DNA of 64,000 bases from Kiritimatiellia bacterium. GTDB taxonomy: Bacteria > Verrucomicrobiota > Kiritimatiellia > RFP12 > UBA1067. The notes below the pieces were generated by a model. That model did not search any database and was not told the DNA's origin. It saw nothing but the letters and a program-made list of their open reading frames with translations. Of the stretch, positions 1 to 64,000 are shown piece after piece. Where the stretch lies: the NCBI GenBank assembly GCA_024694365.1, contig JAILJX010000099.1, forward strand, positions 6,250-70,249. The letters are read 5' to 3'. The position numbers were made by a program, and so were the translations under genes. How positions within the stretch are numbered: the first letter of the stretch is position 1; every line of letters begins with the position of its first letter.

Positions 1-966
1 GCACGCGGTCTTCACGAGCGCGAACGTCTTCGCGAGAAGCGGAAGCTCGTGCCTGCAGTAGCCCGCATCGAGCGCCTGCCGCGCCATTTCGCCGTCGAGG
101 AACCCCTTCTCGCCGGCGGCGACCTTCGCGGCGTCGGCCTCCAGCGCGCCGGCGTCGCCCGCAGTGGCGGGAGGCAGCGCGCCCTTGAACTCGGGCGCGG
201 TGTTCTCCAGCCTGAAGATGATGTCCCTGAGCCTTGCGGCGAACGCCGCCCTGTCCATGCCCGTCGAGATGGTCACGCTGTTTCCGCGCCCGGACCTGAA
301 AGTCACCGTGCGCGATTCCGGCGAGCCGCCGCCGGAGCCGTCCTCGACGTCCGCGAGCATGGCCTTGGCGATGGCGATGGCGTTCTTCCTGTCTTCGGCC
401 GTCTCGACAGCCACGGTGTCGGTCAGGACGGACATAGCAAGGCTCAGGGATTTGTTCGCCGCCGTTGCGCGGCTGGCGTCGAGCGAGCCGTTCACGGCGT
501 TGCGGACGGCCTCAAGATCCTTCACTTTGGCGGACGATACGCCGGCCTTGAGCTCGGACGAAGTCTTGACGGTATGTCCGCCGGTCGCGAGGTTGATCGC
601 ATCGGCGTTCCTGTCGAGGATCTCGCGCACCATCTGCCTGCTCAGGGGCTTTATGCTGCGTTCCTTGAGAGACTTGTCCCTCGCACCCTCCGAGGAGAGG
701 CCGATCTGCCTGCGGATGTTCTCGAGCTCCCCGCCGGCGACTCCGCTCTCGGCGAGGCTTTTCACGAAAGCCTCCTTTATCGCGAGAACCTCCGAGTGGG
801 AGAGGGAGACGGAATTCCTTCCCGTGAGAGTGACGTGGTTGTTGATCTTCGCCAGGGAGTTCCCGTCCTTGAGGGCGATCTCGCCGGCATTGTAGCGGCC
901 TGACGAGACTTTCTGGAATTCCGAGATGGATATGTTGAGATTGCCGAGATTTATTCCGTTTGACAT
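1..966 (-). CDS. hypothetical protein, N-terminal 322 codons (gene continues past the left edge)
   Basis: Reverse-strand ATG at 966-964 opens an uninterrupted frame down to position 1 (MSNGINLGNLNISISEFQKVSSGRYNAGEIALKDG...AIAIAKAMLADVEDG...). Its composition looks natural, whereas the listed ORFs here (49..903+, 164..895+, 512..1117-) are Arg/Pro/Ser-rich shadow frames. It is absent from the ORF track because it has no stop inside the window. No family recognised. Confidence 0.6.
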   Translation of the reverse strand, partial: MSNGINLGNLNISISEFQKVSSGRYNAGEIALKDGNSLAKINNHVTLTGRNSVSLSHSEVLAIKEAFVKSLAESGVAGGELENIRRQIGLSSEGARDKSLKERSIKPLSRQMVREILDRNADAINLATGGHTVKTSSELKAGVSSAKVKDLEAVRNAVNGSLDASRATAANKSLSLAMSVLTDTVAVETAEDRKNAIAIAKAMLADVEDGSGGGSPESRTVTFRSGRGNSVTISTGMDRAAFAARLRDIIFRLENTAPEFKGALPPATAGDAGALEADAAKVAAGEKGFLDGEMARQALDAGYCRHELPLLAKTFALVKTAC

Positions 967-1125
967 TTCTTTTTTCCTTAGCTTCAAGCTCCTTACACGC
1001 GACACGGGCGAAGGTTACAGCCTCATCGCGCACGCAGACGCTTCTGGGGAGATTATAGCAAATCCCCACGCCATGCACAACCGCCGCCGCAGAGGAAGGC
1101 GCGTGATTTTTTTTCAATTTTCGGC

Positions 1126-1154
1126 TTGCAAAAAACGCGGTTTTCGGTTATCAT
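1126..1154 (+). promoter_or_regulatory. sigma70-like promoter candidate for the H1-like gene
   Basis: TTGCAA (1126-1131), 17-nt spacer, TATCAT (1149-1154), about 70 nt upstream of the ATG at 1228. Pattern match by eye only. Confidence 0.4.
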
Positions 1155-1227
1155 TTCATCAGAAACCCGGAGGCAGCGCGTCGCCCTGGCGTGCGCCGGG
1201 AATCAAACACAAACAAGGATCAAACAA

Positions 1228-1473
1228 ATGGCTACAGCTAAAAAGGCACCCGCGAAGAAAGCTCCCGCCAAAAAGGCGGCCGTAGCGGCGAAGAAGGCCC
1301 CCGCGAAGAAGGCGGCTCCGGCGAAGAAGGCCCCCGCTAAGAAGGCGCCCGCGAAGAAGGCCCCCGCGAAGAAGGCGGCCCCCGCGAAGAAGGCGCCTGC
1401 GGCGAAGGCGGCTCCGGCGAAGAAGGCGGCCCCCGCGAAGAAGGCGCCTGCGAAGAAGACGGCGAAGAAGTGA
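1228..1473 (+). CDS. histone H1-like / AKKA-repeat nucleoid-associated protein (81 aa)
   Basis: MATAKKAPAKKAPAKKAAVAAKKAPAKKAAPAKKAP...KKTAKK is almost entirely Lys/Ala/Pro, built from (P)AKKA(A) repeats as in bacterial H1-like proteins (Hc1/AlgP type). AAGGAT lies 8 nt upstream of ATG 1228. The track start at 1126 is a TTG inside the putative promoter. Confidence 0.8.
   Translation: MATAKKAPAKKAPAKKAAVAAKKAPAKKAAPAKKAPAKKAPAKKAPAKKAAPAKKAPAAKAAPAKKAAPAKKAPAKKTAKK
1237..1470 (+). repeat. degenerate tandem 15-18 nt coding repeats (GCGAAGAAGGCSCCC-like)
   Basis: Visible reiteration of gcgaagaaggcggcccccgcgaagaaggcgcc units through the whole H1-like ORF. Confidence 0.8.
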
Positions 1474-1503
1474 TTGATGCGCGGCCCGATGCGCCGCTTG
1501 GGT

Positions 1504-1537
1504 CGCGCTGGCTTCAAAACCAGCGCGCCCTTTTTTT
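1504..1537 (+). terminator. rho-independent terminator after the H1-like gene
   Basis: 8-bp GC stem cgcgctgg/ccagcgcg (1504-1511 / 1520-1527) with an 8-nt loop, followed by ccc and a T7 run (1531-1537). Confidence 0.7.
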
Positions 1538-1539
1538 CA

Positions 1540-2590
1540 TCAGCCTTCGAGGATCACATCCATGACGTCTCTGCCGATCTTGTCGACATCCTCGGCGGTT
1601 ATCGTCTTGACGACGGGCTTGCCGGTATCGCCGAGAAGCGGATTGAAGCGGCGGCCGACGGGATCGAAGACGGACAGCGGGCGAACGGTTCCCACGAGGT
1701 TTTTCTTCACGTCCGCCGCGACTTCGTCCCACTTTTCGATGTCGGGATTCTTCGCGACGAGGGCGGTGATTTCGCGTCCGATGCACTGATCGAGAGCCTG
1801 GTCCTTGTCGTGGGTGGCGACGGGACCGTTGCCGTCGACGGGGATGTTCGTGAGCCTGAATTCGTCCAGGCCCGTGGTTTTGGCCTCGATGCAGGGCCAG
1901 GAGCCGGCGACGGTGCGGCAGAATGCTTCGAACTTGTCCGATCCCGCACGCGCGGCGTCGATGCATACGTCGAGCGACGAAACGACGAAGGCCTTCAGGA
2001 CGCGGTCTATGTACTCCTTGATCTGCCTCTCGGGATTCTCCAGGTCGTCCAGATTGGCGAACTTGTCGCCGCCGATGATGTTTTCGCCGATGTGCAGGCT
2101 CATGCCGTACTTCTCCAGCATGTAGTCGGCCACCATCTTGATGTTTTTGAGAGGCCTCAGCGAAAGAGTTCCGTCGTCGTTCCGCGCCTTGAGCACGTAC
2201 TCCGCGCTTTATCTTCTCGCCGTACTTGTGCGCGACGATCTTCATGCCGGGGAACCAATGCTTCGCCTGCTTCGCCGTCTGCTCCGTCATGTGTTCGTCG
2301 TAGGCGCGGACGGTATCGGGGAGGACGGTGCCGTTGGTGACTTTGCGTCCGTTCTTCTTGGCGTAGGCGAGAACCTTCGGGTCGGAACGGCGCTTGGGGT
2401 CGAGACGGTGGAGGTCTAGGCGGTCGTTTATCTCCTGTTCGGGAGTGTAGGCGGCCTTCGCGTCGATACGCTGGAGTTTGGAGGCTTCGGAACGCACGGG
2501 GCTGCGCCCCGCACCCTCGGCAGAGACGGGTGCTTTGGGCGCGGAGAAAAGGTCGTGATCGGCGTCCTCGATGAGGTCGGGATTTATTGA
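1540..2590 (-). pseudogene. frameshifted gene of unknown function
   Basis: Two consecutive minus-strand frames look coding. Frame A runs about 2590-2205 (NPDLIEDADHDLFSAPKAP...HWFPGMKIVAHKYGEKIK). Frame B runs 2196-1540 (VLKARNDDGTLSLRPLKNIKMVADYMLEKYGMSLHIGEN...VMDVILEG*). Frame B is closed by TAA at 2211-2209, so a 1-nt indel near 2198-2212 separates the halves. Frame A has no clean start codon. This could also be an assembly error. Confidence 0.45.
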
Positions 2591-2591
2591 T

Positions 2592-2741
2592 TCAAGCCTT
2601 CCGCTCGCCTTCTTGGGCGTCGAGGTCGGCAATCCTCGCGGACGCCTCGTCCTCGCACCCCGTGGACTTCTGCACCCTCCTCCGCCCCGCGCCGACAAAC
2701 ACCTCCATCCACCAGTATCTTCCGCGCTTGTAGATAGCCAT
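2592..2741 (-). pseudogene. 49-aa remnant resembling the N-terminal (arm-binding type) end of a phage integrase
   Basis: MAIYKRGRYWWMEVFVGAGRRRVQKSTGCEDEASARIADLDAQEGERKA* matches the common integrase N-terminus pattern M-x-I/L-Y-K-R-G-x-x-W-W...G-x-R...ST, but it stops after 49 codons and no catalytic domain follows. Confidence 0.35.
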
Positions 2742-3252
2742 TTCGACCTCCGTTTACCCTTATTACTACTACATTTACTACTACACTCCGTCACGCCCGA
2801 CCACTGTGACACCCCTTGTTTCATTGGTTGCCTTCGCATGGCTAGAACAGGCGGCTTCGTTCTAGCAAAAGGTATTATTCACCACGAATCGCGGCAACAC
2901 CCGATGCCCAATGCCCAGCGCCGAGTTTAGAGGACTACGAATGGCGCCCGCTGAACGGGATTGCCGAGCGGGAGGGTTGCGCAACATTCTACACGCCTAC
3001 GCCCACATCAGAATAAGCCCATTGATGTCAACTGAGACCCGGCGTCACTGGCGCACCCGCCAGGGTTTGTTTCCGTACTAGTTTCAGAAACCAGATATCT
3101 GGACTTGATATATCGCGTAGAAATATTCCATACTGTACGGCACGAATTCGCTGTGGCGCACCATCTTCATCTTTGCAGAAAAAGAAGAAAGTTTGGATGA
3201 GCCTGCCGCGCTTTTCGTAAGATTCATCCGGAAGCCAAGAAAGGAGCAGCCC

Positions 3253-3708
3253 GTGAAGAGATGCAGATGCAAAAGCGAAATATGGAACCTGATACTGGAA
3301 CAGGAGGCCTCAGGCAAGTCGAAGGCGGACTTTGCCGCTGAACGTGGCATCCCTGCCAGTACATTCTTCTACTATGCAGCTCACAAAAGCCGTTACGATC
3401 CCATCAACATAAAGCCGAAAAGCCAGGGTAAGCGATACCACGGCAGACCATTGCCGCGCGTCCGGACCTGGGGCGACCGCCTGACGATTCATGAGCGCCG
3501 CTGCCTGGCGGTAGGGATTCTCCTCCACGAATCAGAGATGGCCCGACTCTATTACAGCAGACCCTTCACCGTGAGCGCGGGTGCTTTTGCGCTGGCAGAG
3601 TATGGCCTTTATCCAAGCAAAAAAACAATCGCAGGAATGCTGGTCGGGCTAGGAGTTCTGCCGGCGCAAGGAAAGGAACATGAAAATGGCAAAGTGTCTA
3701 ACGCCTGA
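3253..3708 (+). CDS. small HTH-domain protein (transposase OrfA-like HTH), paralog 1
   Basis: GTG 3253 is preceded by AAGGAG (3241-3246). EIWNLILEQEASGKSKADFAAERGIPASTFFYY is an HTH-like segment. It is a clear paralog of the next ORF. Confidence 0.6.
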   Translation: MKRCRCKSEIWNLILEQEASGKSKADFAAERGIPASTFFYYAAHKSRYDPINIKPKSQGKRYHGRPLPRVRTWGDRLTIHERRCLAVGILLHESEMARLYYSRPFTVSAGAFALAEYGLYPSKKTIAGMLVGLGVLPAQGKEHENGKVSNA

Positions 3709-4087
3709 AGAAATATGGCAGCTCATCAAAGAGCAGGAGGCCTCCGGAAAATCAAAGACCGCATTCGCCGCAGAGCGCGGCATCAGCGCTCACCGGATGC
3801 GCTCCTATGTAAGGAACCGCTTCAAGTACGATCCGCGCTATGCGGATTTTCGTCCGAAGCGCCGCTCTGCCAACAGGAAACCCAAGGGGCCGATTAGAAG
3901 CAATAGAATGAGGCGGTTCATGTGCGCAGGCATTCTGTTCTACGAAAACCGCGACTCCATCAAGTATGTCGGACATCCGCTGTCGTTCAAGAACTGCGTC
4001 GGCGTGCTGAAGCAGAACGGCTACAGCCCCAATGTCGAATTCATCCGGGAGACGATGCAAAAGCTGAGCATCCCCGTGGTGGGATAG
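3680..4087 (+). CDS. small HTH-domain protein, paralog 2
   Basis: EEIWQLIKEQEASGKSKTAFAAERGISAHRMRSY plus ...RRFMCAGILFYEN... align with paralog 1 (EIWNLILEQEASGKSKADFAAERGI..., RRCLAVGILLHES). Overlaps paralog 1 by 29 nt. Confidence 0.6.
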   Translation: MKMAKCLTPEEIWQLIKEQEASGKSKTAFAAERGISAHRMRSYVRNRFKYDPRYADFRPKRRSANRKPKGPIRSNRMRRFMCAGILFYENRDSIKYVGHPLSFKNCVGVLKQNGYSPNVEFIRETMQKLSIPVVG

Positions 4088-4117
4088 GAAGGAACTGGCA
4101 GAATAGGCCGCTCGCCG

Positions 4118-5020
4118 TCAGTCTTTGTAGGTGTGGTTTATGCTCGTGAACACTATGCGGCCGACCTCGATTCCTCCATCCGGCGAAACCGCAACCGTCA
4201 AGCTCGGCGCCGCCTTGTGGGCGCTGCCCGTCAATCTTACGATGATGTTCCTGCATATCTCTTCGCGAGCGCCTAGGCTCTTGTCAAGAGTGCCCAGCAG
4301 CAGGTCGAGCCAGACTCTCAGCGTCTTTGCCATATCCGGGCATTCACGCTTGTCTCCGTCCACCGGGTGATTCCCCAGATAGAGCATCCACACGCACTCG
4401 CCCGGAGCGTCAACCCAGAATGGCTGATCGCCCAGTTTTCTGCACGCCTCGGATATCTCCCGGTGGATTCCATCGATTTGCTTCTCTACATCATCTCCGG
4501 CCCCACCCCGGATGAGAGAGAAGCTAAGCTCCTTCTCCGGCGCCCCCATCAGCGGATCGCCGTTCGCAGAGGGCTCTTCAATCGCGTCTTCCGCGTCTTC
4601 GCCTCCATCCTCGCCCCACTGCCTTGCAAAGACAATCCTCGATGCTTCATCGCCCCCGTAAGCAAAGCGGGCAAGGCTCAGGAATGGGGACGCGTAGTCG
4701 CCTGCACTCTCCAATTCGATTTCAACCTCGCGGCTGTTCTGGCCGTCGGCCTTGAGCGAGTCCTGAACCTCCATCACCTGCATAAGGAACCATCTCTTGA
4801 CGACGTCTTCCATGGCGTCGTATCCGCATATGTCGCCGCCCTCGGGCCGGCCGAGGAAATACTCGAACCAGGAACACTTGCCCTTGTCCGTCGGCCTCAC
4901 TTTGTTCCCGCCAAGCGCCTTGCACGCCCGGATGATCTTGTCTTGCGAGGCTCCGATCTCCTTGAAGTATTCTTCAGGGGTCTCGCAGAGCGATATTGTC
5001 ACTTGCACAGTCTTCTTCAT
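4118..5020 (-). CDS. hypothetical acidic protein with internal domain duplication
   Basis: 300-aa ORF. Its halves align by eye (ACKALG..GKCSWFEYFLGRPEGGD..ASRIVF versus ACRKLG..GECVWMLYLGNHPVDGD..VGRIVF). No family recognised. Confidence 0.6.
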   Translation of the reverse strand: MKKTVQVTISLCETPEEYFKEIGASQDKIIRACKALGGNKVRPTDKGKCSWFEYFLGRPEGGDICGYDAMEDVVKRWFLMQVMEVQDSLKADGQNSREVEIELESAGDYASPFLSLARFAYGGDEASRIVFARQWGEDGGEDAEDAIEEPSANGDPLMGAPEKELSFSLIRGGAGDDVEKQIDGIHREISEACRKLGDQPFWVDAPGECVWMLYLGNHPVDGDKRECPDMAKTLRVWLDLLLGTLDKSLGAREEICRNIIVRLTGSAHKAAPSLTVAVSPDGGIEVGRIVFTSINHTYKD

Positions 5021-5275
5021 TCAATGGCTCCCGTTACTTGGATTCGACGCCAGGGAACATCCGGCCCGGCCGGACAAGCACGGCAACGGGGCGCAGATTG
5101 CGCCCCACTCAGCCTCCGGACTCCCTCTGGGCGGTTCTTGCAGCCTTGCCATCTCGGCCCTTTTGCCATATCGACCCTGGTTTCAGTTTCGAAATCGCGT
5201 ATATTTTACCACAATCGCCACCGTTTCACAATGGCGATCGCCCCTCCACCCGAAAAATACCGGTCCAACAGCTAA

Positions 5276-5313
5276 CGACCTCCGTTCCGCACGGCAGCAC
5301 GGAACGGAGGTCG
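5276..5313 (-). terminator. strong stem-loop downstream of the sigma-like gene (no clear U tract)
   Basis: 14-bp arms cgacctccgttccg / cggaacggaggtcg, 23 nt after the stop at 5336. Confidence 0.4.
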
Positions 5314-5335
5314 GCGCGCTTCCCACGCCAGGGCA

Positions 5336-6115
5336 TTACAGCTCTACCATCTTACCCTCGAAGCCGCCGAATTTGACGGCCTTCTCCTGTATGAGGCGCC
5401 AAGCCTTGCGGCGGAATGTGTTTGCAGACGAGTATCCATACCAGTCCGCAAGCTGCTCGAACGAAGCGCCCTGCATGCGGGACTCGAACATCACTTGCTC
5501 ATGGTACGTAAGGGACATCATGAAGTTGAGGTAATCCATCCTGAAGTACAGCCTGCGGAATCCTCCGCGGGAACGGTCCTCCAGCATCTCTTCGGAAGCC
5601 AGGCCGCGGGCCTGGGCCTCGACGATATCCATGGTCGTGATCGGCACGAGTCTCGCCGTGCGCTTCTGGGCGCACTCCTTGCGGTGTTCGTCTATGAGAT
5701 AATGCTCGATGGCTTCAATGAGATACGTCGAACGCTTTGTCCCCACCTCGGGGTTGAAATACGGTAGCGCCTTCAGCGCCGCATACCCCATTGCCGCCTC
5801 GTGGCATGTCCTGTCGCACGGCTGGATGCAACCCAACGCAACCAGAAGATTCGACTTTTTGCGGATGTAACCGGAAATCTCCTCGAGCGCCACTAGCTGC
5901 TCTGCCTTGCTTATCGTGAGACATGCGTCATTTTCCCGTCTGCTCCATCCGCTTTTGAGCGTACCGGCCGGGCGGCTTTCGCTTGCGCGCTTATGACGGA
6001 CAAAGGCCCCGCAAAGAATCTCCTCCAGCTCTGGCTCATGGCTGAAGTTCTCAAAAGCGGCTATTTCCGCAGCCTTTGCCGCAGCGGCGCGGCGGTAGTT
6101 CATGTGGTCGCTCAT
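5336..6115 (-). CDS. sigma-70 family-like factor (region 2 and region 4 like segments)
   Basis: STYLIEAIEHYLIDEHRKE resembles sigma region 2. The C-terminal LTYHEQVMFESRMQGASFEQLADWYGYSSANTFRRKAWRLIQEK resembles the region 4 HTH. ATG 6115 lies 2 nt after the stop of the upstream small ORF; the track start 6124 is a GTG. Confidence 0.55.
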   Translation of the reverse strand: MSDHMNYRRAAAAKAAEIAAFENFSHEPELEEILCGAFVRHKRASESRPAGTLKSGWSRRENDACLTISKAEQLVALEEISGYIRKKSNLLVALGCIQPCDRTCHEAAMGYAALKALPYFNPEVGTKRSTYLIEAIEHYLIDEHRKECAQKRTARLVPITTMDIVEAQARGLASEEMLEDRSRGGFRRLYFRMDYLNFMMSLTYHEQVMFESRMQGASFEQLADWYGYSSANTFRRKAWRLIQEKAVKFGGFEGKMVEL

Positions 6116-6117
6116 GA

Positions 6118-6321
6118 TCAGCACACTCCATGAAGCATCTGGCGTTCAATCTGCAAATAGACCCACTCCGTCCGTCTGGTGATCGAGAGGCCATTGCGCC
6201 TCGCACCCCGACAAGAAAACATCGGCCGCTTTTTCAGCGCCTCGACGTTTTCCACCTCCATGCGGGAACTTATAAGCCCCGCGCCGCCGATATGTCTGAC
6301 GGTAATTATCGTCTTTTTCAT
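6118..6321 (-). CDS. small hypothetical protein (67 aa) coupled to the sigma-like gene
   Basis: MKKTIITVRHIGGAGLISSRMEVENVEALKK.... Its stop sits 2 nt before the sigma-like ATG. No family recognised. Confidence 0.4.
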   Translation of the reverse strand: MKKTIITVRHIGGAGLISSRMEVENVEALKKRPMFSCRGARRNGLSITRRTEWVYLQIERQMLHGVC

Positions 6322-6468
6322 TTTTTATTCCTTCCAGGACTCCGCGCGTTCCCGGACATCGGGTTCGTCACATCGAGTCTTCAAAAGTGCGGTATATTGG
6401 GGGCAAAAAGGCAAAAAAACCCCAACTGAAGCAAGCCGCAGACACGGCTTTTCAGAAGAAAAAGACAA

Positions 6469-6497
6469 CAAAAAAAGCGAATCCTCAGAGGATTCGC
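6469..6497 (-). terminator. rho-independent terminator ending the giant-gene operon
   Basis: On the minus strand gcgaatcctc-t-gaggattcgc is followed by T7 (plus-strand A run 6470-6476), about 40 nt after the stop at 6539. Confidence 0.7.
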
Positions 6498-6538
6498 TCA
6501 ACTATAAAAAATTTTATCTTTTTTTGGACGTTGTGGTT

Positions 6539-9523
6539 TTATTGGGGGTAGCCACGACTGTCGCCCGGCATTTTCGCCCCCATTTTTCGCATCTGTTCCG
6601 AAGTCGCATTCCTCACCAATCCCTTTGCGTCCATTGCATCGCCTTTATGATGTGCGGCGCGGTATTTTTCAGCGCACGCCCACATCGCCGGGCCATTGTT
6701 CGTCTCAAGCGCCTGCAGGAATCCCTCCGGAGAGTGATCCCCCTTGCGCCAACTCGTTATCGTGCTTTCCGATTTCACTCCGAACAATTCCATCAGTGCG
6801 GCGTTTGTGAAGAAACTCCTACCTTTAGGAGGATTGTGGACCGCCTCGGCGATATGGCGCACCGCTTTGGGCGACAATTCCTCGACAACCATATGGATCG
6901 GGTTGTTCTCGGTCCCCAGGCGCATTGGCAATGCAGACGCCTCCCGACGCCCTTTGGCAATCAGGGATTCCTCGTATTTGATCTGCTCCTGCCGCTTTTT
7001 CCGCTCTTCCGCAGCCTGATTCAACGCCCTGATTGACGCGGACATCTTTCCGATGACGTCGCACAGGTACCTTTTCTTGTATTCGTCGTGGCGCTCTTCC
7101 TCCGTCCAAAGCTCATCAGGATCCTTTCGCCATTCTTTCGCCTCCTCCGGGAAATACTCTTCGGCCGTCGTTGTCAGAAACGCTATCAAATGCTCTTCCG
7201 CTCCGTCCCGGATTCGGAACCCTTTGACTATATATGCACGCTTTATCCGCAGATAGTCATAATACAGGTTTTTCCATTCAACATGAGGGTCTTCTTCTAT
7301 GTATTTCACTACCCTTGCGTCACCGCCGGCATCGGTCAGTTCCTTGTCGGTGACTTCCGGGAAAGGTTCGAAAAGGTTCAGTGCGTCGTCTGCGCTTTCG
7401 GGAGCCGTCAGCGCAGGTTCACACCCTTCGATGTCGGCATCCCCTTTTTCAGCGAAGAATGGACTTTGGCTTCGCGCCAGATTTATCCTCTCCTCATCCT
7501 TCTGAGCCTGCTCCCGGAAAGCTGGACTAGCGCTTCCGAGCTCCATATAATCGTCGTCCTCGTACTCCCACGTTATGTTTCCGGCATACAAAACGCGTAT
7601 GTCCTTGGTCCATTTTCCGTCGAAAATCGCTATTGCCGCATCGCGGCAGCAATCCCTGAGCCCGGACAAAAGTTCATGCCGCACACGTCTTTTCACCGGG
7701 CACCCATCGATCTTCTGCGTCAAAACCCTGTTCTCCGCAAGCCACCGTCTCGCAACCGCGATCGACCTTGAACGGACGCGTTCCGAAAGGAAGATCAAGT
7801 ACGTGTCAAGCGTATTGCGGAGATTGCTCCATGCCCCTTCACAGCGATCCGAATCGTCCTCATACAGTTCATAATCGTTTATCCCCGACAAAAAAGCCAT
7901 CACCCGTATGAACATCACCCCTCCGAGCATCCTCCACTCTTCAGCGCGCATCGAAGCCTTCGCAATCCTTGCAAGCATGTCCAGGCACCGGTAAAGTCTC
8001 GTCTCCGCCGCCGGGCACAGGAACACATTCCCGTCTTTCGTCAACTCTCGCAGTTCGGCATGTATATCTCCAAGGCTGTCGGGCTCCGAAGAGCACCGCG
8101 GCAACTCTTTTTCCGAGAGGTCGCAAAAGGTCTGAATCATCCGGCGCTCCAGCTCATTCAGCTTCGACGCCTCTTTAGGGTTCGCGTCGCCTTTCCACAT
8201 GGGTGTATAGCATGACGTCTCTGAAAAGTCCCTGTAAGCGCGCCAGGCGATCCACGACGGTTCAAATAGGGCGCATTTGACGTCTCTTACAAGCCAACGG
8301 AACAATCCATCCCAACATTCGTTGAAAAAAATGAGCGGATCGCGCAGCACGGCATATTCGGACTCCGTGCCGCCAACATACGCGAGCCTTTTGTAGTAGT
8401 CGCCCCTCATAACGTCAAACGAAGGTGCCAGTATGGAGCTTCCATCCCTCCAATCGAACTGCCGAAACGCCTCCTCCCGAATGGATCCGTGTCCGTCAAC
8501 TGAATCCCTTGCGTATATCTTCAGCGAGGATATGGCATCGTGGATTTTTCTTACGACACCCCCCATTTTCCGGCGATCGTCCTCATATGGCAGATCCATG
8601 TCAAGCGCTTCATCATGCTTGCCCATGCCCATCAATGCCCAAAACCTCTCGTATCTTGCGGCCAGAGATCCAATCTCAGACATGCGGGTCTCGTCAAAAC
8701 GTTCAAGATAGACATTTTTGCTCATGCTTCCACTCCTGGTATCGTTGATGAAATACAGCCACCCGAGGCGGTCGCAGCACCGCCCCTTTCGCGGCGCCCT
8801 CTCGCACCCGTAAGCGTCTTCAAACGCATATCGCCCCAGTTCGTTTCGCGTAACCTCTCCGTAATCGAGCTTGCCGCGGTCGACGACCAACGTTCGGCAA
8901 AGATAGTCCGTCAAATCCCGGAGCCTAGACTTGAACTCATCCAGACTGCGCTCTATGGCGCAACTGTCCATTTCTCCATCACCGAAAACGGATTCGGCTT
9001 CATGGTGCAGGGCGTTCACCGCTGCGCGGGCCGAGCCGATTTCCGCGGCGCCGCCACACTTAGCCTGCAGGACGTCAAACACATCCGTCCAAACCGAAAG
9101 AAGATCCTTCCACAGGCATTTGGCCGTCTCAATCTTGCCGTTTTCCGGCTCGCCCTTTACGCTGTAGCCGTGCAGCTCGCAAAGGAAATCTGCGGAATAC
9201 ACATAAAGGACATCAAAGATATCGATCGGGTCGAGCGCAAGGCGAGCAAGAAACGGGTAGCGGTCTCTCGGCCCCATTTCTCTGGCCACAAGCAAATCGC
9301 ATTTCGCCTCCACCTCCACGGAAGACATCTCCGCATCTGCACCTTTCTTCAGACCGACCAGCCGTTCGGCGTTGGCGCAATGCTTCCGTCTCAGGTCGGC
9401 CTTCTCCGAATCATCATAGACTGCGTGCTCCAGAGTGTACAACATCAGGATTTTGGCGAGACTGTACACCGCAGTCTCTATCTCGCCGATCATCTCGTCC
9501 GCTTCTGTCACAGCTTCCGGCAT
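6539..9523 (-). CDS. giant orphan protein 2 (about 994 aa) with conserved C-terminal HTH-like module
   Basis: Long clean ORF. The C-terminus ...NPPKGRSFFTNAALMELFGVKSESTITSWRKGDHSPEGFLQALETNNGPAMWACAEKYRAAHHKGDAM... is shared with the upstream giant protein. The start is uncertain: ATG 9649 would overlap the upstream gene by 68 nt, so ATG 9523 (MPEAVTEADEM) is preferred. No P-loop or catalytic motif seen. Confidence 0.7.
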   Translation of the reverse strand: MPEAVTEADEMIGEIETAVYSLAKILMLYTLEHAVYDDSEKADLRRKHCANAERLVGLKKGADAEMSSVEVEAKCDLLVAREMGPRDRYPFLARLALDPIDIFDVLYVYSADFLCELHGYSVKGEPENGKIETAKCLWKDLLSVWTDVFDVLQAKCGGAAEIGSARAAVNALHHEAESVFGDGEMDSCAIERSLDEFKSRLRDLTDYLCRTLVVDRGKLDYGEVTRNELGRYAFEDAYGCERAPRKGRCCDRLGWLYFINDTRSGSMSKNVYLERFDETRMSEIGSLAARYERFWALMGMGKHDEALDMDLPYEDDRRKMGGVVRKIHDAISSLKIYARDSVDGHGSIREEAFRQFDWRDGSSILAPSFDVMRGDYYKRLAYVGGTESEYAVLRDPLIFFNECWDGLFRWLVRDVKCALFEPSWIAWRAYRDFSETSCYTPMWKGDANPKEASKLNELERRMIQTFCDLSEKELPRCSSEPDSLGDIHAELRELTKDGNVFLCPAAETRLYRCLDMLARIAKASMRAEEWRMLGGVMFIRVMAFLSGINDYELYEDDSDRCEGAWSNLRNTLDTYLIFLSERVRSRSIAVARRWLAENRVLTQKIDGCPVKRRVRHELLSGLRDCCRDAAIAIFDGKWTKDIRVLYAGNITWEYEDDDYMELGSASPAFREQAQKDEERINLARSQSPFFAEKGDADIEGCEPALTAPESADDALNLFEPFPEVTDKELTDAGGDARVVKYIEEDPHVEWKNLYYDYLRIKRAYIVKGFRIRDGAEEHLIAFLTTTAEEYFPEEAKEWRKDPDELWTEEERHDEYKKRYLCDVIGKMSASIRALNQAAEERKKRQEQIKYEESLIAKGRREASALPMRLGTENNPIHMVVEELSPKAVRHIAEAVHNPPKGRSFFTNAALMELFGVKSESTITSWRKGDHSPEGFLQALETNNGPAMWACAEKYRAAHHKGDAMDAKGLVRNATSEQMRKMGAKMPGDSRGYPQ
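6656..6772. repeat. 117-bp tract identical to 9675-9791 (copy A)
   Basis: ggcgcggtatttttcagcgcacgcccacatcgccgggccattgttcgtctcaagcgcctgcaggaatccctccggagagtgatcccccttgcgccaactcgttatcgtgctttccga is read identically at both places, in direct orientation, 3019 bp apart. Confidence 0.9.
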
Positions 9524-9581
9524 TTTGGAATCCGCAGTCCCTGTCGCGCCAAAGGCATTGCTGGCAAAGCCCCACAATACG

Positions 9582-12500
9582 CTATCCGCGGCCCCCGCGC
9601 AGCATATAGATTTCTTCCTCGGATAGATTCCGCAAAACCCCGCTGACATTCATAGCGTCCCCTTTGTGATGTTTGGCGCGGTATTTTTCAGCGCACGCCC
9701 ACATCGCCGGGCCATTGTTCGTCTCAAGCGCCTGCAGGAATCCCTCCGGAGAGTGATCCCCCTTGCGCCAACTCGTTATCGTGCTTTCCGACGTCACGCC
9801 GAACAACGACATCAGAATTCTGCCGGTGAAAATGCTCCCGCCCTTCGGCGGATTGCGCAACGCAGCGGAAACCTCCTGCCGCCCGGTTTTCGACAGCCCG
9901 TCGAGAATCACATGCATCTTCCCGTCTCCGGAGAGCAAACCGGCGGCCGCCGCGACACCTTCTTTCCGCCCCCGCGCAAGCAGCTCCTCCTCCCGGCTTG
10001 CGGCGCCGGACGCACTTGAAGTTTCCTTTTGCGGATCGCCCCCCTTCCGTCCGCTGGCCGGTTTCGTCCGCTCCAGAACGAGCGCGCTTACGTCCAGCAA
10101 TTTTTCCTTGAAGGTGGAGAAGAGGCTCCTGTATTCGGTCAAATCGACCGCTTCGTCGCCGAGCAGAAGGCGCCGCTCGAACATGCCGGTCAGCCCCGAA
10201 AAAGTATCTTGCAGCCTCGCCACAAGCGCAGAATCGTCAACATAGTCAGGCAAGTCGTCGATGAAGCACTGCCACGCGCATATGCAGTCGACCTTGGCCT
10301 CCGATATCTTTTGGCGGTATTCTTCAGAAAGGCAACACTCTCCGGCCGCCTTGCGGCACCCGAAGAATTCCTCCGAAAATGGACGGAGCGCCTGCGACAT
10401 GAACAGGCTGCTCGGGATGACGAATTCATGCCGCTTTATTCCGCGCTCCTCCAGATGTGCGAATATGCGCTCCAGCTCCCCTTTTTGATGCGGGAATGCG
10501 TTCAATATCTCGCTCTTTCTGCCCTTCGGGATGGCTATCTTCGTCGGTTCCCGGCTGTACAGGCCCCTGTTTATGTCCCACATCAGGGCGCTATCCGCGC
10601 CCTTCAAGATTTCCAGCATGCATTCGCACAGCATCTTTCTGGTGGAAGCGCCCGCCTCATCCCTCTCCTTCTCGCGCATCCGCGTCTCGATCCACTCGGC
10701 CTTTGCGGCATTGTGGGCCAATTTGACGAACCTGTCCCGGTCTTCCGCAGAAAGAACAGGCCGGCCTTCGCCAACACTTCCATTCAGCATTGACATGGCT
10801 TCGTACCAAAGGCGGCTGGCCTCGCCGGCTTCCAGGCACCGTTTCCCCCTTCTGTCGCAATACCGGTTGAGCGCCTCCATGAACATCTGTCTCGCGCGAG
10901 CGACCCACCTGCTGACGATACGAAGCGTCTGACAGCCATCGGGGGAACCGTCCGTCGCATACGAGAAATGAACATCCAACGACAGGAAGCGTGCGACGTC
11001 AAGCTCGTATGTGAACGAGTCCTGTCCGGTTCCGTCGCTGAACGCCAAAGAGGAAACCGCAGCATCGTACTGCAGCCTGCCGGCGGTCTCGAGAAGGCTC
11101 CGGACAACGGAAGGCTCCAGCGGCAAGCCGTCCCGGTCGTTTCTCGCGTACCACGCGTTCCTGGCCGCCATCCTCCTCTTCCTGCATTCCGGCGGCTCAC
11201 CCTCGCCGTCATCTGGCATGCCATCGACAATTCTCTGCTCCAGCTTCTCAAGGCGGTATCCAACATCGTACCAGGCGGTCTCGAATTTTTCAAACACATG
11301 TTCCAGCATACCTTTCTTCCCCAAGGGGGCAAAGTCCCCTTCTCCGCGCGGCAGCATGGCAATCGCCTTCTGGAACAAATCCCGCGCTTCATCGACACAG
11401 TACCCCTCCACCAGACTTTCGAGCTTCGAAAACATCATCTCCGCCACCGCGGCTATCTCGTGCATGCGACCGGAGGAGATTTCGCTTATCGATTCGACTC
11501 TGGAAAGAAATCTCTTCAGGTGGAGCAGCACAGCTCCCCGCCCCAGCATTCTGGCCGAGGGAAGGGCCGCCATTCCGTCGCGGCCGATCGCTGCAACGCG
11601 TCCGCCGTAAAAGGGTTCCGCCCGGTGCAATGTCTTTGCAAAGTCCACAATGGACAGCAGCAATGCATCCGCGCTAGGAGACACGGGCAAATCAGGCGAC
11701 TCCATGTCGGCAATGACCTTGATCCGGTTGCGGGCCTGCTCCTCATAGCGCTTGGCGTCAGTTTCCTCCCTGGTCAGCGGCTGCTGGTCCGGCCGCAGAC
11801 CCTGTGACATGGCATTTTTCACGGCAATCTGCATCTTGGAGACTCCCGCGTACAGCGACTCGGCGAACGACAGCGTGTCGCCCGAGCAATGGTAGAACGA
11901 TTGCGCGCTCCCGCAGGAATTCCACTTGCGCTCGATATCGTTCCACTCGTCCACCAGCGCCCGATCCTCCAACCTAGCGGCGAGATCCCCTCCGGCACGG
12001 ACGAGCGAATCGACATAAAACTCGACATTGTCCATCGAATCCCACCATCGGGATTGCCTGGACGAGAAATGCACCTCCTGCTTCGATCCGTCAGGAAGGA
12101 GATAGAAGTAGCCGGGCTCGTCCGGGGCGTCTTCGTGATGGCTGGCCCAATCGAAACAGAAGAGTGTATATCGCGGGAGCTTCAGCGCTTCGGCAAGAAC
12201 CGGAGCCCAATTGTCCATCCTGAAACTCACCCTACCATCGCCCATATCGTCCAGCGCCTTGCTCAATATTTCCATCAGCACCTTCGTAGGCTCCATCTCG
12301 GAATATTCCACCGCGGAGAAGGTTTCGTCCGCCAATTTCCGCAGATTTGAAGCCTTCTTCTCCTCGTAATCCCTGACAACACCATTGAGTTTGGAGAAGA
12401 GATCGTCATACCCCGCCGGGACGACCGCGTAGAGCAGATTCAGCAGTTCCTCGCCTACGCAAACGTCTTTGTCGTTCAGGCACCAGGCCGGGATTTTCTC

Positions 12501-13094
12501 CAATGATTCCGCCCCCCACGCAATGTACTTTCCCGCCACGGGGTCTTCGTCTGGGAGCCCGTTTTCCCTCAGCCATTTCTTTCGCGATGCCGCAAGCCTG
12601 CCCTTCCAGTCCACCCCCTTCAGTTTGAACAGCTCCAGCGACACCTTCTGTTTCCGCGCCGCGTCCCCAGCATGGGAGAGCGCCTCCCCATAGCGGGCCG
12701 CGTTCTCCGCCGCGACGCCAGCGGCGTCCTCCGCCGTCGCTGCGCACTCCAGCGATTCCAGCGCACCCTTCGCCTGCAGCCACGATTCCGCGGCATCGTC
12801 GATATCCATCTCGACGGCGTTTCTGGCCTGCTCTTCGCAGTACCTGAGAAGCAGACACTTCACCTCCGCGTGGGCCGCCTTAAGATCCCCCTCCCGCGCG
12901 GCCGGATCGACAATAAAATCCCGGACGAGCCCGTTTTTCAAAAGCAGGCCGTCCGGAGCTGCAAGTTCAGCCCCCGCCGACCTGACAGCATTGCGCACGA
13001 GCATGCAAATCCGCCCGGCGTCGATGTCGCCCGTAGACGAATCCGCGCCCCCCGGATCGCGGGACGGCAGCACGAAGCTCTCCTTATCCGGCAT
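9582..13094 (-). CDS. giant orphan protein 1 (1170 aa) with conserved C-terminal HTH-like module
   Basis: Long clean ORF starting 21 nt after the PRiA4_ORF3 gene stop. The C-terminus ...NPPKGGSIFTGRILMSLFGVTSESTITSWRKGDHSPEGFLQALETNNGPAMWACAEKYRAKHHKGDAM... is shared with giant 2. The rest shows no family, Walker motif or nuclease motif recognisable by eye. Confidence 0.75.
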   Translation of the reverse strand: MPDKESFVLPSRDPGGADSSTGDIDAGRICMLVRNAVRSAGAELAAPDGLLLKNGLVRDFIVDPAAREGDLKAAHAEVKCLLLRYCEEQARNAVEMDIDDAAESWLQAKGALESLECAATAEDAAGVAAENAARYGEALSHAGDAARKQKVSLELFKLKGVDWKGRLAASRKKWLRENGLPDEDPVAGKYIAWGAESLEKIPAWCLNDKDVCVGEELLNLLYAVVPAGYDDLFSKLNGVVRDYEEKKASNLRKLADETFSAVEYSEMEPTKVLMEILSKALDDMGDGRVSFRMDNWAPVLAEALKLPRYTLFCFDWASHHEDAPDEPGYFYLLPDGSKQEVHFSSRQSRWWDSMDNVEFYVDSLVRAGGDLAARLEDRALVDEWNDIERKWNSCGSAQSFYHCSGDTLSFAESLYAGVSKMQIAVKNAMSQGLRPDQQPLTREETDAKRYEEQARNRIKVIADMESPDLPVSPSADALLLSIVDFAKTLHRAEPFYGGRVAAIGRDGMAALPSARMLGRGAVLLHLKRFLSRVESISEISSGRMHEIAAVAEMMFSKLESLVEGYCVDEARDLFQKAIAMLPRGEGDFAPLGKKGMLEHVFEKFETAWYDVGYRLEKLEQRIVDGMPDDGEGEPPECRKRRMAARNAWYARNDRDGLPLEPSVVRSLLETAGRLQYDAAVSSLAFSDGTGQDSFTYELDVARFLSLDVHFSYATDGSPDGCQTLRIVSRWVARARQMFMEALNRYCDRRGKRCLEAGEASRLWYEAMSMLNGSVGEGRPVLSAEDRDRFVKLAHNAAKAEWIETRMREKERDEAGASTRKMLCECMLEILKGADSALMWDINRGLYSREPTKIAIPKGRKSEILNAFPHQKGELERIFAHLEERGIKRHEFVIPSSLFMSQALRPFSEEFFGCRKAAGECCLSEEYRQKISEAKVDCICAWQCFIDDLPDYVDDSALVARLQDTFSGLTGMFERRLLLGDEAVDLTEYRSLFSTFKEKLLDVSALVLERTKPASGRKGGDPQKETSSASGAASREEELLARGRKEGVAAAAGLLSGDGKMHVILDGLSKTGRQEVSAALRNPPKGGSIFTGRILMSLFGVTSESTITSWRKGDHSPEGFLQALETNNGPAMWACAEKYRAKHHKGDAMNVSGVLRNLSEEEIYMLRGGRG
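9675..9791. repeat. 117-bp tract identical to 6656-6772 (copy B)
   Basis: Same string as copy A. It encodes the core of the shared C-terminal module in the same phase. Confidence 0.9.
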
Positions 13095-13115
13095 ATCCTC
13101 GCCCCCAGATCTACC

Positions 13116-13700
13116 TTACGGAATGGAGTTGAGGACGAAGTTCACGAGCCTGACGACCCTGACGGCCATCTCGGGCTCGCTCGGCGTGCGAAGGACGTTT
13201 TCCGGCGCAAGCCCGTGCGCTTCTGCAAGCCACTTGACGCACTCAGCTGCCCTCTTGCTGCGCCGCTTCTTCCCAAGAAGCTCAACTATGCCCTCGGTGA
13301 AGCCGAACGCCGCGGAGTCCTCTATCAGGTCCGGGCCCTTGACGTCGAACTCGACATCCTCCAGGTGTTCGACCCTTCCCTCGCACACGACGTCCACCTC
13401 GTTGTCGTCGCCAAGATCATAAGTGTAAATGCACCTGTCGCCTTTCTTCCCGAGAAGAGACTCTATCGGAGTCCTTGCGGCATACTTCACGCCCGGCATT
13501 GCGAAATCCCCGTCGGGGCCCTCCCTGGTGTACAGCTTCTCATCCCCTTCGAACATGTATTCGTGAATGTTGAGCCATCCGAATGCGGTCTGAATCGCAA
13601 AGTGCAGGAACGAGAGGGAGAGATTGCCCGGAACGGCGATCCGGCGAAAGAAGTCGCCGTGTTTGTACTTAAGGAGAAGTTTGACGATCGGTTTTTTCAT
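13116..13700 (-). CDS. plasmid pRiA4b ORF-3-like (PRiA4_ORF3) domain protein
   Basis: FFRRIAVPGNLSLSFLHFAIQTAFGWLNIHEYMFE matches the family signature (W/F-R-R-I-x-V-P..-L..LH..IQ.AFGW...H...F). ATG 13700 (MKKPIVKLLLKY) is preferred over the track start 13733. Confidence 0.8.
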   Translation of the reverse strand: MKKPIVKLLLKYKHGDFFRRIAVPGNLSLSFLHFAIQTAFGWLNIHEYMFEGDEKLYTREGPDGDFAMPGVKYAARTPIESLLGKKGDRCIYTYDLGDDNEVDVVCEGRVEHLEDVEFDVKGPDLIEDSAAFGFTEGIVELLGKKRRSKRAAECVKWLAEAHGLAPENVLRTPSEPEMAVRVVRLVNFVLNSIP

Positions 13701-13722
13701 GACGTTTGACTTTCTTGCCAGT

Positions 13723-13752
13723 ATTATACACAATACCGCTCGAGTTAGTCAA
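13723..13752 (-). promoter_or_regulatory. sigma70-like promoter with extended -10 for the PRiA4_ORF3/giant-gene operon
   Basis: Minus strand reads TTGACT (13752-13747), 18 nt, TATAAT preceded by TG (TGTATAAT = 13730-13723), 22 nt upstream of ATG 13700. The -35 overlaps the recombinase stop codon. Confidence 0.5.
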
Positions 13753-15337
13753 CTGCACAAAACTGCCCCGAAGAAATAGATATATTACATTTGAGGCCAA
13801 GCAGTTTCTCCTGCCCCGTCCAATCGGATGCGGCAAGGCGCATCAGCCTGTTGACGGTCAATCCGGCGGGCGCCCTCCCGGACATGACCGCCTTTATTAT
13901 CCTGGGCGAAACGCACGCCATCGAGAGAAGCCGTCCAAAGTACGTCCTCTCTATGCGGTAGTGGCGAGCCATTTCGCTTACGGACTTGAACCTCCCCGAA
14001 TCCAACATTCTCCAGAACGCCCGCGCCCGCGCATATGCAACCAAAATGGGATCCTTCGCATTGCCGGACACAAGCATGTTCTTCCCGCCGTTGCGTCTCA
14101 AGGAGGCAGGAACTGTCTTCACCTCGCCGCTCTGGAACACAATGTCTATCGAGTGCGGGTTGACTACCACCTCCCTGAAAAGCCTCCTGAAGAGCGTTTT
14201 CTTCTCCTCAGGCGGCATCGACGCCCAGAACACGTCCGGATCGGCCGCACGTGCCGCCTCTGTGCCCTTCACGCGCGACGCAAGGGGAAATGCCGCATCC
14301 TCCAGCAAAGCCTCGACGGGGCCCTCAGGAACGCGCCTCACGGGGCATGTCGACACGGCCCGCCTGCTGTCGGCGCGATCCATGTAGTAACCATACTTGG
14401 CTCCGGTCGTCTTCTTGCGCGTCCATGAATAGACCATGGCCGAGCCGCAAGTCCCGCAGCGGAGAAGTCCGTTCAGAATCGCTCCGGAGGGAGACTGCGC
14501 GGTTGCACGCGGACGGCTTTTCCTTTCGAGGGCCGCCCCGACGCGGTCACGAAGCTCATCGCCCACAATCGCCTCCTGTACGCCCTTGAGAGCCGTGCCT
14601 TCGCACATTATCAGGCCAGAGCTCGCGACATTTCTCAGCACATAGCCGACGCGCCTAGGATTCCACCCGCCTTCTACACCGGGACGCCAAGGAAGCCCCG
14701 CCCCGTTGAGCCTTGCGGCCACCGCCTTGCACGAGCCCGTTTCGGCGTAAAGCCTGAAGAGCTCGCGCACCGTCCCGGCGGTTCTTTGATCGGGGACAAG
14801 CCTCTTGTCGCACACAGCGTATCCAAACGGCGCTATGCCGCCCGTCCACATGCCCTTTCTGCGCATGGCCACAGTCTTGTCCCGCACGCGCTCGGATATC
14901 ATCTCCCGCTCGTACTGGGCGAATGTCATGAGCATGCCCATCATCGCCCGACCCCAGCCTGAAGGGCCGATGAAATCCTGGGTGACGGAGGCTAGCGAGA
15001 CACGGTGTTTTTCCAGAAGGGATAGAAACTCCGCAAAATCCGCCATGCTGCGAGATATGCGGTCTATCTTGTACACGGCGATCACGTCGACGAGCCCGGC
15101 CTCTATGTCAAGAAGGAGCCGTTTCATGGCAGGGCGGTCCATGTCGGTGCCGCTGAATCCTCCATCGTCGTAGCGCTCCGGCAAAAGCCTCCACCCCGCC
15201 TCGCGTCTCGCCTCGATGTAGCTCTTGCATGCGGCATACTGGGCGTCAATCGAGCTGAAGTCTTTCTCTAGCCCGATATCGAGCGATTTGCGGGTGTACA
15301 CGGCGCACCGGATTGTATTCGGCGCCCCCTCCGTCAC
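13745..15337 (-). CDS. large serine recombinase (resolvase/invertase N-terminal domain plus recombinase and zinc-ribbon region)
   Basis: IRCAVYTRKSLD...DRPAMKRLLLDIEAGLVDVIAVYKIDRISRS...TFAQYEREMISERVRDK...GG.APFGY, later CGTCGSAM. The GTG at 15337 overlaps the DUF2924 stop (GTGA), suggesting coupling. The track start 15448 would overlap by more than 100 nt. Confidence 0.9.
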   Translation of the reverse strand: MTEGAPNTIRCAVYTRKSLDIGLEKDFSSIDAQYAACKSYIEARREAGWRLLPERYDDGGFSGTDMDRPAMKRLLLDIEAGLVDVIAVYKIDRISRSMADFAEFLSLLEKHRVSLASVTQDFIGPSGWGRAMMGMLMTFAQYEREMISERVRDKTVAMRRKGMWTGGIAPFGYAVCDKRLVPDQRTAGTVRELFRLYAETGSCKAVAARLNGAGLPWRPGVEGGWNPRRVGYVLRNVASSGLIMCEGTALKGVQEAIVGDELRDRVGAALERKSRPRATAQSPSGAILNGLLRCGTCGSAMVYSWTRKKTTGAKYGYYMDRADSRRAVSTCPVRRVPEGPVEALLEDAAFPLASRVKGTEAARAADPDVFWASMPPEEKKTLFRRLFREVVVNPHSIDIVFQSGEVKTVPASLRRNGGKNMLVSGNAKDPILVAYARARAFWRMLDSGRFKSVSEMARHYRIERTYFGRLLSMACVSPRIIKAVMSGRAPAGLTVNRLMRLAASDWTGQEKLLGLKCNISISSGQFCAVD

Positions 15338-15741
15338 CGCGCACCTCCCGAAACGTTGAACCACCGCCGCCCGGAGTCGTGCATGCCTGTTATCGCCTTC
15401 ACGCACGCCGTAAGGGACGGATAAGTCTTTCCGCCCATCTCGAACCACCCCCGCCCGACGGCCTTTGCCTCGTAGACCTTTCCTTTGTACTTGCGCACAT
15501 AGGTGACGCCGCGGGCCGGTAGCCCTTTCCTGCGGACTAGCCGCGCCTCCCTCTTCAAGATAGGATCGCCTTCCGCAATACGGTCGAGAGTCGCCGCCTC
15601 TATCGCGTTTAGACCTCCGCTTAGCTCCTCCTGAATCCGCTGCGATATTCTCCTTCTGGCCAGGACGGGGCCGGGGAAAGGAGATTCTTTGCCGAACCGC
15701 TCCGCATATTCAGCCACAAGTTTTTCCATTGCCTGCTTCAT
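15334..15741 (-). CDS. DUF2924-like protein (usual partner of serine recombinases)
   Basis: LPARGVTYVRKYKGKVYEAKAVGRGWFEMGGKTYPSLTACVKAITGMHDSGRRWFNV fits the DUF2924 C-terminal pattern (...Y.SLS..A..ITG....G..FF). The start is uncertain (ATG 15741/15753/15729). The track start 15843 would run through the upstream terminator. Confidence 0.75.
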   Translation of the reverse strand: MKQAMEKLVAEYAERFGKESPFPGPVLARRRISQRIQEELSGGLNAIEAATLDRIAEGDPILKREARLVRRKGLPARGVTYVRKYKGKVYEAKAVGRGWFEMGGKTYPSLTACVKAITGMHDSGRRWFNVSGGAR

Positions 15742-15804
15742 TACGCCGTACATAATGCCATACTTTCTCAAAACACGCAAGCGCATAAGGCAGGATATTC
15801 CGGA

Positions 15805-15838
15805 CAAAAAAGACCGGAGATGCATCAATCTCCGGTCT
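15805..15838 (-). terminator. rho-independent terminator of the SIR2 operon
   Basis: Perfect 11-bp stem agaccggagat/atctccggtct (15811-15821 / 15828-15838) followed on the minus strand by T6 (plus-strand A run 15805-15810), 27 nt after the SIR2 stop. Confidence 0.75.
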
Positions 15839-15864
15839 CGCAAAACAAATGCATGCTGACATAG

Positions 15865-18800
15865 TCAACCTACCCAATCATTCATCGGCAACCAATCCAA
15901 AGCGTTGCGCATCTCGGCAAAATCGTTGTCCGCCTCAAACAGCCGCTTCCAGCGCGACTTTAAATCCTCCACCTTGATTCGCCTACGCTTGGCCTCTTCC
16001 ATAGAAATTACCGAAATACGGGCTCCATAAACGCCCATAACCAATCTGTCTTCAACCGAGCCACCTAACGACGCAAACTTCAAGCGGTCGAGATAAGAGC
16101 CCAGCAATTCGCACATCTCAACAAAATCCGCTTCCCGAAGGTACCGGGTCGCACTCCCGACCAATATACAAACTTGCGTCACATCAATCGCCCTTGCATA
16201 CCGGATGTACGACAGAAACTGTGTCGTCACCTTGGGACTCCGATCCTTTAGCGCGCGGGCGACAAAATTCATCCCACAGTCACACAAGAACCGGACGCCA
16301 GACACCAAATCCCTAAACGCTCCGTCGGCAAACTCGCTGACAAGGCCTTTGCCTTTGCAAAATGACAACATGTAATCGTGCAGGCCTGCCCCGACGCCCG
16401 CCTTGTACACGGTGCGCAACACTCTTCCATCTCGGCGGGGGATTTCGCCATCGTTTTTCCGTAGCACGCAAACCAACGCCTGGAATACAGCGATGAGATT
16501 TTCAACATCGCACTGAGCTTGAGTCACCGTCGTCATGTCCACTCGCGCTCCTGACGCTGCATCGGCCTTGTACCTGCTGCAACACCCTTCCCATGCGCCG
16601 GCAAATCTTGCCAGCGTCCGCCCGACGGCCTCCGCTACGTCATGCTCTGGAAATTTCGCCTCCGACAACACGGAAAGAATTTTTATCGCCTCTCCGCAAT
16701 CCATGAGAGGATCAATCTTCGCGAGCCTACCCAGACAAAAGCCGATCACGTCTTTTCGCTTGCAGACTCCTGTCAACATTCCCGGGTGCAGAAGCTTAAG
16801 CAGCGCAGCCGATTTCCCTTCGACCGCCGCGACAATTGCAGCGCCCATCCCCGCAGCCACCGAAGGGGGCAAACGCCACATCTTTCCGGAGATTGAAGCA
16901 CTACACGCGGCCCACATCCTGCGCCTGCCGTCCTGTGAGTACAGGTCTTCCAAAACCCTTGACCATTTGCAGTGCATGCCTATCCGCTTGGCATTCTTCC
17001 TGATGTAAGCGCCCCATCTGCCGTAGATCGCGCGCATCGGATGCTCGCATGCATATTCTCGGAGTACAACGAGGTAAGGGGGCGGGCAAGGACAATCCTG
17101 ACAAATCGGCAACAAAGGCTCCAATTCATCCTTTTGCAAGGAGTCGACCAGCAGGCTGAACGCTTCATCAAGGACAGGGCCACGTTTTTGGGCGAAATCG
17201 GAATCATAAAGCGAAACAAGCGTGGCGGCGACATTTCTCTTGGTCTCCAAAGCTGCAATTCGGCAGCAGAGGCAGCCCAAGGCCAAGACGCGACAGGCCG
17301 TCATGTCTCCAGAGGCCTGGTTTTTGGATCTGTCGATGCGAATACTTTCAACCAATGAGTTCGCGATGATATTTGCGCTGCCTGAAGATATTCTCCCAAC
17401 CATAGCCCTGCTGAAAACACCTTTCTTGTCAACCGGGATGCCAACCAGGGACAGGACATGCATAGCCTGACCCAACGGCAGATTCAGAAAGCCGGCCACA
17501 AGCTTCTCGGCGGAAATCCCCTTACAAGCCAACTTGTCAACAAAGCGCAACGGAACTCCCGCCTGCTCCATGGAGACGAGCAGCGCCGAAGTAACCGGAT
17601 ATGAATGGTCGCGCCACGAGAAGCCGGGAATCGTAATTGTTTCACCGACACGGAAAGACCTTTTGTCGCCACGCTCTTTCCCCGGCACTTCGAGTTCATC
17701 CTCGCTCAAGCGCTCCGCCAGCGCACCCAGTTCATCGCGAAAGGAACATTTGTGCGCCCTTAGGATCGCCCACCGGTCCAGATCATGGTATTCTTCGCGG
17801 ATGTGGACCTCACCAGTCGAGCCTTCCGCCCTGCCAGCCTCCAAACTCGACAGATAGCACAAGGTCATGACGATGGATTCCTGCGAAGCTCGCCTCATAT
17901 CTTCGCCGCCATATTTGTCCAGGCCGCAATCGCGGATTGCGGAAACGCTCTTCATGAATTTTTCACTCTGGCATTGATCGCACGACACTGACATCTCAAG
18001 GGCCGTTTTCTGCGCCACCCACCACCCGTCTGTCGCGGCAACCGACCATTCGCGAAGCAAGGTCTCAGCGCGGTCTAGCTTGTTAAGATATATCGCGCAT
18101 AGCACTCGTTCTTTGCTTAATTTATGCCGCTGCTCGGAATTGAGGAGTTTGGAACTGTCTGAGAGATGATTCTCGATCCGTTCCCATTCCGAGAAATCAC
18201 CCCCCAGTCGGCATGATTCCATCAAGTATAGAAACAGGTCCACTGATTGGGGGCTGTCCTTTCGGGCCCAAGCCTCCCTCGAAAAAAGCGCATTCAGTTT
18301 TGGCGAAAAGGATAGCGCGTAATGGCATTTCTGAAGCACCCATGCCATCTCACACACAAACGCGTGCAACTCGGCAGTCGAGTCTGAGCGAAGAAATTTA
18401 AATGCGCACCTTATAAGTGACGTCGCCTGATGCCAGAGTCGCCGAAGGTATTCATTGGGCAGCATCTCCCATCCCGGATAGGAATTCCGCTGGGTCTTCA
18501 ACTTCATTATCACTTTTCTGAACGCCGACTTCTGCTCTTCACTCGTCGCCGTCAGGGATTCCATTACGCCTCCTGTTGCCTCCACATCCGCATCTATCCA
18601 GCCCCGGCGCTTAACCCGACCTGCCAGCCCGTCAAGAAACATCCGCATGGCTTCTTTGTTTGGATCAGCGCACCCATGGACCATTTTGGCATAATTCACT
18701 ACGTGTATCTTCCGGCGCTCCAGCAATTTAATCTCCGACTTCCTGAACGCGAACTGTCCGATCAAATACACCTTGCAGCCGTTTTTACCCAAGACGTCCC

Positions 18801-19434
18801 TGATCCAGCCCAACCATCCGAGAAAGTTCGGATCCGTCCCCGAAAACCCGACCAGGCACAATGTGTTCTCCATCATGTCTTGTCTGACCGTATTGACAAA
18901 ACACGGGAAATCCAGCGGATATTTTCTGTAATCCTCCTTTGTTATCACATACGGCCTCCTCGCTGGCACATCTCCCCGAAAACTGCCGTGCAGTTTTATT
19001 ATCCTGGGAATATGCTCCTTGGGCAGATCGGACTCCCTCGTCACGAGCCCATAGCGACGATCCAGGACCTCATGTCTGGCTTTTTCCAACAAAGTGTCAT
19101 AATTCGTGGTCAGCACGTCCGCCCAAGGAAGCTTCAGGAGCTTGACATGGAAATCCAAATCAACTTTACGAGGCACCGCCGTAGTCTCAAGCACTGCATT
19201 GAGCGTCGACCGTTTCAACTCCGACTCGACTTCTTCAGCAAGATCAAGGATGTCGGAAGGCTTTTGGTCTTCACGCAAGCGCAAGACTTCGCAAAACTTT
19301 TTCGCCAATCCCCACCACAAGGGCATTTCAGGGTCGGAATTTCGGCTGAACCCGGCGCCGACGAGGACTACGGCGCGGTTCGCCATCAGCCGGTTGGCTA
19401 TGTAATCAATGTCGGCATCAATAGATTTGCGCAT
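15865..19434 (-). CDS. SIR2-family (SIR2_2-like) N-terminal domain protein with about 900-aa uncharacterised C-terminal region; DSR-like
   Basis: N-terminal motifs AVVLVGAGFSRNS, VLTTNYDTLLEKA, IIKLHGSF and CLVGFSGTDPNFLGWL are typical of defence-type sirtuin domains. ATG 19434 has GAGGT 8 nt upstream; the track start 19458 is a TTG. GC is visibly lower than in the left block. Confidence 0.8.
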   Translation of the reverse strand: MRKSIDADIDYIANRLMANRAVVLVGAGFSRNSDPEMPLWWGLAKKFCEVLRLREDQKPSDILDLAEEVESELKRSTLNAVLETTAVPRKVDLDFHVKLLKLPWADVLTTNYDTLLEKARHEVLDRRYGLVTRESDLPKEHIPRIIKLHGSFRGDVPARRPYVITKEDYRKYPLDFPCFVNTVRQDMMENTLCLVGFSGTDPNFLGWLGWIRDVLGKNGCKVYLIGQFAFRKSEIKLLERRKIHVVNYAKMVHGCADPNKEAMRMFLDGLAGRVKRRGWIDADVEATGGVMESLTATSEEQKSAFRKVIMKLKTQRNSYPGWEMLPNEYLRRLWHQATSLIRCAFKFLRSDSTAELHAFVCEMAWVLQKCHYALSFSPKLNALFSREAWARKDSPQSVDLFLYLMESCRLGGDFSEWERIENHLSDSSKLLNSEQRHKLSKERVLCAIYLNKLDRAETLLREWSVAATDGWWVAQKTALEMSVSCDQCQSEKFMKSVSAIRDCGLDKYGGEDMRRASQESIVMTLCYLSSLEAGRAEGSTGEVHIREEYHDLDRWAILRAHKCSFRDELGALAERLSEDELEVPGKERGDKRSFRVGETITIPGFSWRDHSYPVTSALLVSMEQAGVPLRFVDKLACKGISAEKLVAGFLNLPLGQAMHVLSLVGIPVDKKGVFSRAMVGRISSGSANIIANSLVESIRIDRSKNQASGDMTACRVLALGCLCCRIAALETKRNVAATLVSLYDSDFAQKRGPVLDEAFSLLVDSLQKDELEPLLPICQDCPCPPPYLVVLREYACEHPMRAIYGRWGAYIRKNAKRIGMHCKWSRVLEDLYSQDGRRRMWAACSASISGKMWRLPPSVAAGMGAAIVAAVEGKSAALLKLLHPGMLTGVCKRKDVIGFCLGRLAKIDPLMDCGEAIKILSVLSEAKFPEHDVAEAVGRTLARFAGAWEGCCSRYKADAASGARVDMTTVTQAQCDVENLIAVFQALVCVLRKNDGEIPRRDGRVLRTVYKAGVGAGLHDYMLSFCKGKGLVSEFADGAFRDLVSGVRFLCDCGMNFVARALKDRSPKVTTQFLSYIRYARAIDVTQVCILVGSATRYLREADFVEMCELLGSYLDRLKFASLGGSVEDRLVMGVYGARISVISMEEAKRRRIKVEDLKSRWKRLFEADNDFAEMRNALDWLPMNDWVG

Positions 19435-19470
19435 TTCCGTTCTACCTCGCGAAATCAAATCGACCCCGTT

Positions 19471-20106
19471 TCACCCCAAACACATCTTTCCGCTTTTGTC
19501 GACCTTGCACCACAAATCTGGCCGTTGTGCGGCATGCCGCGCACTCATTTCGTCATATGTCATTGCACAGAATTTTCCATCGGCGAACCACTCGGATTTA
19601 CATCTCTCGATAGTCTCGCCAAATACAACGAAGCATCCAAAATGATAGCCAAGCCACTCAGGATCGACGCACTCTCGCAACTTGTCCCTGTCCTCTTCGA
19701 AATCTTCTTTACTGTCATGGAGTTTAAATTCAAACATGCATAAGTTTCTTTGCGGATTGCCCCTGTAATGCACAACCATATCGGGTCGCATGTGCAACCT
19801 TCCAGAATTTGCGCCTGTGCGTGGTTTTTGAGCCTCTTCTTGACCGACCTTGTCGTATTCCAAATCAATTCTCAAGCGCTCATCGCGGAATTGGCTGTAC
19901 ACCGCCTCATGGAAGTAGCGATAGAAATTTCCCACCAGACTGGGCTCGTTCACACCGAGCCTCAACAAATCGGCATCAAGTCGATAGAAATTCTGCAGCG
20001 CAGACACCAGCCCGCTCAAAAGTATCCCGAACTCCTCATTTGCATCCATGCGCGCCTTTGCTCCCTGATTGCGGGTTTTGAGCATGCTGGCATTTGCTTG
20101 AAACAT
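19471..20106 (-). CDS. PD-(D/E)xK nuclease-like hypothetical protein
   Basis: Core RPDMVVHYRGNPQRNLCMFEFKLHD gives D-x16-E-x-K after a helix containing E (GVNEPSLVGNFYRYFHE). Its stop lies 36 nt upstream of the SIR2 ATG. The start is uncertain (ATG 20106, 20085 or 20049); the track start 20214 overlaps the epimerase gene by 104 nt. Confidence 0.55.
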   Translation of the reverse strand: MFQANASMLKTRNQGAKARMDANEEFGILLSGLVSALQNFYRLDADLLRLGVNEPSLVGNFYRYFHEAVYSQFRDERLRIDLEYDKVGQEEAQKPRTGANSGRLHMRPDMVVHYRGNPQRNLCMFEFKLHDSKEDFEEDRDKLRECVDPEWLGYHFGCFVVFGETIERCKSEWFADGKFCAMTYDEMSARHAAQRPDLWCKVDKSGKMCLG

Positions 20107-20110
20107 CTCT

Positions 20111-21088
20111 CTACACCGCAATTCTTCCGGACGTGACAGCCCTGAGCGTCGCATCGATGCCTCGCTCCAAATCATACTCCGGCTTCCACCCGAGAGCGAG
20201 CACCTTGCTCGCATCCAATTTCCAGGTCGGAATCTGCTCCAGCGCCCTGTCTTCCTTTGGCGGCGCGACCACGAACTCGACCCCCGCGACCTTGGCTACA
20301 GTCTCCGCAAACGCCTTTTCCGTGCAACACGATTCGGGATTCGCCACGTTGTAGGCCGTCATGATCTTCCCGTCTTCCACCACTTTCATTATCGCCTTCG
20401 CGCAATCCGCCGAATAGATGTAGCTGCCGACCAGCTCTCCGCTGTTTCGGCATATTACGTCCTTCCCCTTCGCCGCCACGCGCAGCCAGCGGGTGGGCGC
20501 ACGCTTGTCGTTCTCGGATGCGCCCGGCCCGTACACATAGCCGGTCCTCACGATGGAAACGTCGATATTGTATTGCGACACGCACGACGTGCACAGCATC
20601 TCGCCCGTCATCGCACCGACGGTGCAGCTGGACATGGGATCGCACAAATCGACATCTCCGGGCGCATCTTCCTCGCAGAATCCGTTTTCCGGAGCGGCCG
20701 CGGGCGCTCCGTAGACGTCGCCGGATGAAACATAGACCACCCGCGTATTGCGCCGCAATATCGCGTAGCCGAGAATCTTTTGGACGCCCGTATATTCCCC
20801 CATCAGAGCGCCGGTGGGATCCGAAGCGACGATACCCGCAAGATCGTTGCTCCCCGCATGGATTATCACATCCAAACCCTCGTCGACCTTCAGGTTGCCG
20901 AGAACATCGAATTCCGCAAATTCCAGATTTGGACGCCTCCCGAAGAGCCTCCACAGCTTCTTGGCGTCTCGCCCCGCCGCAACGACGGATACCGTCTCCA
21001 GCTTCAGCAACTCTCGCACAAGGGCAGCGCCCACAAGGCCATCCGCCCCTGTAACATAGACCCGTTTGCCCGACCAGTAGTCTTTCAT
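20111..21088 (-). CDS. NAD-dependent epimerase/dehydratase (SDR family)
   Basis: KRVYVTGADGLVGAALVRELL Rossmann motif, about 325 aa, lies in a sugar locus. Confidence 0.85.
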   Translation of the reverse strand: MKDYWSGKRVYVTGADGLVGAALVRELLKLETVSVVAAGRDAKKLWRLFGRRPNLEFAEFDVLGNLKVDEGLDVIIHAGSNDLAGIVASDPTGALMGEYTGVQKILGYAILRRNTRVVYVSSGDVYGAPAAAPENGFCEEDAPGDVDLCDPMSSCTVGAMTGEMLCTSCVSQYNIDVSIVRTGYVYGPGASENDKRAPTRWLRVAAKGKDVICRNSGELVGSYIYSADCAKAIMKVVEDGKIMTAYNVANPESCCTEKAFAETVAKVAGVEFVVAPPKEDRALEQIPTWKLDASKVLALGWKPEYDLERGIDATLRAVTSGRIAV

Positions 21089-21151
21089 ATTATTTTGACC
21101 ACCCCTTCCTGTCTAACTCAAAGCAAAGAAATCGGTGGCTGTTACGCGACA

Positions 21152-22012
21152 TCAATCAACCATATACATAAGCGCGTCCTTCAGGAGTTTGACTCTCATT
21201 TCCTCCGAACCATCGCGGTATCCGCGCAAGTAAAACCCTTGTCTCTCTGGCATATCTTTCCACGATGGCGCGCCATCAGTTGTGATAACAGGTTTCCCTC
21301 GCTCCAATGCCTCGGCGACGACCAGTGCGAAGTTGTCGCTCAGCGTTGGGAGACATAACACATCCGCCCAATCCCAGGCTTTCTCGAGTTCCTTCCCATG
21401 CGCATTGGAAACCTCCCGAAGTTCTATGCAATCAACATTGCATCCAGGCACTTTGTCTCTACAATAGCGGTTCAATTCCGCAACAGCCTGCTCAAGATAC
21501 TCGGTGCCTTTCAATGGATGACGCCGCCCCAAGTACAAAACGTTAATCGCCTGCATTCCGCTCTTCTCAGGGAACTTCACGCTCTCGGGTATCTTAAAAA
21601 ATCGCTTTATGTCCGCAACCTCAATCTCTGGACAATCCGTCCCTAAATACTCCTCTATCCACCTCTTCTCCTCCTCACACGTCGCAACAATCCTCTTGCA
21701 CCTCCTGAGCGCCCACCTCTCGATAGGTCCGACGAGCCACTTCTTCCAGCCATGATACTTCAGCCTAACCGGATCATAGCAAGCCTCAGGCATCCTCACA
21801 GCCTTCTTCGCCCAAAGATTTGCCCACCAAAGACATGGCATCCAGCCACAGTGAATCCAGACCTCATCCGCCGCCCTAAGTTCCCATATCGTCGCCCAGC
21901 GCCTGAATACCACCTCGTGCCCCGCCTTGCGTTGTTCGTCCATTATGAACCTCGCAATGACAGCCGCTCCATTCCACTGCTCCCAACCGTTCGATATGTG
22001 AAGATATTTCAT
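21152..22012 (-). CDS. glycosyltransferase family 4 (GT1 fold)
   Basis: LGRRHPLKG..., VLCLPTLSDNFALVVAEALERGKPVITTD (E-x7-E-like region). ATG 22012 overlaps the upstream stop (ATGA). Confidence 0.8.
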   Translation of the reverse strand: MKYLHISNGWEQWNGAAVIARFIMDEQRKAGHEVVFRRWATIWELRAADEVWIHCGWMPCLWWANLWAKKAVRMPEACYDPVRLKYHGWKKWLVGPIERWALRRCKRIVATCEEEKRWIEEYLGTDCPEIEVADIKRFFKIPESVKFPEKSGMQAINVLYLGRRHPLKGTEYLEQAVAELNRYCRDKVPGCNVDCIELREVSNAHGKELEKAWDWADVLCLPTLSDNFALVVAEALERGKPVITTDGAPSWKDMPERQGFYLRGYRDGSEEMRVKLLKDALMYMVD

Positions 22013-22764
22013 ACCAATATTTCCTTCCAGCACTTGCCCTTAAATCGGTTCGTATCAAGTTTACGCATAAGCCAAGTTCCATCAATGACACTAGCGCACC
22101 TATTAACATAGCGCCAAAATCCAGACGATTGAACATCATGACGCACATCGACAACCGCTCTCTCTTTTATTAGGGCACCACTATTCCTCCCACTAAAAGT
22201 CTTAGATCCATCATGCTCACGAAACCCCCAAATATAAGCCTCAACACTCTCAAACTTTATACTTTTTTTTGCCCACCGTGTCCACAAATCTATATCCATG
22301 ACATACTTTAAATCCGTATCGGCCCCCCCATATTCCATCCACACATCCCGTCTAAAGAATGAAGAAGGCCCTCCAGTCCAGACATCAAGCTTTTTCCCAA
22401 ACCACGAATGCCATCTGGCATCGGTCCTTACCTCAACAATCTCTCCACAAGCATTAAAATATATCGAATTACCGGTAATCCACTTCAGCCCATTCATCCG
22501 ATTCATCAGGGCTGTTACTTTATCAAGTGCACGCGGCAACAATACATCGTCCGCATTTAACCAAAATAGCCACTCACCCTTAGCCTTAGCGAACCCTCTG
22601 TTGAGCGCATCGCTCTGCCCATTATCAGGCTCCACATCTCCGTCTTGAACAATAATCTCCAAGTCTTCGCCAAGCCCCTGACCCCTGAGACTATCAATGG
22701 CCTCGGCGAAGTAAGGCCTTTCACCCTTCACAGGAACTACACAGCTGAACAACGGTGTCCTCAT
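22009..22764 (-). CDS. glycosyltransferase family 2
   Basis: FSCVVPVKGERPYFAEAIDSLRGQ...IIVQDG...GQSDALNRGFAKAKGEWLFWLNADD. Confidence 0.85.
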   Translation of the reverse strand: MRTPLFSCVVPVKGERPYFAEAIDSLRGQGLGEDLEIIVQDGDVEPDNGQSDALNRGFAKAKGEWLFWLNADDVLLPRALDKVTALMNRMNGLKWITGNSIYFNACGEIVEVRTDARWHSWFGKKLDVWTGGPSSFFRRDVWMEYGGADTDLKYVMDIDLWTRWAKKSIKFESVEAYIWGFREHDGSKTFSGRNSGALIKERAVVDVRHDVQSSGFWRYVNRCASVIDGTWLMRKLDTNRFKGKCWKEILV

Positions 22765-23513
22765 CTAAACACCCAGTAGCCTGCCAAACCGATCCACTCA
22801 TGGAATGCATAGCAGTTGGTCGCATACGCGTTGAAATCCGGCAACAAGTCTGTAATCGAGAATCCCTTCGCCGCCATCATCGAATTCTCGAAATCCGCCG
22901 GTGCGCACACTACCTCCACCGATGGCGCATACCTCTCAAACATCATTCTCGCCCGCTTCATATGCCATGCGCTCGTCACGAGAAGGATCTTCTTGATCCT
23001 CATCTTCTCGATGCTCTTCGCCTCCTCCTCAGTATTGCGTGCATCATCCACAGTCCCCAGCGCATCCTCAGGTATACCAAAATCCCTCAACAGCGGGAAA
23101 GTCTTCTCTTCTACGCGCGAACTCGTCGCCAATATCTTAGGCGCCTTCCCAGCCTTGTATAACCTAGCCGCCTGCCAAATCCTGTCGGCGCTCGTCCACA
23201 TCTCGGCATAGTTGCTGAGGTTAGTCTCTATGCCCATTGATCCGCCCAATACAACTATCGCATCCGCGTCAGGGAAACTCTCTACCGTTGGCACTCTCCC
23301 ATCAACCAAGAACTCGCTCTCAAGCGGAACTCCGGTCACTCTTCCCATAATCGGCGTCATCCATATCCATAGCCAGGCTATCGCCCCAATCCCTATCCAC
23401 TTCGCGGCTCTCGCCCTCTTCAGCCTGGCGCAAACAATCGCCGCCACGCCAAGAGCCAAAGCGACCCCGATAGGACTCACCGCCCAGCCGACGATCTTAT
23501 TTATCACATACAT
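22761..23513 (-). CDS. DUF218 (YdcF/ElyC-like) membrane-anchored protein
   Basis: N-terminal TM helices, DAIVVLGGSMG and ILLVTSAWHMKRARMMFE motifs. Confidence 0.8.
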   Translation of the reverse strand: MYVINKIVGWAVSPIGVALALGVAAIVCARLKRARAAKWIGIGAIAWLWIWMTPIMGRVTGVPLESEFLVDGRVPTVESFPDADAIVVLGGSMGIETNLSNYAEMWTSADRIWQAARLYKAGKAPKILATSSRVEEKTFPLLRDFGIPEDALGTVDDARNTEEEAKSIEKMRIKKILLVTSAWHMKRARMMFERYAPSVEVVCAPADFENSMMAAKGFSITDLLPDFNAYATNCYAFHEWIGLAGYWVFR

Positions 23514-24505
23514 CTAATTTTTCCTTCTATCCAATACCTGAGCTGTGGCAACGCCTGCCTCAAAAGCCCCAATATAACCCCAGCCTTAGCCCACCCGTAC
23601 CTGCTCCTCATCCTATCGGCTAGTATCCCGAGTTCCCTGAGCCGATTCTCCGGGACGCTCCTTAAATCTTTTCTAATCCGCCTCATTATCCCGACTAGCC
23701 TGAAGGGCCGCTTCCATTCAAAGGCAAGCCCGACATACCAAAGCTCCCTCATCGCCTCCGCAGCCACTACTTCAGGCGCCCCAACTCCATTCTCCTCCAT
23801 CCAATCCCTGATTCCGCCAACTACGCCCAATATCCTCTTAGGCTCAGGCGCCCTCTTGCCGGGAAACACCCTGTAGTGATATCCTCTCCCCGGCGCGAAG
23901 GCGATGCTCTTCGCCTTGAGCGCAGTCTTCACTTGAAAGAGATTGTCCTGCCAGCATGCTCCAGGCGTCTCCTCCATCACGATCCCTTCTCGCTCCAGAA
24001 ACGCGCGATTGTATATTGCGCTCCAAATGCTGGGATGCTGCGCGAGCAGCTTTGGGCACTTCTCTATCGTGAAATCAGCCCCTTCTTTCGATTCGCCATC
24101 GAATGAAGCCGCTATCCCGCTGCCTCCAGGCCTTCCATCGTCGAAGAAGTCCACAAAACCGGTCTTGACGATATCCGCCTTTGTCTCCTCCGCGCGTTTC
24201 AAAAGGCCCACATAAAAATCGGGCTCGACCCAATCATCGGGCTCGAATATGGCGATGTATTCACCCTTCGCCATGGCGAGCCCCTTGTTGACCGCCTTCC
24301 CATATCCGCCATTCTCCTGGTGGACGGCGATGAACCGCTTGTCCTTCCTCGCGCATATATCGACAATCGCCCCGCATCCATCCTTCGAGCCGTCGTCGAC
24401 GAGTATATACTCCACCCCCTCGGCGCTCTGCTCCCTAAGGCTCTCCAGCGCCCGCCAAAGATACCTCGCAACGCCATATATAGGAACTATGACGCTAAGC
24501 CTCAT
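23504..24505 (-). CDS. glycosyltransferase family 2
   Basis: MRLSVIVPIYGVARYLWRALESLREQS...YILVDDGSKDG...GGYGKAVNKGLAMAKGEYIAIFEPDD. Confidence 0.9.
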   Translation of the reverse strand: MRLSVIVPIYGVARYLWRALESLREQSAEGVEYILVDDGSKDGCGAIVDICARKDKRFIAVHQENGGYGKAVNKGLAMAKGEYIAIFEPDDWVEPDFYVGLLKRAEETKADIVKTGFVDFFDDGRPGGSGIAASFDGESKEGADFTIEKCPKLLAQHPSIWSAIYNRAFLEREGIVMEETPGACWQDNLFQVKTALKAKSIAFAPGRGYHYRVFPGKRAPEPKRILGVVGGIRDWMEENGVGAPEVVAAEAMRELWYVGLAFEWKRPFRLVGIMRRIRKDLRSVPENRLRELGILADRMRSRYGWAKAGVILGLLRQALPQLRYWIEGKIRCM

Positions 24506-25407
24506 CCCTTTATTGCTCTTTTCCTCATTGCCTTCACCGTATTAAACACCTTCTCCGGCATAAATCTCTTTATCCTCTTTGCCCAGATCAACCTCCTCAC
24601 CTTCCTCCTCACCTCTCTATCCTCAATCGCCCCGTAAAGCTCCTTTCGCCCCTTCCCCAGCCCAGGCGCAATGAGATGCCAATAGAGTATCCCGACTTGC
24701 CATCTCTTGAACTTCTCCTCAAGCCCGGCCACCGAAGCCATAAGCCCACTCTCCACCAAATCGCCCCTGATGCGCTCTATCGCCTTGAGGATGCAAAGCG
24801 GCTCCTTCTCTCTCGTGCGCTCCAGCGACCCCGTTCTCGCTCTATGATCCACAAACTTCTCGCCAACCTCCACTACCCTCCCAGCCATCGCGAGCGCCGA
24901 GTAGGTAAACCTCGCATCATTGCTGGAGCGTATCTCCTGAAACCTAAGGCCTGTCCTCTCAATGAACTCGCGCCTGAACATCTTGTCCCAAGCCCATCCA
25001 ACCCATCTGGAATAAATGTCGACGCTTTCAACAGGCCTCTCGATGATCCTGTTCTCTTCTCCGCAAACGACAACATCCGCCGCGCTCTCATCCCCCGCTT
25101 CGACCATCGCCTCAAACATCCTCGGCGCGAATACATCATCCGAATCGAGAAAGATCAGCCACTCGCCCTTCGCCTTCTCAAGCCCCGCATTCCTCGCAGC
25201 CCCCGCATTCTCATGCGCGCGCCTCACTACCGATATCCTCTCATCCTTCTGCGCATACTCCTCCAATATCGCCGCGCTCCTGTCCTCCGAACCATCATCT
25301 ACGCAAATCAACTCCCAATCTCGGAGCGTCTGGGCGAGAATCGACTCAATCGCCTCCCCGACCCACGCTTCCGCGTCAAAAACTGGCATTATGACACTCA
25401 ACTTCAT
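24502..25407 (-). CDS. glycosyltransferase family 2
   Basis: MKLSVIMPVFDAEAWVGEAIESILAQT...LICVDDGSEDRS...AGAARNAGLEKAKGEWLIFLDSDD. Confidence 0.9.
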   Translation of the reverse strand: MKLSVIMPVFDAEAWVGEAIESILAQTLRDWELICVDDGSEDRSAAILEEYAQKDERISVVRRAHENAGAARNAGLEKAKGEWLIFLDSDDVFAPRMFEAMVEAGDESAADVVVCGEENRIIERPVESVDIYSRWVGWAWDKMFRREFIERTGLRFQEIRSSNDARFTYSALAMAGRVVEVGEKFVDHRARTGSLERTREKEPLCILKAIERIRGDLVESGLMASVAGLEEKFKRWQVGILYWHLIAPGLGKGRKELYGAIEDREVRRKVRRLIWAKRIKRFMPEKVFNTVKAMRKRAIKG

Positions 25408-25529
25408 TAATCATTCTCACTTCAATCCCTGGAGAGCAAATTTACTCCCCCTAGTTTTTTTCATCCAAGGCCAATTAAGCTCGGTCGCGCTCAACAAAAA
25501 TTGACGGCTATAACCACAACTGCACTCAT

Positions 25530-25661
25530 CTATTTCGAACTCTCCTTCCGATTTCCTTCACACTTATCCTTTTCGTCATCTCTCTCGGCAATCACCCCAG
25601 CAATCTCTTTTGCTGCGACTAGTACGCCAAACATCACCAATACTGCAATATAATACTTCAT
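25530..25661 (-). CDS. 43-aa single-TM peptide (below ORF-track cutoff)
   Basis: AGGAGG then 5 nt then ATG. MKYYIAVLVMFGVLVAAKEIAGVIAERDDEKDKCEGNRKESSK*: hydrophobic helix followed by a charged tail. Confidence 0.45.
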   Translation of the reverse strand: MKYYIAVLVMFGVLVAAKEIAGVIAERDDEKDKCEGNRKESSK

Positions 25662-25744
25662 GTTGCCCTCCTCTATAGTATTCAATGCCTAATTCTCTCA
25701 TCAGCTTAAAACCTCGCATTGACCTCATCAAAGCGGCGCTGTGT

Positions 25745-25903
25745 TTACATCTGACGCTTGCGCATCTCGTTTTGATATTCCCGGTATTGCTCCGGCGTCA
25801 TGGACTTGACCCGCTCATCCTCTCGCTTGATCAATATCCGGACAATGAGCCAAACTACGCCCAGTACGACAACCAGCGACCCGACCCCAATCAAATAGCC
25901 CAT
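25745..25903 (-). CDS. 52-aa single-TM peptide (below ORF-track cutoff)
   Basis: GGAGG then 6 nt then ATG at 25903, 1 nt after the upstream stop. MGYLIGVGSLVVVLGVVWLIVRILIKREDERVKSMTPEQYREYQNEMRKRQM*. Confidence 0.5.
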   Translation of the reverse strand: MGYLIGVGSLVVVLGVVWLIVRILIKREDERVKSMTPEQYREYQNEMRKRQM

Positions 25904-25904
25904 C

Positions 25905-26582
25905 TCAAGCCTCCACTTCTCTCTTAGGCAGGTCCTTGAATATCTTGTTCATCAAGTTCGACTTCGGGAAAACTATTACCCAAGCAGTGAGGAAGATTAG
26001 CCAACAATCCGTCCAGATGTTATAGTGCTGCTGGTACCACATCTCCAGCGCTCCCTTGTAAGGCGAAACATGCTTCGCATATGCTTCGTCGATGTTCATC
26101 CCCTTCGCGACCAGCTCGGTAAGGAGAGTCTCTTCATCACGGAATACCACCGAGCCGATTCCTGTGAGCCCTGGCTTCACATTGTATATAGTCGCCTTCA
26201 CCTCATCAGAATATGGCGCGAAAGTCTTGTTTACGAGAGGCCTCGGCCCGACTATCGACATGTCGCCCAAAAAGATATTGAACAGCTGCGGCAGCTCGTT
26301 TATCTTCGTCTTCCTCAAGAACTTTCCGAAAGGCAAAACTCGCGGATCGTTATGCGTCGTATGGAGTCCGCCTTTCATATTGGGCGAGTTAAGGAGCATC
26401 GTCGCAAACTTCAGTATTTTGAAGTGCTTGTTCTTGTAACCGATTCTATCCTGCCCGTAGAATATGTAGTGCTCGCCGGTGCACTTGAGGATAATCATCA
26501 CCGGCACAAGAAGCGGAGAAAGCAAGATGATTGCTATCCCGCTTAAAACAATATCGAAAAAGCGCTTTACGAACTTATACAT
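25905..26582 (-). CDS. undecaprenyl-phosphate sugar phosphotransferase (small PglC/WbaP-C-terminal type, initiating enzyme)
   Basis: KRFFDIVLSGIAIILLSPLL...KFATM...DPRVLPFGKFLRKTKINELPQLFNIFLGDMSIVGPRPL is the bacterial sugar transferase signature. ATG 26582 (MYKFVKR) overlaps the upstream stop by 8 nt. Confidence 0.9.
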   Translation of the reverse strand: MYKFVKRFFDIVLSGIAIILLSPLLVPVMIILKCTGEHYIFYGQDRIGYKNKHFKILKFATMLLNSPNMKGGLHTTHNDPRVLPFGKFLRKTKINELPQLFNIFLGDMSIVGPRPLVNKTFAPYSDEVKATIYNVKPGLTGIGSVVFRDEETLLTELVAKGMNIDEAYAKHVSPYKGALEMWYQQHYNIWTDCWLIFLTAWVIVFPKSNLMNKIFKDLPKREVEA

Positions 26583-27501
26583 ATTTCGCCTCCTTAGTTG
26601 CATAGTAATACCGCCAACTCTCCTCCTGCCTCTCAGCCCTCACAAACTCCTTGAGTGTAGCCCTAAGGCCATCTTCTGCCCTTATCGGCATCGCGCTCCA
26701 CCCGAGTTCAGCCTTAACGGCCGAATTGTCGGCTACGCTGTCTTCAGTGAGCTTGCCGAGCCTCTCTTTATTTAGCGGCAGATGAATCACCGAGCCGATT
26801 GCCGCCACAGTCGTCATCATCCACTTCGGGACTCTCCAAAGCCTAGGCTTCGTCTCATAGGCTTCGGCGATAAGCTCGATCAATCGGTTTGTGCCAACCA
26901 GCTCGTCATCGCAGATCGGATATATGCCATTCTTCCCGCGCTCAGCGAGAGCCTCCACCGCTGCGCAGATATTGCCAATCGATGTGAAGCTGCGCTTATT
27001 CTCGAACTTTGCGAGCGGCCAAGGAATCCCCTTTTTGACGACCTTCGTGAGCAAGTTGAGGTTGCCCTTGTTGCCGGGCCCATGAATCATCGCAGGCTCG
27101 AGGACAATCGCCCTTCCGTCCAGCCACTTCTCCGCTTCGCGCTTGGATTGGGCGTAAGGCGTATCGCCGTCGAGCGCCTTGATAGAGCTGAAGTAGATGA
27201 AGCGCTTCGCCTTCTTCTCGGTGGCGGTGAAGATCTTCTGGGTGAGGCCGACGTTTATCTCGAAGTAGCTCTCGGGCTTGCTGACTTTCTTGAGGTCGTG
27301 CGCCTTGCCGGCGAGATGGACTACGGCGTCCACTTCGGGGAGTGAGTCGAGCTGGTCCCAAGAGTAGAAGGAGTTGTAGGGGACGCCCTCGCGCTTGGCG
27401 GCGGGCAAGTCGAGCGCAATGCACTCATGGCCCTTCTCGGTCAAGTATTTGCAGAGATTCGTCCCCACAAACCCATACGCACCTGTAATCAAAAACTTCA
27501 T
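26575..27501 (-). CDS. NAD-dependent epimerase/dehydratase (SDR)
   Basis: MKFLITGAYGFVGTNLCKYL Rossmann motif, 308 aa. Confidence 0.85.
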   Translation of the reverse strand: MKFLITGAYGFVGTNLCKYLTEKGHECIALDLPAAKREGVPYNSFYSWDQLDSLPEVDAVVHLAGKAHDLKKVSKPESYFEINVGLTQKIFTATEKKAKRFIYFSSIKALDGDTPYAQSKREAEKWLDGRAIVLEPAMIHGPGNKGNLNLLTKVVKKGIPWPLAKFENKRSFTSIGNICAAVEALAERGKNGIYPICDDELVGTNRLIELIAEAYETKPRLWRVPKWMMTTVAAIGSVIHLPLNKERLGKLTEDSVADNSAVKAELGWSAMPIRAEDGLRATLKEFVRAERQEESWRYYYATKEAKYV

Positions 27502-27502
27502 G

Positions 27503-28807
27503 TTACATCCTCGAGTCGAGGCCTTTGCCTTTCTCTATATGATGGAAGTTCGGCAGATACTCGCCCAACACCTCCACCACCTCTGCCTTCGTCGAGCCGG
27601 CGTTGTCGAAGACCGCATGCAGCCTCTTGAATATCCCTTCGACTTCCTCCACGCTCCTCTTCTTCGAATTCTTCACCACTCCCAAATTCACGAACTTCGT
27701 CTCGTCCTTCTCATCCGTCGCAGTATAGAACTCCTCGAAACTCTTCTCACCGCTCGTATCGCTCCCGAAGAATTCGCACGGATACCCTTTTTCGTGTCTT
27801 TCGTGTATTTCGTGGTTATATTCCTCCATCGCCTCCTTCGCCTCATCCGAGCTCTTGCACTCCCAGCATCCGAGTCCCATGTCCGCGAGCATATCCTTGA
27901 CGACAGCGTCGAACGGAATCATATCCTTGTTCTCATCTAGCTTCGGATAGACTATATCGCCAGAATCCGCGAGAACCGAAGCTGCGAGGCAGAGTTCGCC
28001 CGACTCTATCGGGCTTACGAAGAAGCGCCTGATCCCGAGCGGACAGCTCAGCGGCTGATGCTTCGCTATCCTGTTGAGCCACCCGATCGGCAGCGAGCCG
28101 TTCGAAAACGCGACATTCGCGAAGCGCGCAGTCTTGATGGGGAGCATATCGGAATACGCCATGATGGTCTCCTCCATCAGCTTCTTCGTCGCGCCCATTA
28201 CATTCACCGGATTCGCTGCCTTGTCTGTCGACACGCAGAAGAACGCTTCAGGCGGATTCTTGACGAGTATATCGAGTAGCTTCTTCGCCATGAACACATT
28301 CGTCTCGCACATCGCCTCGATCGAGTGGACATCGCGCTCGGCTCTCACATGCTTCCTCGCCGCGAAGTTGGCGACTATGTCGAATGGCCCATGCGCCGCA
28401 AAGAATTTCTCAAACAGCCTGCTCCCCAAATCTATCGGTTCAGTGATGTATTCAGCCGGCACATAGAACCCACCTCCCCCTACACCCTCTCCATCCTCTT
28501 CTCCCTTTTCGTGTATTTCGTGTGTTTCGTGGTTCAATCTCTCCCCCGCCCTAAGCTCCCTCGTAAGCTCCGTGAGCGAATTCTCGTCAATATCCACCAC
28601 ATACATCGCCGCGGGCCTGAAATTCCTCAGCGCCGCCTTCACATAGTTCGACCCTATCGTCCCCGCTCCGCCGATGACGAGCATCCGCTTCCCGTCGATC
28701 CTAGCATGCATCTCAGCCGAATACTTCTCAAAATCGGCCTTGAGAAGCGACTCTGGGCGCTTCGTCATATACTTGCGGACGAACTTCTCTATATCGAATG
28801 TAATCAT
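27503..28807 (-). CDS. CapD/PglF-like nucleotide-sugar 4,6-dehydratase (Polysacc_synt_2 type, soluble) with two repeat-derived inserts
   Basis: MLVIGGAGTIGSNYV and FFCVSTDKAANPVNVMGATKKLMEE signatures. It contains unusual segments LNHETHEIHEKGEEDGEGVGGGG and EEYNHEIHERHEKG, encoded by the 9-mer repeat element. Confidence 0.85.
   Translation of the reverse strand: MITFDIEKFVRKYMTKRPESLLKADFEKYSAEMHARIDGKRMLVIGGAGTIGSNYVKAALRNFRPAAMYVVDIDENSLTELTRELRAGERLNHETHEIHEKGEEDGEGVGGGGFYVPAEYITEPIDLGSRLFEKFFAAHGPFDIVANFAARKHVRAERDVHSIEAMCETNVFMAKKLLDILVKNPPEAFFCVSTDKAANPVNVMGATKKLMEETIMAYSDMLPIKTARFANVAFSNGSLPIGWLNRIAKHQPLSCPLGIRRFFVSPIESGELCLAASVLADSGDIVYPKLDENKDMIPFDAVVKDMLADMGLGCWECKSSDEAKEAMEEYNHEIHERHEKGYPCEFFGSDTSGEKSFEEFYTATDEKDETKFVNLGVVKNSKKRSVEEVEGIFKRLHAVFDNAGSTKAEVVEVLGEYLPNFHHIEKGKGLDSRM
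27788..27814. repeat. triple 9-mer element, copy a (tttttcgtg tctttcgtg tatttcgtg)
   Basis: Read directly from the sequence. On the coding strand it gives NHEIHERHEKG inside the CapD-like ORF. Confidence 0.85.
28505..28531. repeat. triple 9-mer element, copy b (cttttcgtg tatttcgtg tgtttcgtg)
   Basis: Read directly from the sequence. On the coding strand it gives NHETHEIHEKG inside the same CapD-like ORF, followed by a G-rich low-complexity stretch. Confidence 0.85.
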
Positions 28808-30000
28808 TTGACCAGCTCCTCCATTAGTTTCACATACATGCCTGTAACCTTGCCTCTGGAATAGTTGTCTCTGACGTACGCATACCCGCGCTCCGCCATA
28901 GCCTTCAAATCAGCCTTCCTCATATCCTCTATCACTTCCGGAAGCGTCTCGGCGCTCGCCATCCTTCCGCCTCCGCTGTCCTTTATGAATCTCGCCAGAT
29001 CGCCATCCATAGGCGCAATGATGACGAGCGGCTTCCTGTTTCCGAGGATTCTGTATATCTTGCTTGGAATGCCGTCACTCGCCGCCTTTTCGTCCTGGCC
29101 GACATACAGGACGTCGCTCTCCGCATAGATTGAAGGCATTTCGCTTATCGGCCTGTATCCGCGGAACTCCACATTGTCCAACCCATCCGCGAGTTCCTGA
29201 AGCCGCTTCCTGTCGCCTCCATCGCCGACGAACAGCACCTTCACTCCGCTCCCGAGCTTCCTCGCCATGTCGACGAGCGGCCCGAGATTCTGTGGAACCC
29301 CCATATTCCCTGCATATGTAACGGTAAACGCCTTATGTGGCGCCAAAGGCTCAACCTTCTCCTCATCCTCGCCAAACTCCACGTAATTGGGTATGAGCCT
29401 CACCTTTGCCGGATCTGTTCTCCCCAGTATCTTGTCCCTCATTCCGTCCGTAATCGTAGTCACGGCGTCTGACTTCCTGTAGATGAACTTCTCGAGCCAC
29501 TTGAAGAACGCGATTATCCTCTTGTTCTTCATGTACCCCAGGTTGATTGCTATATCGGGATATACCTCCTGCACATTGAAGACCACCTTGCAGCGCTTTA
29601 TGGCCTTCACCGCCCAAGCGCTCAGCCCTATCGTCATAGGAGGCGTGCAGGCTATCAGCGCATCGATCCTCCCGAACGACCAGCAGACGAGCGTGCTGAC
29701 GATATGGAACCATATCCAGCTCAATAGCCTCAGAGGCGGCCATATGCTCTTGTCGGGCATCGGCACATGATATACCCTAACGCCCCTGTAGTCGCTCTTC
29801 TTGAGGAACGGCCAAATAAACCATTGTATCGGCTGGCTCGCCTCCATGCTCGGATCGCGATGGAAATGCGGCGTAGTCGTTACCACGCTGACTTCATCCC
29901 CGGCCTTCTTCAAATCCTCGGAGAGCCCCGCCATTATCTGCGCCGTGCTGACATTGTCCGGCGAGAATATGAGGCTGAGTATGACGACGCGTCTGCTCAT
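28804..30000 (-). CDS. wbuB: glycosyltransferase family 4, WbuB-like (L-FucNAc transferase type)
   Basis: MSRRVVILSLIFSPDNVSTAQIMAGLSEDLKKAGDEVSVVTTTPHFHRD is the typical WbuB-type N-terminus. It lies immediately downstream of the fnl genes. Confidence 0.7.
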   Translation of the reverse strand: MSRRVVILSLIFSPDNVSTAQIMAGLSEDLKKAGDEVSVVTTTPHFHRDPSMEASQPIQWFIWPFLKKSDYRGVRVYHVPMPDKSIWPPLRLLSWIWFHIVSTLVCWSFGRIDALIACTPPMTIGLSAWAVKAIKRCKVVFNVQEVYPDIAINLGYMKNKRIIAFFKWLEKFIYRKSDAVTTITDGMRDKILGRTDPAKVRLIPNYVEFGEDEEKVEPLAPHKAFTVTYAGNMGVPQNLGPLVDMARKLGSGVKVLFVGDGGDRKRLQELADGLDNVEFRGYRPISEMPSIYAESDVLYVGQDEKAASDGIPSKIYRILGNRKPLVIIAPMDGDLARFIKDSGGGRMASAETLPEVIEDMRKADLKAMAERGYAYVRDNYSRGKVTGMYVKLMEELVK

Positions 30001-30013
30001 TTGTTTTCCTGTT

Positions 30014-31141
30014 TTATACTTCCAGCCTGAAGGTGTCAGGCTTCGCGGGATCGAACACTTCGTTCGCCCACATCAGCGTCACCATATCAGTATCGCCGAC
30101 GTTCACTATATTGTGCGTATAGCCCGGCGGAATCCTCACAACCTCGAGCTTCTCTCCGCTCACCTTGTAGGAGATGATTTTCCCCTCCGGATCGTCCGCC
30201 ATCCTGAAGTTTATCTCACCCTTGCCGCTCACCACGAGGAACTTCTCATGCTTCGTATGGTGCCAATGCTGCCCCTTGGCTATTCCGGGCTTCGATACGT
30301 TTACGCTCACCTGCCCGCGCTCAGGCGAATGCAAAGCCTCCGTGAAGCTTCCCCTGTTATCGCAATGCATCGTCAAGGGATAGGCGAACTTGTCCTCAGG
30401 AAGCGCCGCGAGATATGTGGAGTAGAGTTTCTTCGTGAAGCCGTCTCTCTGGTCGGGGACCATCAAGTCCTCCGGCTCTTTGACGAACGTCTCTATCGTA
30501 TCCACAATCTCGCCGAGAGTCTTCCTGTATTCCGGCTCTACCGACAATATCTCCCCTTGTGCACTTTGTGTCCTTTGTGGCTCACTCTCACCCATGCACC
30601 CCACAAAGCTCTCCACCACATCATCGATGTACACGAGCCTCACTTCCGCAGCCCTGTCGCGAACCATTATATCCAGCCCGTGAGCCCTGTTGTAGCACCA
30701 GGTCGCGACTGCGCTGTTGTAGTTCGGCCTCGCCCACTTCCCGAAGACATTGGCGAGGCGGTATACGTACACCCTCGCGCCAGTCTTCTCGCCATATGCC
30801 CTAACCGCCTCTTCTGCGGCGAGCTTGCTCTTCCCGTAATCATTGTCGAGAGCTGCCTGGATGCTGGAGCTCAAGAGCACTGGCGGAGGATTAGCTCTCG
30901 AAGCGAGCTTCTCTAGTATATCCTCGGTGAAGACGGTATTCCCCGTCTTGAACTCCGATGGATCCTTCGGACGGTTCACTCCCGCCAAATGCATGACGAA
31001 GTCGCACTCCTCCGCAAAGCCATCCAGCTTCGCCTCGTCCCCAAGGTCGTACTTGAGTACCTCGACATCGGGCATCTGCTGGAGCGTCAGGCAAAGATTG
31101 CGCCCGACAAACCCCTTGGCTCCTGTAACGAGAACTTTCAT
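30014..31141 (-). CDS. fnlB: CapF/FnlB-like bifunctional reductase/epimerase (SDR plus C-terminal cupin) of UDP-L-FucNAc synthesis
   Basis: MKVLVTGAKGFVGRNL..., YGKSKLAAEE, and a C-terminal cupin (GQHWHHTKHEKFLVVSGKG...PPGYTHNIVNVG). ATG 31141 overlaps the fnlC stop (ATGA). The linker carries repeat copy e (ESEPQRTQSAQGE). Confidence 0.8.
   Translation of the reverse strand: MKVLVTGAKGFVGRNLCLTLQQMPDVEVLKYDLGDEAKLDGFAEECDFVMHLAGVNRPKDPSEFKTGNTVFTEDILEKLASRANPPPVLLSSSIQAALDNDYGKSKLAAEEAVRAYGEKTGARVYVYRLANVFGKWARPNYNSAVATWCYNRAHGLDIMVRDRAAEVRLVYIDDVVESFVGCMGESEPQRTQSAQGEILSVEPEYRKTLGEIVDTIETFVKEPEDLMVPDQRDGFTKKLYSTYLAALPEDKFAYPLTMHCDNRGSFTEALHSPERGQVSVNVSKPGIAKGQHWHHTKHEKFLVVSGKGEINFRMADDPEGKIISYKVSGEKLEVVRIPPGYTHNIVNVGDTDMVTLMWANEVFDPAKPDTFRLEV
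30556..30579. repeat. triple 9-mer element, diverged copy e (cttgtg cactttgtg tcctttgtg)
   Basis: Same architecture and flanks (ctcccc ... gctcactctc) but with TTTGTG instead of TTTCGTG. Read in a different phase (PQRTQSAQG). Confidence 0.6.
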
Positions 31142-32262
31142 TCTCCCCAAACCCTTCTCTTGATATAGTCCGTATACGATATGATGATCTTCACCACCTT
31201 CTCGCCCACATTCGGCATCGAATAGTCGGCGACCTTCCTCACAGGCCCGCATACATCGAGCTGCTTCAAGCCCTGCATTATCCGCTCGAAGTGGAGACCT
31301 ACCATCATCACCGCCGCCTCCTCCATAGCCTCGGGCCTCTCATGCGCCTCGCGCAGATTAAGCGCCTTGAAGCCGAGAATGCTCGACTCCTCGCTTATCG
31401 TCCCCGAATCGCTCAAAACCGCCTTCGCGTTGAGCTGCAGCGCCAGATACTCCGTAAGCCCCATCGGCTTCATCAGCTTGATGCGCGGATTGAGAATCAC
31501 CTTCGTCTTCTCGATCATCTTCCTAGTGCGAGGATGGGTCGAGACGATAACGGGAAGCTTATAGTCGCTCGCTATAGTGTTGAGCGAGTCGATAAGCATC
31601 TCGAAGTGCCTCGGGTCGGCGATGTTCTCCTCGCGATGTGCGCTCACCACGAAATACTTGCCCTTCACCACCTTGTTCGCCTTGAGAACCTTGGGCGTAT
31701 TCTTCTTCACCTTCGGCATCTGCTCGGCGAGGACTTCAAACATCGGCGAGCCTGTCTTGATGACCTGATCCGGCGGAAGCCCTTCGCTCAGCAGATACTC
31801 TCTCGCTATGTCGCTGTAGCAGAGGTTGATGTCGCTTATATGGTCGACTATCTTCCTGTTCGACTCCTCTGGCACCCTCTGGTCGAAGCAGCGGTTACCC
31901 GCCTCCATATGGAAGATCGGTATGTGGCGCTTCTTCGCCGCGATTGCGCAAAGACAGCTGTTGGTGTCGCCTAGGACGAGAAACGCCTGGGGCTTCACCT
32001 TCTCGAGGACCGGATCGATCGCTTCGAGAATCTTTCCCGCAGTCTCCGTTGCATTCTTCCCCGCTGCGTTGAGGAAGTAATCAGGTTTCCTGAGCCCCAA
32101 ATCCTCGAAGAACACCTCATTGAGCTCATAGTCGTAATTCTGGCCCGTATGCACGAGCGTATGCTCTATCGCCGGGCTCGCCTCGAGATGCTTCAATACG
32201 CACGCAAGCCTGATTATCTCAGGGCGTGTACCAACTACAGTCATTACTCTAAGTTTAGTCAT
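31138..32262 (-). CDS. fnlC: UDP-N-acetylglucosamine 2-epimerase (non-hydrolysing), FnlC/CapG type
   Basis: MTVVGTRPEIIRLACVLKHLE...HTGQNYDYELNEVFFEDLGLRKPDYFL... is the classic WecB/CapG signature. Confidence 0.9.
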   Translation of the reverse strand: MTKLRVMTVVGTRPEIIRLACVLKHLEASPAIEHTLVHTGQNYDYELNEVFFEDLGLRKPDYFLNAAGKNATETAGKILEAIDPVLEKVKPQAFLVLGDTNSCLCAIAAKKRHIPIFHMEAGNRCFDQRVPEESNRKIVDHISDINLCYSDIAREYLLSEGLPPDQVIKTGSPMFEVLAEQMPKVKKNTPKVLKANKVVKGKYFVVSAHREENIADPRHFEMLIDSLNTIASDYKLPVIVSTHPRTRKMIEKTKVILNPRIKLMKPMGLTEYLALQLNAKAVLSDSGTISEESSILGFKALNLREAHERPEAMEEAAVMMVGLHFERIMQGLKQLDVCGPVRKVADYSMPNVGEKVVKIIISYTDYIKRRVWGE

Positions 32263-32705
32263 ATCGACCTCCTGAAATCATCATCTTTGTATTCCCCGAC
32301 CCTGCAGTCGGAAAAAACCATAACTTCCGCCTCTCCATCCTGCTTGATGCAGAACCAGTTCCAAGGCTTGACCAGCAGCACTTCCGGCCTCTCGGCATCC
32401 AGCTCGAACGGCCTTTTGTGTATTTCGTGTGCTTCGTAGTTCATATCCATCGGCTCTATCTCGATAACCGTCTTGCCTTTTAACGGGAAGAACCACTTGC
32501 GCTCTCTCTTATGCCCTATCCATCCTCTTACCGGCGCGTCTTTGCTGTTCGCAATCGTATAGAACCGCTTAACGGCAGTCATATCGAAGTCATTGCAGAA
32601 GCGAAGCTTTCCCCTCGCATCCTCATGCTTCCCCCCTTCTATCAGCCGTTCATCCATACCATTCTCCCCTTCCGTGTCTTTCGTGTATTCCGTGGTTACT
32701 TCCAA
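32259..32705 (-). CDS. WxcM/FdtA-like cupin (sugar 3,4-ketoisomerase-like)
   Basis: HEDARGKLRFCNDFDMTAVKRFYTIANSKDAPVRGWIGHKRERKWFFPLKGK pattern. The true start may be ATG 32657 (MDERL). It contains repeat copy c, and copy d sits at or before its 5' end. Confidence 0.7.
   Translation of the reverse strand: MEVTTEYTKDTEGENGMDERLIEGGKHEDARGKLRFCNDFDMTAVKRFYTIANSKDAPVRGWIGHKRERKWFFPLKGKTVIEIEPMDMNYEAHEIHKRPFELDAERPEVLLVKPWNWFCIKQDGEAEVMVFSDCRVGEYKDDDFRRSI
32413..32438. repeat. triple 9-mer element, copy c (cttttgtg tatttcgtg tgcttcgta)
   Basis: Read directly from the sequence. It encodes NYEAHEIHKRP inside the cupin ORF. Confidence 0.8.
32669..32694. repeat. triple 9-mer element, copy d (cttccgtg tctttcgtg tattccgtg)
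   Basis: Read directly from the sequence. It lies in the N-terminal extension of the cupin ORF, in a different phase (TTEYTKDTEGE), or in the 5' UTR if the start is 32657. Confidence 0.8.
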
Positions 32706-32744
32706 TCACACTCCCATTCTGCACGATCTACACGTTCTGCGCGG

Positions 32745-33782
32745 TTATATCCCGAACTCATCATGTATCATCGGCAGTTTCAGCAGGAGCTTCTTCATTC
32801 CTTCCACATCCAGCCTAGTCGTGTTATGCGAATGGTAAGTATCGAGCGTCGGCGCAATCTCCTTGCCCTCGACGAAATACTTGTCATAATTCAAATCTCT
32901 GCTGTCGGCGGGTACCCTGAAGTAATTCCCCATGTCTATCGCCTTCGCCATATCCTCGCGCCCCACGAGAGTCTCGTAAAGCTTCTCGCCATGGCGCGTT
33001 CCGATAACCTTGATCTCCGTCTTCTCCGCCTTATCGCGAAGCTTCGTCCCCTCCTTCGCCAAAGCGATGACCGCCTCGGCAAGCGTCTGAATCGTCGCCG
33101 CAGGAGCCTTCTGCACGAAGAGGTCGCCATTCTCGCCATGCTCCCAGGCGAAGAGCACCAGGTCCACAGCATCCTCCAGCGTCATCATGAATCGCGTCAT
33201 ATTGGGATCGGTGACAGTAATCGGCTTCCCGGCCTTGATCTGGTCGATGAAGAGCGGTATCACGCTTCCACGGCTCGCCATCACATTCCCGTATCTGGTG
33301 CAGCAGATTGTGGTCTTGGCGCCCTTCCCAAGCGACCGGCCCTTTGCGACTGCGACCTTCTCCATGATTGCCTTGCTCATCCCCATCGCGTTGATGGGAT
33401 ACGCCGCTTTGTCTGTGGAGAGGACGACTACATTCTTGACCCCGTGAGCAATCGCGCTGTTGAGAACATTGTCCGTCCCGACAACATTCGTGTACACCGC
33501 CTGCATCGGGAAGAACTCGCAGCTCGGCACCTGCTTCAACGCCGCCGCGCTGAAGATGTAATCTACTCCCGGCATCACTCCATCGACGCTCTGCCTATCG
33601 CGCACATCGCCGATATAGAATTTCACCTTCGGATTCTGCAGCTCGTGCCGCATATCATCCTGTTTTTTTTCATCACGGGAAAACACACGAATCTCTTTAA
33701 AGTCATCAATAAAACGGTTCAAGACCGCATGCCCAAACGAGCCCGTGCCTCCCGTAATCAACAATGTCTTATCGCTGTTCAT
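32745..33782 (-). CDS. fnlA: UDP-GlcNAc 4,6-dehydratase/5-epimerase FnlA/CapE
   Basis: LLITGGTGSFGHAVLNRF...RVFSRDEKKQ...FYIGDVRD...AAALKQVPSCEFFPMQAVYTNVVGTDNVL...VLSTDKAAYPINAMGMSKAIMEK. Confidence 0.9.
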   Translation of the reverse strand: MNSDKTLLITGGTGSFGHAVLNRFIDDFKEIRVFSRDEKKQDDMRHELQNPKVKFYIGDVRDRQSVDGVMPGVDYIFSAAALKQVPSCEFFPMQAVYTNVVGTDNVLNSAIAHGVKNVVVLSTDKAAYPINAMGMSKAIMEKVAVAKGRSLGKGAKTTICCTRYGNVMASRGSVIPLFIDQIKAGKPITVTDPNMTRFMMTLEDAVDLVLFAWEHGENGDLFVQKAPAATIQTLAEAVIALAKEGTKLRDKAEKTEIKVIGTRHGEKLYETLVGREDMAKAIDMGNYFRVPADSRDLNYDKYFVEGKEIAPTLDTYHSHNTTRLDVEGMKKLLLKLPMIHDEFGI

Positions 33783-33797
33783 ATCTTCTCCTATCTG

Positions 33798-34964
33798 CTA
33801 TCTTCTTTGCTGATGTTTAGAATTATCGCCCCCCGACAGTATCTCCTCATACCCACGTATCATACTTGTCACAACCGCATCCCATGTGTAATTTTGGAGT
33901 ATAACATTTCGCCCGCGCAGTCCCATCTCTTTGCGCTCATCATCCGACGCCTCTAATGCTTCCTTCATAGCTGCAACCAACGATTTAAGATCTATGTCTA
34001 TCCACCAGCCACATTTACATTCGTTTAAAACAGCCCATGGCGCTCCTTTAGTTGTGATCACAGGCACGCCGGCAAACAGAGCTTCTGCGACAACTATTCC
34101 AAAATTTTCACTATATGTCGGTAAAACAAATACATCAGACCGTGCGTACGCACCCCATTTCTCAGAATCACTCAATGGCCCTGTAAATATGAACACTTCC
34201 TCAAGTCCATACTCAGCAACCCGTTGTCGTACTAATTTTTCATATGATCGCTCTATCGCACCTGTAACCGTATACACCAACTCGCAGCACCAATTATCAA
34301 TCGCCTTAAGGTCGTGAATTTGCTTCAACCGTGACCAGGCGTCTACTAATTCAAGTACTCCTTTTTTAGGATGCATCCGACTCATAAAGAGGACTCTTTT
34401 CTTTCCTCTGGATGTTTCATCGAAAAGTTTTCCAAGGACATCTGCATTGGGAAGATTGACGCCATTAGGACTTTCTATTAATTTATTTGTGAATCCTAAA
34501 CGTCTCAATTGCCTTGCTTCACTTTTTGCCGTAACATGCAAAGCCGACGCTAGTCGAATATCTTTATCCTGATAAAGCAACCTGGCAATTTTTTTCTTAA
34601 GCCACTTCTGCCGCAGAGACCAGGGCTCCATAGCCCCCCTTGGTGCAACCACATAAGGTATCCCATTCGAACGAGCAATAGAATTGCAAATATGCAATTT
34701 GGGCATCCACAAATCATGCGTATGGATAATGTCTGGTGCAACATTTTCAATAATACCGCTAACCAATTTACGGTAGTCGTGTATTGAGCCACTTAAGTTA
34801 AAGATATGCCGAACATCTTCCAGCCCAGTAGTTTCACAGTGCTCTAAGGTAACTAGTGAAGAATCAACGCCTGATGACTGCAAGGCCCTCACTAAGCCCA
34901 ATACGCTCCTAGCGGGCCCTCCGTAACCAGGAGACAATGTCTTAACAACATGTATGACTTTCAT
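33798..34964 (-). CDS. glycosyltransferase family 4
   Basis: MKVIHVVKTLSPGYGGPARSV..., FVLPTYSENFGIVVAEALFAGVPVITTKGAPW. An AT-richer segment starts here. Confidence 0.85.
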   Translation of the reverse strand: MKVIHVVKTLSPGYGGPARSVLGLVRALQSSGVDSSLVTLEHCETTGLEDVRHIFNLSGSIHDYRKLVSGIIENVAPDIIHTHDLWMPKLHICNSIARSNGIPYVVAPRGAMEPWSLRQKWLKKKIARLLYQDKDIRLASALHVTAKSEARQLRRLGFTNKLIESPNGVNLPNADVLGKLFDETSRGKKRVLFMSRMHPKKGVLELVDAWSRLKQIHDLKAIDNWCCELVYTVTGAIERSYEKLVRQRVAEYGLEEVFIFTGPLSDSEKWGAYARSDVFVLPTYSENFGIVVAEALFAGVPVITTKGAPWAVLNECKCGWWIDIDLKSLVAAMKEALEASDDERKEMGLRGRNVILQNYTWDAVVTSMIRGYEEILSGGDNSKHQQRR

Positions 34965-34978
34965 TGCAGTTATCGTGA

Positions 34979-36298
34979 TTATGAGTTAATGTTTACAATT
35001 CGCGGTGGTTTGCCGCCTGCATTAACCCACAGTTCGTCCACCTGCCGCACTGTTAAATTAAGCTGTTCAGAATTACTAACAATCGCTTGGAACCGGCTTC
35101 TTATCAAATTCTTCTCGGCATCGCCTATCCGGCCATTAGCGACAACTCTTATCTCTAATATGTTTTTATCTGCGTCGACTGCTATTTGAGACGCGATTAC
35201 AGCGGGAACCTGTTTTACGCAATCGCCGACCAATGCGCCAAAGAAGCTTACGCCGCAAGAGAATTTCAGCATTTCACTGGGCCGTCCCATCACATCTTTT
35301 ATAGTCAGCACAGAATTTTCATCGAACGAACCATACGGCCCCCTAAGCTCAAGATAATCTCCAATATCATATCTAATGATTGGCACATAGCACTCGACCA
35401 ACCTGGTCACAATATTCTTCGCACAACCATTCTTATCTTCTGCACACTGTAGCAAATGCGTATGCCAGAATGTATGGTAGAGCCCATCGCTGGGTTGCGT
35501 ATATGCCATTACCCCACACTCCACACTGCCATACTCCATACACACAGGTGCGTCAAAAAATTCGGATATCTCGACCTTTTCAGAAGCGCTCAACGGGCCT
35601 GCAGTGCAAACGACAGCTTTTAACGCCTTGTATTCTCCCTTGTGGACCGCATTTTGCCTAACGAACGCTAGTATCGCAGGAGAAAATCCAATTACACAAG
35701 CTGGCTGCTGTCTACTAAATCTAGCATAAGCCTCCGTCATTCGCTCAAATCCAAGGTCATAAGCTGATTCCCGGCACCAGTTAGACAACCAATCCTTAAC
35801 ATGCCTTTTCAATATGTTAAACCGCCGCCTTAATCCATAGCCGTATAAGTGCTCGTGGCCCCACAACAAGAATACCCGATCCCCAGGATTCACCCCATAG
35901 GCGCGACGTCCTACCGTCTGTGACACTCCAGTGCTCCAATCAGGCCAACTTGGGAGGCGCACCGGAACGCCCGTACTGCCAGCAGTTATGATATAACTAT
36001 GTGGCAAAACCGCATCTTTTCTTTCAAACTCACCTAAGTTGCGCAAATCCGATTTATCCAAAATGGGCCAGTCTCTTAGTTCTGACAATGAACGAATTGC
36101 ATCAGGCAAGCGAAATTTCCGTTGCCACCTCTGGTAAAACGGCACGCTATTTCTTGCGCAATTCCATATCACGTTAAAGCGCTCAACCTGATAAGCTTCT
36201 ATCTGCTCACGCGTAACATGAGATTTCATCAAAGTCTCAACCTGCTGGGCTGCAGCCAGCCGTTTCCTAATCAAAAACCTGTAAAATAGTTCTCGCAT
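34979..36298 (-). CDS. CapK / phenylacetate-CoA ligase-like adenylate-forming enzyme
   Basis: Architecture and motifs of the PaaK/F390-synthetase family (YIITAGSTGVPVRLP, AVVCTAGPLS), 439 aa, in a capsule-type locus. Confidence 0.7.
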   Translation of the reverse strand: MRELFYRFLIRKRLAAAQQVETLMKSHVTREQIEAYQVERFNVIWNCARNSVPFYQRWQRKFRLPDAIRSLSELRDWPILDKSDLRNLGEFERKDAVLPHSYIITAGSTGVPVRLPSWPDWSTGVSQTVGRRAYGVNPGDRVFLLWGHEHLYGYGLRRRFNILKRHVKDWLSNWCRESAYDLGFERMTEAYARFSRQQPACVIGFSPAILAFVRQNAVHKGEYKALKAVVCTAGPLSASEKVEISEFFDAPVCMEYGSVECGVMAYTQPSDGLYHTFWHTHLLQCAEDKNGCAKNIVTRLVECYVPIIRYDIGDYLELRGPYGSFDENSVLTIKDVMGRPSEMLKFSCGVSFFGALVGDCVKQVPAVIASQIAVDADKNILEIRVVANGRIGDAEKNLIRSRFQAIVSNSEQLNLTVRQVDELWVNAGGKPPRIVNINS

Positions 36299-36349
36299 TT
36301 CCAGACCCTTTAAATTTTAGCAACAATATTTCCTCTTTAAGTGAGGCTC

Positions 36350-37570
36350 TTACCTGGGGGAGAACCTGGACACATCGCGTCTTCCACCTCTAAGGCATTT
36401 CCGTAGGATCTTCTTAATCACGATAACACATGCTAGGACTTTCACCCTGAGAGCAATTTTTTTTCTCCTAATATACGGGCGCATTTCCCGCGCATATTCA
36501 TCACCGTGCAATAGACATCGATAATATTCTGCAAGATATTCATGTTTATGGCGCTTGAAATACTGTACATCAAATATTGTCCCGTATTGGTCCAGAACAC
36601 CTGTGCACCACAATTCCAACATCGTTCTCATGCATTTGGCGCAGAGGTATGAACAATTCCTACCTGTAGCATTAATGTTCCAGCACACATTGAGAAATCT
36701 TTTAGATAAGGGGTACTTAACTAGTGCAACGATTTTTTCTATCCTAGGCCGATCAACACCATCGATCGCGACTGTTATGTACGAAAGACTACAAAACGCA
36801 AACAATACCCATTCATAATGCGCTGGATCCGACAATAGTCCACCGCTCATATCAAAACCTGCAATATCATACCCTGATGCGACATAATACCGGCTCCACA
36901 ATTTCTGCAGCGCAAAAATAAAGAACAAGTTTCCATAGGATATCCTACCATCAAATCTCAGATCTTCAAAGCAGCCCCTATCATAATTAGAATCACCCAC
37001 AACAAGCTCCACTCCGACTTCGCTACTAAACTCTCGTGCTTGTCTAAGAAGGTTCGCCCATCCGATATTCCTTGTATCATTCGTCTCATCATGGGTGATT
37101 CCGTGCACATTCCAAACACACCCATGCGTGATGGCTGGATGCGCAGCATACACGTGCATAGAATCTACGCCACACGAGCAACCCGTACCGATTGCGTTAC
37201 CGCCGTCAGGATGTTCGATCTCTGGGGCAAGTGGTGCGTAAATCTTTACATGCCATCCACCATTTCCATTTTTGTTATCACTACGTGTAAGCCCATTCAA
37301 CTTTGCAAAGGCTGGCAAGAACTGCTCAGTTAATTGCAAGTACAGGCGACTTGTCATCGGAGCCTCGGAAGTGATATCATGGCCATACTGCATCGCAAAA
37401 TGCAAAAGTCCCAGTATAAAAGCATCCGAGCGTTCATAGCAAAGGAACTGTGCATACCGCTTATCAACATCCACATAGAGCAACCGCTCTGCTCCATCCA
37501 CTACAATGTGAGCCGAAAGGCGGGCTTTGCCCCCGTCTACTGTTGTTGATGGTTGTTTGATAAAAATCAT
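36350..37570 (-). CDS. hypothetical protein (406 aa), possible PP-loop-like motif
   Basis: ATG 37570 (MIFIKQPS). GTGCSCGVDSMHVY weakly resembles the SGGxDS PP-loop. Cys-rich C-terminus (CSYLCAKCM). No family recognised. Confidence 0.55.
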   Translation of the reverse strand: MIFIKQPSTTVDGGKARLSAHIVVDGAERLLYVDVDKRYAQFLCYERSDAFILGLLHFAMQYGHDITSEAPMTSRLYLQLTEQFLPAFAKLNGLTRSDNKNGNGGWHVKIYAPLAPEIEHPDGGNAIGTGCSCGVDSMHVYAAHPAITHGCVWNVHGITHDETNDTRNIGWANLLRQAREFSSEVGVELVVGDSNYDRGCFEDLRFDGRISYGNLFFIFALQKLWSRYYVASGYDIAGFDMSGGLLSDPAHYEWVLFAFCSLSYITVAIDGVDRPRIEKIVALVKYPLSKRFLNVCWNINATGRNCSYLCAKCMRTMLELWCTGVLDQYGTIFDVQYFKRHKHEYLAEYYRCLLHGDEYAREMRPYIRRKKIALRVKVLACVIVIKKILRKCLRGGRRDVSRFSPR

Positions 37571-37584
37571 CTCTTGCTCTTTCT

Positions 37585-38247
37585 TTAGGCCACAAAGTGT
37601 TTCTCTCTGTGGAAATACGGAATCGACTCTATATTCAACCGCTTCACTATCTTGGCTGGAGCCCCTGCGTATACGCACCCCGATTCTGAATTCTTTCGTG
37701 TCAATACACTACCTGCTCCCAATACCGAGTAATCAGGCAGCAGACTCCCAGGTAGTAAAATGCTACCAGTGCCTACGAAACAGTACTTCCCCACCTTTAC
37801 AGGTTTAACAGTCTGCCTATTTTCATAAATATCTATTGTGTGTGTCAAAACCTGAGTGCGTATCCCGGCTATAGTGGAAAAATCGCCTATGTAAACCCCG
37901 CCATTACAGTCAATGTAGTGCCTTGATGTGATGCCTGCACTACGTCCTAATATCAATTCACATCTCCTATCTAGTATGTGTTTGTACCAACGCTTGTCTG
38001 TAGTCGGAAATCCCGTAATATAAGTTAACGATGCTATCCCTGAATCCTCACCCATGTCAAGCAAATCTATACCCCTACATATAACTCCACTGTGAATCCG
38101 ACTTCCCCGGTTCATTTTCAATGTCTGCGGACATATTATAGATCGTCCTATGAAAGCTGTCTCGTCAATCTCGTACCCAAACCGCCAAATTAGCAGCCGC
38201 CTACGAACAGCCCATGGCAATAAAATGATTAACAATTGGAATAACAT
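37585..38247 (-). CDS. hexapeptide-repeat (left-handed beta-helix) acyl/acetyltransferase
   Basis: Imperfect hexapeptide repeats ...IGDFSTIAGIRTQVLTH...VGKYCFVGTGSILLPGSLLPDYSVLGAGSVL.... ATG 38247 avoids a 38-nt overlap. Confidence 0.8.
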   Translation of the reverse strand: MLFQLLIILLPWAVRRRLLIWRFGYEIDETAFIGRSIICPQTLKMNRGSRIHSGVICRGIDLLDMGEDSGIASLTYITGFPTTDKRWYKHILDRRCELILGRSAGITSRHYIDCNGGVYIGDFSTIAGIRTQVLTHTIDIYENRQTVKPVKVGKYCFVGTGSILLPGSLLPDYSVLGAGSVLTRKNSESGCVYAGAPAKIVKRLNIESIPYFHREKHFVA

Positions 38248-38251
38248 AACA

Positions 38252-39385
38252 TCACCAGTAAAAGGTCCTAAAATGACGAAACCTGCCAAGATTTCGATGC
38301 GATTTGCAATAACCTATCACCGCATCCGTGTATTTATGGAACAACGGCACACCATCATACTGCAACTGCGTAATACCCTGTCCTGCGGTATTTATCTCAA
38401 GGCATATCACATTACCCGAAGGCTCTGCAACCATATCAAAACTTAGTATATTCATATATGGAATGCGGCGCGCTATATCACACGCCAGAGCTTCCATGCT
38501 AGGGAAAAGCTCTAACTTACGTCCTGAAAACATCAAACTGGTGACGGGGTGTTTATCATACCGCTTTCCATCATAATCATAAGCATACTTAGTCAGCTCA
38601 CCGCTACCCCCAATTCCAAGACACAATCCTCCCAGCATCATATTGTCACAGAAACTGCTCCGAGTTCCCATTCGGAGCATAGCCTTAAGCGGTACAACAA
38701 GGCCATTCCAAGGACATCGTAATGTCATAATGCGACATGTGTTAATCGAGCCCGGATTAAACACAGCGGTTTGCATATGTTGTTTGACCTTGAGTTGCAC
38801 AATTAGCGGTACACTTCCGTATTTTCTCAAATCCGATGTTGACAAAGGTCCATCTTTCGACCGATTCCACAACAAAACGCCATTTCCTCCCGACGAATCT
38901 GTACTCGGCTTCACAACAAGCTCTTCTGCATCATCCAGCCGTCGTTGTGCAGCAGTATCTGAAAGCCAAGCAAGATTCTCGTCAAAGAATTCACCTCTTA
39001 TATATCTCAACACCACAGGCGGGGTGTGCTCCCTCGGAACAAAATCTTCTAGCCTGTTTTTATCTGCAATAGATGAAGCGAACTCAAGGTCATTAAGGAT
39101 CGGCTCTATGTAAGGGAAGTAAACATTCTCTGGGACATATCTATAGTCTTCTACGCCTGAAAGTTTGCTGTGCATTACAAACCAGGACGGATCCACCCTT
39201 CCATAATGTTTTACTTGAGACCATAGTGCTTTATGCGCGCCTATCTGAGTCAATCCTGTCGTTTCAAACAACTCGGGATGCTTAACCCTAACACGATGGT
39301 TTTTTCGCACAAACTGAAGGTCTTGATACCGAAGCAGTACCGGCCTGAGCCCCTGATTGATTAGATTTTGAAATCGCATATTCAC
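38252..39385 (-). CDS. ATP-grasp protein, TupA-like (sugar-decoration associated)
   Basis: ELVVKPSTDSSGGNGVLLW..., NILSFDMVAEPSGNVICLEINT fits the TupA-like ATP-grasp pattern found in teichuronopeptide/capsule loci. Confidence 0.7.
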   Translation of the reverse strand: MNMRFQNLINQGLRPVLLRYQDLQFVRKNHRVRVKHPELFETTGLTQIGAHKALWSQVKHYGRVDPSWFVMHSKLSGVEDYRYVPENVYFPYIEPILNDLEFASSIADKNRLEDFVPREHTPPVVLRYIRGEFFDENLAWLSDTAAQRRLDDAEELVVKPSTDSSGGNGVLLWNRSKDGPLSTSDLRKYGSVPLIVQLKVKQHMQTAVFNPGSINTCRIMTLRCPWNGLVVPLKAMLRMGTRSSFCDNMMLGGLCLGIGGSGELTKYAYDYDGKRYDKHPVTSLMFSGRKLELFPSMEALACDIARRIPYMNILSFDMVAEPSGNVICLEINTAGQGITQLQYDGVPLFHKYTDAVIGYCKSHRNLGRFRHFRTFYW

Positions 39386-40248
39386 TCCTGAACTATTGAG
39401 AACACTGAGAAAAGATTCCTTCCTTGGAACCTACGCGAATCGATAAGTGAACGCCAAACGGCCCCTGTTATGAGTTTATACATCTTCAAACGGAGAATTC
39501 TCACAAACTGGCCAAGCCGTGAGTAAGTTTTTCTTCGGAATATTTTAGAATCTTCTTCAAGAAAAGCGGGGGCCTTTCCGCCGAAATAAGCATGGGAGGT
39601 CTTTGATCCTTCATGAATTCTAAACCCCCAGAAATATCGCTTTTGGTGTACTAAATGCATTCCTGCGGCAAAGAACTTATTCCACAAGTCACAATCCATC
39701 GTAAATCTCAGCGCCTCATTAAAGCCACCTACATTTCGAAGTCTAGTCAAACTAAAAAATGAGCTTGGCCCTCCAATAACCGTCGGATCAACCCATTTAT
39801 GCATACAATCAGTTATTCCCGTTCCTATCCTAGCTCTAATTATATTCAGTTCGTTGTTGAAATAAACCGTACCACCTGTTATCCATTCTACATCGGGGTT
39901 AGTACTCACTTGATCTATTACCGACTTCAACGTTCCCGGAAGCAATACATCATCCGCATTTACCCAACAACCCAAAAGTCCTTTCGCATGAGCGAAGCCT
40001 TTATTAAATGCATCACTTTGACCATGATCTCTTTCGCTTACCCACCAAGCAATCTTGTCGGCAAACTGCTTTATGATGTCAACCGATCCATCTGTCGATC
40101 CGCCATCCACAACAATAAGCTCACATTGTGAAAAGCCTTCCTGTTCGACAACCGATTTTATGGCAGTGCCTAGTGAACCTACATAATTATAATTTGCAAT
40201 CACTATCGATATGATTGGCCAAACATCTTTCTTTGTTTTCAACCTCAC
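39382..40248 (-). CDS. glycosyltransferase family 2
   Basis: IISIVIANYNYVGSLGTAIKSVVEQ...LIVVDGGSTDGS...GQSDAFNKGFAHAKGLLGCWVNADD. Confidence 0.85.
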   Translation of the reverse strand: MRLKTKKDVWPIISIVIANYNYVGSLGTAIKSVVEQEGFSQCELIVVDGGSTDGSVDIIKQFADKIAWWVSERDHGQSDAFNKGFAHAKGLLGCWVNADDVLLPGTLKSVIDQVSTNPDVEWITGGTVYFNNELNIIRARIGTGITDCMHKWVDPTVIGGPSSFFSLTRLRNVGGFNEALRFTMDCDLWNKFFAAGMHLVHQKRYFWGFRIHEGSKTSHAYFGGKAPAFLEEDSKIFRRKTYSRLGQFVRILRLKMYKLITGAVWRSLIDSRRFQGRNLFSVFSIVQE

Positions 40249-41566
40249 GCACCTCCTTTAGCATATTATGCGGCAGTCTGATTTTCTTTTGCCGAACCGA
40301 ACGCGCCATCAAACACGCAACAATCACTAGCGAAAAACCAAACCTATCCGCAAACGGACTAAAAAATATATCCCACATTCTTGCCACCATCCCGCATGCC
40401 AACCAATAATACCACTGCGGTATGGCTGCAATATCATCTTTTATAAATCTTATTAGAACAAATAGGGCATAGATAACGAAAATCAATCCAGCTATCCCAT
40501 ACCAACACCAGAATTCAGTCAACACCGAATGCACTGGTATCAATCTTGCATTAATAACATGACCATATCTCAAAGCACGAGACAAATTCGCGTTATACGC
40601 GTCAAAATCCTCCTGGGCGCCATATTTTGACAAGAATTCACCGTAATAACCCTCTGTGTCTAACGCCCACGGACCCCATCCAACTATCGGCTTATCGATG
40701 CACGCAACCAATCCCACAAAAGAGTCTATCCGACCTCCTAGCAGCAACGCCTTAACGCTCTCATCCCCATGTGTCTGGCGCTCATATTTTAATCTTGCCT
40801 CATCTCCTAACCAACCTCTTGATGCAGCTTCTTGGTATACCAGCTTTACACACACTAGACCAACCAGTCCAGCGGCAACGAGCCACCAAAAACGTTTTGA
40901 TATTCTTTTCATCGTTGCTATCCGCTTCCCGCCCAGCAAGGCTAGCGCAAAGCAGCCCAAATACCCCAAAGCAGCAGATCGACCACTGACGGAAAACAGA
41001 ATCCCATACAATGCAAAAAGAAGTGGGATAGCCAATGTCAGCGGCGAGGGGAACTGCAAGTACCATCCTTTCGGTAACATGTCTATTAAGCCGGAGAAGT
41101 GGCTTAGCCAGAACAATCCACCGTGTCCAGTTTTATTAATTCCAGATGTAACTTCTTCGTTTAAACTGTACGCATTCCTAAATATAAAGATATTAACCAC
41201 CATTCCAATGGCAATACCAACGAACATCCACCGAACAGAAGGCATGTCAGTCCTCAGCAAACGATGTGCTACAACAAGAGAGCAAGAAATTAACGAGCAG
41301 ACAGCCAGACCTCTTAAACTAAATTCTACAGGGCTCCTATTGACTACGCAAGCAACTCCGCAGCCAACAACAAGTATAATCGACAACCAAAAAGCCCTAT
41401 GCGCACCTGTCCTACGCATAAAATCATATTCAGAGAACACACAAATAGGAGCTGTCAGTAAAATTAGCAGCTCTAATATGCTCAAACTCGCCAGTATCTG
41501 CAGGCAAGAAGTCAAGCCCACTATAAACCAGACGACAGCCCCCTTATGCATGAGACCACCTCTCAT
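40187..41566 (-). CDS. wzy: O-antigen polymerase/ligase-like polytopic membrane protein
   Basis: About 10-12 hydrophobic segments with a large periplasmic-type loop, located between GT genes and next to a Wzx flippase. The sequence itself is poorly conserved, as is usual for Wzy. Confidence 0.65.
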   Translation of the reverse strand: MRGGLMHKGAVVWFIVGLTSCLQILASLSILELLILLTAPICVFSEYDFMRRTGAHRAFWLSIILVVGCGVACVVNRSPVEFSLRGLAVCSLISCSLVVAHRLLRTDMPSVRWMFVGIAIGMVVNIFIFRNAYSLNEEVTSGINKTGHGGLFWLSHFSGLIDMLPKGWYLQFPSPLTLAIPLLFALYGILFSVSGRSAALGYLGCFALALLGGKRIATMKRISKRFWWLVAAGLVGLVCVKLVYQEAASRGWLGDEARLKYERQTHGDESVKALLLGGRIDSFVGLVACIDKPIVGWGPWALDTEGYYGEFLSKYGAQEDFDAYNANLSRALRYGHVINARLIPVHSVLTEFWCWYGIAGLIFVIYALFVLIRFIKDDIAAIPQWYYWLACGMVARMWDIFFSPFADRFGFSLVIVACLMARSVRQKKIRLPHNMLKEVREVENKERCLANHIDSDCKL

Positions 41567-42530
41567 TCAAGCGAGACATTTCACTGAAAGTAAACCCCTT
41601 TGCGTTAATACATTTTCGCAAAATCCACCGGCTGTCGCAAAACACATGTATCAACAACTTAAAACAAAGAAAAAGAAGTCGCTTCCACAAATATTCAAAT
41701 CGAGACAAATACGCCGCTTTCAAATCCAATCCTAGAGCGAGTTGTGCACAGCGGTACCACATCTCAACAACATCTGATATCAGCTTTATTCTAGAAGCCC
41801 TATTCCATGGCGCATCTGACACATAGTGCACCAAACCACCATTTGTAAAATTTACTTTCGTGTGATATAAACTAAAGACTCCCCAGTTAGCCGGTAGCGG
41901 CGCCGTCTTATCTCGACAAATGTAGCTCATAACCATTTGCTCTGGGCACGGAGGATCTGGATACTTCGACAGAAATTTCTTAGCCTTAGCAGTAAAATTT
42001 TCGCGACGGAGAAGACGAAGATTGAGCAACATCAAACCTGCACAGTACGATTTATCAGCCGGGAGTCTGAGCCCTCTACTCCGAAACCACGCGGTAGTTG
42101 CGAGCATGCTACCATCTAAAGGCTCAGGATCAATACTAGCCAGAAAAAATAAGTCATCATTACGCAATTTCATCAACTCGAATGGGCTACCAAGCCATAA
42201 AGTGTCACCGTCAAGCGAAACCGCCCAGTCCTCTGTCGGTATCAAGTCTTGTATGACCAGTCGTGCATATATTACTCGATTGCCATGCCACTCTGGATAT
42301 TGATCAAATTCATGCGTTTGCCACTTGTGCCGTACAACCGAAACGAAATTGTTCAGATTTTCTAGGGCCGACTCGAAATTGCTAAATGTCTCATCAGATA
42401 CATTCGCATCAATAAGATGAACAACAATATTGTGCTCGCAATCAGCATAGACCGCCGCACTCGCAGCCGAAACAAGTGTCGGAGTCATGTACCTCTCATC
42501 AGAGCAATAAACAATATGAACTCTATGCAC
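41544..42530 (-). CDS. glycosyltransferase family 8
   Basis: MHRVHIVYCSDERYMTPTLVSAASA... and SLDGDTLWL (DxD) are typical of GT8 (RfaI/J-like). Confidence 0.8.
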   Translation of the reverse strand: MHRVHIVYCSDERYMTPTLVSAASAAVYADCEHNIVVHLIDANVSDETFSNFESALENLNNFVSVVRHKWQTHEFDQYPEWHGNRVIYARLVIQDLIPTEDWAVSLDGDTLWLGSPFELMKLRNDDLFFLASIDPEPLDGSMLATTAWFRSRGLRLPADKSYCAGLMLLNLRLLRRENFTAKAKKFLSKYPDPPCPEQMVMSYICRDKTAPLPANWGVFSLYHTKVNFTNGGLVHYVSDAPWNRASRIKLISDVVEMWYRCAQLALGLDLKAAYLSRFEYLWKRLLFLCFKLLIHVFCDSRWILRKCINAKGFTFSEMSRLNERWSHA

Positions 42531-43565
42531 TTAAATACACCTTTTTGCAAGTTTCATGATGATGTTTGGCAAGTCCTCTGTTCGCAGGAGATAGCAAAAT
42601 CGAATAAAGGGCCATGTTACTTTATTTACAGCCCACGGTTGGCAGACATGATATACGGCGTAGTTGCTCCCAACGGGGATTTTTTTTATGCTATTCACAC
42701 GCACCAATTCATCTTTTAACAATCTCCTAATGGCATAGCCCTCCGGGTCCTTCGCCCCATCTAAGTGCGCAAGACACTCAGCCATTGCTTTGATATATTT
42801 TACCATGACATCATACAAAAGAACCTCTTTCCCTTGTTTGGAAAAAAATAATATCTGATTCCGCTTTGCATCCAACACATCCAATCTGCGCTTACTCCAA
42901 GTTCGTCCTGTAATGCTCTCCGCCCGCTGCAAGTAATAATAACAAGGGGCAGATAATGCGGCTATACGATCTGCGCGGAACAATACTTGATAGGTCGTAT
43001 ACTCATCTTCATGCAATTTTCCAATGGGAAATCTGATCGCAGACCACAATTCTTTACGATATAACTTACCGCAAGAAACAATCGATTCAATCGGATGCGA
43101 CAACCAAAAATCGTCAATCGTCAAAGGATTTGAGGAAAAGGAATCAAACAACTTCGGAGAGTCACCCTCCTTGACATACTGTAATCTCGTACTACCAATA
43201 GGGGTGCTGTACATCCTCATCGACAACAACAACCACTCAAGCGTTCTTGGATGAATTGTATCATCTCCATCCAGGAAATAGATATACTCTATCTTAGCAT
43301 CTTTTTCCACCGCATCCAGACCTGCATTTCTAGCCGAAGACAGGCCGCCATTCTTTTTGTGGAGAACAACTATACGGTCATCAATATTGCACCAATCCTC
43401 GCATATTTTCGCTGAACTATCAAACGATCCATCATCGACTAAAATTATACGAATGGCCTTATACGACTGCGCAACCACAGATTTTATGCATGCGTTTAAA
43501 TACTTCTCTATTTGAAAAACTGGTATAATCACTGCCACCATATCAGCTTCCTTCTCTCGATCCAA
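42531..43565 (-). CDS. glycosyltransferase family 2
   Basis: VAVIIPVFQIEKYLNACIKSVVAQSY...ILVDDGSFDSS...GGLSSARNAGLDAV...FLDGDD. The start could be ATG 43541. Confidence 0.85.
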   Translation of the reverse strand: MDREKEADMVAVIIPVFQIEKYLNACIKSVVAQSYKAIRIILVDDGSFDSSAKICEDWCNIDDRIVVLHKKNGGLSSARNAGLDAVEKDAKIEYIYFLDGDDTIHPRTLEWLLLSMRMYSTPIGSTRLQYVKEGDSPKLFDSFSSNPLTIDDFWLSHPIESIVSCGKLYRKELWSAIRFPIGKLHEDEYTTYQVLFRADRIAALSAPCYYYLQRAESITGRTWSKRRLDVLDAKRNQILFFSKQGKEVLLYDVMVKYIKAMAECLAHLDGAKDPEGYAIRRLLKDELVRVNSIKKIPVGSNYAVYHVCQPWAVNKVTWPFIRFCYLLRTEDLPNIIMKLAKRCI

Positions 43566-45012
43566 TATTCATACCGCAATATTGTCCAATAATCCCTAGA
43601 TATTTAATCGTTATATTATCGCGAACAACAAGCAAAACAAGTAGATAAAGAGGGATTATAAGACCAAGCCGGACAATGACAGAATACACGACTGCATCGA
43701 ACGCAACAAGGCGCGAAACAGGAAAAGCAATCAAATATGCAAAAGATATATATTTCGCAATGTCCAAAACTTGCTTTATATATCCATAATTGAAAAGTCG
43801 TTTGGTTGGAATGAGGTTGATAACAGAGCCAACTATAAAGGCAAGGGCCTGTGCAATTACAACCCCGATAACTCCATGCCGGATACCGCAAGCTATTAAG
43901 CAACAATAGATAACTTTCTTCGGCAATTCTAATTTCAGCGTTATATCAGTACGGCCAAGAGCCTGAAACGACGATAAACTCAGCTGACTTATGGGGAGGA
44001 AAAGCGATCCAAAGAGTAATATTTGAAGAATAGGTGCAGAAGAAGCCCATTTATCAGTCCACAGCAGAACAATAATTTCCTTAGCTGAAAATGTCATATA
44101 GGCAGAAATTGGCGCTACAACTAGTAGCATTAAAAGCATTATCTCACGAAACTTTTCACGAAACACCTCTGTGGAACTTTGATATCGTGACATCACAGGC
44201 AGGGTAACCCTCATAACAAGGCCCGCCGAAGCATCCTTAACACAATTGTTTAAACTTGCTGCTTTTGTATAATACCCAAGTTGTTCTTTCCGAAAGCATT
44301 TACCGATAATGCAAGAATATATTTCGTTAAATATAGCTCCGATCAGATTAGCAGCGAGAAGTTTCGAACCGAACCCCCACAAATAGCCTAACGATTTTCT
44401 AGTAAAACGCCCGCGCGGTCGCCAATCCGAGATAAACCATATCATTAAAGCACCCATTGCTGTTGCTACTAGAGACTGAGCAACAAGTGAATATAGTCCA
44501 AAACCATTATACGCCATCAAAATGGCTACTACTCCACTGGGCAATTGAGTGGACAATGTGATAAAGGCTGACGCCTTAATATCAAGTTTAGCTGCCATTA
44601 ATGTTCGCTGCACAACGCAGAATGAATTGAATAAAAGATTCAAACCCGCCAGACATACGAGCGGGACCAGCACAGGTTCACCATAAAATGCTGCTATGCA
44701 TGGAGACATTAAACACAGCAGCCCGAAAAGCACCCCTCCTGCCAATATATTAAAATAGAAAGCTGTAGTCAAATCATCCTCATCCCGATCCAGTTTGCGA
44801 ATCAAAGCGCTCCCGAAACCAGCATCAACAAAAGTTGCCGCTACGGCAATAAAGATTGTCAAAAGTCCCATTGTGCCGTAATCGGATGGCGACAAAAGTC
44901 TAGCTAAAATTATACCGATAAGAAATCCTGTGGCCTGACTCGAAACCCGCTCCAAAAAGCCCCAAAACACTGCACTCTTTGCCGAGCGTTCTTTTATCGT
45001 AAATATCCCCAT
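43543..45012 (-). CDS. wzx: Wzx-type oligosaccharide flippase (MOP superfamily)
   Basis: 489 aa with about 12-14 TM segments and the N-terminal pattern FWGFLERVSSQATGFLIGIILARLLSPSDYG typical of polysaccharide biosynthesis flippases. Confidence 0.8.
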   Translation of the reverse strand: MGIFTIKERSAKSAVFWGFLERVSSQATGFLIGIILARLLSPSDYGTMGLLTIFIAVAATFVDAGFGSALIRKLDRDEDDLTTAFYFNILAGGVLFGLLCLMSPCIAAFYGEPVLVPLVCLAGLNLLFNSFCVVQRTLMAAKLDIKASAFITLSTQLPSGVVAILMAYNGFGLYSLVAQSLVATAMGALMIWFISDWRPRGRFTRKSLGYLWGFGSKLLAANLIGAIFNEIYSCIIGKCFRKEQLGYYTKAASLNNCVKDASAGLVMRVTLPVMSRYQSSTEVFREKFREIMLLMLLVVAPISAYMTFSAKEIIVLLWTDKWASSAPILQILLFGSLFLPISQLSLSSFQALGRTDITLKLELPKKVIYCCLIACGIRHGVIGVVIAQALAFIVGSVINLIPTKRLFNYGYIKQVLDIAKYISFAYLIAFPVSRLVAFDAVVYSVIVRLGLIIPLYLLVLLVVRDNITIKYLGIIGQYCGMNIGSREGS

Positions 45013-45047
45013 GACATTAAATCACATTCCGAAAAGAACCAGCCAAC

Positions 45048-45782
45048 TTAGATACTAAGGAACTTTTGCCAATCCAATATCTCAGCAAAGCCAGAAAGAG
45101 CAATCTGCCTTCTGCCGTATATCTGCTTTGCGTAGTCCCATTCTCGGTTAGGCATCTTCCAGTTCCCGTATTGCATTGTCAAAACCTCCTCATAATTACT
45201 CGGAACCAAGAAACTGATGTCATGAACTTTTAAAGTCACTAAATTGGCAATTCGCGGTCTGAACTGCCTAATTCCTGGGCGATGAACCGCATCACCCTCA
45301 TTCATATTGAATGTGTAGACTTGCGTATAAAACTCCTCGCCATCATTGAGATAAGCAAAAAAATCAATGGGGACGCCCTTGTACCGAACTGTAACTTCTG
45401 TAATTGCCCCCTCATAAAGGAAAGCATGGATAAATTCAAATCCCTCCGACAGAAGAGCACTAGCCAATCTCTTGTAATCGCATGTTTCTGGAAACACGGA
45501 AAAATCCATATCCAAATCATGCTCCACAAATCCACCATCTCGTATTACACCTAACAACGTACCAAAATCTGCGAAAGATCGAATTTCTAGTTTTTTAACG
45601 GTTTTAGCTATAATGCCAGCAGCCTCATATCCATATTTATGCAAACAGCGATTTTGCAAGGCGTTGTTTACTCTCAACGCCCTTGCATAACGAAAGTCGT
45701 CAAATCTCTTAACAAATGAAGAACCAATGCTAGACTTGCATAAAATTTTTCTAAAATACTTTCGCATCATGTAGTTCCCCAA
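45048..45782 (-). CDS. LicD-family phosphotransferase
   Basis: ADFGTLLGVIRDGGFVEHDLDMDFSVF matches the LicD motif (GTLLG..R..GFIPWDDD.D). It lies directly downstream of the phosphonate genes. Confidence 0.75.
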   Translation of the reverse strand: MGNYMMRKYFRKILCKSSIGSSFVKRFDDFRYARALRVNNALQNRCLHKYGYEAAGIIAKTVKKLEIRSFADFGTLLGVIRDGGFVEHDLDMDFSVFPETCDYKRLASALLSEGFEFIHAFLYEGAITEVTVRYKGVPIDFFAYLNDGEEFYTQVYTFNMNEGDAVHRPGIRQFRPRIANLVTLKVHDISFLVPSNYEEVLTMQYGNWKMPNREWDYAKQIYGRRQIALSGFAEILDWQKFLSI

Positions 45783-45799
45783 CTTTCAATGGAAAAAAA

Positions 45800-47095
45800 T
45801 CATATCAGCTGCAATATCTCTTTGATCGGCATGCAGAACTCGGCGCTTGCCTCCTGGGCGCGTTCGCACTCGAGGATGCGCTCGGCGCAGGCCTTCATCG
45901 CAGGATAGGAGGCACGGAGTAGCTGATTCGCGTAGATTACGATATTGACCCCAATCTTCGCGAGCTCGGTCTCGGTAATCTGCGCATATGTCGAGGGGAC
46001 CACCACTATCGGCTTATCGGCCGAGACTTCGGCGCGGAAGCGCTTCACGAAGGAGACTATCTCGTCTGGCGTCTTGGCCTTCGAGTGGATCATGATTCCG
46101 TCGGCTCCCGCTTCGCAGTACGCCTTGCAGCGCACGATTGCGTCGTCCTCGCCCTTGCCGGCGATGAGCGACTCGCAGCGAGCGATTATCATGAATTCGT
46201 CCGTTATCTGGGCCTGCTTGCCCATCTTTATCTTGTGGCACTGGTCTTCGATGGAGGCCTGCTGCTGGACGTTCCCCTGCTCGAGGAGAGAGTTCTGCTT
46301 GAGGCCGACCTTGTCTTCGATTATGACGGCGGACACGCCAAGACGCTCGAGGGAGCGGACGAGGAACGTGAAGTGCTCGGGAAGTCCGCCAGAGTCGCCG
46401 TCGTAGATGATGGGCTTCGTCGTAATCTCGAGGATGTCGTTGACTGTGCGAAGGCGCGAGGTGATGTCGACGCATTCGTTGTCGGGCTTGCCCTTCAAGG
46501 TCGAGTCGGTCAAGGAGCTCAGCCACATCGCGTCGAATTCGTGCTTCTTGTTGTCCTTCGTGACTGAGGCGTGCTCGACGATAAGGCCCGAGAGCCCTGA
46601 ATGCGCTTCCATCACGCGAACGATAGGCTTCGCGTTGAGAAGCCTCCTCAATCTGCGGCGGCGGATATCGGGCGTAGTCCCTACTTCACGTATCGCCTTG
46701 TTGAGCTGAGTCGATGAGATTCCGGGCGTATACTCGGGCTCGTAGAGCTCACCGCCCCACTGAGCGAGAGTGTCTATCACTCCTTGGCGAGTCTTCGCCT
46801 GGACGCCTTCGCGCCAGTCGGTGCCGTGGACTACATAGTCGGGCTTGAGCTTGAGGAGATTGGGGATGTAGTCGAGCTGTTCCTGCGGGATGACTTCCTT
46901 GACGCCCTTCAGCTGGGCGACAACCGCAGCGCGCTGCTCGTAGTTCATGTAGGGGAGGCGCTTGTAGCTCGCGATAGCGGCGTCGGTAAGTACGCCTACA
47001 GTCACGTCGCCGAGCTTCGCCGCTTCCTTGATGATGTTTAAGTGGCCGGGATGGATTATGTCGGCCGACATCGCTACGTATACTTTCTTGGCCAT
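45800..47095 (-). CDS. pepM: cytidylyltransferase - phosphoenolpyruvate mutase fusion
   Basis: The N-terminus [29 protein letters not shown] carries the HxGH nucleotidyltransferase motif. It is followed by a PEP-mutase/isocitrate-lyase fold ([14 protein letters not shown]..., [35 protein letters not shown]). AAGGAG lies 7 nt upstream of ATG 47095. Confidence 0.85.
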
Positions 47096-47106
47096 TCCTG
47101 TTCTCC

Positions 47107-48006
47107 TTAGACAAAATGTTCTTTTCTGACCTCGCAAGGATTGTTGCTGAGGCGGGCTGGGTTTACATTCTCGAAGATCTTGTCGATTAGCGCGCCTCTA
47201 TCGAGGCACTTCTCTTCCGCGAACCGGGTGAGTGTCCTCAATTCGGCGACTGGCTTTATGTACTCCGGATGGCCATTCGCCCTGCACACAGCGGGAAACA
47301 TCATGTAGACCGCCTCGCCATGGGGGACTCCATAAGTAGCCGTCATATAGTAGGAGAATGCGTGCGCAGCGGTCGTCCTCGATATGTCTATCGCGCGGCC
47401 CGCCCAATACGAGCCGAGGAGCTGCTCGCCCTTCGCCATCAGTTCGAGCGCCTTCTTCGCGTAGCCGCGCGACTCGTCTGTCGCGCCCTTCGCCCATAGC
47501 GACTCCACGGCCTGAGCATAGGCGTCGAATGCACAGGAGGCTTTCTGGTAGGCGGAAGCAGAGGCGCAGAATTCAGGTATGAGTATCTGATCTGTCGGGA
47601 GGTAGCAGAGATTGTCGGCTGAGCACTTCTTACCATGGTCGTAGTACACGGCGAAGCGAGTCGCTTCAGCGCCTGTTCCGGCGGTCGTCGGAATCGCTAT
47701 GTAAGGGATTTGGGCCTCGCCGCGAAGGAGCTTCGTTGTGTCGATGACTGTACCACCACCGACTGCGATATAGGCGTCAGGTGCTTCGCCGACCTCTTTC
47801 AAAAGCTCTTCCACATTCTCTTTGCGGGCATTCTCGCCGGCGGTCTTGAGATGGGTGATCTTCTTATCCTTCAGGAACGGCGCGAGCCATGCTTCCGCGC
47901 CGCACTTCGCGTAAGACCCTCTCCCCGTTACGAGCACAATCCTATCCTTCCCCTCCAACCACTTGGAAAGGAACTCGGAGCCGTCTTTAAGTCCGTATGT
48001 CATCAT
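47107..48006 (-). CDS. iron-containing alcohol dehydrogenase (phosphonoacetaldehyde reductase-like)
   Basis: [29 protein letters not shown] and [10 protein letters not shown]...GVPHGEAV are Fe-ADH signatures. It sits between the ppd and ppm genes. It is short for the family (299 aa). Confidence 0.7.
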
Positions 48007-49067
48007 TTCGCGAGCGTCTCCATGAAGAGCTTCTTGTTCACCTGCGGCGGCTCTTTCGGCCGGCCGAGATCCGCGCGCGCGCCTTTCGCGACGAGAACCA
48101 TCTTGAAGGTCGGGTGGCCGGGGAGATTGTAGCCGCAGGCAGAGGCGATTATCGGGAGGCTGATTTCGCCGCCGACTGTGGGCTGGCCGCCGACAGAATC
48201 GTGGGCGGCGTTGTTGAGGACGATGTGCGTGAGGTTGGCGCAGGCCGAGGCGCCAGCGATCGCCATGTTGCCCATCTGCATTATCGAGGCTCCATCGCCG
48301 TCGAGGCAGATTACGGGGCGGGAGGGCTGCGCCTTCGCTATTCCGAGCGCGATCATTATCGCGTGGCCCATCGAGCCGACGGTGAGGAAGTCCTTCGAGT
48401 GATCCTGGCCAAGGCGCTCGCGCGTCTCGTAGAGCTCGCGCGAAATCATGCCGGTAGTCGAGACGACGACTGCATCGGCGGGGAGAGTGTCGAGGATTTC
48501 CTCTATCGCCTTCTCGCGCTTCAGGAGGGCTATGTCGGGCTTTTTATTCTGGAGGGTGTATGTCTCAAAAAGCCCCTTTTTGACGACGAGGGCGACTGGG
48601 CGCGATTCGGCCAGCGCGCGGGCCACTGCGGCGCGGGCCATTGCGAGGCCGGCCGCTTCATCGTCTGGGAGGACGGAGGTAGGGATGCCGAGAGTCTCGA
48701 AGAGCGAGAGCGTCACCTTCCCCTGCTTCACATGCTGGGGCTCGTCCTTCTTTCCGGGCTCGCCGCGCCAGCCTACGAGGAGGACCATCGGGATTGAGTA
48801 GACGTCAGGGTCGGCGAGGCTCGCGAGGGGATTCACCGCATTGCCTTGGCCGGAGTTCTGCATATAGACGAGCGCAGGCTTCCCTGTCGCGAGGTAGTGG
48901 CCCGAGGCGAGCGCCACCGCGCCGCCTTCATTCGCTGTTATCGTGTGCTGGGTGCCGCATGTATCTGTCACATACGCGCAGAAGCTCTTTAGGAGCGAAT
49001 CCGGTACACCGCAGAAGAAGTCTACACCTTCACAGGCCAATGCTTTAACGAATTTTTCGACATTCAT
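48003..49067 (-). CDS. aepY: phosphonopyruvate decarboxylase (ThDP-dependent)
   Basis: MNVEKFVKALACEGVDFFCGVPDSLLKSFCAY...ANEGGAVALASGHYLATGKPALVYMQNSGQGNAVNPL...LDGDGASIMQMG. Confidence 0.85.
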   Translation of the reverse strand: MNVEKFVKALACEGVDFFCGVPDSLLKSFCAYVTDTCGTQHTITANEGGAVALASGHYLATGKPALVYMQNSGQGNAVNPLASLADPDVYSIPMVLLVGWRGEPGKKDEPQHVKQGKVTLSLFETLGIPTSVLPDDEAAGLAMARAAVARALAESRPVALVVKKGLFETYTLQNKKPDIALLKREKAIEEILDTLPADAVVVSTTGMISRELYETRERLGQDHSKDFLTVGSMGHAIMIALGIAKAQPSRPVICLDGDGASIMQMGNMAIAGASACANLTHIVLNNAAHDSVGGQPTVGGEISLPIIASACGYNLPGHPTFKMVLVAKGARADLGRPKEPPQVNKKLFMETLAK

Positions 49068-50488
49068 TTGTTTGCCTTCTTGTATGCGCCTTTAACGCCT
49101 TCCCACCAAAGTTTTCCGCCGATGCAGATATATGACTTGTTCAAATCGATTGTCCCTGAGAACGGACTGTTCGATCCTCGATTCGTGCCGAACTGGAGCT
49201 CGAGTCCGCCGAAGACAGGCTCCTTGGAAGGAATCTCCTTAAGCTTCCTCCAGCCATTGTTCCAGACGAACCATGCAAACGCCTTCTTGTCCCATGTGCA
49301 CTTCACTCGATAGTTGGTTTTAGGTTGCAACGTCAAACCTATTCCCGTCCCGCCAGCCAAGTTCCATCCGCTGCCAGTCGTGGATAAATAGCCGACAAAC
49401 TGGCTTCCGCTGATATAGAACGGCGTGAAACCGCATTTGCTGCCTATTCCACCCATCAAACCGCAAGTGCCTACGCTTGCGCCTGTAGTGAAATCTATCA
49501 CGGCCTCGACAATCTCATTCTTCGGCTCAAAAGCGGTCTTTATCTTTGCGTATGAAGAGCCGCTGAATCCACTTAAAACACCCCTATCCTCTTTGATCAA
49601 TCCACCAACCAACAGAACACCGATATGCTTCGCCCGCCCAACATTCCGCCCACCTTTTGCGCTGCCGGCACTGACTCCTGACGCTTGGCCCCTGGCTTCT
49701 ACCCTCTCTTCCCACTCCTCCACTCGCCTTTCCGCTGCAACGCGCTGGAGACCGACGAATTTGTCGTCCTTAAGCGCCTTCCTATAAAGCGAAATCGCGT
49801 GCTCGGCGATTGCCTCGGCGAGGAACGGCGGCTTCACTTCGCCCACTTCCCACCATGCATCGGCGATCTTCTGGGGCGCCTCGTTTTTCTGCTCGAGTTC
49901 CGCCGCCTTCCTTATCGCCTCATTGTTCCCCTTCGCCAGCGCCTCGATTGCCGCCGGCCAATTGCCCATCGCCGCCTCGTAGGCGCCTACCTGAAACTGG
50001 AGTTTTCTGTTCTGCGGGCTCTTCTTCGAGGCAGCCTGCGCCTTCTTCAGTTTAGCGGCATACTGCTGGCGCTCTTTGAGGGCATTGTAACGCTCCCTGA
50101 CCGGTCCGCCATTCCCAAAGCCTGCTGAACGCAGGGCCTTGTCGAGGAGAGCCGATTCGTCCTTCTCTCGCCAATCGGGCAGCGCTTCGCGCAGCGACAC
50201 GAGGGTGGAGGCCGCGTCGTCGAACTTGTCGGCGCGCATGTATTCTTCGAAGGCGCCGGTCATGAGGAGATACTTCTCCGCGGGCTTCTCCGCCTCGTCC
50301 GCAAGCGCCATCGCCGCATCCGCCACCTGTTCATGGGTCTTCTTCCCCGCGCGCGCGGCTGCGAGATCCGCGGCCATCAGATTGTCGACGAGTTTCCCGG
50401 CCTTCGCGAGTTCATCCTGCGAAGGAAATGCGAAAGTCCCGCCCCATGCCAATACCGCAAACGCTATCACCAAAGCCAATTTCATCAT
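49064..50488 (-). CDS. secreted hypothetical protein (signal peptide, helical repeat region, beta-rich LamG/lectin-like C-terminus)
   Basis: MMKLALVIAFAVLAWGGTFAFPSQ is a signal-peptide-like N-terminus, followed by an Ala/Lys-rich helical middle and a Gly/aromatic beta-rich C-terminal 190 aa. ATGA overlaps at both ends (50485-50488, 49064-49067). Confidence 0.6.
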   Translation of the reverse strand: MMKLALVIAFAVLAWGGTFAFPSQDELAKAGKLVDNLMAADLAAARAGKKTHEQVADAAMALADEAEKPAEKYLLMTGAFEEYMRADKFDDAASTLVSLREALPDWREKDESALLDKALRSAGFGNGGPVRERYNALKERQQYAAKLKKAQAASKKSPQNRKLQFQVGAYEAAMGNWPAAIEALAKGNNEAIRKAAELEQKNEAPQKIADAWWEVGEVKPPFLAEAIAEHAISLYRKALKDDKFVGLQRVAAERRVEEWEERVEARGQASGVSAGSAKGGRNVGRAKHIGVLLVGGLIKEDRGVLSGFSGSSYAKIKTAFEPKNEIVEAVIDFTTGASVGTCGLMGGIGSKCGFTPFYISGSQFVGYLSTTGSGWNLAGGTGIGLTLQPKTNYRVKCTWDKKAFAWFVWNNGWRKLKEIPSKEPVFGGLELQFGTNRGSNSPFSGTIDLNKSYICIGGKLWWEGVKGAYKKANK

Positions 50489-51696
50489 CGTCTCCCATTA
50501 TCCACAGCACATACCTTTCGATAAATCTCTGCCGTTTCTCTAGCACACCGTTGCCATGAAAACAATTTTACTCGCTCTAGCGCACAAGCCTTGAGGCGTT
50601 CCCGCTGTGCAGCGTCGGATAACAAATCCAAAATACAACTCCTCAATCCCTGCGCATCCCCCAAGGGAAAGTACAAACACGCATCACCTGCCACTTCGGG
50701 GAAACATGATGCTTTCGAACATACGACAGGGCAGCCAGATGCAAATGCGTCAAGAATCGGGATTCCGAAACCTTCATATCTAGACGGATACACAAATACT
50801 ACCGCGTTAGCGTAAAGCGATGGCAATTCTGAATCATCAACAAATCCCTGAGAAACTTGTTCTGCAATACCTAGGCGATTGATAGACGCCTTCTCTTCAT
50901 CAGAGAACGGGGTGCCGGTACAAAATACTGACAATGACTTGTCTTGTGCAAGAAGAGGCGCTACTGTCTCAATAAAGAATCTGAAATTTTTATACCCGCC
51001 CCGTTTACCGACGAATAAAAGATACCGATCAGTCAACGGCTTGACCGCAAGGTCCTTATATGCAACCTTTTCTCCTTGCAGACCAGTATAACCGTGGTAG
51101 ACGACTGAAATCTTTTCTGGCTTCGCCCCGTAGAGCCTAACGAGATCGTTCTTGGTGTTATTTGACACGGCAATAATATGATCCGCATCTTCCAGAATCC
51201 GTCGTCTCATTCGTGAAACACGCCTATCAGAATGAAAGAGTTCGGGTATCAAATCATGAACCGTCGCCACTATTTTCTTTTTCCCGACAGCCCCTCTCCA
51301 CCAATTCGAGTGGGGATGTGGATCCGTTATATGTAATATATCGAAGTCACTCTTTTTAACTGCCGCGGCATGAGCTCTACGATTGGCCAGCTCCAAAGAT
51401 GGGAAAATATTAGGCAGGATATGCGCCAGTAACGAATACAAATGACTCACCCCTCTGAAACTGTGCCCGTGCAAATAATTTTGTATAAAGTCTTCAGCAT
51501 TCTGCCTTCCGGGAGGTAGGCTGAATGGATATGCTTGCAAATAGGCATTTCGGCTGAATTTAGCCGAGAACCTACCAACACAATCATCTGGCAGATTTTT
51601 GACCAACTCAGTAAAGTATTTCGAGACCCCACCATGAGGCTCTCTAAACCCCAAGTCATCGTACAGGATTTTAATTTTTCTGCCAACTGCTAGCAT
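50485..51696 (-). CDS. glycosyltransferase family 4
   Basis: LLFVGKRGGYKNF..., FVYPSRYEGFGIPILDAFASGCPVVCS. Confidence 0.85.
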   Translation of the reverse strand: MLAVGRKIKILYDDLGFREPHGGVSKYFTELVKNLPDDCVGRFSAKFSRNAYLQAYPFSLPPGRQNAEDFIQNYLHGHSFRGVSHLYSLLAHILPNIFPSLELANRRAHAAAVKKSDFDILHITDPHPHSNWWRGAVGKKKIVATVHDLIPELFHSDRRVSRMRRRILEDADHIIAVSNNTKNDLVRLYGAKPEKISVVYHGYTGLQGEKVAYKDLAVKPLTDRYLLFVGKRGGYKNFRFFIETVAPLLAQDKSLSVFCTGTPFSDEEKASINRLGIAEQVSQGFVDDSELPSLYANAVVFVYPSRYEGFGIPILDAFASGCPVVCSKASCFPEVAGDACLYFPLGDAQGLRSCILDLLSDAAQRERLKACALERVKLFSWQRCARETAEIYRKVCAVDNGRR

Positions 51697-51740
51697 AATA
51701 CTATACGCCAGAAATCGCCAATTTTATAACAATTTACTTC

Positions 51741-53114
51741 CTATCGTCCAACATATAGAGTTCTGAAGCCGATTTTATTCAGCGCCATTGCGTCCAAACA
51801 GTTCCTCGTGTCGAAGACGAGCGCCGGCTTTCGCATGAGGCCGTATATCTTCGCCCAGTCGAGAGTCGGGTAGAGCTTCCAGTCGGTCATCACTATCACG
51901 GCGTCCGCGTCCTTCGCGGCTTCATACGGATCCTCGACGAGATCGATCGAACCGTCCATCAGGTCGGCGAGATCCTTCTTCGCGTTGGGGAGGGCCTTCG
52001 GGTCGGTGATCGCGAGGCGCGCATGCTCTTCATGGAGCATGCGGACGACCGCTCCCGAGGGTGTTTCGCGCGTATCTCCCGTATCGGCCTTGAAGGCGAA
52101 GCCGAAGATGGCGAGCTTCTTGTTGGCGATCGTGTTGAAAAGCGCGTGGAAGAGCCTTTCGACTATGCGGCGCTGCTGCGAGTCGTTCATCGCGATCACC
52201 TGGTTCCAGTAGGCGGCCGCATCCTTGAGCCCGAACGATTCGCAGAGGTAGACGAGGTTCAAAACATCCTTCTTGAAGCAGCTCCCTCCGAAGCCTGGCC
52301 CCGCCTTGAGGAACTTGGAGCCGATTCGGGTGTCGGCGCCCATTACGCGGGCGACTTCGCCTATGTCGGCGCCTGTCGCCTCGCAGAGCTGGGAGAGTGC
52401 GTTCACCGAACTCACGCGCTGCGCGAGCATCGCGTTCGCGGCGAGTTTGGTGAGTTCAGCGCTCCATACGTTCGTCGTAAGTATCTTTTCGCGCGGAACC
52501 CATCCATCGTTCTCGCCGGCATAAATGTCGACAACCTCGGCCACCGCTTTCCTGCCCGCTTCGTCGGTCGGCCCGCCGATAAGAACGCGGTCGGGGGTGA
52601 AGAGGTCCTTTATCGCAGTTCCCTCGGCGAGGAATTCGGGGTTGGAGAGGACGGTGAAGTTGAGGCTGTCGTGCGTATTCAGGATCGCGCTCATCGCAGC
52701 GGCCGTGCGGACGGGGAGAGTCGACTTTTCGACGACTATCTTGTCGGACTCGGCCCACTTCGAGATGTTCCTCGCCGTTGCCTCCCAGAACTGGAGGTCG
52801 CTAGCCCTTCCCGCTCCCCGCCCGAACATCTTGGTGGGCGTATTGACGCCGACGAAGATTATGTCGCACTTCTTGATGGACCCTTCAATGTCGGTCGTGA
52901 AGAACAGGTTCTTGCCGCGGACTTCCTTGACGACTTCGTCGAGCCCCGGCTCGTAGATGGGGAGATTGTCGGAGTTCCAGGCGTCGATCCTCTCCTTGTT
53001 GATGTCGACGACCCACACCTTGCGCGAAGGATTCATCTTCGCGATTACGGCCATAGTCGGGCCTCCGATATAGCCCGCTCCTACACAAACGATATCTTTG
53101 TTCATTTCCCTCAT
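51741..53114 (-). CDS. ugd: UDP-glucose 6-dehydrogenase
   Basis: IVCVGAGYIGGPTMAVIA...WNSDNLPIYEPGLDEVV...GFGGSCFKKD...FGFAFKADTGDTRE. The start may be ATG 53105. Confidence 0.9.
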   Translation of the reverse strand: MREMNKDIVCVGAGYIGGPTMAVIAKMNPSRKVWVVDINKERIDAWNSDNLPIYEPGLDEVVKEVRGKNLFFTTDIEGSIKKCDIIFVGVNTPTKMFGRGAGRASDLQFWEATARNISKWAESDKIVVEKSTLPVRTAAAMSAILNTHDSLNFTVLSNPEFLAEGTAIKDLFTPDRVLIGGPTDEAGRKAVAEVVDIYAGENDGWVPREKILTTNVWSAELTKLAANAMLAQRVSSVNALSQLCEATGADIGEVARVMGADTRIGSKFLKAGPGFGGSCFKKDVLNLVYLCESFGLKDAAAYWNQVIAMNDSQQRRIVERLFHALFNTIANKKLAIFGFAFKADTGDTRETPSGAVVRMLHEEHARLAITDPKALPNAKKDLADLMDGSIDLVEDPYEAAKDADAVIVMTDWKLYPTLDWAKIYGLMRKPALVFDTRNCLDAMALNKIGFRTLYVGR

Positions 53115-53268
53115 CTTTTAATTCTCCGCCGCTTCTCTACTTCTTCGTTGCTTTTACGCATTCAGCCTCCGCCCGCATGGCGCCACAATATTCAAAACTA
53201 TCCGCCGATTCTGAGTCATATTACCATCTTAATAAAGCACAAACCAAACTAATAACAACTCTAGTAGC

Positions 53269-54120
53269 TTAAATCTCTATGCCTGGCAAAAGATGTTTCA
53301 ACCAAACGCCCTGCCGAAATATGTCTCCCGAATGACGGTAAAGATTTATCCGCGACAATATGTTGCTCATCGTGTCTGAATCGCATGCAATCCCACTTCT
53401 AACCAGCCCTTTCACGACTTCCAGAAAGTAATCATAAGTCCGCTTTTGGGTCCCATATGAGATTAACGGAATGCTCGTGAGCACATGAGACTCCAGCTCA
53501 TACGATGATAATGAGGTTCTTCCTGTGCTCTTATTCATATACTTGCACAATCTAACCACATTTCGAACAACATTGCCGCCAACGAATGTGTTTAATTGCA
53601 TCAACTTAGGATCTAAATCCCTGGGAGAAGTGTACATCCATCCAGTAGAATACATTCCGGTTTGCGGTATGTAATACCCCCCGGTCCACGCATCCCGTAC
53701 GGCTGGAACTAAGTCGTATTTGATATAATCAAGCTCAAGCTTTACTGCAGGAGCGTCTTTCCTGACGTCTGACCTCGGATACTTCCCGGCGACAAACGCC
53801 CTTAATCTGTTCCTGCAACATTCTGGATCAGTATCCGTAAGATTTCCACGAAAGACCACCATTATATCAATGTCTGATGCTTCGTCGTATTTTCTTGGAA
53901 GAATAGTATTTCTGGTCCACGACCCAAACACAAGGGTTTCATCAACTTCCAGCTTACTGTTTAACCAAGTTTGCAGATTTTCTATCGAAAGCTTAATCCG
54001 GGATCTTTCTGCAGCAGACCACCCTAAGACTAGCTCCCTACCCGCGAAACTTTCTAATGAGCCATTAAGCATCGGTGACACCCCTCCCAATAAAGCTTTC
54101 ATGCGCTCTTGCGACGGCAT
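53269..54120 (-). CDS. SMODS / CD-NTase-like nucleotidyltransferase (Pol-beta superfamily)
   Basis: VFGSWTRNTILPRKYDEASDIDIMVVF gives GS...D-x-D. The third acidic residue is in KYDLVPAV, followed by ...VVRLCKYMNK. The start is uncertain: ATG 54072 would give an 8-nt ATGCTTAA overlap with the upstream 4TM gene. Low GC. Confidence 0.7.
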   Translation of the reverse strand: MPSQERMKALLGGVSPMLNGSLESFAGRELVLGWSAAERSRIKLSIENLQTWLNSKLEVDETLVFGSWTRNTILPRKYDEASDIDIMVVFRGNLTDTDPECCRNRLRAFVAGKYPRSDVRKDAPAVKLELDYIKYDLVPAVRDAWTGGYYIPQTGMYSTGWMYTSPRDLDPKLMQLNTFVGGNVVRNVVRLCKYMNKSTGRTSLSSYELESHVLTSIPLISYGTQKRTYDYFLEVVKGLVRSGIACDSDTMSNILSRINLYRHSGDIFRQGVWLKHLLPGIEI

Positions 54121-54976
54121 TCTCGGTATTTTGGCGCGAATTCAAACTCATTCTGTATAGCCACTCGGGCACAAGAACGCAATTTGACCTGCTTTCGTAT
54201 ATTAAATCTTGCGCCTCCAAAAGTTGAGCGCCAATCATAACATCATTTTCGAGAGCCTCCTCGATACTGCCCTCTATAATGTTCAGTTTAGACAGATTAA
54301 ATAAATCATTACAGATTCGAACGAGCAGCCTAAACAAATAAGAACACACGCCAGCACCGGCAGAGAGGATTGCTATAGCCTTACTCACTTTTTCATCCCA
54401 GACCCCAACCACTACTAGAATGAAAAATGTGATTAAGCCTAAGCCTATTGTAATCGCCATAATGACCCTCAACTTGAAGTCCCACCTGATGTTCTCCTTT
54501 TGACATCGGAGAACTGCCTCCTGCGAACTTAAGGCCGAGTAATCCGAGTACCAATTTTGAACGCGCTGGATATCCGTGGCCCTTTCGCATGCACCTATTG
54601 AGATCTCCTTTGCAATTTCACCCTTCAGAGGGACATCCCTCCATCGAGATAATTGATCAGACGTAAATGCGTCTTGGAATATCTCCCTATCTATGAACTG
54701 CTGAAGTCGAGCAGCACGTTTTCGCAGTTGACTGACGCAGAACTCCCCTGCGAGCATTAGTATCCACACAAGTATGGTAGCGCCGAAGACCGATGCAGAG
54801 GTCCAATCAGATATGCCACGTAAGGATTCTCTACACAATGTAAACACCGAAAGCACAATTGCACTTGTCATCGGCACATATGCCCACAGTTTGGCACGAG
54901 CATACAACTCCCGTTGCGCCACGAGGCACTTCAATATATTCGGATCATTTTGCCGGATATAAAGCGAATTCGCCAT
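54065..54976 (-). CDS. 4-TM effector-like membrane protein (S-4TM / SLATT-like)
   Basis: Two N-terminal TM helices (LWAYVPMTSAIVLSVFTL, VFGATILVWILMLAGEFCV), a soluble helical segment with LQQFIDREIFQDAF, then two more TM helices (IMAITIGLGLITFFILVVVGVW, AIAILSAGAGVCSYLFRLLV). It is coupled to the nucleotidyltransferase gene. Confidence 0.6.
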   Translation of the reverse strand: MANSLYIRQNDPNILKCLVAQRELYARAKLWAYVPMTSAIVLSVFTLCRESLRGISDWTSASVFGATILVWILMLAGEFCVSQLRKRAARLQQFIDREIFQDAFTSDQLSRWRDVPLKGEIAKEISIGACERATDIQRVQNWYSDYSALSSQEAVLRCQKENIRWDFKLRVIMAITIGLGLITFFILVVVGVWDEKVSKAIAILSAGAGVCSYLFRLLVRICNDLFNLSKLNIIEGSIEEALENDVMIGAQLLEAQDLIYESRSNCVLVPEWLYRMSLNSRQNTENAVARAHESFIGRGVTDA

Positions 54977-55124
54977 CCGATAGTAACTAAACGAGCCTGA
55001 GTACTAGAATTTCAACTGCGGCTTCTGTAGATCCCGCATCATCTTCCGCATCACTCGCAATTTATGAACCTCGGGTCTGACCTTAAGTTCATTAAATCCT
55101 ACATGCTCTACATGTTCTGCACGG

Positions 55125-55673
55125 CTAAGCAATCGGCTCTATATCTTTGAGGCATGGATGCTTCTGGTCCTTGTCCGATAGCGTGATTTCGCACCCGATC
55201 TCCGGCCACTCGATTCCAATCTCTGGATCGTCGAATTTCATTCCTCTATCTGCCTCCGGGCAATACAGGTTATCGCACTTGTAGCTGAACAGCGTATCAT
55301 CCTCCAGCACAAGATAGCCATGCGCGAAGCCTCTGGGTATATAGAACTGCTTGCCGTTTTCCGCGGTCAGCGTCTCCGCTACATACTTTCCGAAGGTCGG
55401 CGAGCCTTTGCGGATGTCGACTGCGACATCCCATACCGCGCCGCGGATAACGCGGACGAGCTTCGCCTGAGTATGTGGCGCCGCTTGCCAATGCAGGCCT
55501 CTTACTACGCCCTTCGACGAACAGCTTTCGTTGTCCTGTACAAAGTCTGCGGTTATCCCCGATGCCTTGTACCTCTCAGCGTTATACGTCTCCACAAAGT
55601 ACCCTCTCCCATCCCTGAAGTACTTCGGGAGTATCACCTTTACATCCGGTATTGCTGTTTCTACTACTTCCAT
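55125..55673 (-). CDS. rmlC: dTDP-4-dehydrorhamnose 3,5-epimerase
   Basis: DGRGYFVETYN..., VVRGLHWQ..., QAKLVRVIRGAVWDVAVDIRKGSPTFGK..., YIPRGFAHGY. Confidence 0.95.
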   Translation of the reverse strand: MEVVETAIPDVKVILPKYFRDGRGYFVETYNAERYKASGITADFVQDNESCSSKGVVRGLHWQAAPHTQAKLVRVIRGAVWDVAVDIRKGSPTFGKYVAETLTAENGKQFYIPRGFAHGYLVLEDDTLFSYKCDNLYCPEADRGMKFDDPEIGIEWPEIGCEITLSDKDQKHPCLKDIEPIA

Positions 55674-55676
55674 ACG

Positions 55677-56075
55677 TCACCCTTGGAGCTGCTCCTTCAG
55701 TTCGGTCGATGATATGTCTGGTGTCCTGGGCAGATAGACGACTTCGCAGAGGTCTTTTAGAAAGTCGAACTTTCCTTTCCAGTCTTCACCCATCACGAAG
55801 ATGTCGATTTTGTTGTCGATTACATCTTGGCGCTTCTGCTCCCATGAATTCTCGAAGAGGACCTTGTCTACGCACTTGAGTGCTCCCACAATTTCCGCCC
55901 GTTGGAGGTCCGGTATGGCGCATTTCTTGTGCTTCTCCACCCAGTTGAACCGGTCGCTGGAGACGACGACTGTGAGAGTCCCGTTCTCGCCGCCCAGAGC
56001 TTTGGCGCGCTGCAAAAGCCTGAGATGTCCAATATGGAATAGGTCAAATGTCCCGTATGTTATTACATTTGCCAT
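55677..56075 (-). CDS. tagD: glycerol-3-phosphate cytidylyltransferase
   Basis: MANVITYGTFDLFHIGHLRLLQRAKALG...NSWEQKRQDVIDNKIDIFVMGEDWKGKFDFLKDLCEVVYLPRT is nearly colinear with B. subtilis TagD. Confidence 0.95.
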   Translation of the reverse strand: MANVITYGTFDLFHIGHLRLLQRAKALGGENGTLTVVVSSDRFNWVEKHKKCAIPDLQRAEIVGALKCVDKVLFENSWEQKRQDVIDNKIDIFVMGEDWKGKFDFLKDLCEVVYLPRTPDISSTELKEQLQG

Positions 56076-56103
56076 GGTTGCTTTCTGCCTATGGCATTTG
56101 GAC

Positions 56104-56343
56104 TCACACTGCTTGGGGCGCGGCGGGCTGCAGACCGTATCTGAACTCCATGTTCAGCGCCCGCGCGATTTTCTGCGCCGAGCCAAATGAAATGTTGACC
56201 GACCCGGTCAACAGTTTTGAGACATAAGGACGGGCGACATTCATGCGCTTTGCAAGTCCGTCATGCGTGAGGTGAAGTTCAGCCATGCGGACTTCAACCT
56301 GCTGCCAGAACGGACGGAGTATTTCGGTTGTTTCTGGACTCAT
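56104..56343 (-). CDS. XRE-family HTH transcriptional regulator (79 aa)
   Basis: LTHDGLAKRMNVARPYVSKLLTGSVNISFGSAQKIARAL is a classic HTH_3 pattern. Confidence 0.8.
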   Translation of the reverse strand: MSPETTEILRPFWQQVEVRMAELHLTHDGLAKRMNVARPYVSKLLTGSVNISFGSAQKIARALNMEFRYGLQPAAPQAV

Positions 56344-56610
56344 ATCATTGCTTCATTGTTTGGATAACTCAAAGCTCTCGCCCCGTCAAGTATTCAGCAC
56401 ACTTGACCTCAATACCCATAACTGCCCTTTTTGACGCGTACAGTCTGGGCGCGTGAACATCCCTTTTTGGGGCATCCGTGAATATAGTAACACTTCATTT
56501 TTCTTGGCCAGCTAAAAATAGGCCGTATTTATTGGGGTTTTTGAATTGTTTGCATCGGAAGCACAGTTTGCTTTTTTGCAGATGGCAAAAAGTCATATTT
56601 TAAATACGCC

Positions 56611-56647
56611 CAAAAAACAGCCTCTTTCCCCTTGTGCGGAAAGAGGC
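56611..56647 (-). terminator. rho-independent terminator after the tyrosine integrase gene
   Basis: 10-bp stem gcctctttcc/ggaaagaggc (56620-56629 / 56638-56647) followed on the minus strand by T6. Confidence 0.7.
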
Positions 56648-56704
56648 AATGTGTTACGTTATTTCTTTTGGCGCAAAATTTGTCGGATGTAACAAGGAAG
56701 ATAC

Positions 56705-57994
56705 TCACACCTGGGCCAATATCGTCTGGCGAAGGTTTTGGTACTCATCCGCGGTTATGAGCCCCTTCACCCGCATTTTCTCGAGCTGCCCCAGGCGGAA
56801 GGCCGCCGTGTGGCGCCTCGCCGGCAAAGCGAAGCCGTTCCCCGCACGGCCCTTCACGGGCGCGAAGCCGGGCGTTACCGTCCCGTCCGGCCCGAAGGTC
56901 GGAACAGCGGACACGGCCTCCCTGAGCGCCGCCTCGTTGGCGTGGTAGTAGTGGCGCGTCATCGAGGTCGACGTATGGCCGACTATGGACTGGACGACCA
57001 CAAGCGGGACCCCCGCGTTCGCGGCGAACGAGACGAACGAGTGCCTGAGCGAGTGGAACGTCGCCTCGGGGGTGGCGCGCTTGCGCCCGTCGAGGTACAC
57101 GCTGGTCTCGATCCGGGCGTCCGAGAATATCTTCGAGAGCGTGCGGCTAAGAATCCACCGCCTCTGTGCGTGCAGAAGCGCGATTCCGGGGAACACCGCC
57201 CCGCTCCTTTCGAGCGACGGGACCGCGAGGAACGCGTCCTGGAGCTGGCGGTGGATAGGGATCGTGACGGGCCGCCCGCCCGAATAGCGCTTCGTCTTGG
57301 CAGGGATGAGCTGTATTATGCCGTGCTGGAGGTCAACATGCTCCCACGTGAGCCTGCAGCAGTCCCCGAGGCGGAGCCCCGTGCAGACGGCGAGAAGGAA
57401 GAGGAGGCGCCATTCCGGGCCTTCCGCCCCCGCCGCGGCCATGAGCCGCCGCACCTCGTCGACGGAAAGCTCGCGCCTCGTATGCCCGTCGTGGGCCCGG
57501 GGCGGGATGTTCTTCCAGGGGTTGTCCTCGATGCCGCGATCCCCAAGGAGCGTCCGGAATATGGCCCGCAGGGTGTATATCCTAAGGTTGCATGTCATTC
57601 CCGCATGGTTAGACTGGTAGAAGGCCAGGTATTCCTCGGCGACGCGGCGCGTGACGCCCTCCGCCACAGTGATTTCGGGGTGGGCCTCGCGGAGCCACAC
57701 CGTGAAATTGAGCCATACGCCGTATTTCATCTTCCTCGTGAAAGGGCTGAGCCTCGCGGCGTCGGCGGAGCACTCGAACCGCTTCCACTCCTTGAAGAGC
57801 GGAACAGTCTCGAGTATCTTCTTATGCCGGCTCTCCATCTCGACGACGAACTGTTCCAGCGACCGTTCGGCCGCTTCGCGGTTCTGCGTCCCCGCCGCCC
57901 GCCTGTAGGTTTTCCCGTTCACCTGGACGCGCATCGTCCAGTTGCCGCTCCTTTCACGTCTGAGCGACCCTCTTCTTGACCGCAGTTCCCACAT
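56705..57994 (-). CDS. tyrosine recombinase / phage integrase with SHOCT-like C-terminal tail
   Basis: Catalytic region ...GLRLGDCCRLTW..., HSLRHSFVSFAANAGVPLVVVQSIVGHTSTSMTRHYYH. An extra roughly 75-aa tail ends LGQLEKMRVKGLITADEYQNLRQTILAQV. AAGGAG lies 6 nt upstream of ATG 57994; the track start 58033 is a TTG. Confidence 0.9.
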   Translation of the reverse strand: MWELRSRRGSLRRERSGNWTMRVQVNGKTYRRAAGTQNREAAERSLEQFVVEMESRHKKILETVPLFKEWKRFECSADAARLSPFTRKMKYGVWLNFTVWLREAHPEITVAEGVTRRVAEEYLAFYQSNHAGMTCNLRIYTLRAIFRTLLGDRGIEDNPWKNIPPRAHDGHTRRELSVDEVRRLMAAAGAEGPEWRLLFLLAVCTGLRLGDCCRLTWEHVDLQHGIIQLIPAKTKRYSGGRPVTIPIHRQLQDAFLAVPSLERSGAVFPGIALLHAQRRWILSRTLSKIFSDARIETSVYLDGRKRATPEATFHSLRHSFVSFAANAGVPLVVVQSIVGHTSTSMTRHYYHANEAALREAVSAVPTFGPDGTVTPGFAPVKGRAGNGFALPARRHTAAFRLGQLEKMRVKGLITADEYQNLRQTILAQV

Positions 57995-58033
57995 GTCTGT
58001 CTCCTTTATCTTGCGTTGTGCCCCATGACGCAA

Positions 58034-58085
58034 CGGAGGCGCCGCGCCTCCGATCTACGGCATTAGGATATGGACATAATGCCGT
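58034..58085. promoter_or_regulatory. two inverted repeats upstream of the integrase gene
   Basis: A 19-nt palindrome cggaggcgc-c-gcgcctccg (58034-58052) and 9-bp arms acggcatta / taatgccgt (58057-58065 / 58077-58085). Function unknown (operator, att-related or structural). Confidence 0.3.
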
Positions 58086-58495
58086 AATCGCAGACAGTTA
58101 TCAAGAAGAAGATATCGAAAAGTTACGTTTCAATTGGCTTCGCCGGAAATGGTGCTTTTTGCGCATCCGTTCGGGATTACGAACACCGGTTCTCCGCCAT
58201 CATGGCCCGAAATGGATGTCAGACCGCAGTAAAAGGCCATGGACCGGAAATTCGACGGATTGAGTATTCCGGAGGGGAGGATGCCCGTGAAAAGGCCGGA
58301 CTGTGCACCTTCGCCTTCATGCAGCCGTCCGCGGATCCAATCCCGCCCCGCCAAGGCCTCCAGCAGCTCGCCCCCTGCGGATTCTTCCGAAATCCGAGAG
58401 TCCTGCAGGCAGTTTGAGTCCGTCCTTTTCCATCGCTTTCGGCCATTGTACCATATTCGCCCGCGATGGCAATCGGCGGCGCGGGCGCGGTTCCG

Positions 58496-60232
58496 TCAGG
58501 ATGCGATTCCTGCAATCCTCTCCTGCTCGTCCCAATCCTCCGTCCCCAGGGCGCAGAGCTTCGAGACGGAGAGGTCCGAAGGGGCCCTCCCCGCGATTAT
58601 CGCGCTCTGGATCGCGGGCGAGAGGGTCGCGAGCCTGAGGCCGCGCATCACTATGTGCGCCTCGGTCCTCGTCTTCCGGGCGAGATCGGTTATGGTCTTC
58701 GCCTCGCCGCGGTCGAGCATCCCCATGTAGACGGCACCGCGGGCGAGGTTGGAGATGAGCGGGTCGCGGAGCATCTCCTCCGGGGTCTTGGGCCGCCCGG
58801 GCTCCGCCGCGTTCTCCTTGCGGACGCCCGTCCCGCTCCCGTTTTTCACGGTCTTGACGGCGAGCGGTATCCTGACGAGGGTGTTGCCGTCGCCGAGGAC
58901 CGTCCCGATTTTCCCCAGCACCGGGGTGAGGCTCCCGAGACGGGAAGTCTCGAGCACCACCTCTATCGACTCGGGGTAGACGGTGGCGCGGACGACGGCC
59001 GCGCGGACGAGGGTGTAGCGCTCGTCCTCCGAGAGCTCGCGCCAGAGAAGCCCGTGCCCGCGGAGCGCCCCGAGGATCCTCGACTGCTCCAGCCCCGTTT
59101 TGAGCGACATGTCCACCGCAAACTCGAGAGACGTCCGGAACGCCGTCTCTATGGCGCTTTCCACCGTGCCCTCGAGGAGCCTCGCCGGGATGTACTTGAC
59201 GGTGCATCCGGAATCGACGGTCTTCGCGTGCCTGCAGCAGGCGTAGTAGGCGTATTGGGTGAGCGATCCGTTCTTGTACGTCCCCCTCTTCGTGAGGCCG
59301 GTTTTGCAGTGCCCGCAGAATGCAAGCTTCGCGAGAAGGGCGTTGTGCCGCATCCTTGGCCGGCCCTTTCCGCCCTCCCCGGCGAGCTCCGCGCGCCTCT
59401 TCTGCACGGCGTCGAAGAGCTCCCTCGCTATTATCGCGTCGTGCTCGCCCTTCACGAGCTCCCCGTCGAGGCATTCGCAAAGCCCGGCATAGCGCGCGTT
59501 CTTGAGGGCGACGGACACCTTCGCCGCGTTCCATTTGGTCCTGCCGCCGGTGAAACCGGATTTGTTGAGGCGTCTCGCGACCTCGACCATGCTTCCGCAG
59601 TCGAGGTACCATTCGAACATCTTCCTGACGTGCGGGGCCGTCGCCGCGTCGACGATCAGCCTCCTCTGGAAGACCCTGTATCCGTAGGGCACCTTCCCGC
59701 CCGGCCAAAGGCCCTTCTTGAGCGTCGCCCCGTACTTGTCCCTGATGCGCTCGCGTATCATGTCGCGCTCGAACTCGGCGAACGAGGCGAGGACCCCGAC
59801 GAGCATCCTCCCCGCCGCGTTCGACGTGTCGATCTGCTGCGTCACCGAGACGAACCCTATGCCATGCTCGCCGAATTCGCCGGAGAGGGTCATGAAGTCC
59901 TTGAGCGATCGCGTGAGACGGTCGAGCTTGTAGGCGATCACGATGTCGAACTTCCCCGCCTTCGCGTCGGCCCTGAGCCTGTCCATCGCCGGGCGCTTCA
60001 GGCTTCCGCCCGAAAAGCCGGGGTCGGAATAGACCTCCGCCGCGACCCAGCCGTTCCCCGCCTGCGCGTTTATGTAGGCGCGGCAGCTGTCCTCCTGCGC
60101 GGCAAGGGAGTTGTACTCCTGGTCGAGACCCATCGTGACCGACTTTCTCGTGTATATCGCGACCCTTACGCAGGGGGCGGAAAGAGAGACGCCCGCCTTG
60201 CGGAAGGCGGGCGCCGTCATCATCGTCTTCAT
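58496..60232 (-). CDS. large serine recombinase
   Basis: VRVAIYTRKSV...RPAMDRLRADAKAGKFDIVIAYKLDRLTRS...FAEFERDMIRERIRDK...GG.VPYGY, and a Cys cluster FCGHCKTG...YYACC. Confidence 0.9.
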   Translation of the reverse strand: MKTMMTAPAFRKAGVSLSAPCVRVAIYTRKSVTMGLDQEYNSLAAQEDSCRAYINAQAGNGWVAAEVYSDPGFSGGSLKRPAMDRLRADAKAGKFDIVIAYKLDRLTRSLKDFMTLSGEFGEHGIGFVSVTQQIDTSNAAGRMLVGVLASFAEFERDMIRERIRDKYGATLKKGLWPGGKVPYGYRVFQRRLIVDAATAPHVRKMFEWYLDCGSMVEVARRLNKSGFTGGRTKWNAAKVSVALKNARYAGLCECLDGELVKGEHDAIIARELFDAVQKRRAELAGEGGKGRPRMRHNALLAKLAFCGHCKTGLTKRGTYKNGSLTQYAYYACCRHAKTVDSGCTVKYIPARLLEGTVESAIETAFRTSLEFAVDMSLKTGLEQSRILGALRGHGLLWRELSEDERYTLVRAAVVRATVYPESIEVVLETSRLGSLTPVLGKIGTVLGDGNTLVRIPLAVKTVKNGSGTGVRKENAAEPGRPKTPEEMLRDPLISNLARGAVYMGMLDRGEAKTITDLARKTRTEAHIVMRGLRLATLSPAIQSAIIAGRAPSDLSVSKLCALGTEDWDEQERIAGIAS

Positions 60233-60245
60233 GCGTTCTTCCTCC

Positions 60246-60692
60246 TCAGTCCTCTATTCCGAAGAAGCGCCTGCCGGAGCAGTGCGTCCCCGTTATCTTC
60301 CTTGCGACCGCAGTCGCGGAGGCGTACGTCTTTCCGTCCTGCCTGTACACGAACCGCCCGTTGCCGTCGGCGGCGATGACGTGCTTCACGCCGCGGTAGA
60401 TGTGGCTCCACGTCTTCCCGGCCCTCGGATATCCGGCTTTCCGCCTTTCGCGGAGCTCCGGATTGAGGACCGGGTCGATCCCGGCGACCGCTTCCAGCAC
60501 GCCCTTCTCCGAATCGGAGAGCGCGAGCCCCGTCCTGACCCCCTGCACCAGGAAGCTCAGGCGGGAGCGCACGTATGCCTCGCTGAGCTTCCCGGCGTGG
60601 CGACCGAGAAGGCTGCGGTACTTTTCGCGCAGCCCTTTAGCGTCCATGGCGGCGATTTCCGCCACCTCGCTTTTGACCGTTTCTTCCATCAT
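60246..60692 (-). CDS. DUF2924-like protein
   Basis: EIAAMDAKGLREKYRSLLG... and C-terminal FVYRQDGKTYASATAVARKITGTHCSGRRFFGI. GGAGAAGGGA lies upstream of ATG 60692. Confidence 0.8.
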   Translation of the reverse strand: MMEETVKSEVAEIAAMDAKGLREKYRSLLGRHAGKLSEAYVRSRLSFLVQGVRTGLALSDSEKGVLEAVAGIDPVLNPELRERRKAGYPRAGKTWSHIYRGVKHVIAADGNGRFVYRQDGKTYASATAVARKITGTHCSGRRFFGIED

Positions 60693-60763
60693 AGTCCCTT
60701 CTCCGCTCGTTACGCGGCATATGTTGCCATAACCATCGCGGGAATAGCAACTGCTATTTTGCG

Positions 60764-62521
60764 TCAAAACGGCATGTCGCCGAAGTCGCCGTCGTCCCCC
60801 TCAGGAACGGGCGCGTCCATCGCGGGAAGCCCCCCGAGCTCGCATGCGACGATCTCCGGGTACCTGTTTCCCGAGACGTGGCGCATCGTTATCGCCTTCG
60901 TCTCGCGGACGAGCCCCATGAAGAAGCATTCGCACGCGTCCTCGGCCGTTTCGGGGACGGGGCAGCCCGGGTCGGCGTGCTCCCGCCACCAGCGCTCGAA
61001 CCTGGATCTCGCGTAGCCGGTGTGCTCCGGGCATATCCACTCGGAATACTCGTCGCAGGCGAAGTCCACGTACGACGCCCCGCTCTCCATGTCGTCCGGC
61101 GGGCACGTGTACGTGACGCGCACGGTCTTCGGTGCGCCGGGCGCGGCGCCGCGCTTCGTCCACACCATGAACTCGGTCTTCGCGACCCTGCGGGTCGTGA
61201 CGGACACTTCGCCGGAGAGGATCGCCGCGTTGTCCGCGTGCGCCTCGTGGATGCGCTTTCCGCGCTCGACGGGGAACTCGCAGCCGCACTCGGGGCAGAG
61301 CGCCGTCGAGATGGCGACGTACCGTCCGCACCGCGGGCATTCCCGGACCAGCGCTCCGCCCTCGCCGGAGCCGCCCGTCCTGGGCTCCCCGGCGCGGATC
61401 GCGTCGATCGGGCCGAAGCGCTCAACGTTCTTACCGAAGTCGAGGACGAGGCACTCGGTCTTCCCGGTCTCCGGGGAGAGCCTGAAGCCCCGCCCCACCA
61501 TCTGGACGAAAAGCCCCGCCGAGGCGGTCGGCCTCAGAAGCGCGATCGTGTCGAGGCGGCGGATGTTCGTCCCGGTCGTGAGAACGGACACGTTGCAGCA
61601 GTATTTGAGCGGAGGGAGCGGGTTACCGAAGAGGTCCGCCGCGCTCTCGCCCTTCATCCTGGAGATCACGAGCTCGCGCTCCTCCGACGGGGTGTCGCCG
61701 GTCACGACGGCGCACTCCTCGCCCGAGAACCCGGAGATGAGCTCCGCCACCCTCCTGCAGTGCGCGACCGACGTGCAGAAGACGAGGCACGCCTTGCGGT
61801 CCCTGGTCATCTCCACGATCTCGCGGCAGGCGGAGGTCACGATGCGCTCTTCGCCCATGGCCCTTTCGACGTCTTCGGCGACGAACTCACCCGCCCTCAT
61901 GTGCAGGTGGCCGAGGTCCGCGCGCGCGGAGCCGGCGTGGGCCGATATCCTCGAGATGTAGCCCCTCTCGATGAGATCCCTCACGTTCACCTCGTGGCAG
62001 ATCTCGTTGAAGAGGTTCTCGGGCCTGCAGATGAGACCTCCCTGCGTGCGGTAAGGCGTAGCCGTCCATCCGACCATGCGGATTTTCGGATTCAGGCGCT
62101 CGGCGGCCTGCAGAAAAGTCCTGTACCGCCCCTCCCCGTCGGGAGGGACCATGTGCACCTCGTCGACCATCACGAGGTCGAAGGGCTTGAACAGGTCGAT
62201 GCGCCTGTAGATCGACTGGATTCCGGCGACGATGACGTCCTGCTCCGTGTCCCTGCGCCCGAGCCCCGCGGAGTACACCCCCACGGGGAGTCCCGGGCAG
62301 AGGGCCTCCAGCTCCCTGGCGTTCTGGTCGACGAGCTCCTTCACGTGCGCGAGGACGAGCACGCGGCCGTGCCATTTCGCGACGGCGTCCTTCGCCACCT
62401 GGGCGATGCACACTGATTTCCCGCCCGCCGTCGGTATGACTACGCACGGATTCGTGTCCTTCTCCCTCAGATGTCGGTATACGCTATCGACGGATTCCCT
62501 CTGGTAGTCTCTCAGTTCCAT
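60764..62521 (-). CDS. SF2 DEAD/DEAH-box helicase (phage type) with C-terminal zinc ribbon
   Basis: LRDYQRESV, PTAGGKS (Walker A), MVDEVH (motif II), WTATP, and CPRCGRYVAISTALCPECG. Confidence 0.9.
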   Translation of the reverse strand: MELRDYQRESVDSVYRHLREKDTNPCVVIPTAGGKSVCIAQVAKDAVAKWHGRVLVLAHVKELVDQNARELEALCPGLPVGVYSAGLGRRDTEQDVIVAGIQSIYRRIDLFKPFDLVMVDEVHMVPPDGEGRYRTFLQAAERLNPKIRMVGWTATPYRTQGGLICRPENLFNEICHEVNVRDLIERGYISRISAHAGSARADLGHLHMRAGEFVAEDVERAMGEERIVTSACREIVEMTRDRKACLVFCTSVAHCRRVAELISGFSGEECAVVTGDTPSEERELVISRMKGESAADLFGNPLPPLKYCCNVSVLTTGTNIRRLDTIALLRPTASAGLFVQMVGRGFRLSPETGKTECLVLDFGKNVERFGPIDAIRAGEPRTGGSGEGGALVRECPRCGRYVAISTALCPECGCEFPVERGKRIHEAHADNAAILSGEVSVTTRRVAKTEFMVWTKRGAAPGAPKTVRVTYTCPPDDMESGASYVDFACDEYSEWICPEHTGYARSRFERWWREHADPGCPVPETAEDACECFFMGLVRETKAITMRHVSGNRYPEIVACELGGLPAMDAPVPEGDDGDFGDMPF

Positions 62522-62867
62522 GTTTCCCTTTTTCCTTCAATTCCAGGTGCACGAGCCCGTCGGGGGGCATCGGCTCCAGCATCCGTATGTCGATTCGCTT
62601 TATCTGCGCGTCGTCCCCGATAAGCCCCGCGTGGACAAGCGAGTCCAGAGTGCATTTGAGGACGTTGTCGAGATCCCTCCTCCTCCCGTCGGGCGGATAG
62701 AAGTCCCCGGAGAGCTCCACCCTGCCGGTCAGCTTCGGAAAGCGGCCGGCAAGGCGGGAGACCGCCATCAGCCTGAACCTGCGGCCCTCGCGGCTTATGA
62801 GCACGCGGGGGCCGACATGCCTGTAGTAGCGGTTCACCGACGGAGGCCAGGGGAGCTCGAAGCTCAC
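62484..62867 (-). CDS. rusA: RusA-family Holliday junction resolvase
   Basis: VSFELPWPPSVNRYYRH...YPPDGRRRDLDNVLKCTLDSLVHAGLIGDDAQI is colinear with E. coli RusA (LPWPPSNNRYYRH...PDRRRRDLDN...DDAQV). GTG 62867 overlaps the DUF669 stop (GTGA). It is the only plausible part of the listed 62484..63926 ORF. Confidence 0.85.
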   Translation of the reverse strand: MSFELPWPPSVNRYYRHVGPRVLISREGRRFRLMAVSRLAGRFPKLTGRVELSGDFYPPDGRRRDLDNVLKCTLDSLVHAGLIGDDAQIKRIDIRMLEPMPPDGLVHLELKEKGKHGTERLPEGIRR

Positions 62868-63307
62868 CTCGCCCACGGGGCCGTCTCCTGGGATGAGGCC
62901 TGCGGCGCGGGGGCCGCGGCCTTCCTGGGGGCGACCTTCTTCACGATATTGCGCGTCGCGTCGTTGCGGTCGACCGCGACCGTGACGAGAAGCGGAATGT
63001 TGTGGAGCTGCGCCGTATCGGTGAGCCTTTCTATCCCGGCGGCCCTGCACATCGCCGAGAGCTGCTCGCGGCCTATGCGCTGCGCGTCCGGGCTCGTGCG
63101 GTGCTCGTACGTGAGCCAGGCGAACACCTTGCGGCCCTTGCACTCGCCGGAGACGACCTCGAAGGTGAAGTTGAAGCCCATCCCGTTCCCGGACTTCATG
63201 GCCTTCGCCTCGGAGTCCGTTATGACCGCCTCGTACGTTCCGGGGGGAAGCGCGTCGAAGTCTCTGGTCGGGGTTATCGCGGTGGCGTCGAAGTTTATTT
63301 CCGCCAT
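62864..63307 (-). CDS. DUF669 phage protein
   Basis: MAEINFDATAITPTRDFDALPPGTYEAVITDSEAKAMKSGNGMGFNFTFEVVSGECKGRKVF is the typical DUF669 N-terminal pattern, in its usual position after an AAA_24 ATPase. Confidence 0.8.
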   Translation of the reverse strand: MAEINFDATAITPTRDFDALPPGTYEAVITDSEAKAMKSGNGMGFNFTFEVVSGECKGRKVFAWLTYEHRTSPDAQRIGREQLSAMCRAAGIERLTDTAQLHNIPLLVTVAVDRNDATRNIVKKVAPRKAAAPAPQASSQETAPWAR

Positions 63308-63325
63308 GGTTTTTCTCCTTTTCTT

Positions 63326-64000
63326 TTATTTGATGTTCTGCGTTTTGGTTGAAAGGCCCGCGACGAAGGCGTCCCAGTCCAGGGCGATCTCCGCCGGAAG
63401 GCCGAAGCGGTTCTTGGCTATGCATGCGGGCGATCCGTTGGTGCGGAGGATCCTCTCCCCGCCGTCCGCCCCGATGGGCGCGGCCTTGCCGGTCGTCGAG
63501 TCGACGCGCATGCGCCTCGTCGCGAAGAGGACCGCGTCGACCCACTCGCACACGAGCGAGCAGGCCACCTTGTGGAGGCGCGGCGTGTACCTGTCGTAAG
63601 AGGCGTGCTCCGGATCCTCGAAGCGCTCCACCTTCGAGTGCGCGATCAGGATGACCGCCATCCCGCGGCGCGAGCGGATCTCGTTCAGGATCGAGACCGC
63701 CTGGCGCCAGTAGGTGAGCGCGTGCGTGTAGCCCTTCCCGTATCCGCCGTCGGCCTTCTCGATGCACTTGACCCCGAAGTCGGAGCACACCCTGTCCCAG
63801 ATGAGGCGCTCGAGCCAGTCCAGCGAGTCTATGCAGAGCGTCCTGAAGCCGTGCTCCTCGTCCCTCACCGCCTTGAGCTGAAGGAGAAACTCCTCGAAGC
63901 TCCCCGCGATCGGGAACCTTGAGCACTCGATCTCCGAGAGCCCATCCTCGGTCTGTATGAAGACCGCCTTCGGGGCTTTGGCGGCGAACGAAGACTTGCC
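63326..64000 (-). CDS. AAA_24-type (RecA-like) phage ATPase, C-terminal 224 codons (start beyond the right edge)
   Basis: The frame is open to position 64000. GKSSFAAKAPKAVFIQTEDG (end of Walker A), TLCIDSLDWLE (Walker B-like), AVILIAHSKVERFEDPE. Confidence 0.8.
   Translation of the reverse strand, partial: GKSSFAAKAPKAVFIQTEDGLSEIECSRFPIAGSFEEFLLQLKAVRDEEHGFRTLCIDSLDWLERLIWDRVCSDFGVKCIEKADGGYGKGYTHALTYWRQAVSILNEIRSRRGMAVILIAHSKVERFEDPEHASYDRYTPRLHKVACSLVCEWVDAVLFATRRMRVDSTTGKAAPIGADGGERILRTNGSPACIAKNRFGLPAEIALDWDAFVAGLSTKTQNIK

Follow-up and report, generated by a model that had tools for sequence, protein, structure and literature searches.

In the window analysed here, a stretch of 64,000 nucleotides from a Kiritimatiellia genome assembly, a gene for a PRiA4_ORF3-domain protein is followed by two genes for very large proteins (giants A and B; Table 1). 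The initial annotation regarded these three genes as a self-contained operon, in which the giants would be orphans sharing a small C-terminal module. This raises the question of whether the three genes indeed belong together and, if not, which larger unit the giants are part of and what they might do.

Table 1. Features of the locus, with their positions in the window
Feature	Position	Strand	Remark
PRiA4_ORF3-domain protein gene	13116..13700	minus	194 aa from ATG
Giant A gene	9582..13094	minus	1170 aa; acidic helical modular body and basic tail
Giant B gene	6539..9523	minus	994 aa; the ORF itself spans 6539-9649
Promoter-like site	13723..13752	minus	TTGACT-18 nt-TATAAT; 11/12 positions match; prediction only
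Terminator-like hairpin	6465..6499	minus	11-bp stem, 3-nt loop, then T run; prediction only
Module A-N2	11745..12617	minus	aa ~160-450; small beta sheet; common to P0012-P0018
Module A-C	10077..10622	minus	aa 825-1006; commonest, best-predicted module
Tail domain of A	9603..9911	minus	aa 1062-1164
Tail domain of B	6584..6892	minus	aa 878-980
Exact 117-nt repeat, copy 1	6656..6772	.	Inside B tail
Exact 117-nt repeat, copy 2	9675..9791	.	Inside A tail
Sigma-70/ECF-like protein	5336..6124	minus	Weak match; conserved downstream neighbour of the array
Large serine recombinase	13745..15448	minus	Resolvase, Recombinase and Zn_ribbon_recom domains
DUF2924 protein	15334..15843	minus	Backbone partner of the recombinase; profile match
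Dsr2-like SIR2 defence protein	15865..19458	minus	Adjoins backbone; PADLOC Dsr2 E 1.6e-144

Gene Boundaries and Flanking Signals

Three minus-strand genes (194, 1170 and 994 aa) do lie between a promoter-like site and a strong terminator-like hairpin, much as had been described, both signals being seen as pattern matches only. The promoter-like site (13752-13723), which overlaps the last codons and the stop of the recombinase gene, is the best of the region, in a scan that returned 7 sites against 3.2 +/- 2.3 in shuffled sequences, and it has no canonical extended -10; the terminator-like hairpin (stem and loop at 6499-6475) lies 40 nt past the stop of giant B. The true start of giant B is the ATG at 9523, in agreement with the called gene (P0002), and the residues M1, E3 and T6 of the resulting N-terminus are conserved in its six homologues. 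With this start, the intergenic gaps amount to 21 nt and 58 nt, so that the overlap between A and B, which had been left as an alternative to the second gap, can be dropped.

A Tandem Array on a Family of Integrative Elements

The giants are not orphans: giant A has 54 relatives with modular matches (37-38% identity to the first giant of loci L001 and L003), while giant B has six full-length homologues (37-39% identity), all of these relatives being found in metagenome assemblies only. In eight of nine independent loci (the window, L001/2, L003, L004, L005/L013, L006, L007 and L011; the contig of the ninth, L012, is cut), two to three large genes stand in a row, each with the same ~102-aa tail at its end, and some loci have three such tail-bearing genes. 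The variable large body on a constant small tail, proposed for the window, is thus a real and general layout. The tandem array, with two or three large genes per copy and giants A and B as its copy in the window, had not been described before; it is rare, patchily distributed, located on mobile elements and fast-diversifying. All related loci lie on short metagenome contigs, so that their context is incomplete.

When the order of genes is read as circular, it runs from the recombinase to a variable slot, A, B, (C), a sigma-like gene, small genes and DUF2924. The PRiA4_ORF3 gene occupies the variable slot. Its product is a clear member of its family (Pfam PF07929, 72 bits vs. a cutoff of 26.6, E 6.6e-20, residues 7-160 of 194), which the papers found name in annotation lists only and which has no established function, yet it is unlinked to the giants elsewhere. 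No relative of it was found in any related locus, where the gene preceding the array encodes a kinase, an HTH_26 protein, a DUF3800 protein or a 137-aa unknown protein; hence, the conserved linkage between PRiA4_ORF3 and giant genes, which the initial annotation had named as its own test, does not recur in any other locus. Rather than defining the array, the PRiA4_ORF3 gene is an accessory that can be exchanged.

The recombinase of the window has the three domains expected of a large-serine-recombinase backbone and the same partner genes as in related loci; it probably starts at a GTG (15337) that shares the sequence GTGA with the stop of DUF2924. Between the window and L003 and L007, the recombinases are 41-43% identical and the DUF2924 proteins 50% identical, a divergence similar to that of A (37-38%) and B (37-39%). 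On the other side of the array, the second neighbour singled out at the outset, a sigma-like factor, holds up less well than the recombinase, as its matches are weak and below threshold (Sigma70_r2, 17.3 bits vs. 24; TIGR02937, 23.5 vs. 42.9). Since the thresholds for regions 2 and 4 are not reached, we do not assign this gene to the Sigma-70/ECF family and call it sigma-like only. In L003, L005/L013, L006 and L007, a gene of ~205-233 aa follows the array, with either a weak sub-threshold Sigma70_r2 match or simply an equivalent placement. Altogether, the array has long resided on small integrative elements that form one family, with DUF2924 and a large serine recombinase as their backbone and, in most cases, a sigma-like gene.

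The Shared Tail

Giants A and B align by BLASTP over their last 128 residues only (60% identity, E 4e-46), and profile-profile comparison of the two families also recovers the tail as the sole shared part, which agrees with the earlier view that the large N-terminal bodies do not align. In contrast, the near identity noted for the last ~110 residues holds for ~50 residues and not for the remainder. These ~50 residues fall on an exact 117-nt repeat, around which the two copies are ~52% identical in nucleotides, whereas in other loci exact matches between tails never exceed 17 nt. We therefore attribute the near identity in the window to a local gene-conversion tract of 117 nt and reject it as a trait of the family.

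In each of the 38 tail-bearing proteins, 2-14 residues separate the end of the tail from the C-terminus, and the tail is basic (median pI 9.3, vs. 5.1 for the bodies). Its core motif (NL..LFGV..NTI.NWRKG...P.GF) aligns with the helix-turn-helix (HTH) of lambda gpNu1 and of HigA2, and is followed by a conserved C-terminal part (A..YKA.R...DAMN.K...R..SEEQ). For the tail of A, the AF2 model predicts a helix (1091-1097), a five-residue turn, a second helix (1103-1110) and further helices, with a block-mean pLDDT of ~78-89 across aa 1091-1150. No HTH family profile is significant, either in a Pfam scan of 33 tails or in a PDB profile search: the best PDB matches are the HTHs of gpNu1 (E 0.48) and HigA2 (E 0.54), while Pfam returned HTH_3 in two members (best E 0.019) and other HTH families in one member each, the best sporadic match being HTH_Tnp_1_2 (E 0.0038, in one of the 33 tails). 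The tail had been read as an XRE/MerR-type HTH; based on the AF2 model, the basic pI and these marginal profiles, it may be described as HTH-like, whereas its assignment to XRE or MerR is not supported, as no profile is significant. In its core motif, predicted helix-turn-helix and basic charge, it resembles the winged HTHs of MerR, excisionases and gpNu1 and the XRE HTH of HigA2, but the matches to these are non-significant, its ~102 aa include a conserved C-terminal part of its own, and it always terminates a very large protein.

The Modular Bodies

The bodies are acidic, almost all-helical mosaics of shuffled modules, assembled from a common pool, and the giant genes are under purifying selection (dN/dS ~0.06-0.13). 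Relatives of giant A match separately over residues 28-460, 444-1021, 820-1010 and 1060-1165; hybrids occur, such as P0010, in which a C-like N-terminus is joined to the middle and C-terminal parts of A, and P0047 and P0029 carry duplicated modules. Two modules of A are well predicted by AF2. A-N2 (block-mean pLDDT mostly 75-95 over aa 220-430) has no PDB relative by profile search, and A-C (block-mean pLDDT 83-98, mostly >90) is characterized by the conserved motifs FPHQKGE, EERGIKR and PFSEEFF, its second half matching weakly residues ~130-210 of B. Over the full proteins, pLDDT is 73.7 for A and 55.6 for B, the latter being almost wholly helical.

Searches of Pfam, NCBIfam, PADLOC, PHROGs and the PDB gave no match for either giant, and Foldseek returned generic helical matches only. 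Moreover, neither giant has a Walker A motif, a TM-like hydrophobic stretch or a signal peptide-like stretch, nor any catalytic, NTPase, nuclease or membrane motif able to serve as an effector. This confirms, by inspection of motifs and hydrophobicity and by the lack of a Pfam NTPase hit, that the giants are devoid of P-loop and TM motifs; for the same reasons (no Walker A in A or B, no such hit), membership of the STAND or AAA+ NTPase sensors is not supported.

Defence Genes around the Array

In the window, the backbone is adjoined by a Dsr2-like protein, of which residues 8-852 align to positions 4-867 of the 1222 of the PADLOC model, while its C-terminal third differs and its NCBIfam score (472 bits) is below the cutoff of 1400. 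Known or candidate defence genes also stand beside the array in L001 (a PD-T4-6-like kinase and a type I R-M system), L013 (GajA and GajB, i.e., Gabija) and L004 (a PDC-M04A-like DUF3800), and in L008 a tail-less A-like protein (P0009) adjoins a PDC-S01 ATPase in a prophage. Co-occurrence with defence genes, for which a check had been suggested, is thus found in the window and in L001, L004 and L013, as well as for the A-like protein of L008, and a conflict-system logic fits such a neighbourhood (Dsr2-like, Gabija, type I R-M, PD-T4-6-like kinase, PDC-S01). The array adjoins a slot for anti-phage defence genes, i.e., the same type of location as that of the cargo and islands of DSR2, Gabija, PD-T4-6 and the PADLOC candidate PDC-S01, but a position beside a cargo hotspot is no proof that the array takes part in defence. 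In contrast to known defence systems, the giants have no PADLOC sequence or profile match and no recognisable effector or NTPase domain; the models of PADLOC-DB 2.0 gave no hit for A, B, the C protein, P0009, P0027 or P0036.

Possible Functions

What is new here concerns the protein families and the architecture of the array, and the function is what we infer. The explanation that we prefer, at a little short of an even chance, is that this tail-sharing module of giant proteins, long resident on these elements, acts in genetic conflict, probably while tethered to DNA. The tail would be a winged-HTH-like anchor placing every giant on one common target, which would most likely be DNA but might also be a partner that all of them bind, e.g., the adjacent sigma-like protein; in this way, two or three different bodies would be gathered into one complex. 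The bodies would provide non-enzymatic recognition or scaffold surfaces, diversifying by module exchange, and the module would work in conflicts of the element or its host with other mobile elements or phages. A more specific version is possible but doubtful, namely a new class of enzyme-free conflict system made of several proteins and carried on mobile elements, whose two or three modular, rapidly recombining helical sensor bodies are held on DNA, or on the adjacent sigma-like factor, by their common winged-HTH-like tail, so that recognition of an invader alters transcription or directly blocks this invader.

Owing to its co-divergence with the backbone, the array could equally serve the life cycle of the element itself. 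The giants would then be, e.g., regulators bound to DNA or factors that replicate or segregate the element or control its excision; their tails would recognise the DNA of the element, and the defence genes would be unrelated cargo. The fixed position of the array in the circular gene order, its divergence in step with the recombinase and DUF2924, the basic and HTH-like tail and the lack of a defence-model match for the giants themselves all point this way. However, an A-like body lacking the tail is found next to a defence-candidate ATPase in a prophage that is unrelated, core maintenance genes are seldom so rare or so extensively shuffled in their modules, and searches for replication, partition or relaxase domains detected none, which leaves this alternative plausible but rather unlikely. 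As for the initial idea of one sensor/regulator system made of PRiA4_ORF3 and the two giants, the genes are tightly spaced (21 and 58 nt) and flanked by the best promoter-like site and a strong terminator-like hairpin, which speaks in its favour, but it is improbable in view of a first gene missing from all other loci, where its slot holds a kinase, HTH_26, DUF3800 or 137-aa unknown gene, and of the third tail-bearing giant of some arrays, for which it does not account.

Repertoires of effectors or polymorphic proteins pair a recognition domain that stays constant with bodies that vary, e.g., the C-terminal VirD4-interacting domains of T4SS effectors. By analogy, the tail could be a shared signal for export or transfer and the giants delivered effectors, as many unrelated bodies end in this same domain, and these bodies exchange modules and thereby diversify, much like effector repertoires. 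The likeness to T4SS-type repertoires is one of logic: a terminal domain that stays the same is attached to many unrelated bodies that recombine (here encoded in tandem). Neither the island nor any related locus has a gene for secretion, conjugation or a coupling protein, toxin or immunity domains are missing, the tail motif and its predicted helices resemble an HTH, and the giants lack signal peptide-like and TM stretches, all of which makes delivery quite improbable. Finally, the giants might be tape-measure-like structural proteins of a degraded prophage, since their top BFVD match by Foldseek is a tape-measure protein (E 1.6e-4). Yet this match has a TM-score of 0.08 and an rmsd of 41 A, and with TM-scores <=0.10 and rmsd >30 A such matches are generic long-helix matches. 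Furthermore, a PHROG search with 53 relatives yielded no hits, searches of GenBank phages and IMG/VR gave no match, and the arrays have no capsid, portal, terminase or tail gene as a neighbour, so that fold scores, databases and gene context effectively refute a structural role, to which we attach almost no likelihood.

If the array is a working conflict module, as we tentatively propose, it would follow a principle different from that of the enzyme-based systems in current catalogues, relying on large non-enzymatic modular proteins with one docking domain, and no fewer than four protein domains would be newly defined by it (the tail, A-N2, A-C and the C body). If the giants are instead element-maintenance proteins, they would still mark an unnoticed family of serine-recombinase elements in uncultured bacteria, which carries Dsr2-like, Gabija, R-M and kinase defence genes, and the tail profile would offer a simple probe for such elements and their cargo hotspots.

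Two giant proteins with a common terminal domain

Three minus-strand genes, encoding a PF07929-domain protein (PRiA4_ORF3) and two very large proteins (giant A and giant B), lie between a promoter-like site and a terminator-like hairpin (see table). The start of giant B was set on the basis of its called product and of the conserved N-terminus of six homologues, which leaves 21 and 58 nt between the genes. An Rfam search of the window gave no match.

Features of the window and their coordinates
Feature	Position	Strand	Details
Putative histone H1-like DNA-binding protein	1126–1473	+	lysine/alanine repeat (AKKAPAKK...)
Adjacent paralogous ORFs	3193–3708 and 3680–4087	+	171 and 135 aa
Orphan protein	4118–5020	−	300 aa
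Terminator-like hairpin	6499–6475	−	11-bp stem, then T run; pattern match only
Giant B	start placed at 9523 (ORF back to 9649)	−	994 aa (called product P0002)
Giant A	9582–13094	−	1170 aa
PRiA4_ORF3 protein	13116–13700	−	194 aa; PF07929, 72 bits vs. cutoff 26.6
Promoter-like site, TTGACT-18-TATAAT	13752–13723	−	11/12 positions matched; best sigma-70-like site of the region; pattern match only
Recombinase ORF	13745–15448	−	likely start at a GTG (15337) that overlaps the stop of DUF2924 (GTGA)
Dsr2-like SIR2 protein	15865–19458	−	1197 aa
Surface-polysaccharide cluster	about 19500–55000	−	
Second mobile-element-like block	56705–63926	−	

Giants A and B align only over their last 128 residues (BLASTP, 60% identity, E 4e-46), and when the families are compared profile to profile, this C-terminal tail alone is likewise recovered (99.7% probability). 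A sequence scan of both giants found neither a Walker A motif nor a transmembrane-like stretch, and the two proteins and 53 relatives have zero matches in Pfam, NCBIfam, PADLOC and PHROGs. Sequence and profile searches of the PDB with A, B, their families and module A-N2 (giant A residues about 160–450) were empty or insignificant. According to AlphaFold2, both giants are almost wholly helical; the model of A is usable (32 sequences, pLDDT 73.7; block means reach 98 in residues 820–1010) and that of B is too poor for a fold search (pLDDT 55.6). With the model of A, Foldseek returned only generic long-helix matches in the PDB (best E 0.16, TM ≤0.10). Its top matches in BFVD were tape-measure proteins; these are generic helical similarities (TM 0.08, rmsd 41 Å), and the corresponding reading of the giants, which finds little support, was rejected. 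Since no component of the giants falls in any described family of the searched libraries (some extending to 2025–2026), we rate the families and their array as categorically new, and to our knowledge no described system has this architecture.

The tail profile matches 38 of the 59 collected proteins, always ending 2–14 residues from the C-terminus, and none of the remaining ORFs of the loci. Its consensus is ..vDGys.eGr......NTK..E.d.FSD.NL..LFgV..NTIANWRKG...PEGF..AFe..D..AM..CAEKYKA.R.K.DAMN.K...R..SEEQ, the full alignment being too diverse for use in pattern scans. The median pI is 9.3 for the basic tails and 5.1 for the acidic bodies. In the AlphaFold2 model, a helix (1091–1097), a short turn and a second helix (1103–1110) are followed by more helices (block-mean pLDDT 78–89 over residues 1091–1150). 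The best PDB profile matches, the HTHs of lambda gpNu1 and HigA2, reach an E of about 0.5 only, and a Pfam scan of 33 tails gave scattered HTH matches, all below threshold. From these weak matches and the helix-turn-helix-like model, we take the tail for a new domain whose core is probably HTH-like, its membership in the XRE or MerR families being unsupported by any significant profile match.

The near-identity of the two tails, noted in the initial annotation, coincides with an exact 117-nt repeat (6656–6772 = 9675–9791) flanked by codons of only about 52% nucleotide identity. It does not extend to the family, as the longest exact match between the tails of any other locus is ≤17 nt; the repeat is a recent gene-conversion tract of the window's lineage.

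A conserved array of modular giants

A word-seeded search with giant A returned giant A alone, while a full HMMER search against 1.84 billion cluster representatives yielded 54 proteins; giant B has six full-length homologues (37–39% identity). All relatives come from metagenome assemblies: neither a B relative nor the tail was found in GTDB species genomes, tail, A and B are all absent from IMG/VR, and GenBank phages and PLSDB plasmids gave no match. A scan of JGI metagenomes gave a single locus, which belongs to the element already represented by L005.

Consecutive tail-bearing genes occur in all related loci of sufficient length. There are two in the window, L001/L002, L003 and L011, and three (A-like, B and a C protein of 591–592 aa) in L004, L005/L013, L006 and L007; L012 is truncated within its second. 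Identical B genes show that L005 and L013 represent one element, so that, with the window, nine independent loci are compared. The related contigs are short, and those bearing P0025 and P0017 too short to reveal gene context. Tail subtype mostly tracks array position, with mutual identities of 74–88% for A-tails, 71–76% for B-tails (L001, L004 and L005; n = 3) and 81–84% for C-tails (L004–L006; n = 3). Within a locus, A and B tails are usually 41–48% identical, exceptions including the window (66%) and L011 (84%), in both of which they are homogenised. The array genes are under purifying selection (dN/dS about 0.06–0.13, with dS near saturation). A shufflon or invertible cassette was rejected, all genes being complete, co-oriented and provided with their own start codons.

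The bodies are modular. Matches to giant A form separate blocks (residues 28–460, 444–1021, 820–1010 and the tail, 1060–1165) that are variously recombined across proteins of 84–1188 aa: P0010 has a C-like N-terminus followed by the central and C-terminal portions of A, and the 825–1006 module occurs twice in both P0047 and P0029. A profile of this module built without B sequences matches B-family residues about 130–210 (E 6e-12 to 8e-5 against a small database), which hints weakly at diverged helical units common to the bodies.

The carrier element and its cargo

Downstream of the array, a gene of ~205–262 aa occupies the same position in five of the six loci whose flank is visible. Of its products scanned (window, L003, L007 and L013), the first three are weakly sigma-like and that of L013 is unmatched. 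In the related loci, it is followed by small genes, a DUF2924 gene and a large serine recombinase gene (the backbone); the window has a circularly permuted order (DUF2924, recombinase, PRiA4_ORF3, A, B, sigma-like gene). Compared to L003 and L007, its recombinase is 41–43% identical and its DUF2924 protein 50%. Because this divergence about equals that of A and B, array and backbone have travelled together. The junctions of the element are predicted at about 3 kb and at 15.9–19.5 kb. A search around the island yielded no att-like direct repeats, in keeping with a serine recombinase. In L003 (9989–11684) and L007, two genes stand in place of the window's recombinase ORF, the recombinase gene and, after it, a ~133-aa ParB-HTH-like ORF; in the window they appear to be fused.

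What immediately precedes the array differs between loci. The window has PRiA4_ORF3 there; L001 has a PD-T4-6-like kinase, itself preceded by a type I R-M system; L003 and L012 have HTH_26; L004 has a DUF3800/PDC-M04A-like gene; and L013 has an unknown protein of 137 aa, preceded by GajA and GajB. None of the other loci contains a relative of PRiA4_ORF3, and the self-contained three-gene system initially proposed, in which it was the first member, fails on the linkage by which the initial annotation proposed to test it. In the literature searched, PRiA4_ORF3 and DUF2924 are mentioned only in passing.

Possible role of the array

Altogether, a tandem array of modular giants with one common terminal domain is conserved under selection, resides on a family of serine-recombinase elements and adjoins their defence cargo. 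The tail would tether all the giants to DNA or to the same partner, their bodies would offer recognition or scaffold surfaces, and the whole module may take part in conflict between mobile elements. A reading of the tail as an export signal finds little support.

Chief among the alternatives is a role of the giants in the life cycle of the element itself, which the co-divergence of array and backbone fits equally well. Two observations favour a conflict role: the module shuffling and the case of P0009, a tail-less A-like protein found in a prophage accessory slot. There (L008, 7972–12926), a PDC-S01-type AAA_14/DUF4143 ATPase gene is followed within 3 nt by P0009, with Prim-Pol, a DEAD helicase, RusA and DUF3799 downstream. 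This pair is found on three contigs and may be a separate two-gene system.

Other features of the window

Beside the backbone, the SIR2 protein matches the PADLOC Dsr2 model (E 1.6e-144) over its first ~850 residues; its score is far under the equivalog cutoff of NCBIfam and the C-terminal third is different, which may make it a variant of Dsr2 whose sensor end has changed. The orphan protein encoded downstream of the sigma-like gene is an internal tandem duplication, with two halves of ~113 aa (28% identity, E 2e-13), and has no match in Pfam, NCBIfam, PADLOC or PHROG. The two paralogous ORFs, at what is presumably the island's left boundary, have no family match and share a 75-nt stretch (73% identity; motif EIW.LI.EQEASGKSK..FAAERGI). 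The histone H1-like gene lies in a flank of 61% GC with the appearance of host chromosome.

On the other side, the polysaccharide cluster encodes glycosyltransferases, epimerases, a sugar transferase, a Wzx-type flippase and a UDP-glucose dehydrogenase, with a 44.6% GC segment at 33–45 kb against a background of 53–63%; a cytidylyltransferase-PEP mutase fusion suggests phosphonate decoration. Finally, the second mobile-element-like block encodes a tyrosine recombinase, a CcrB/XisF-like large serine recombinase, a RadD-like helicase and a protein of 480 aa whose C-terminal domain is RusA.
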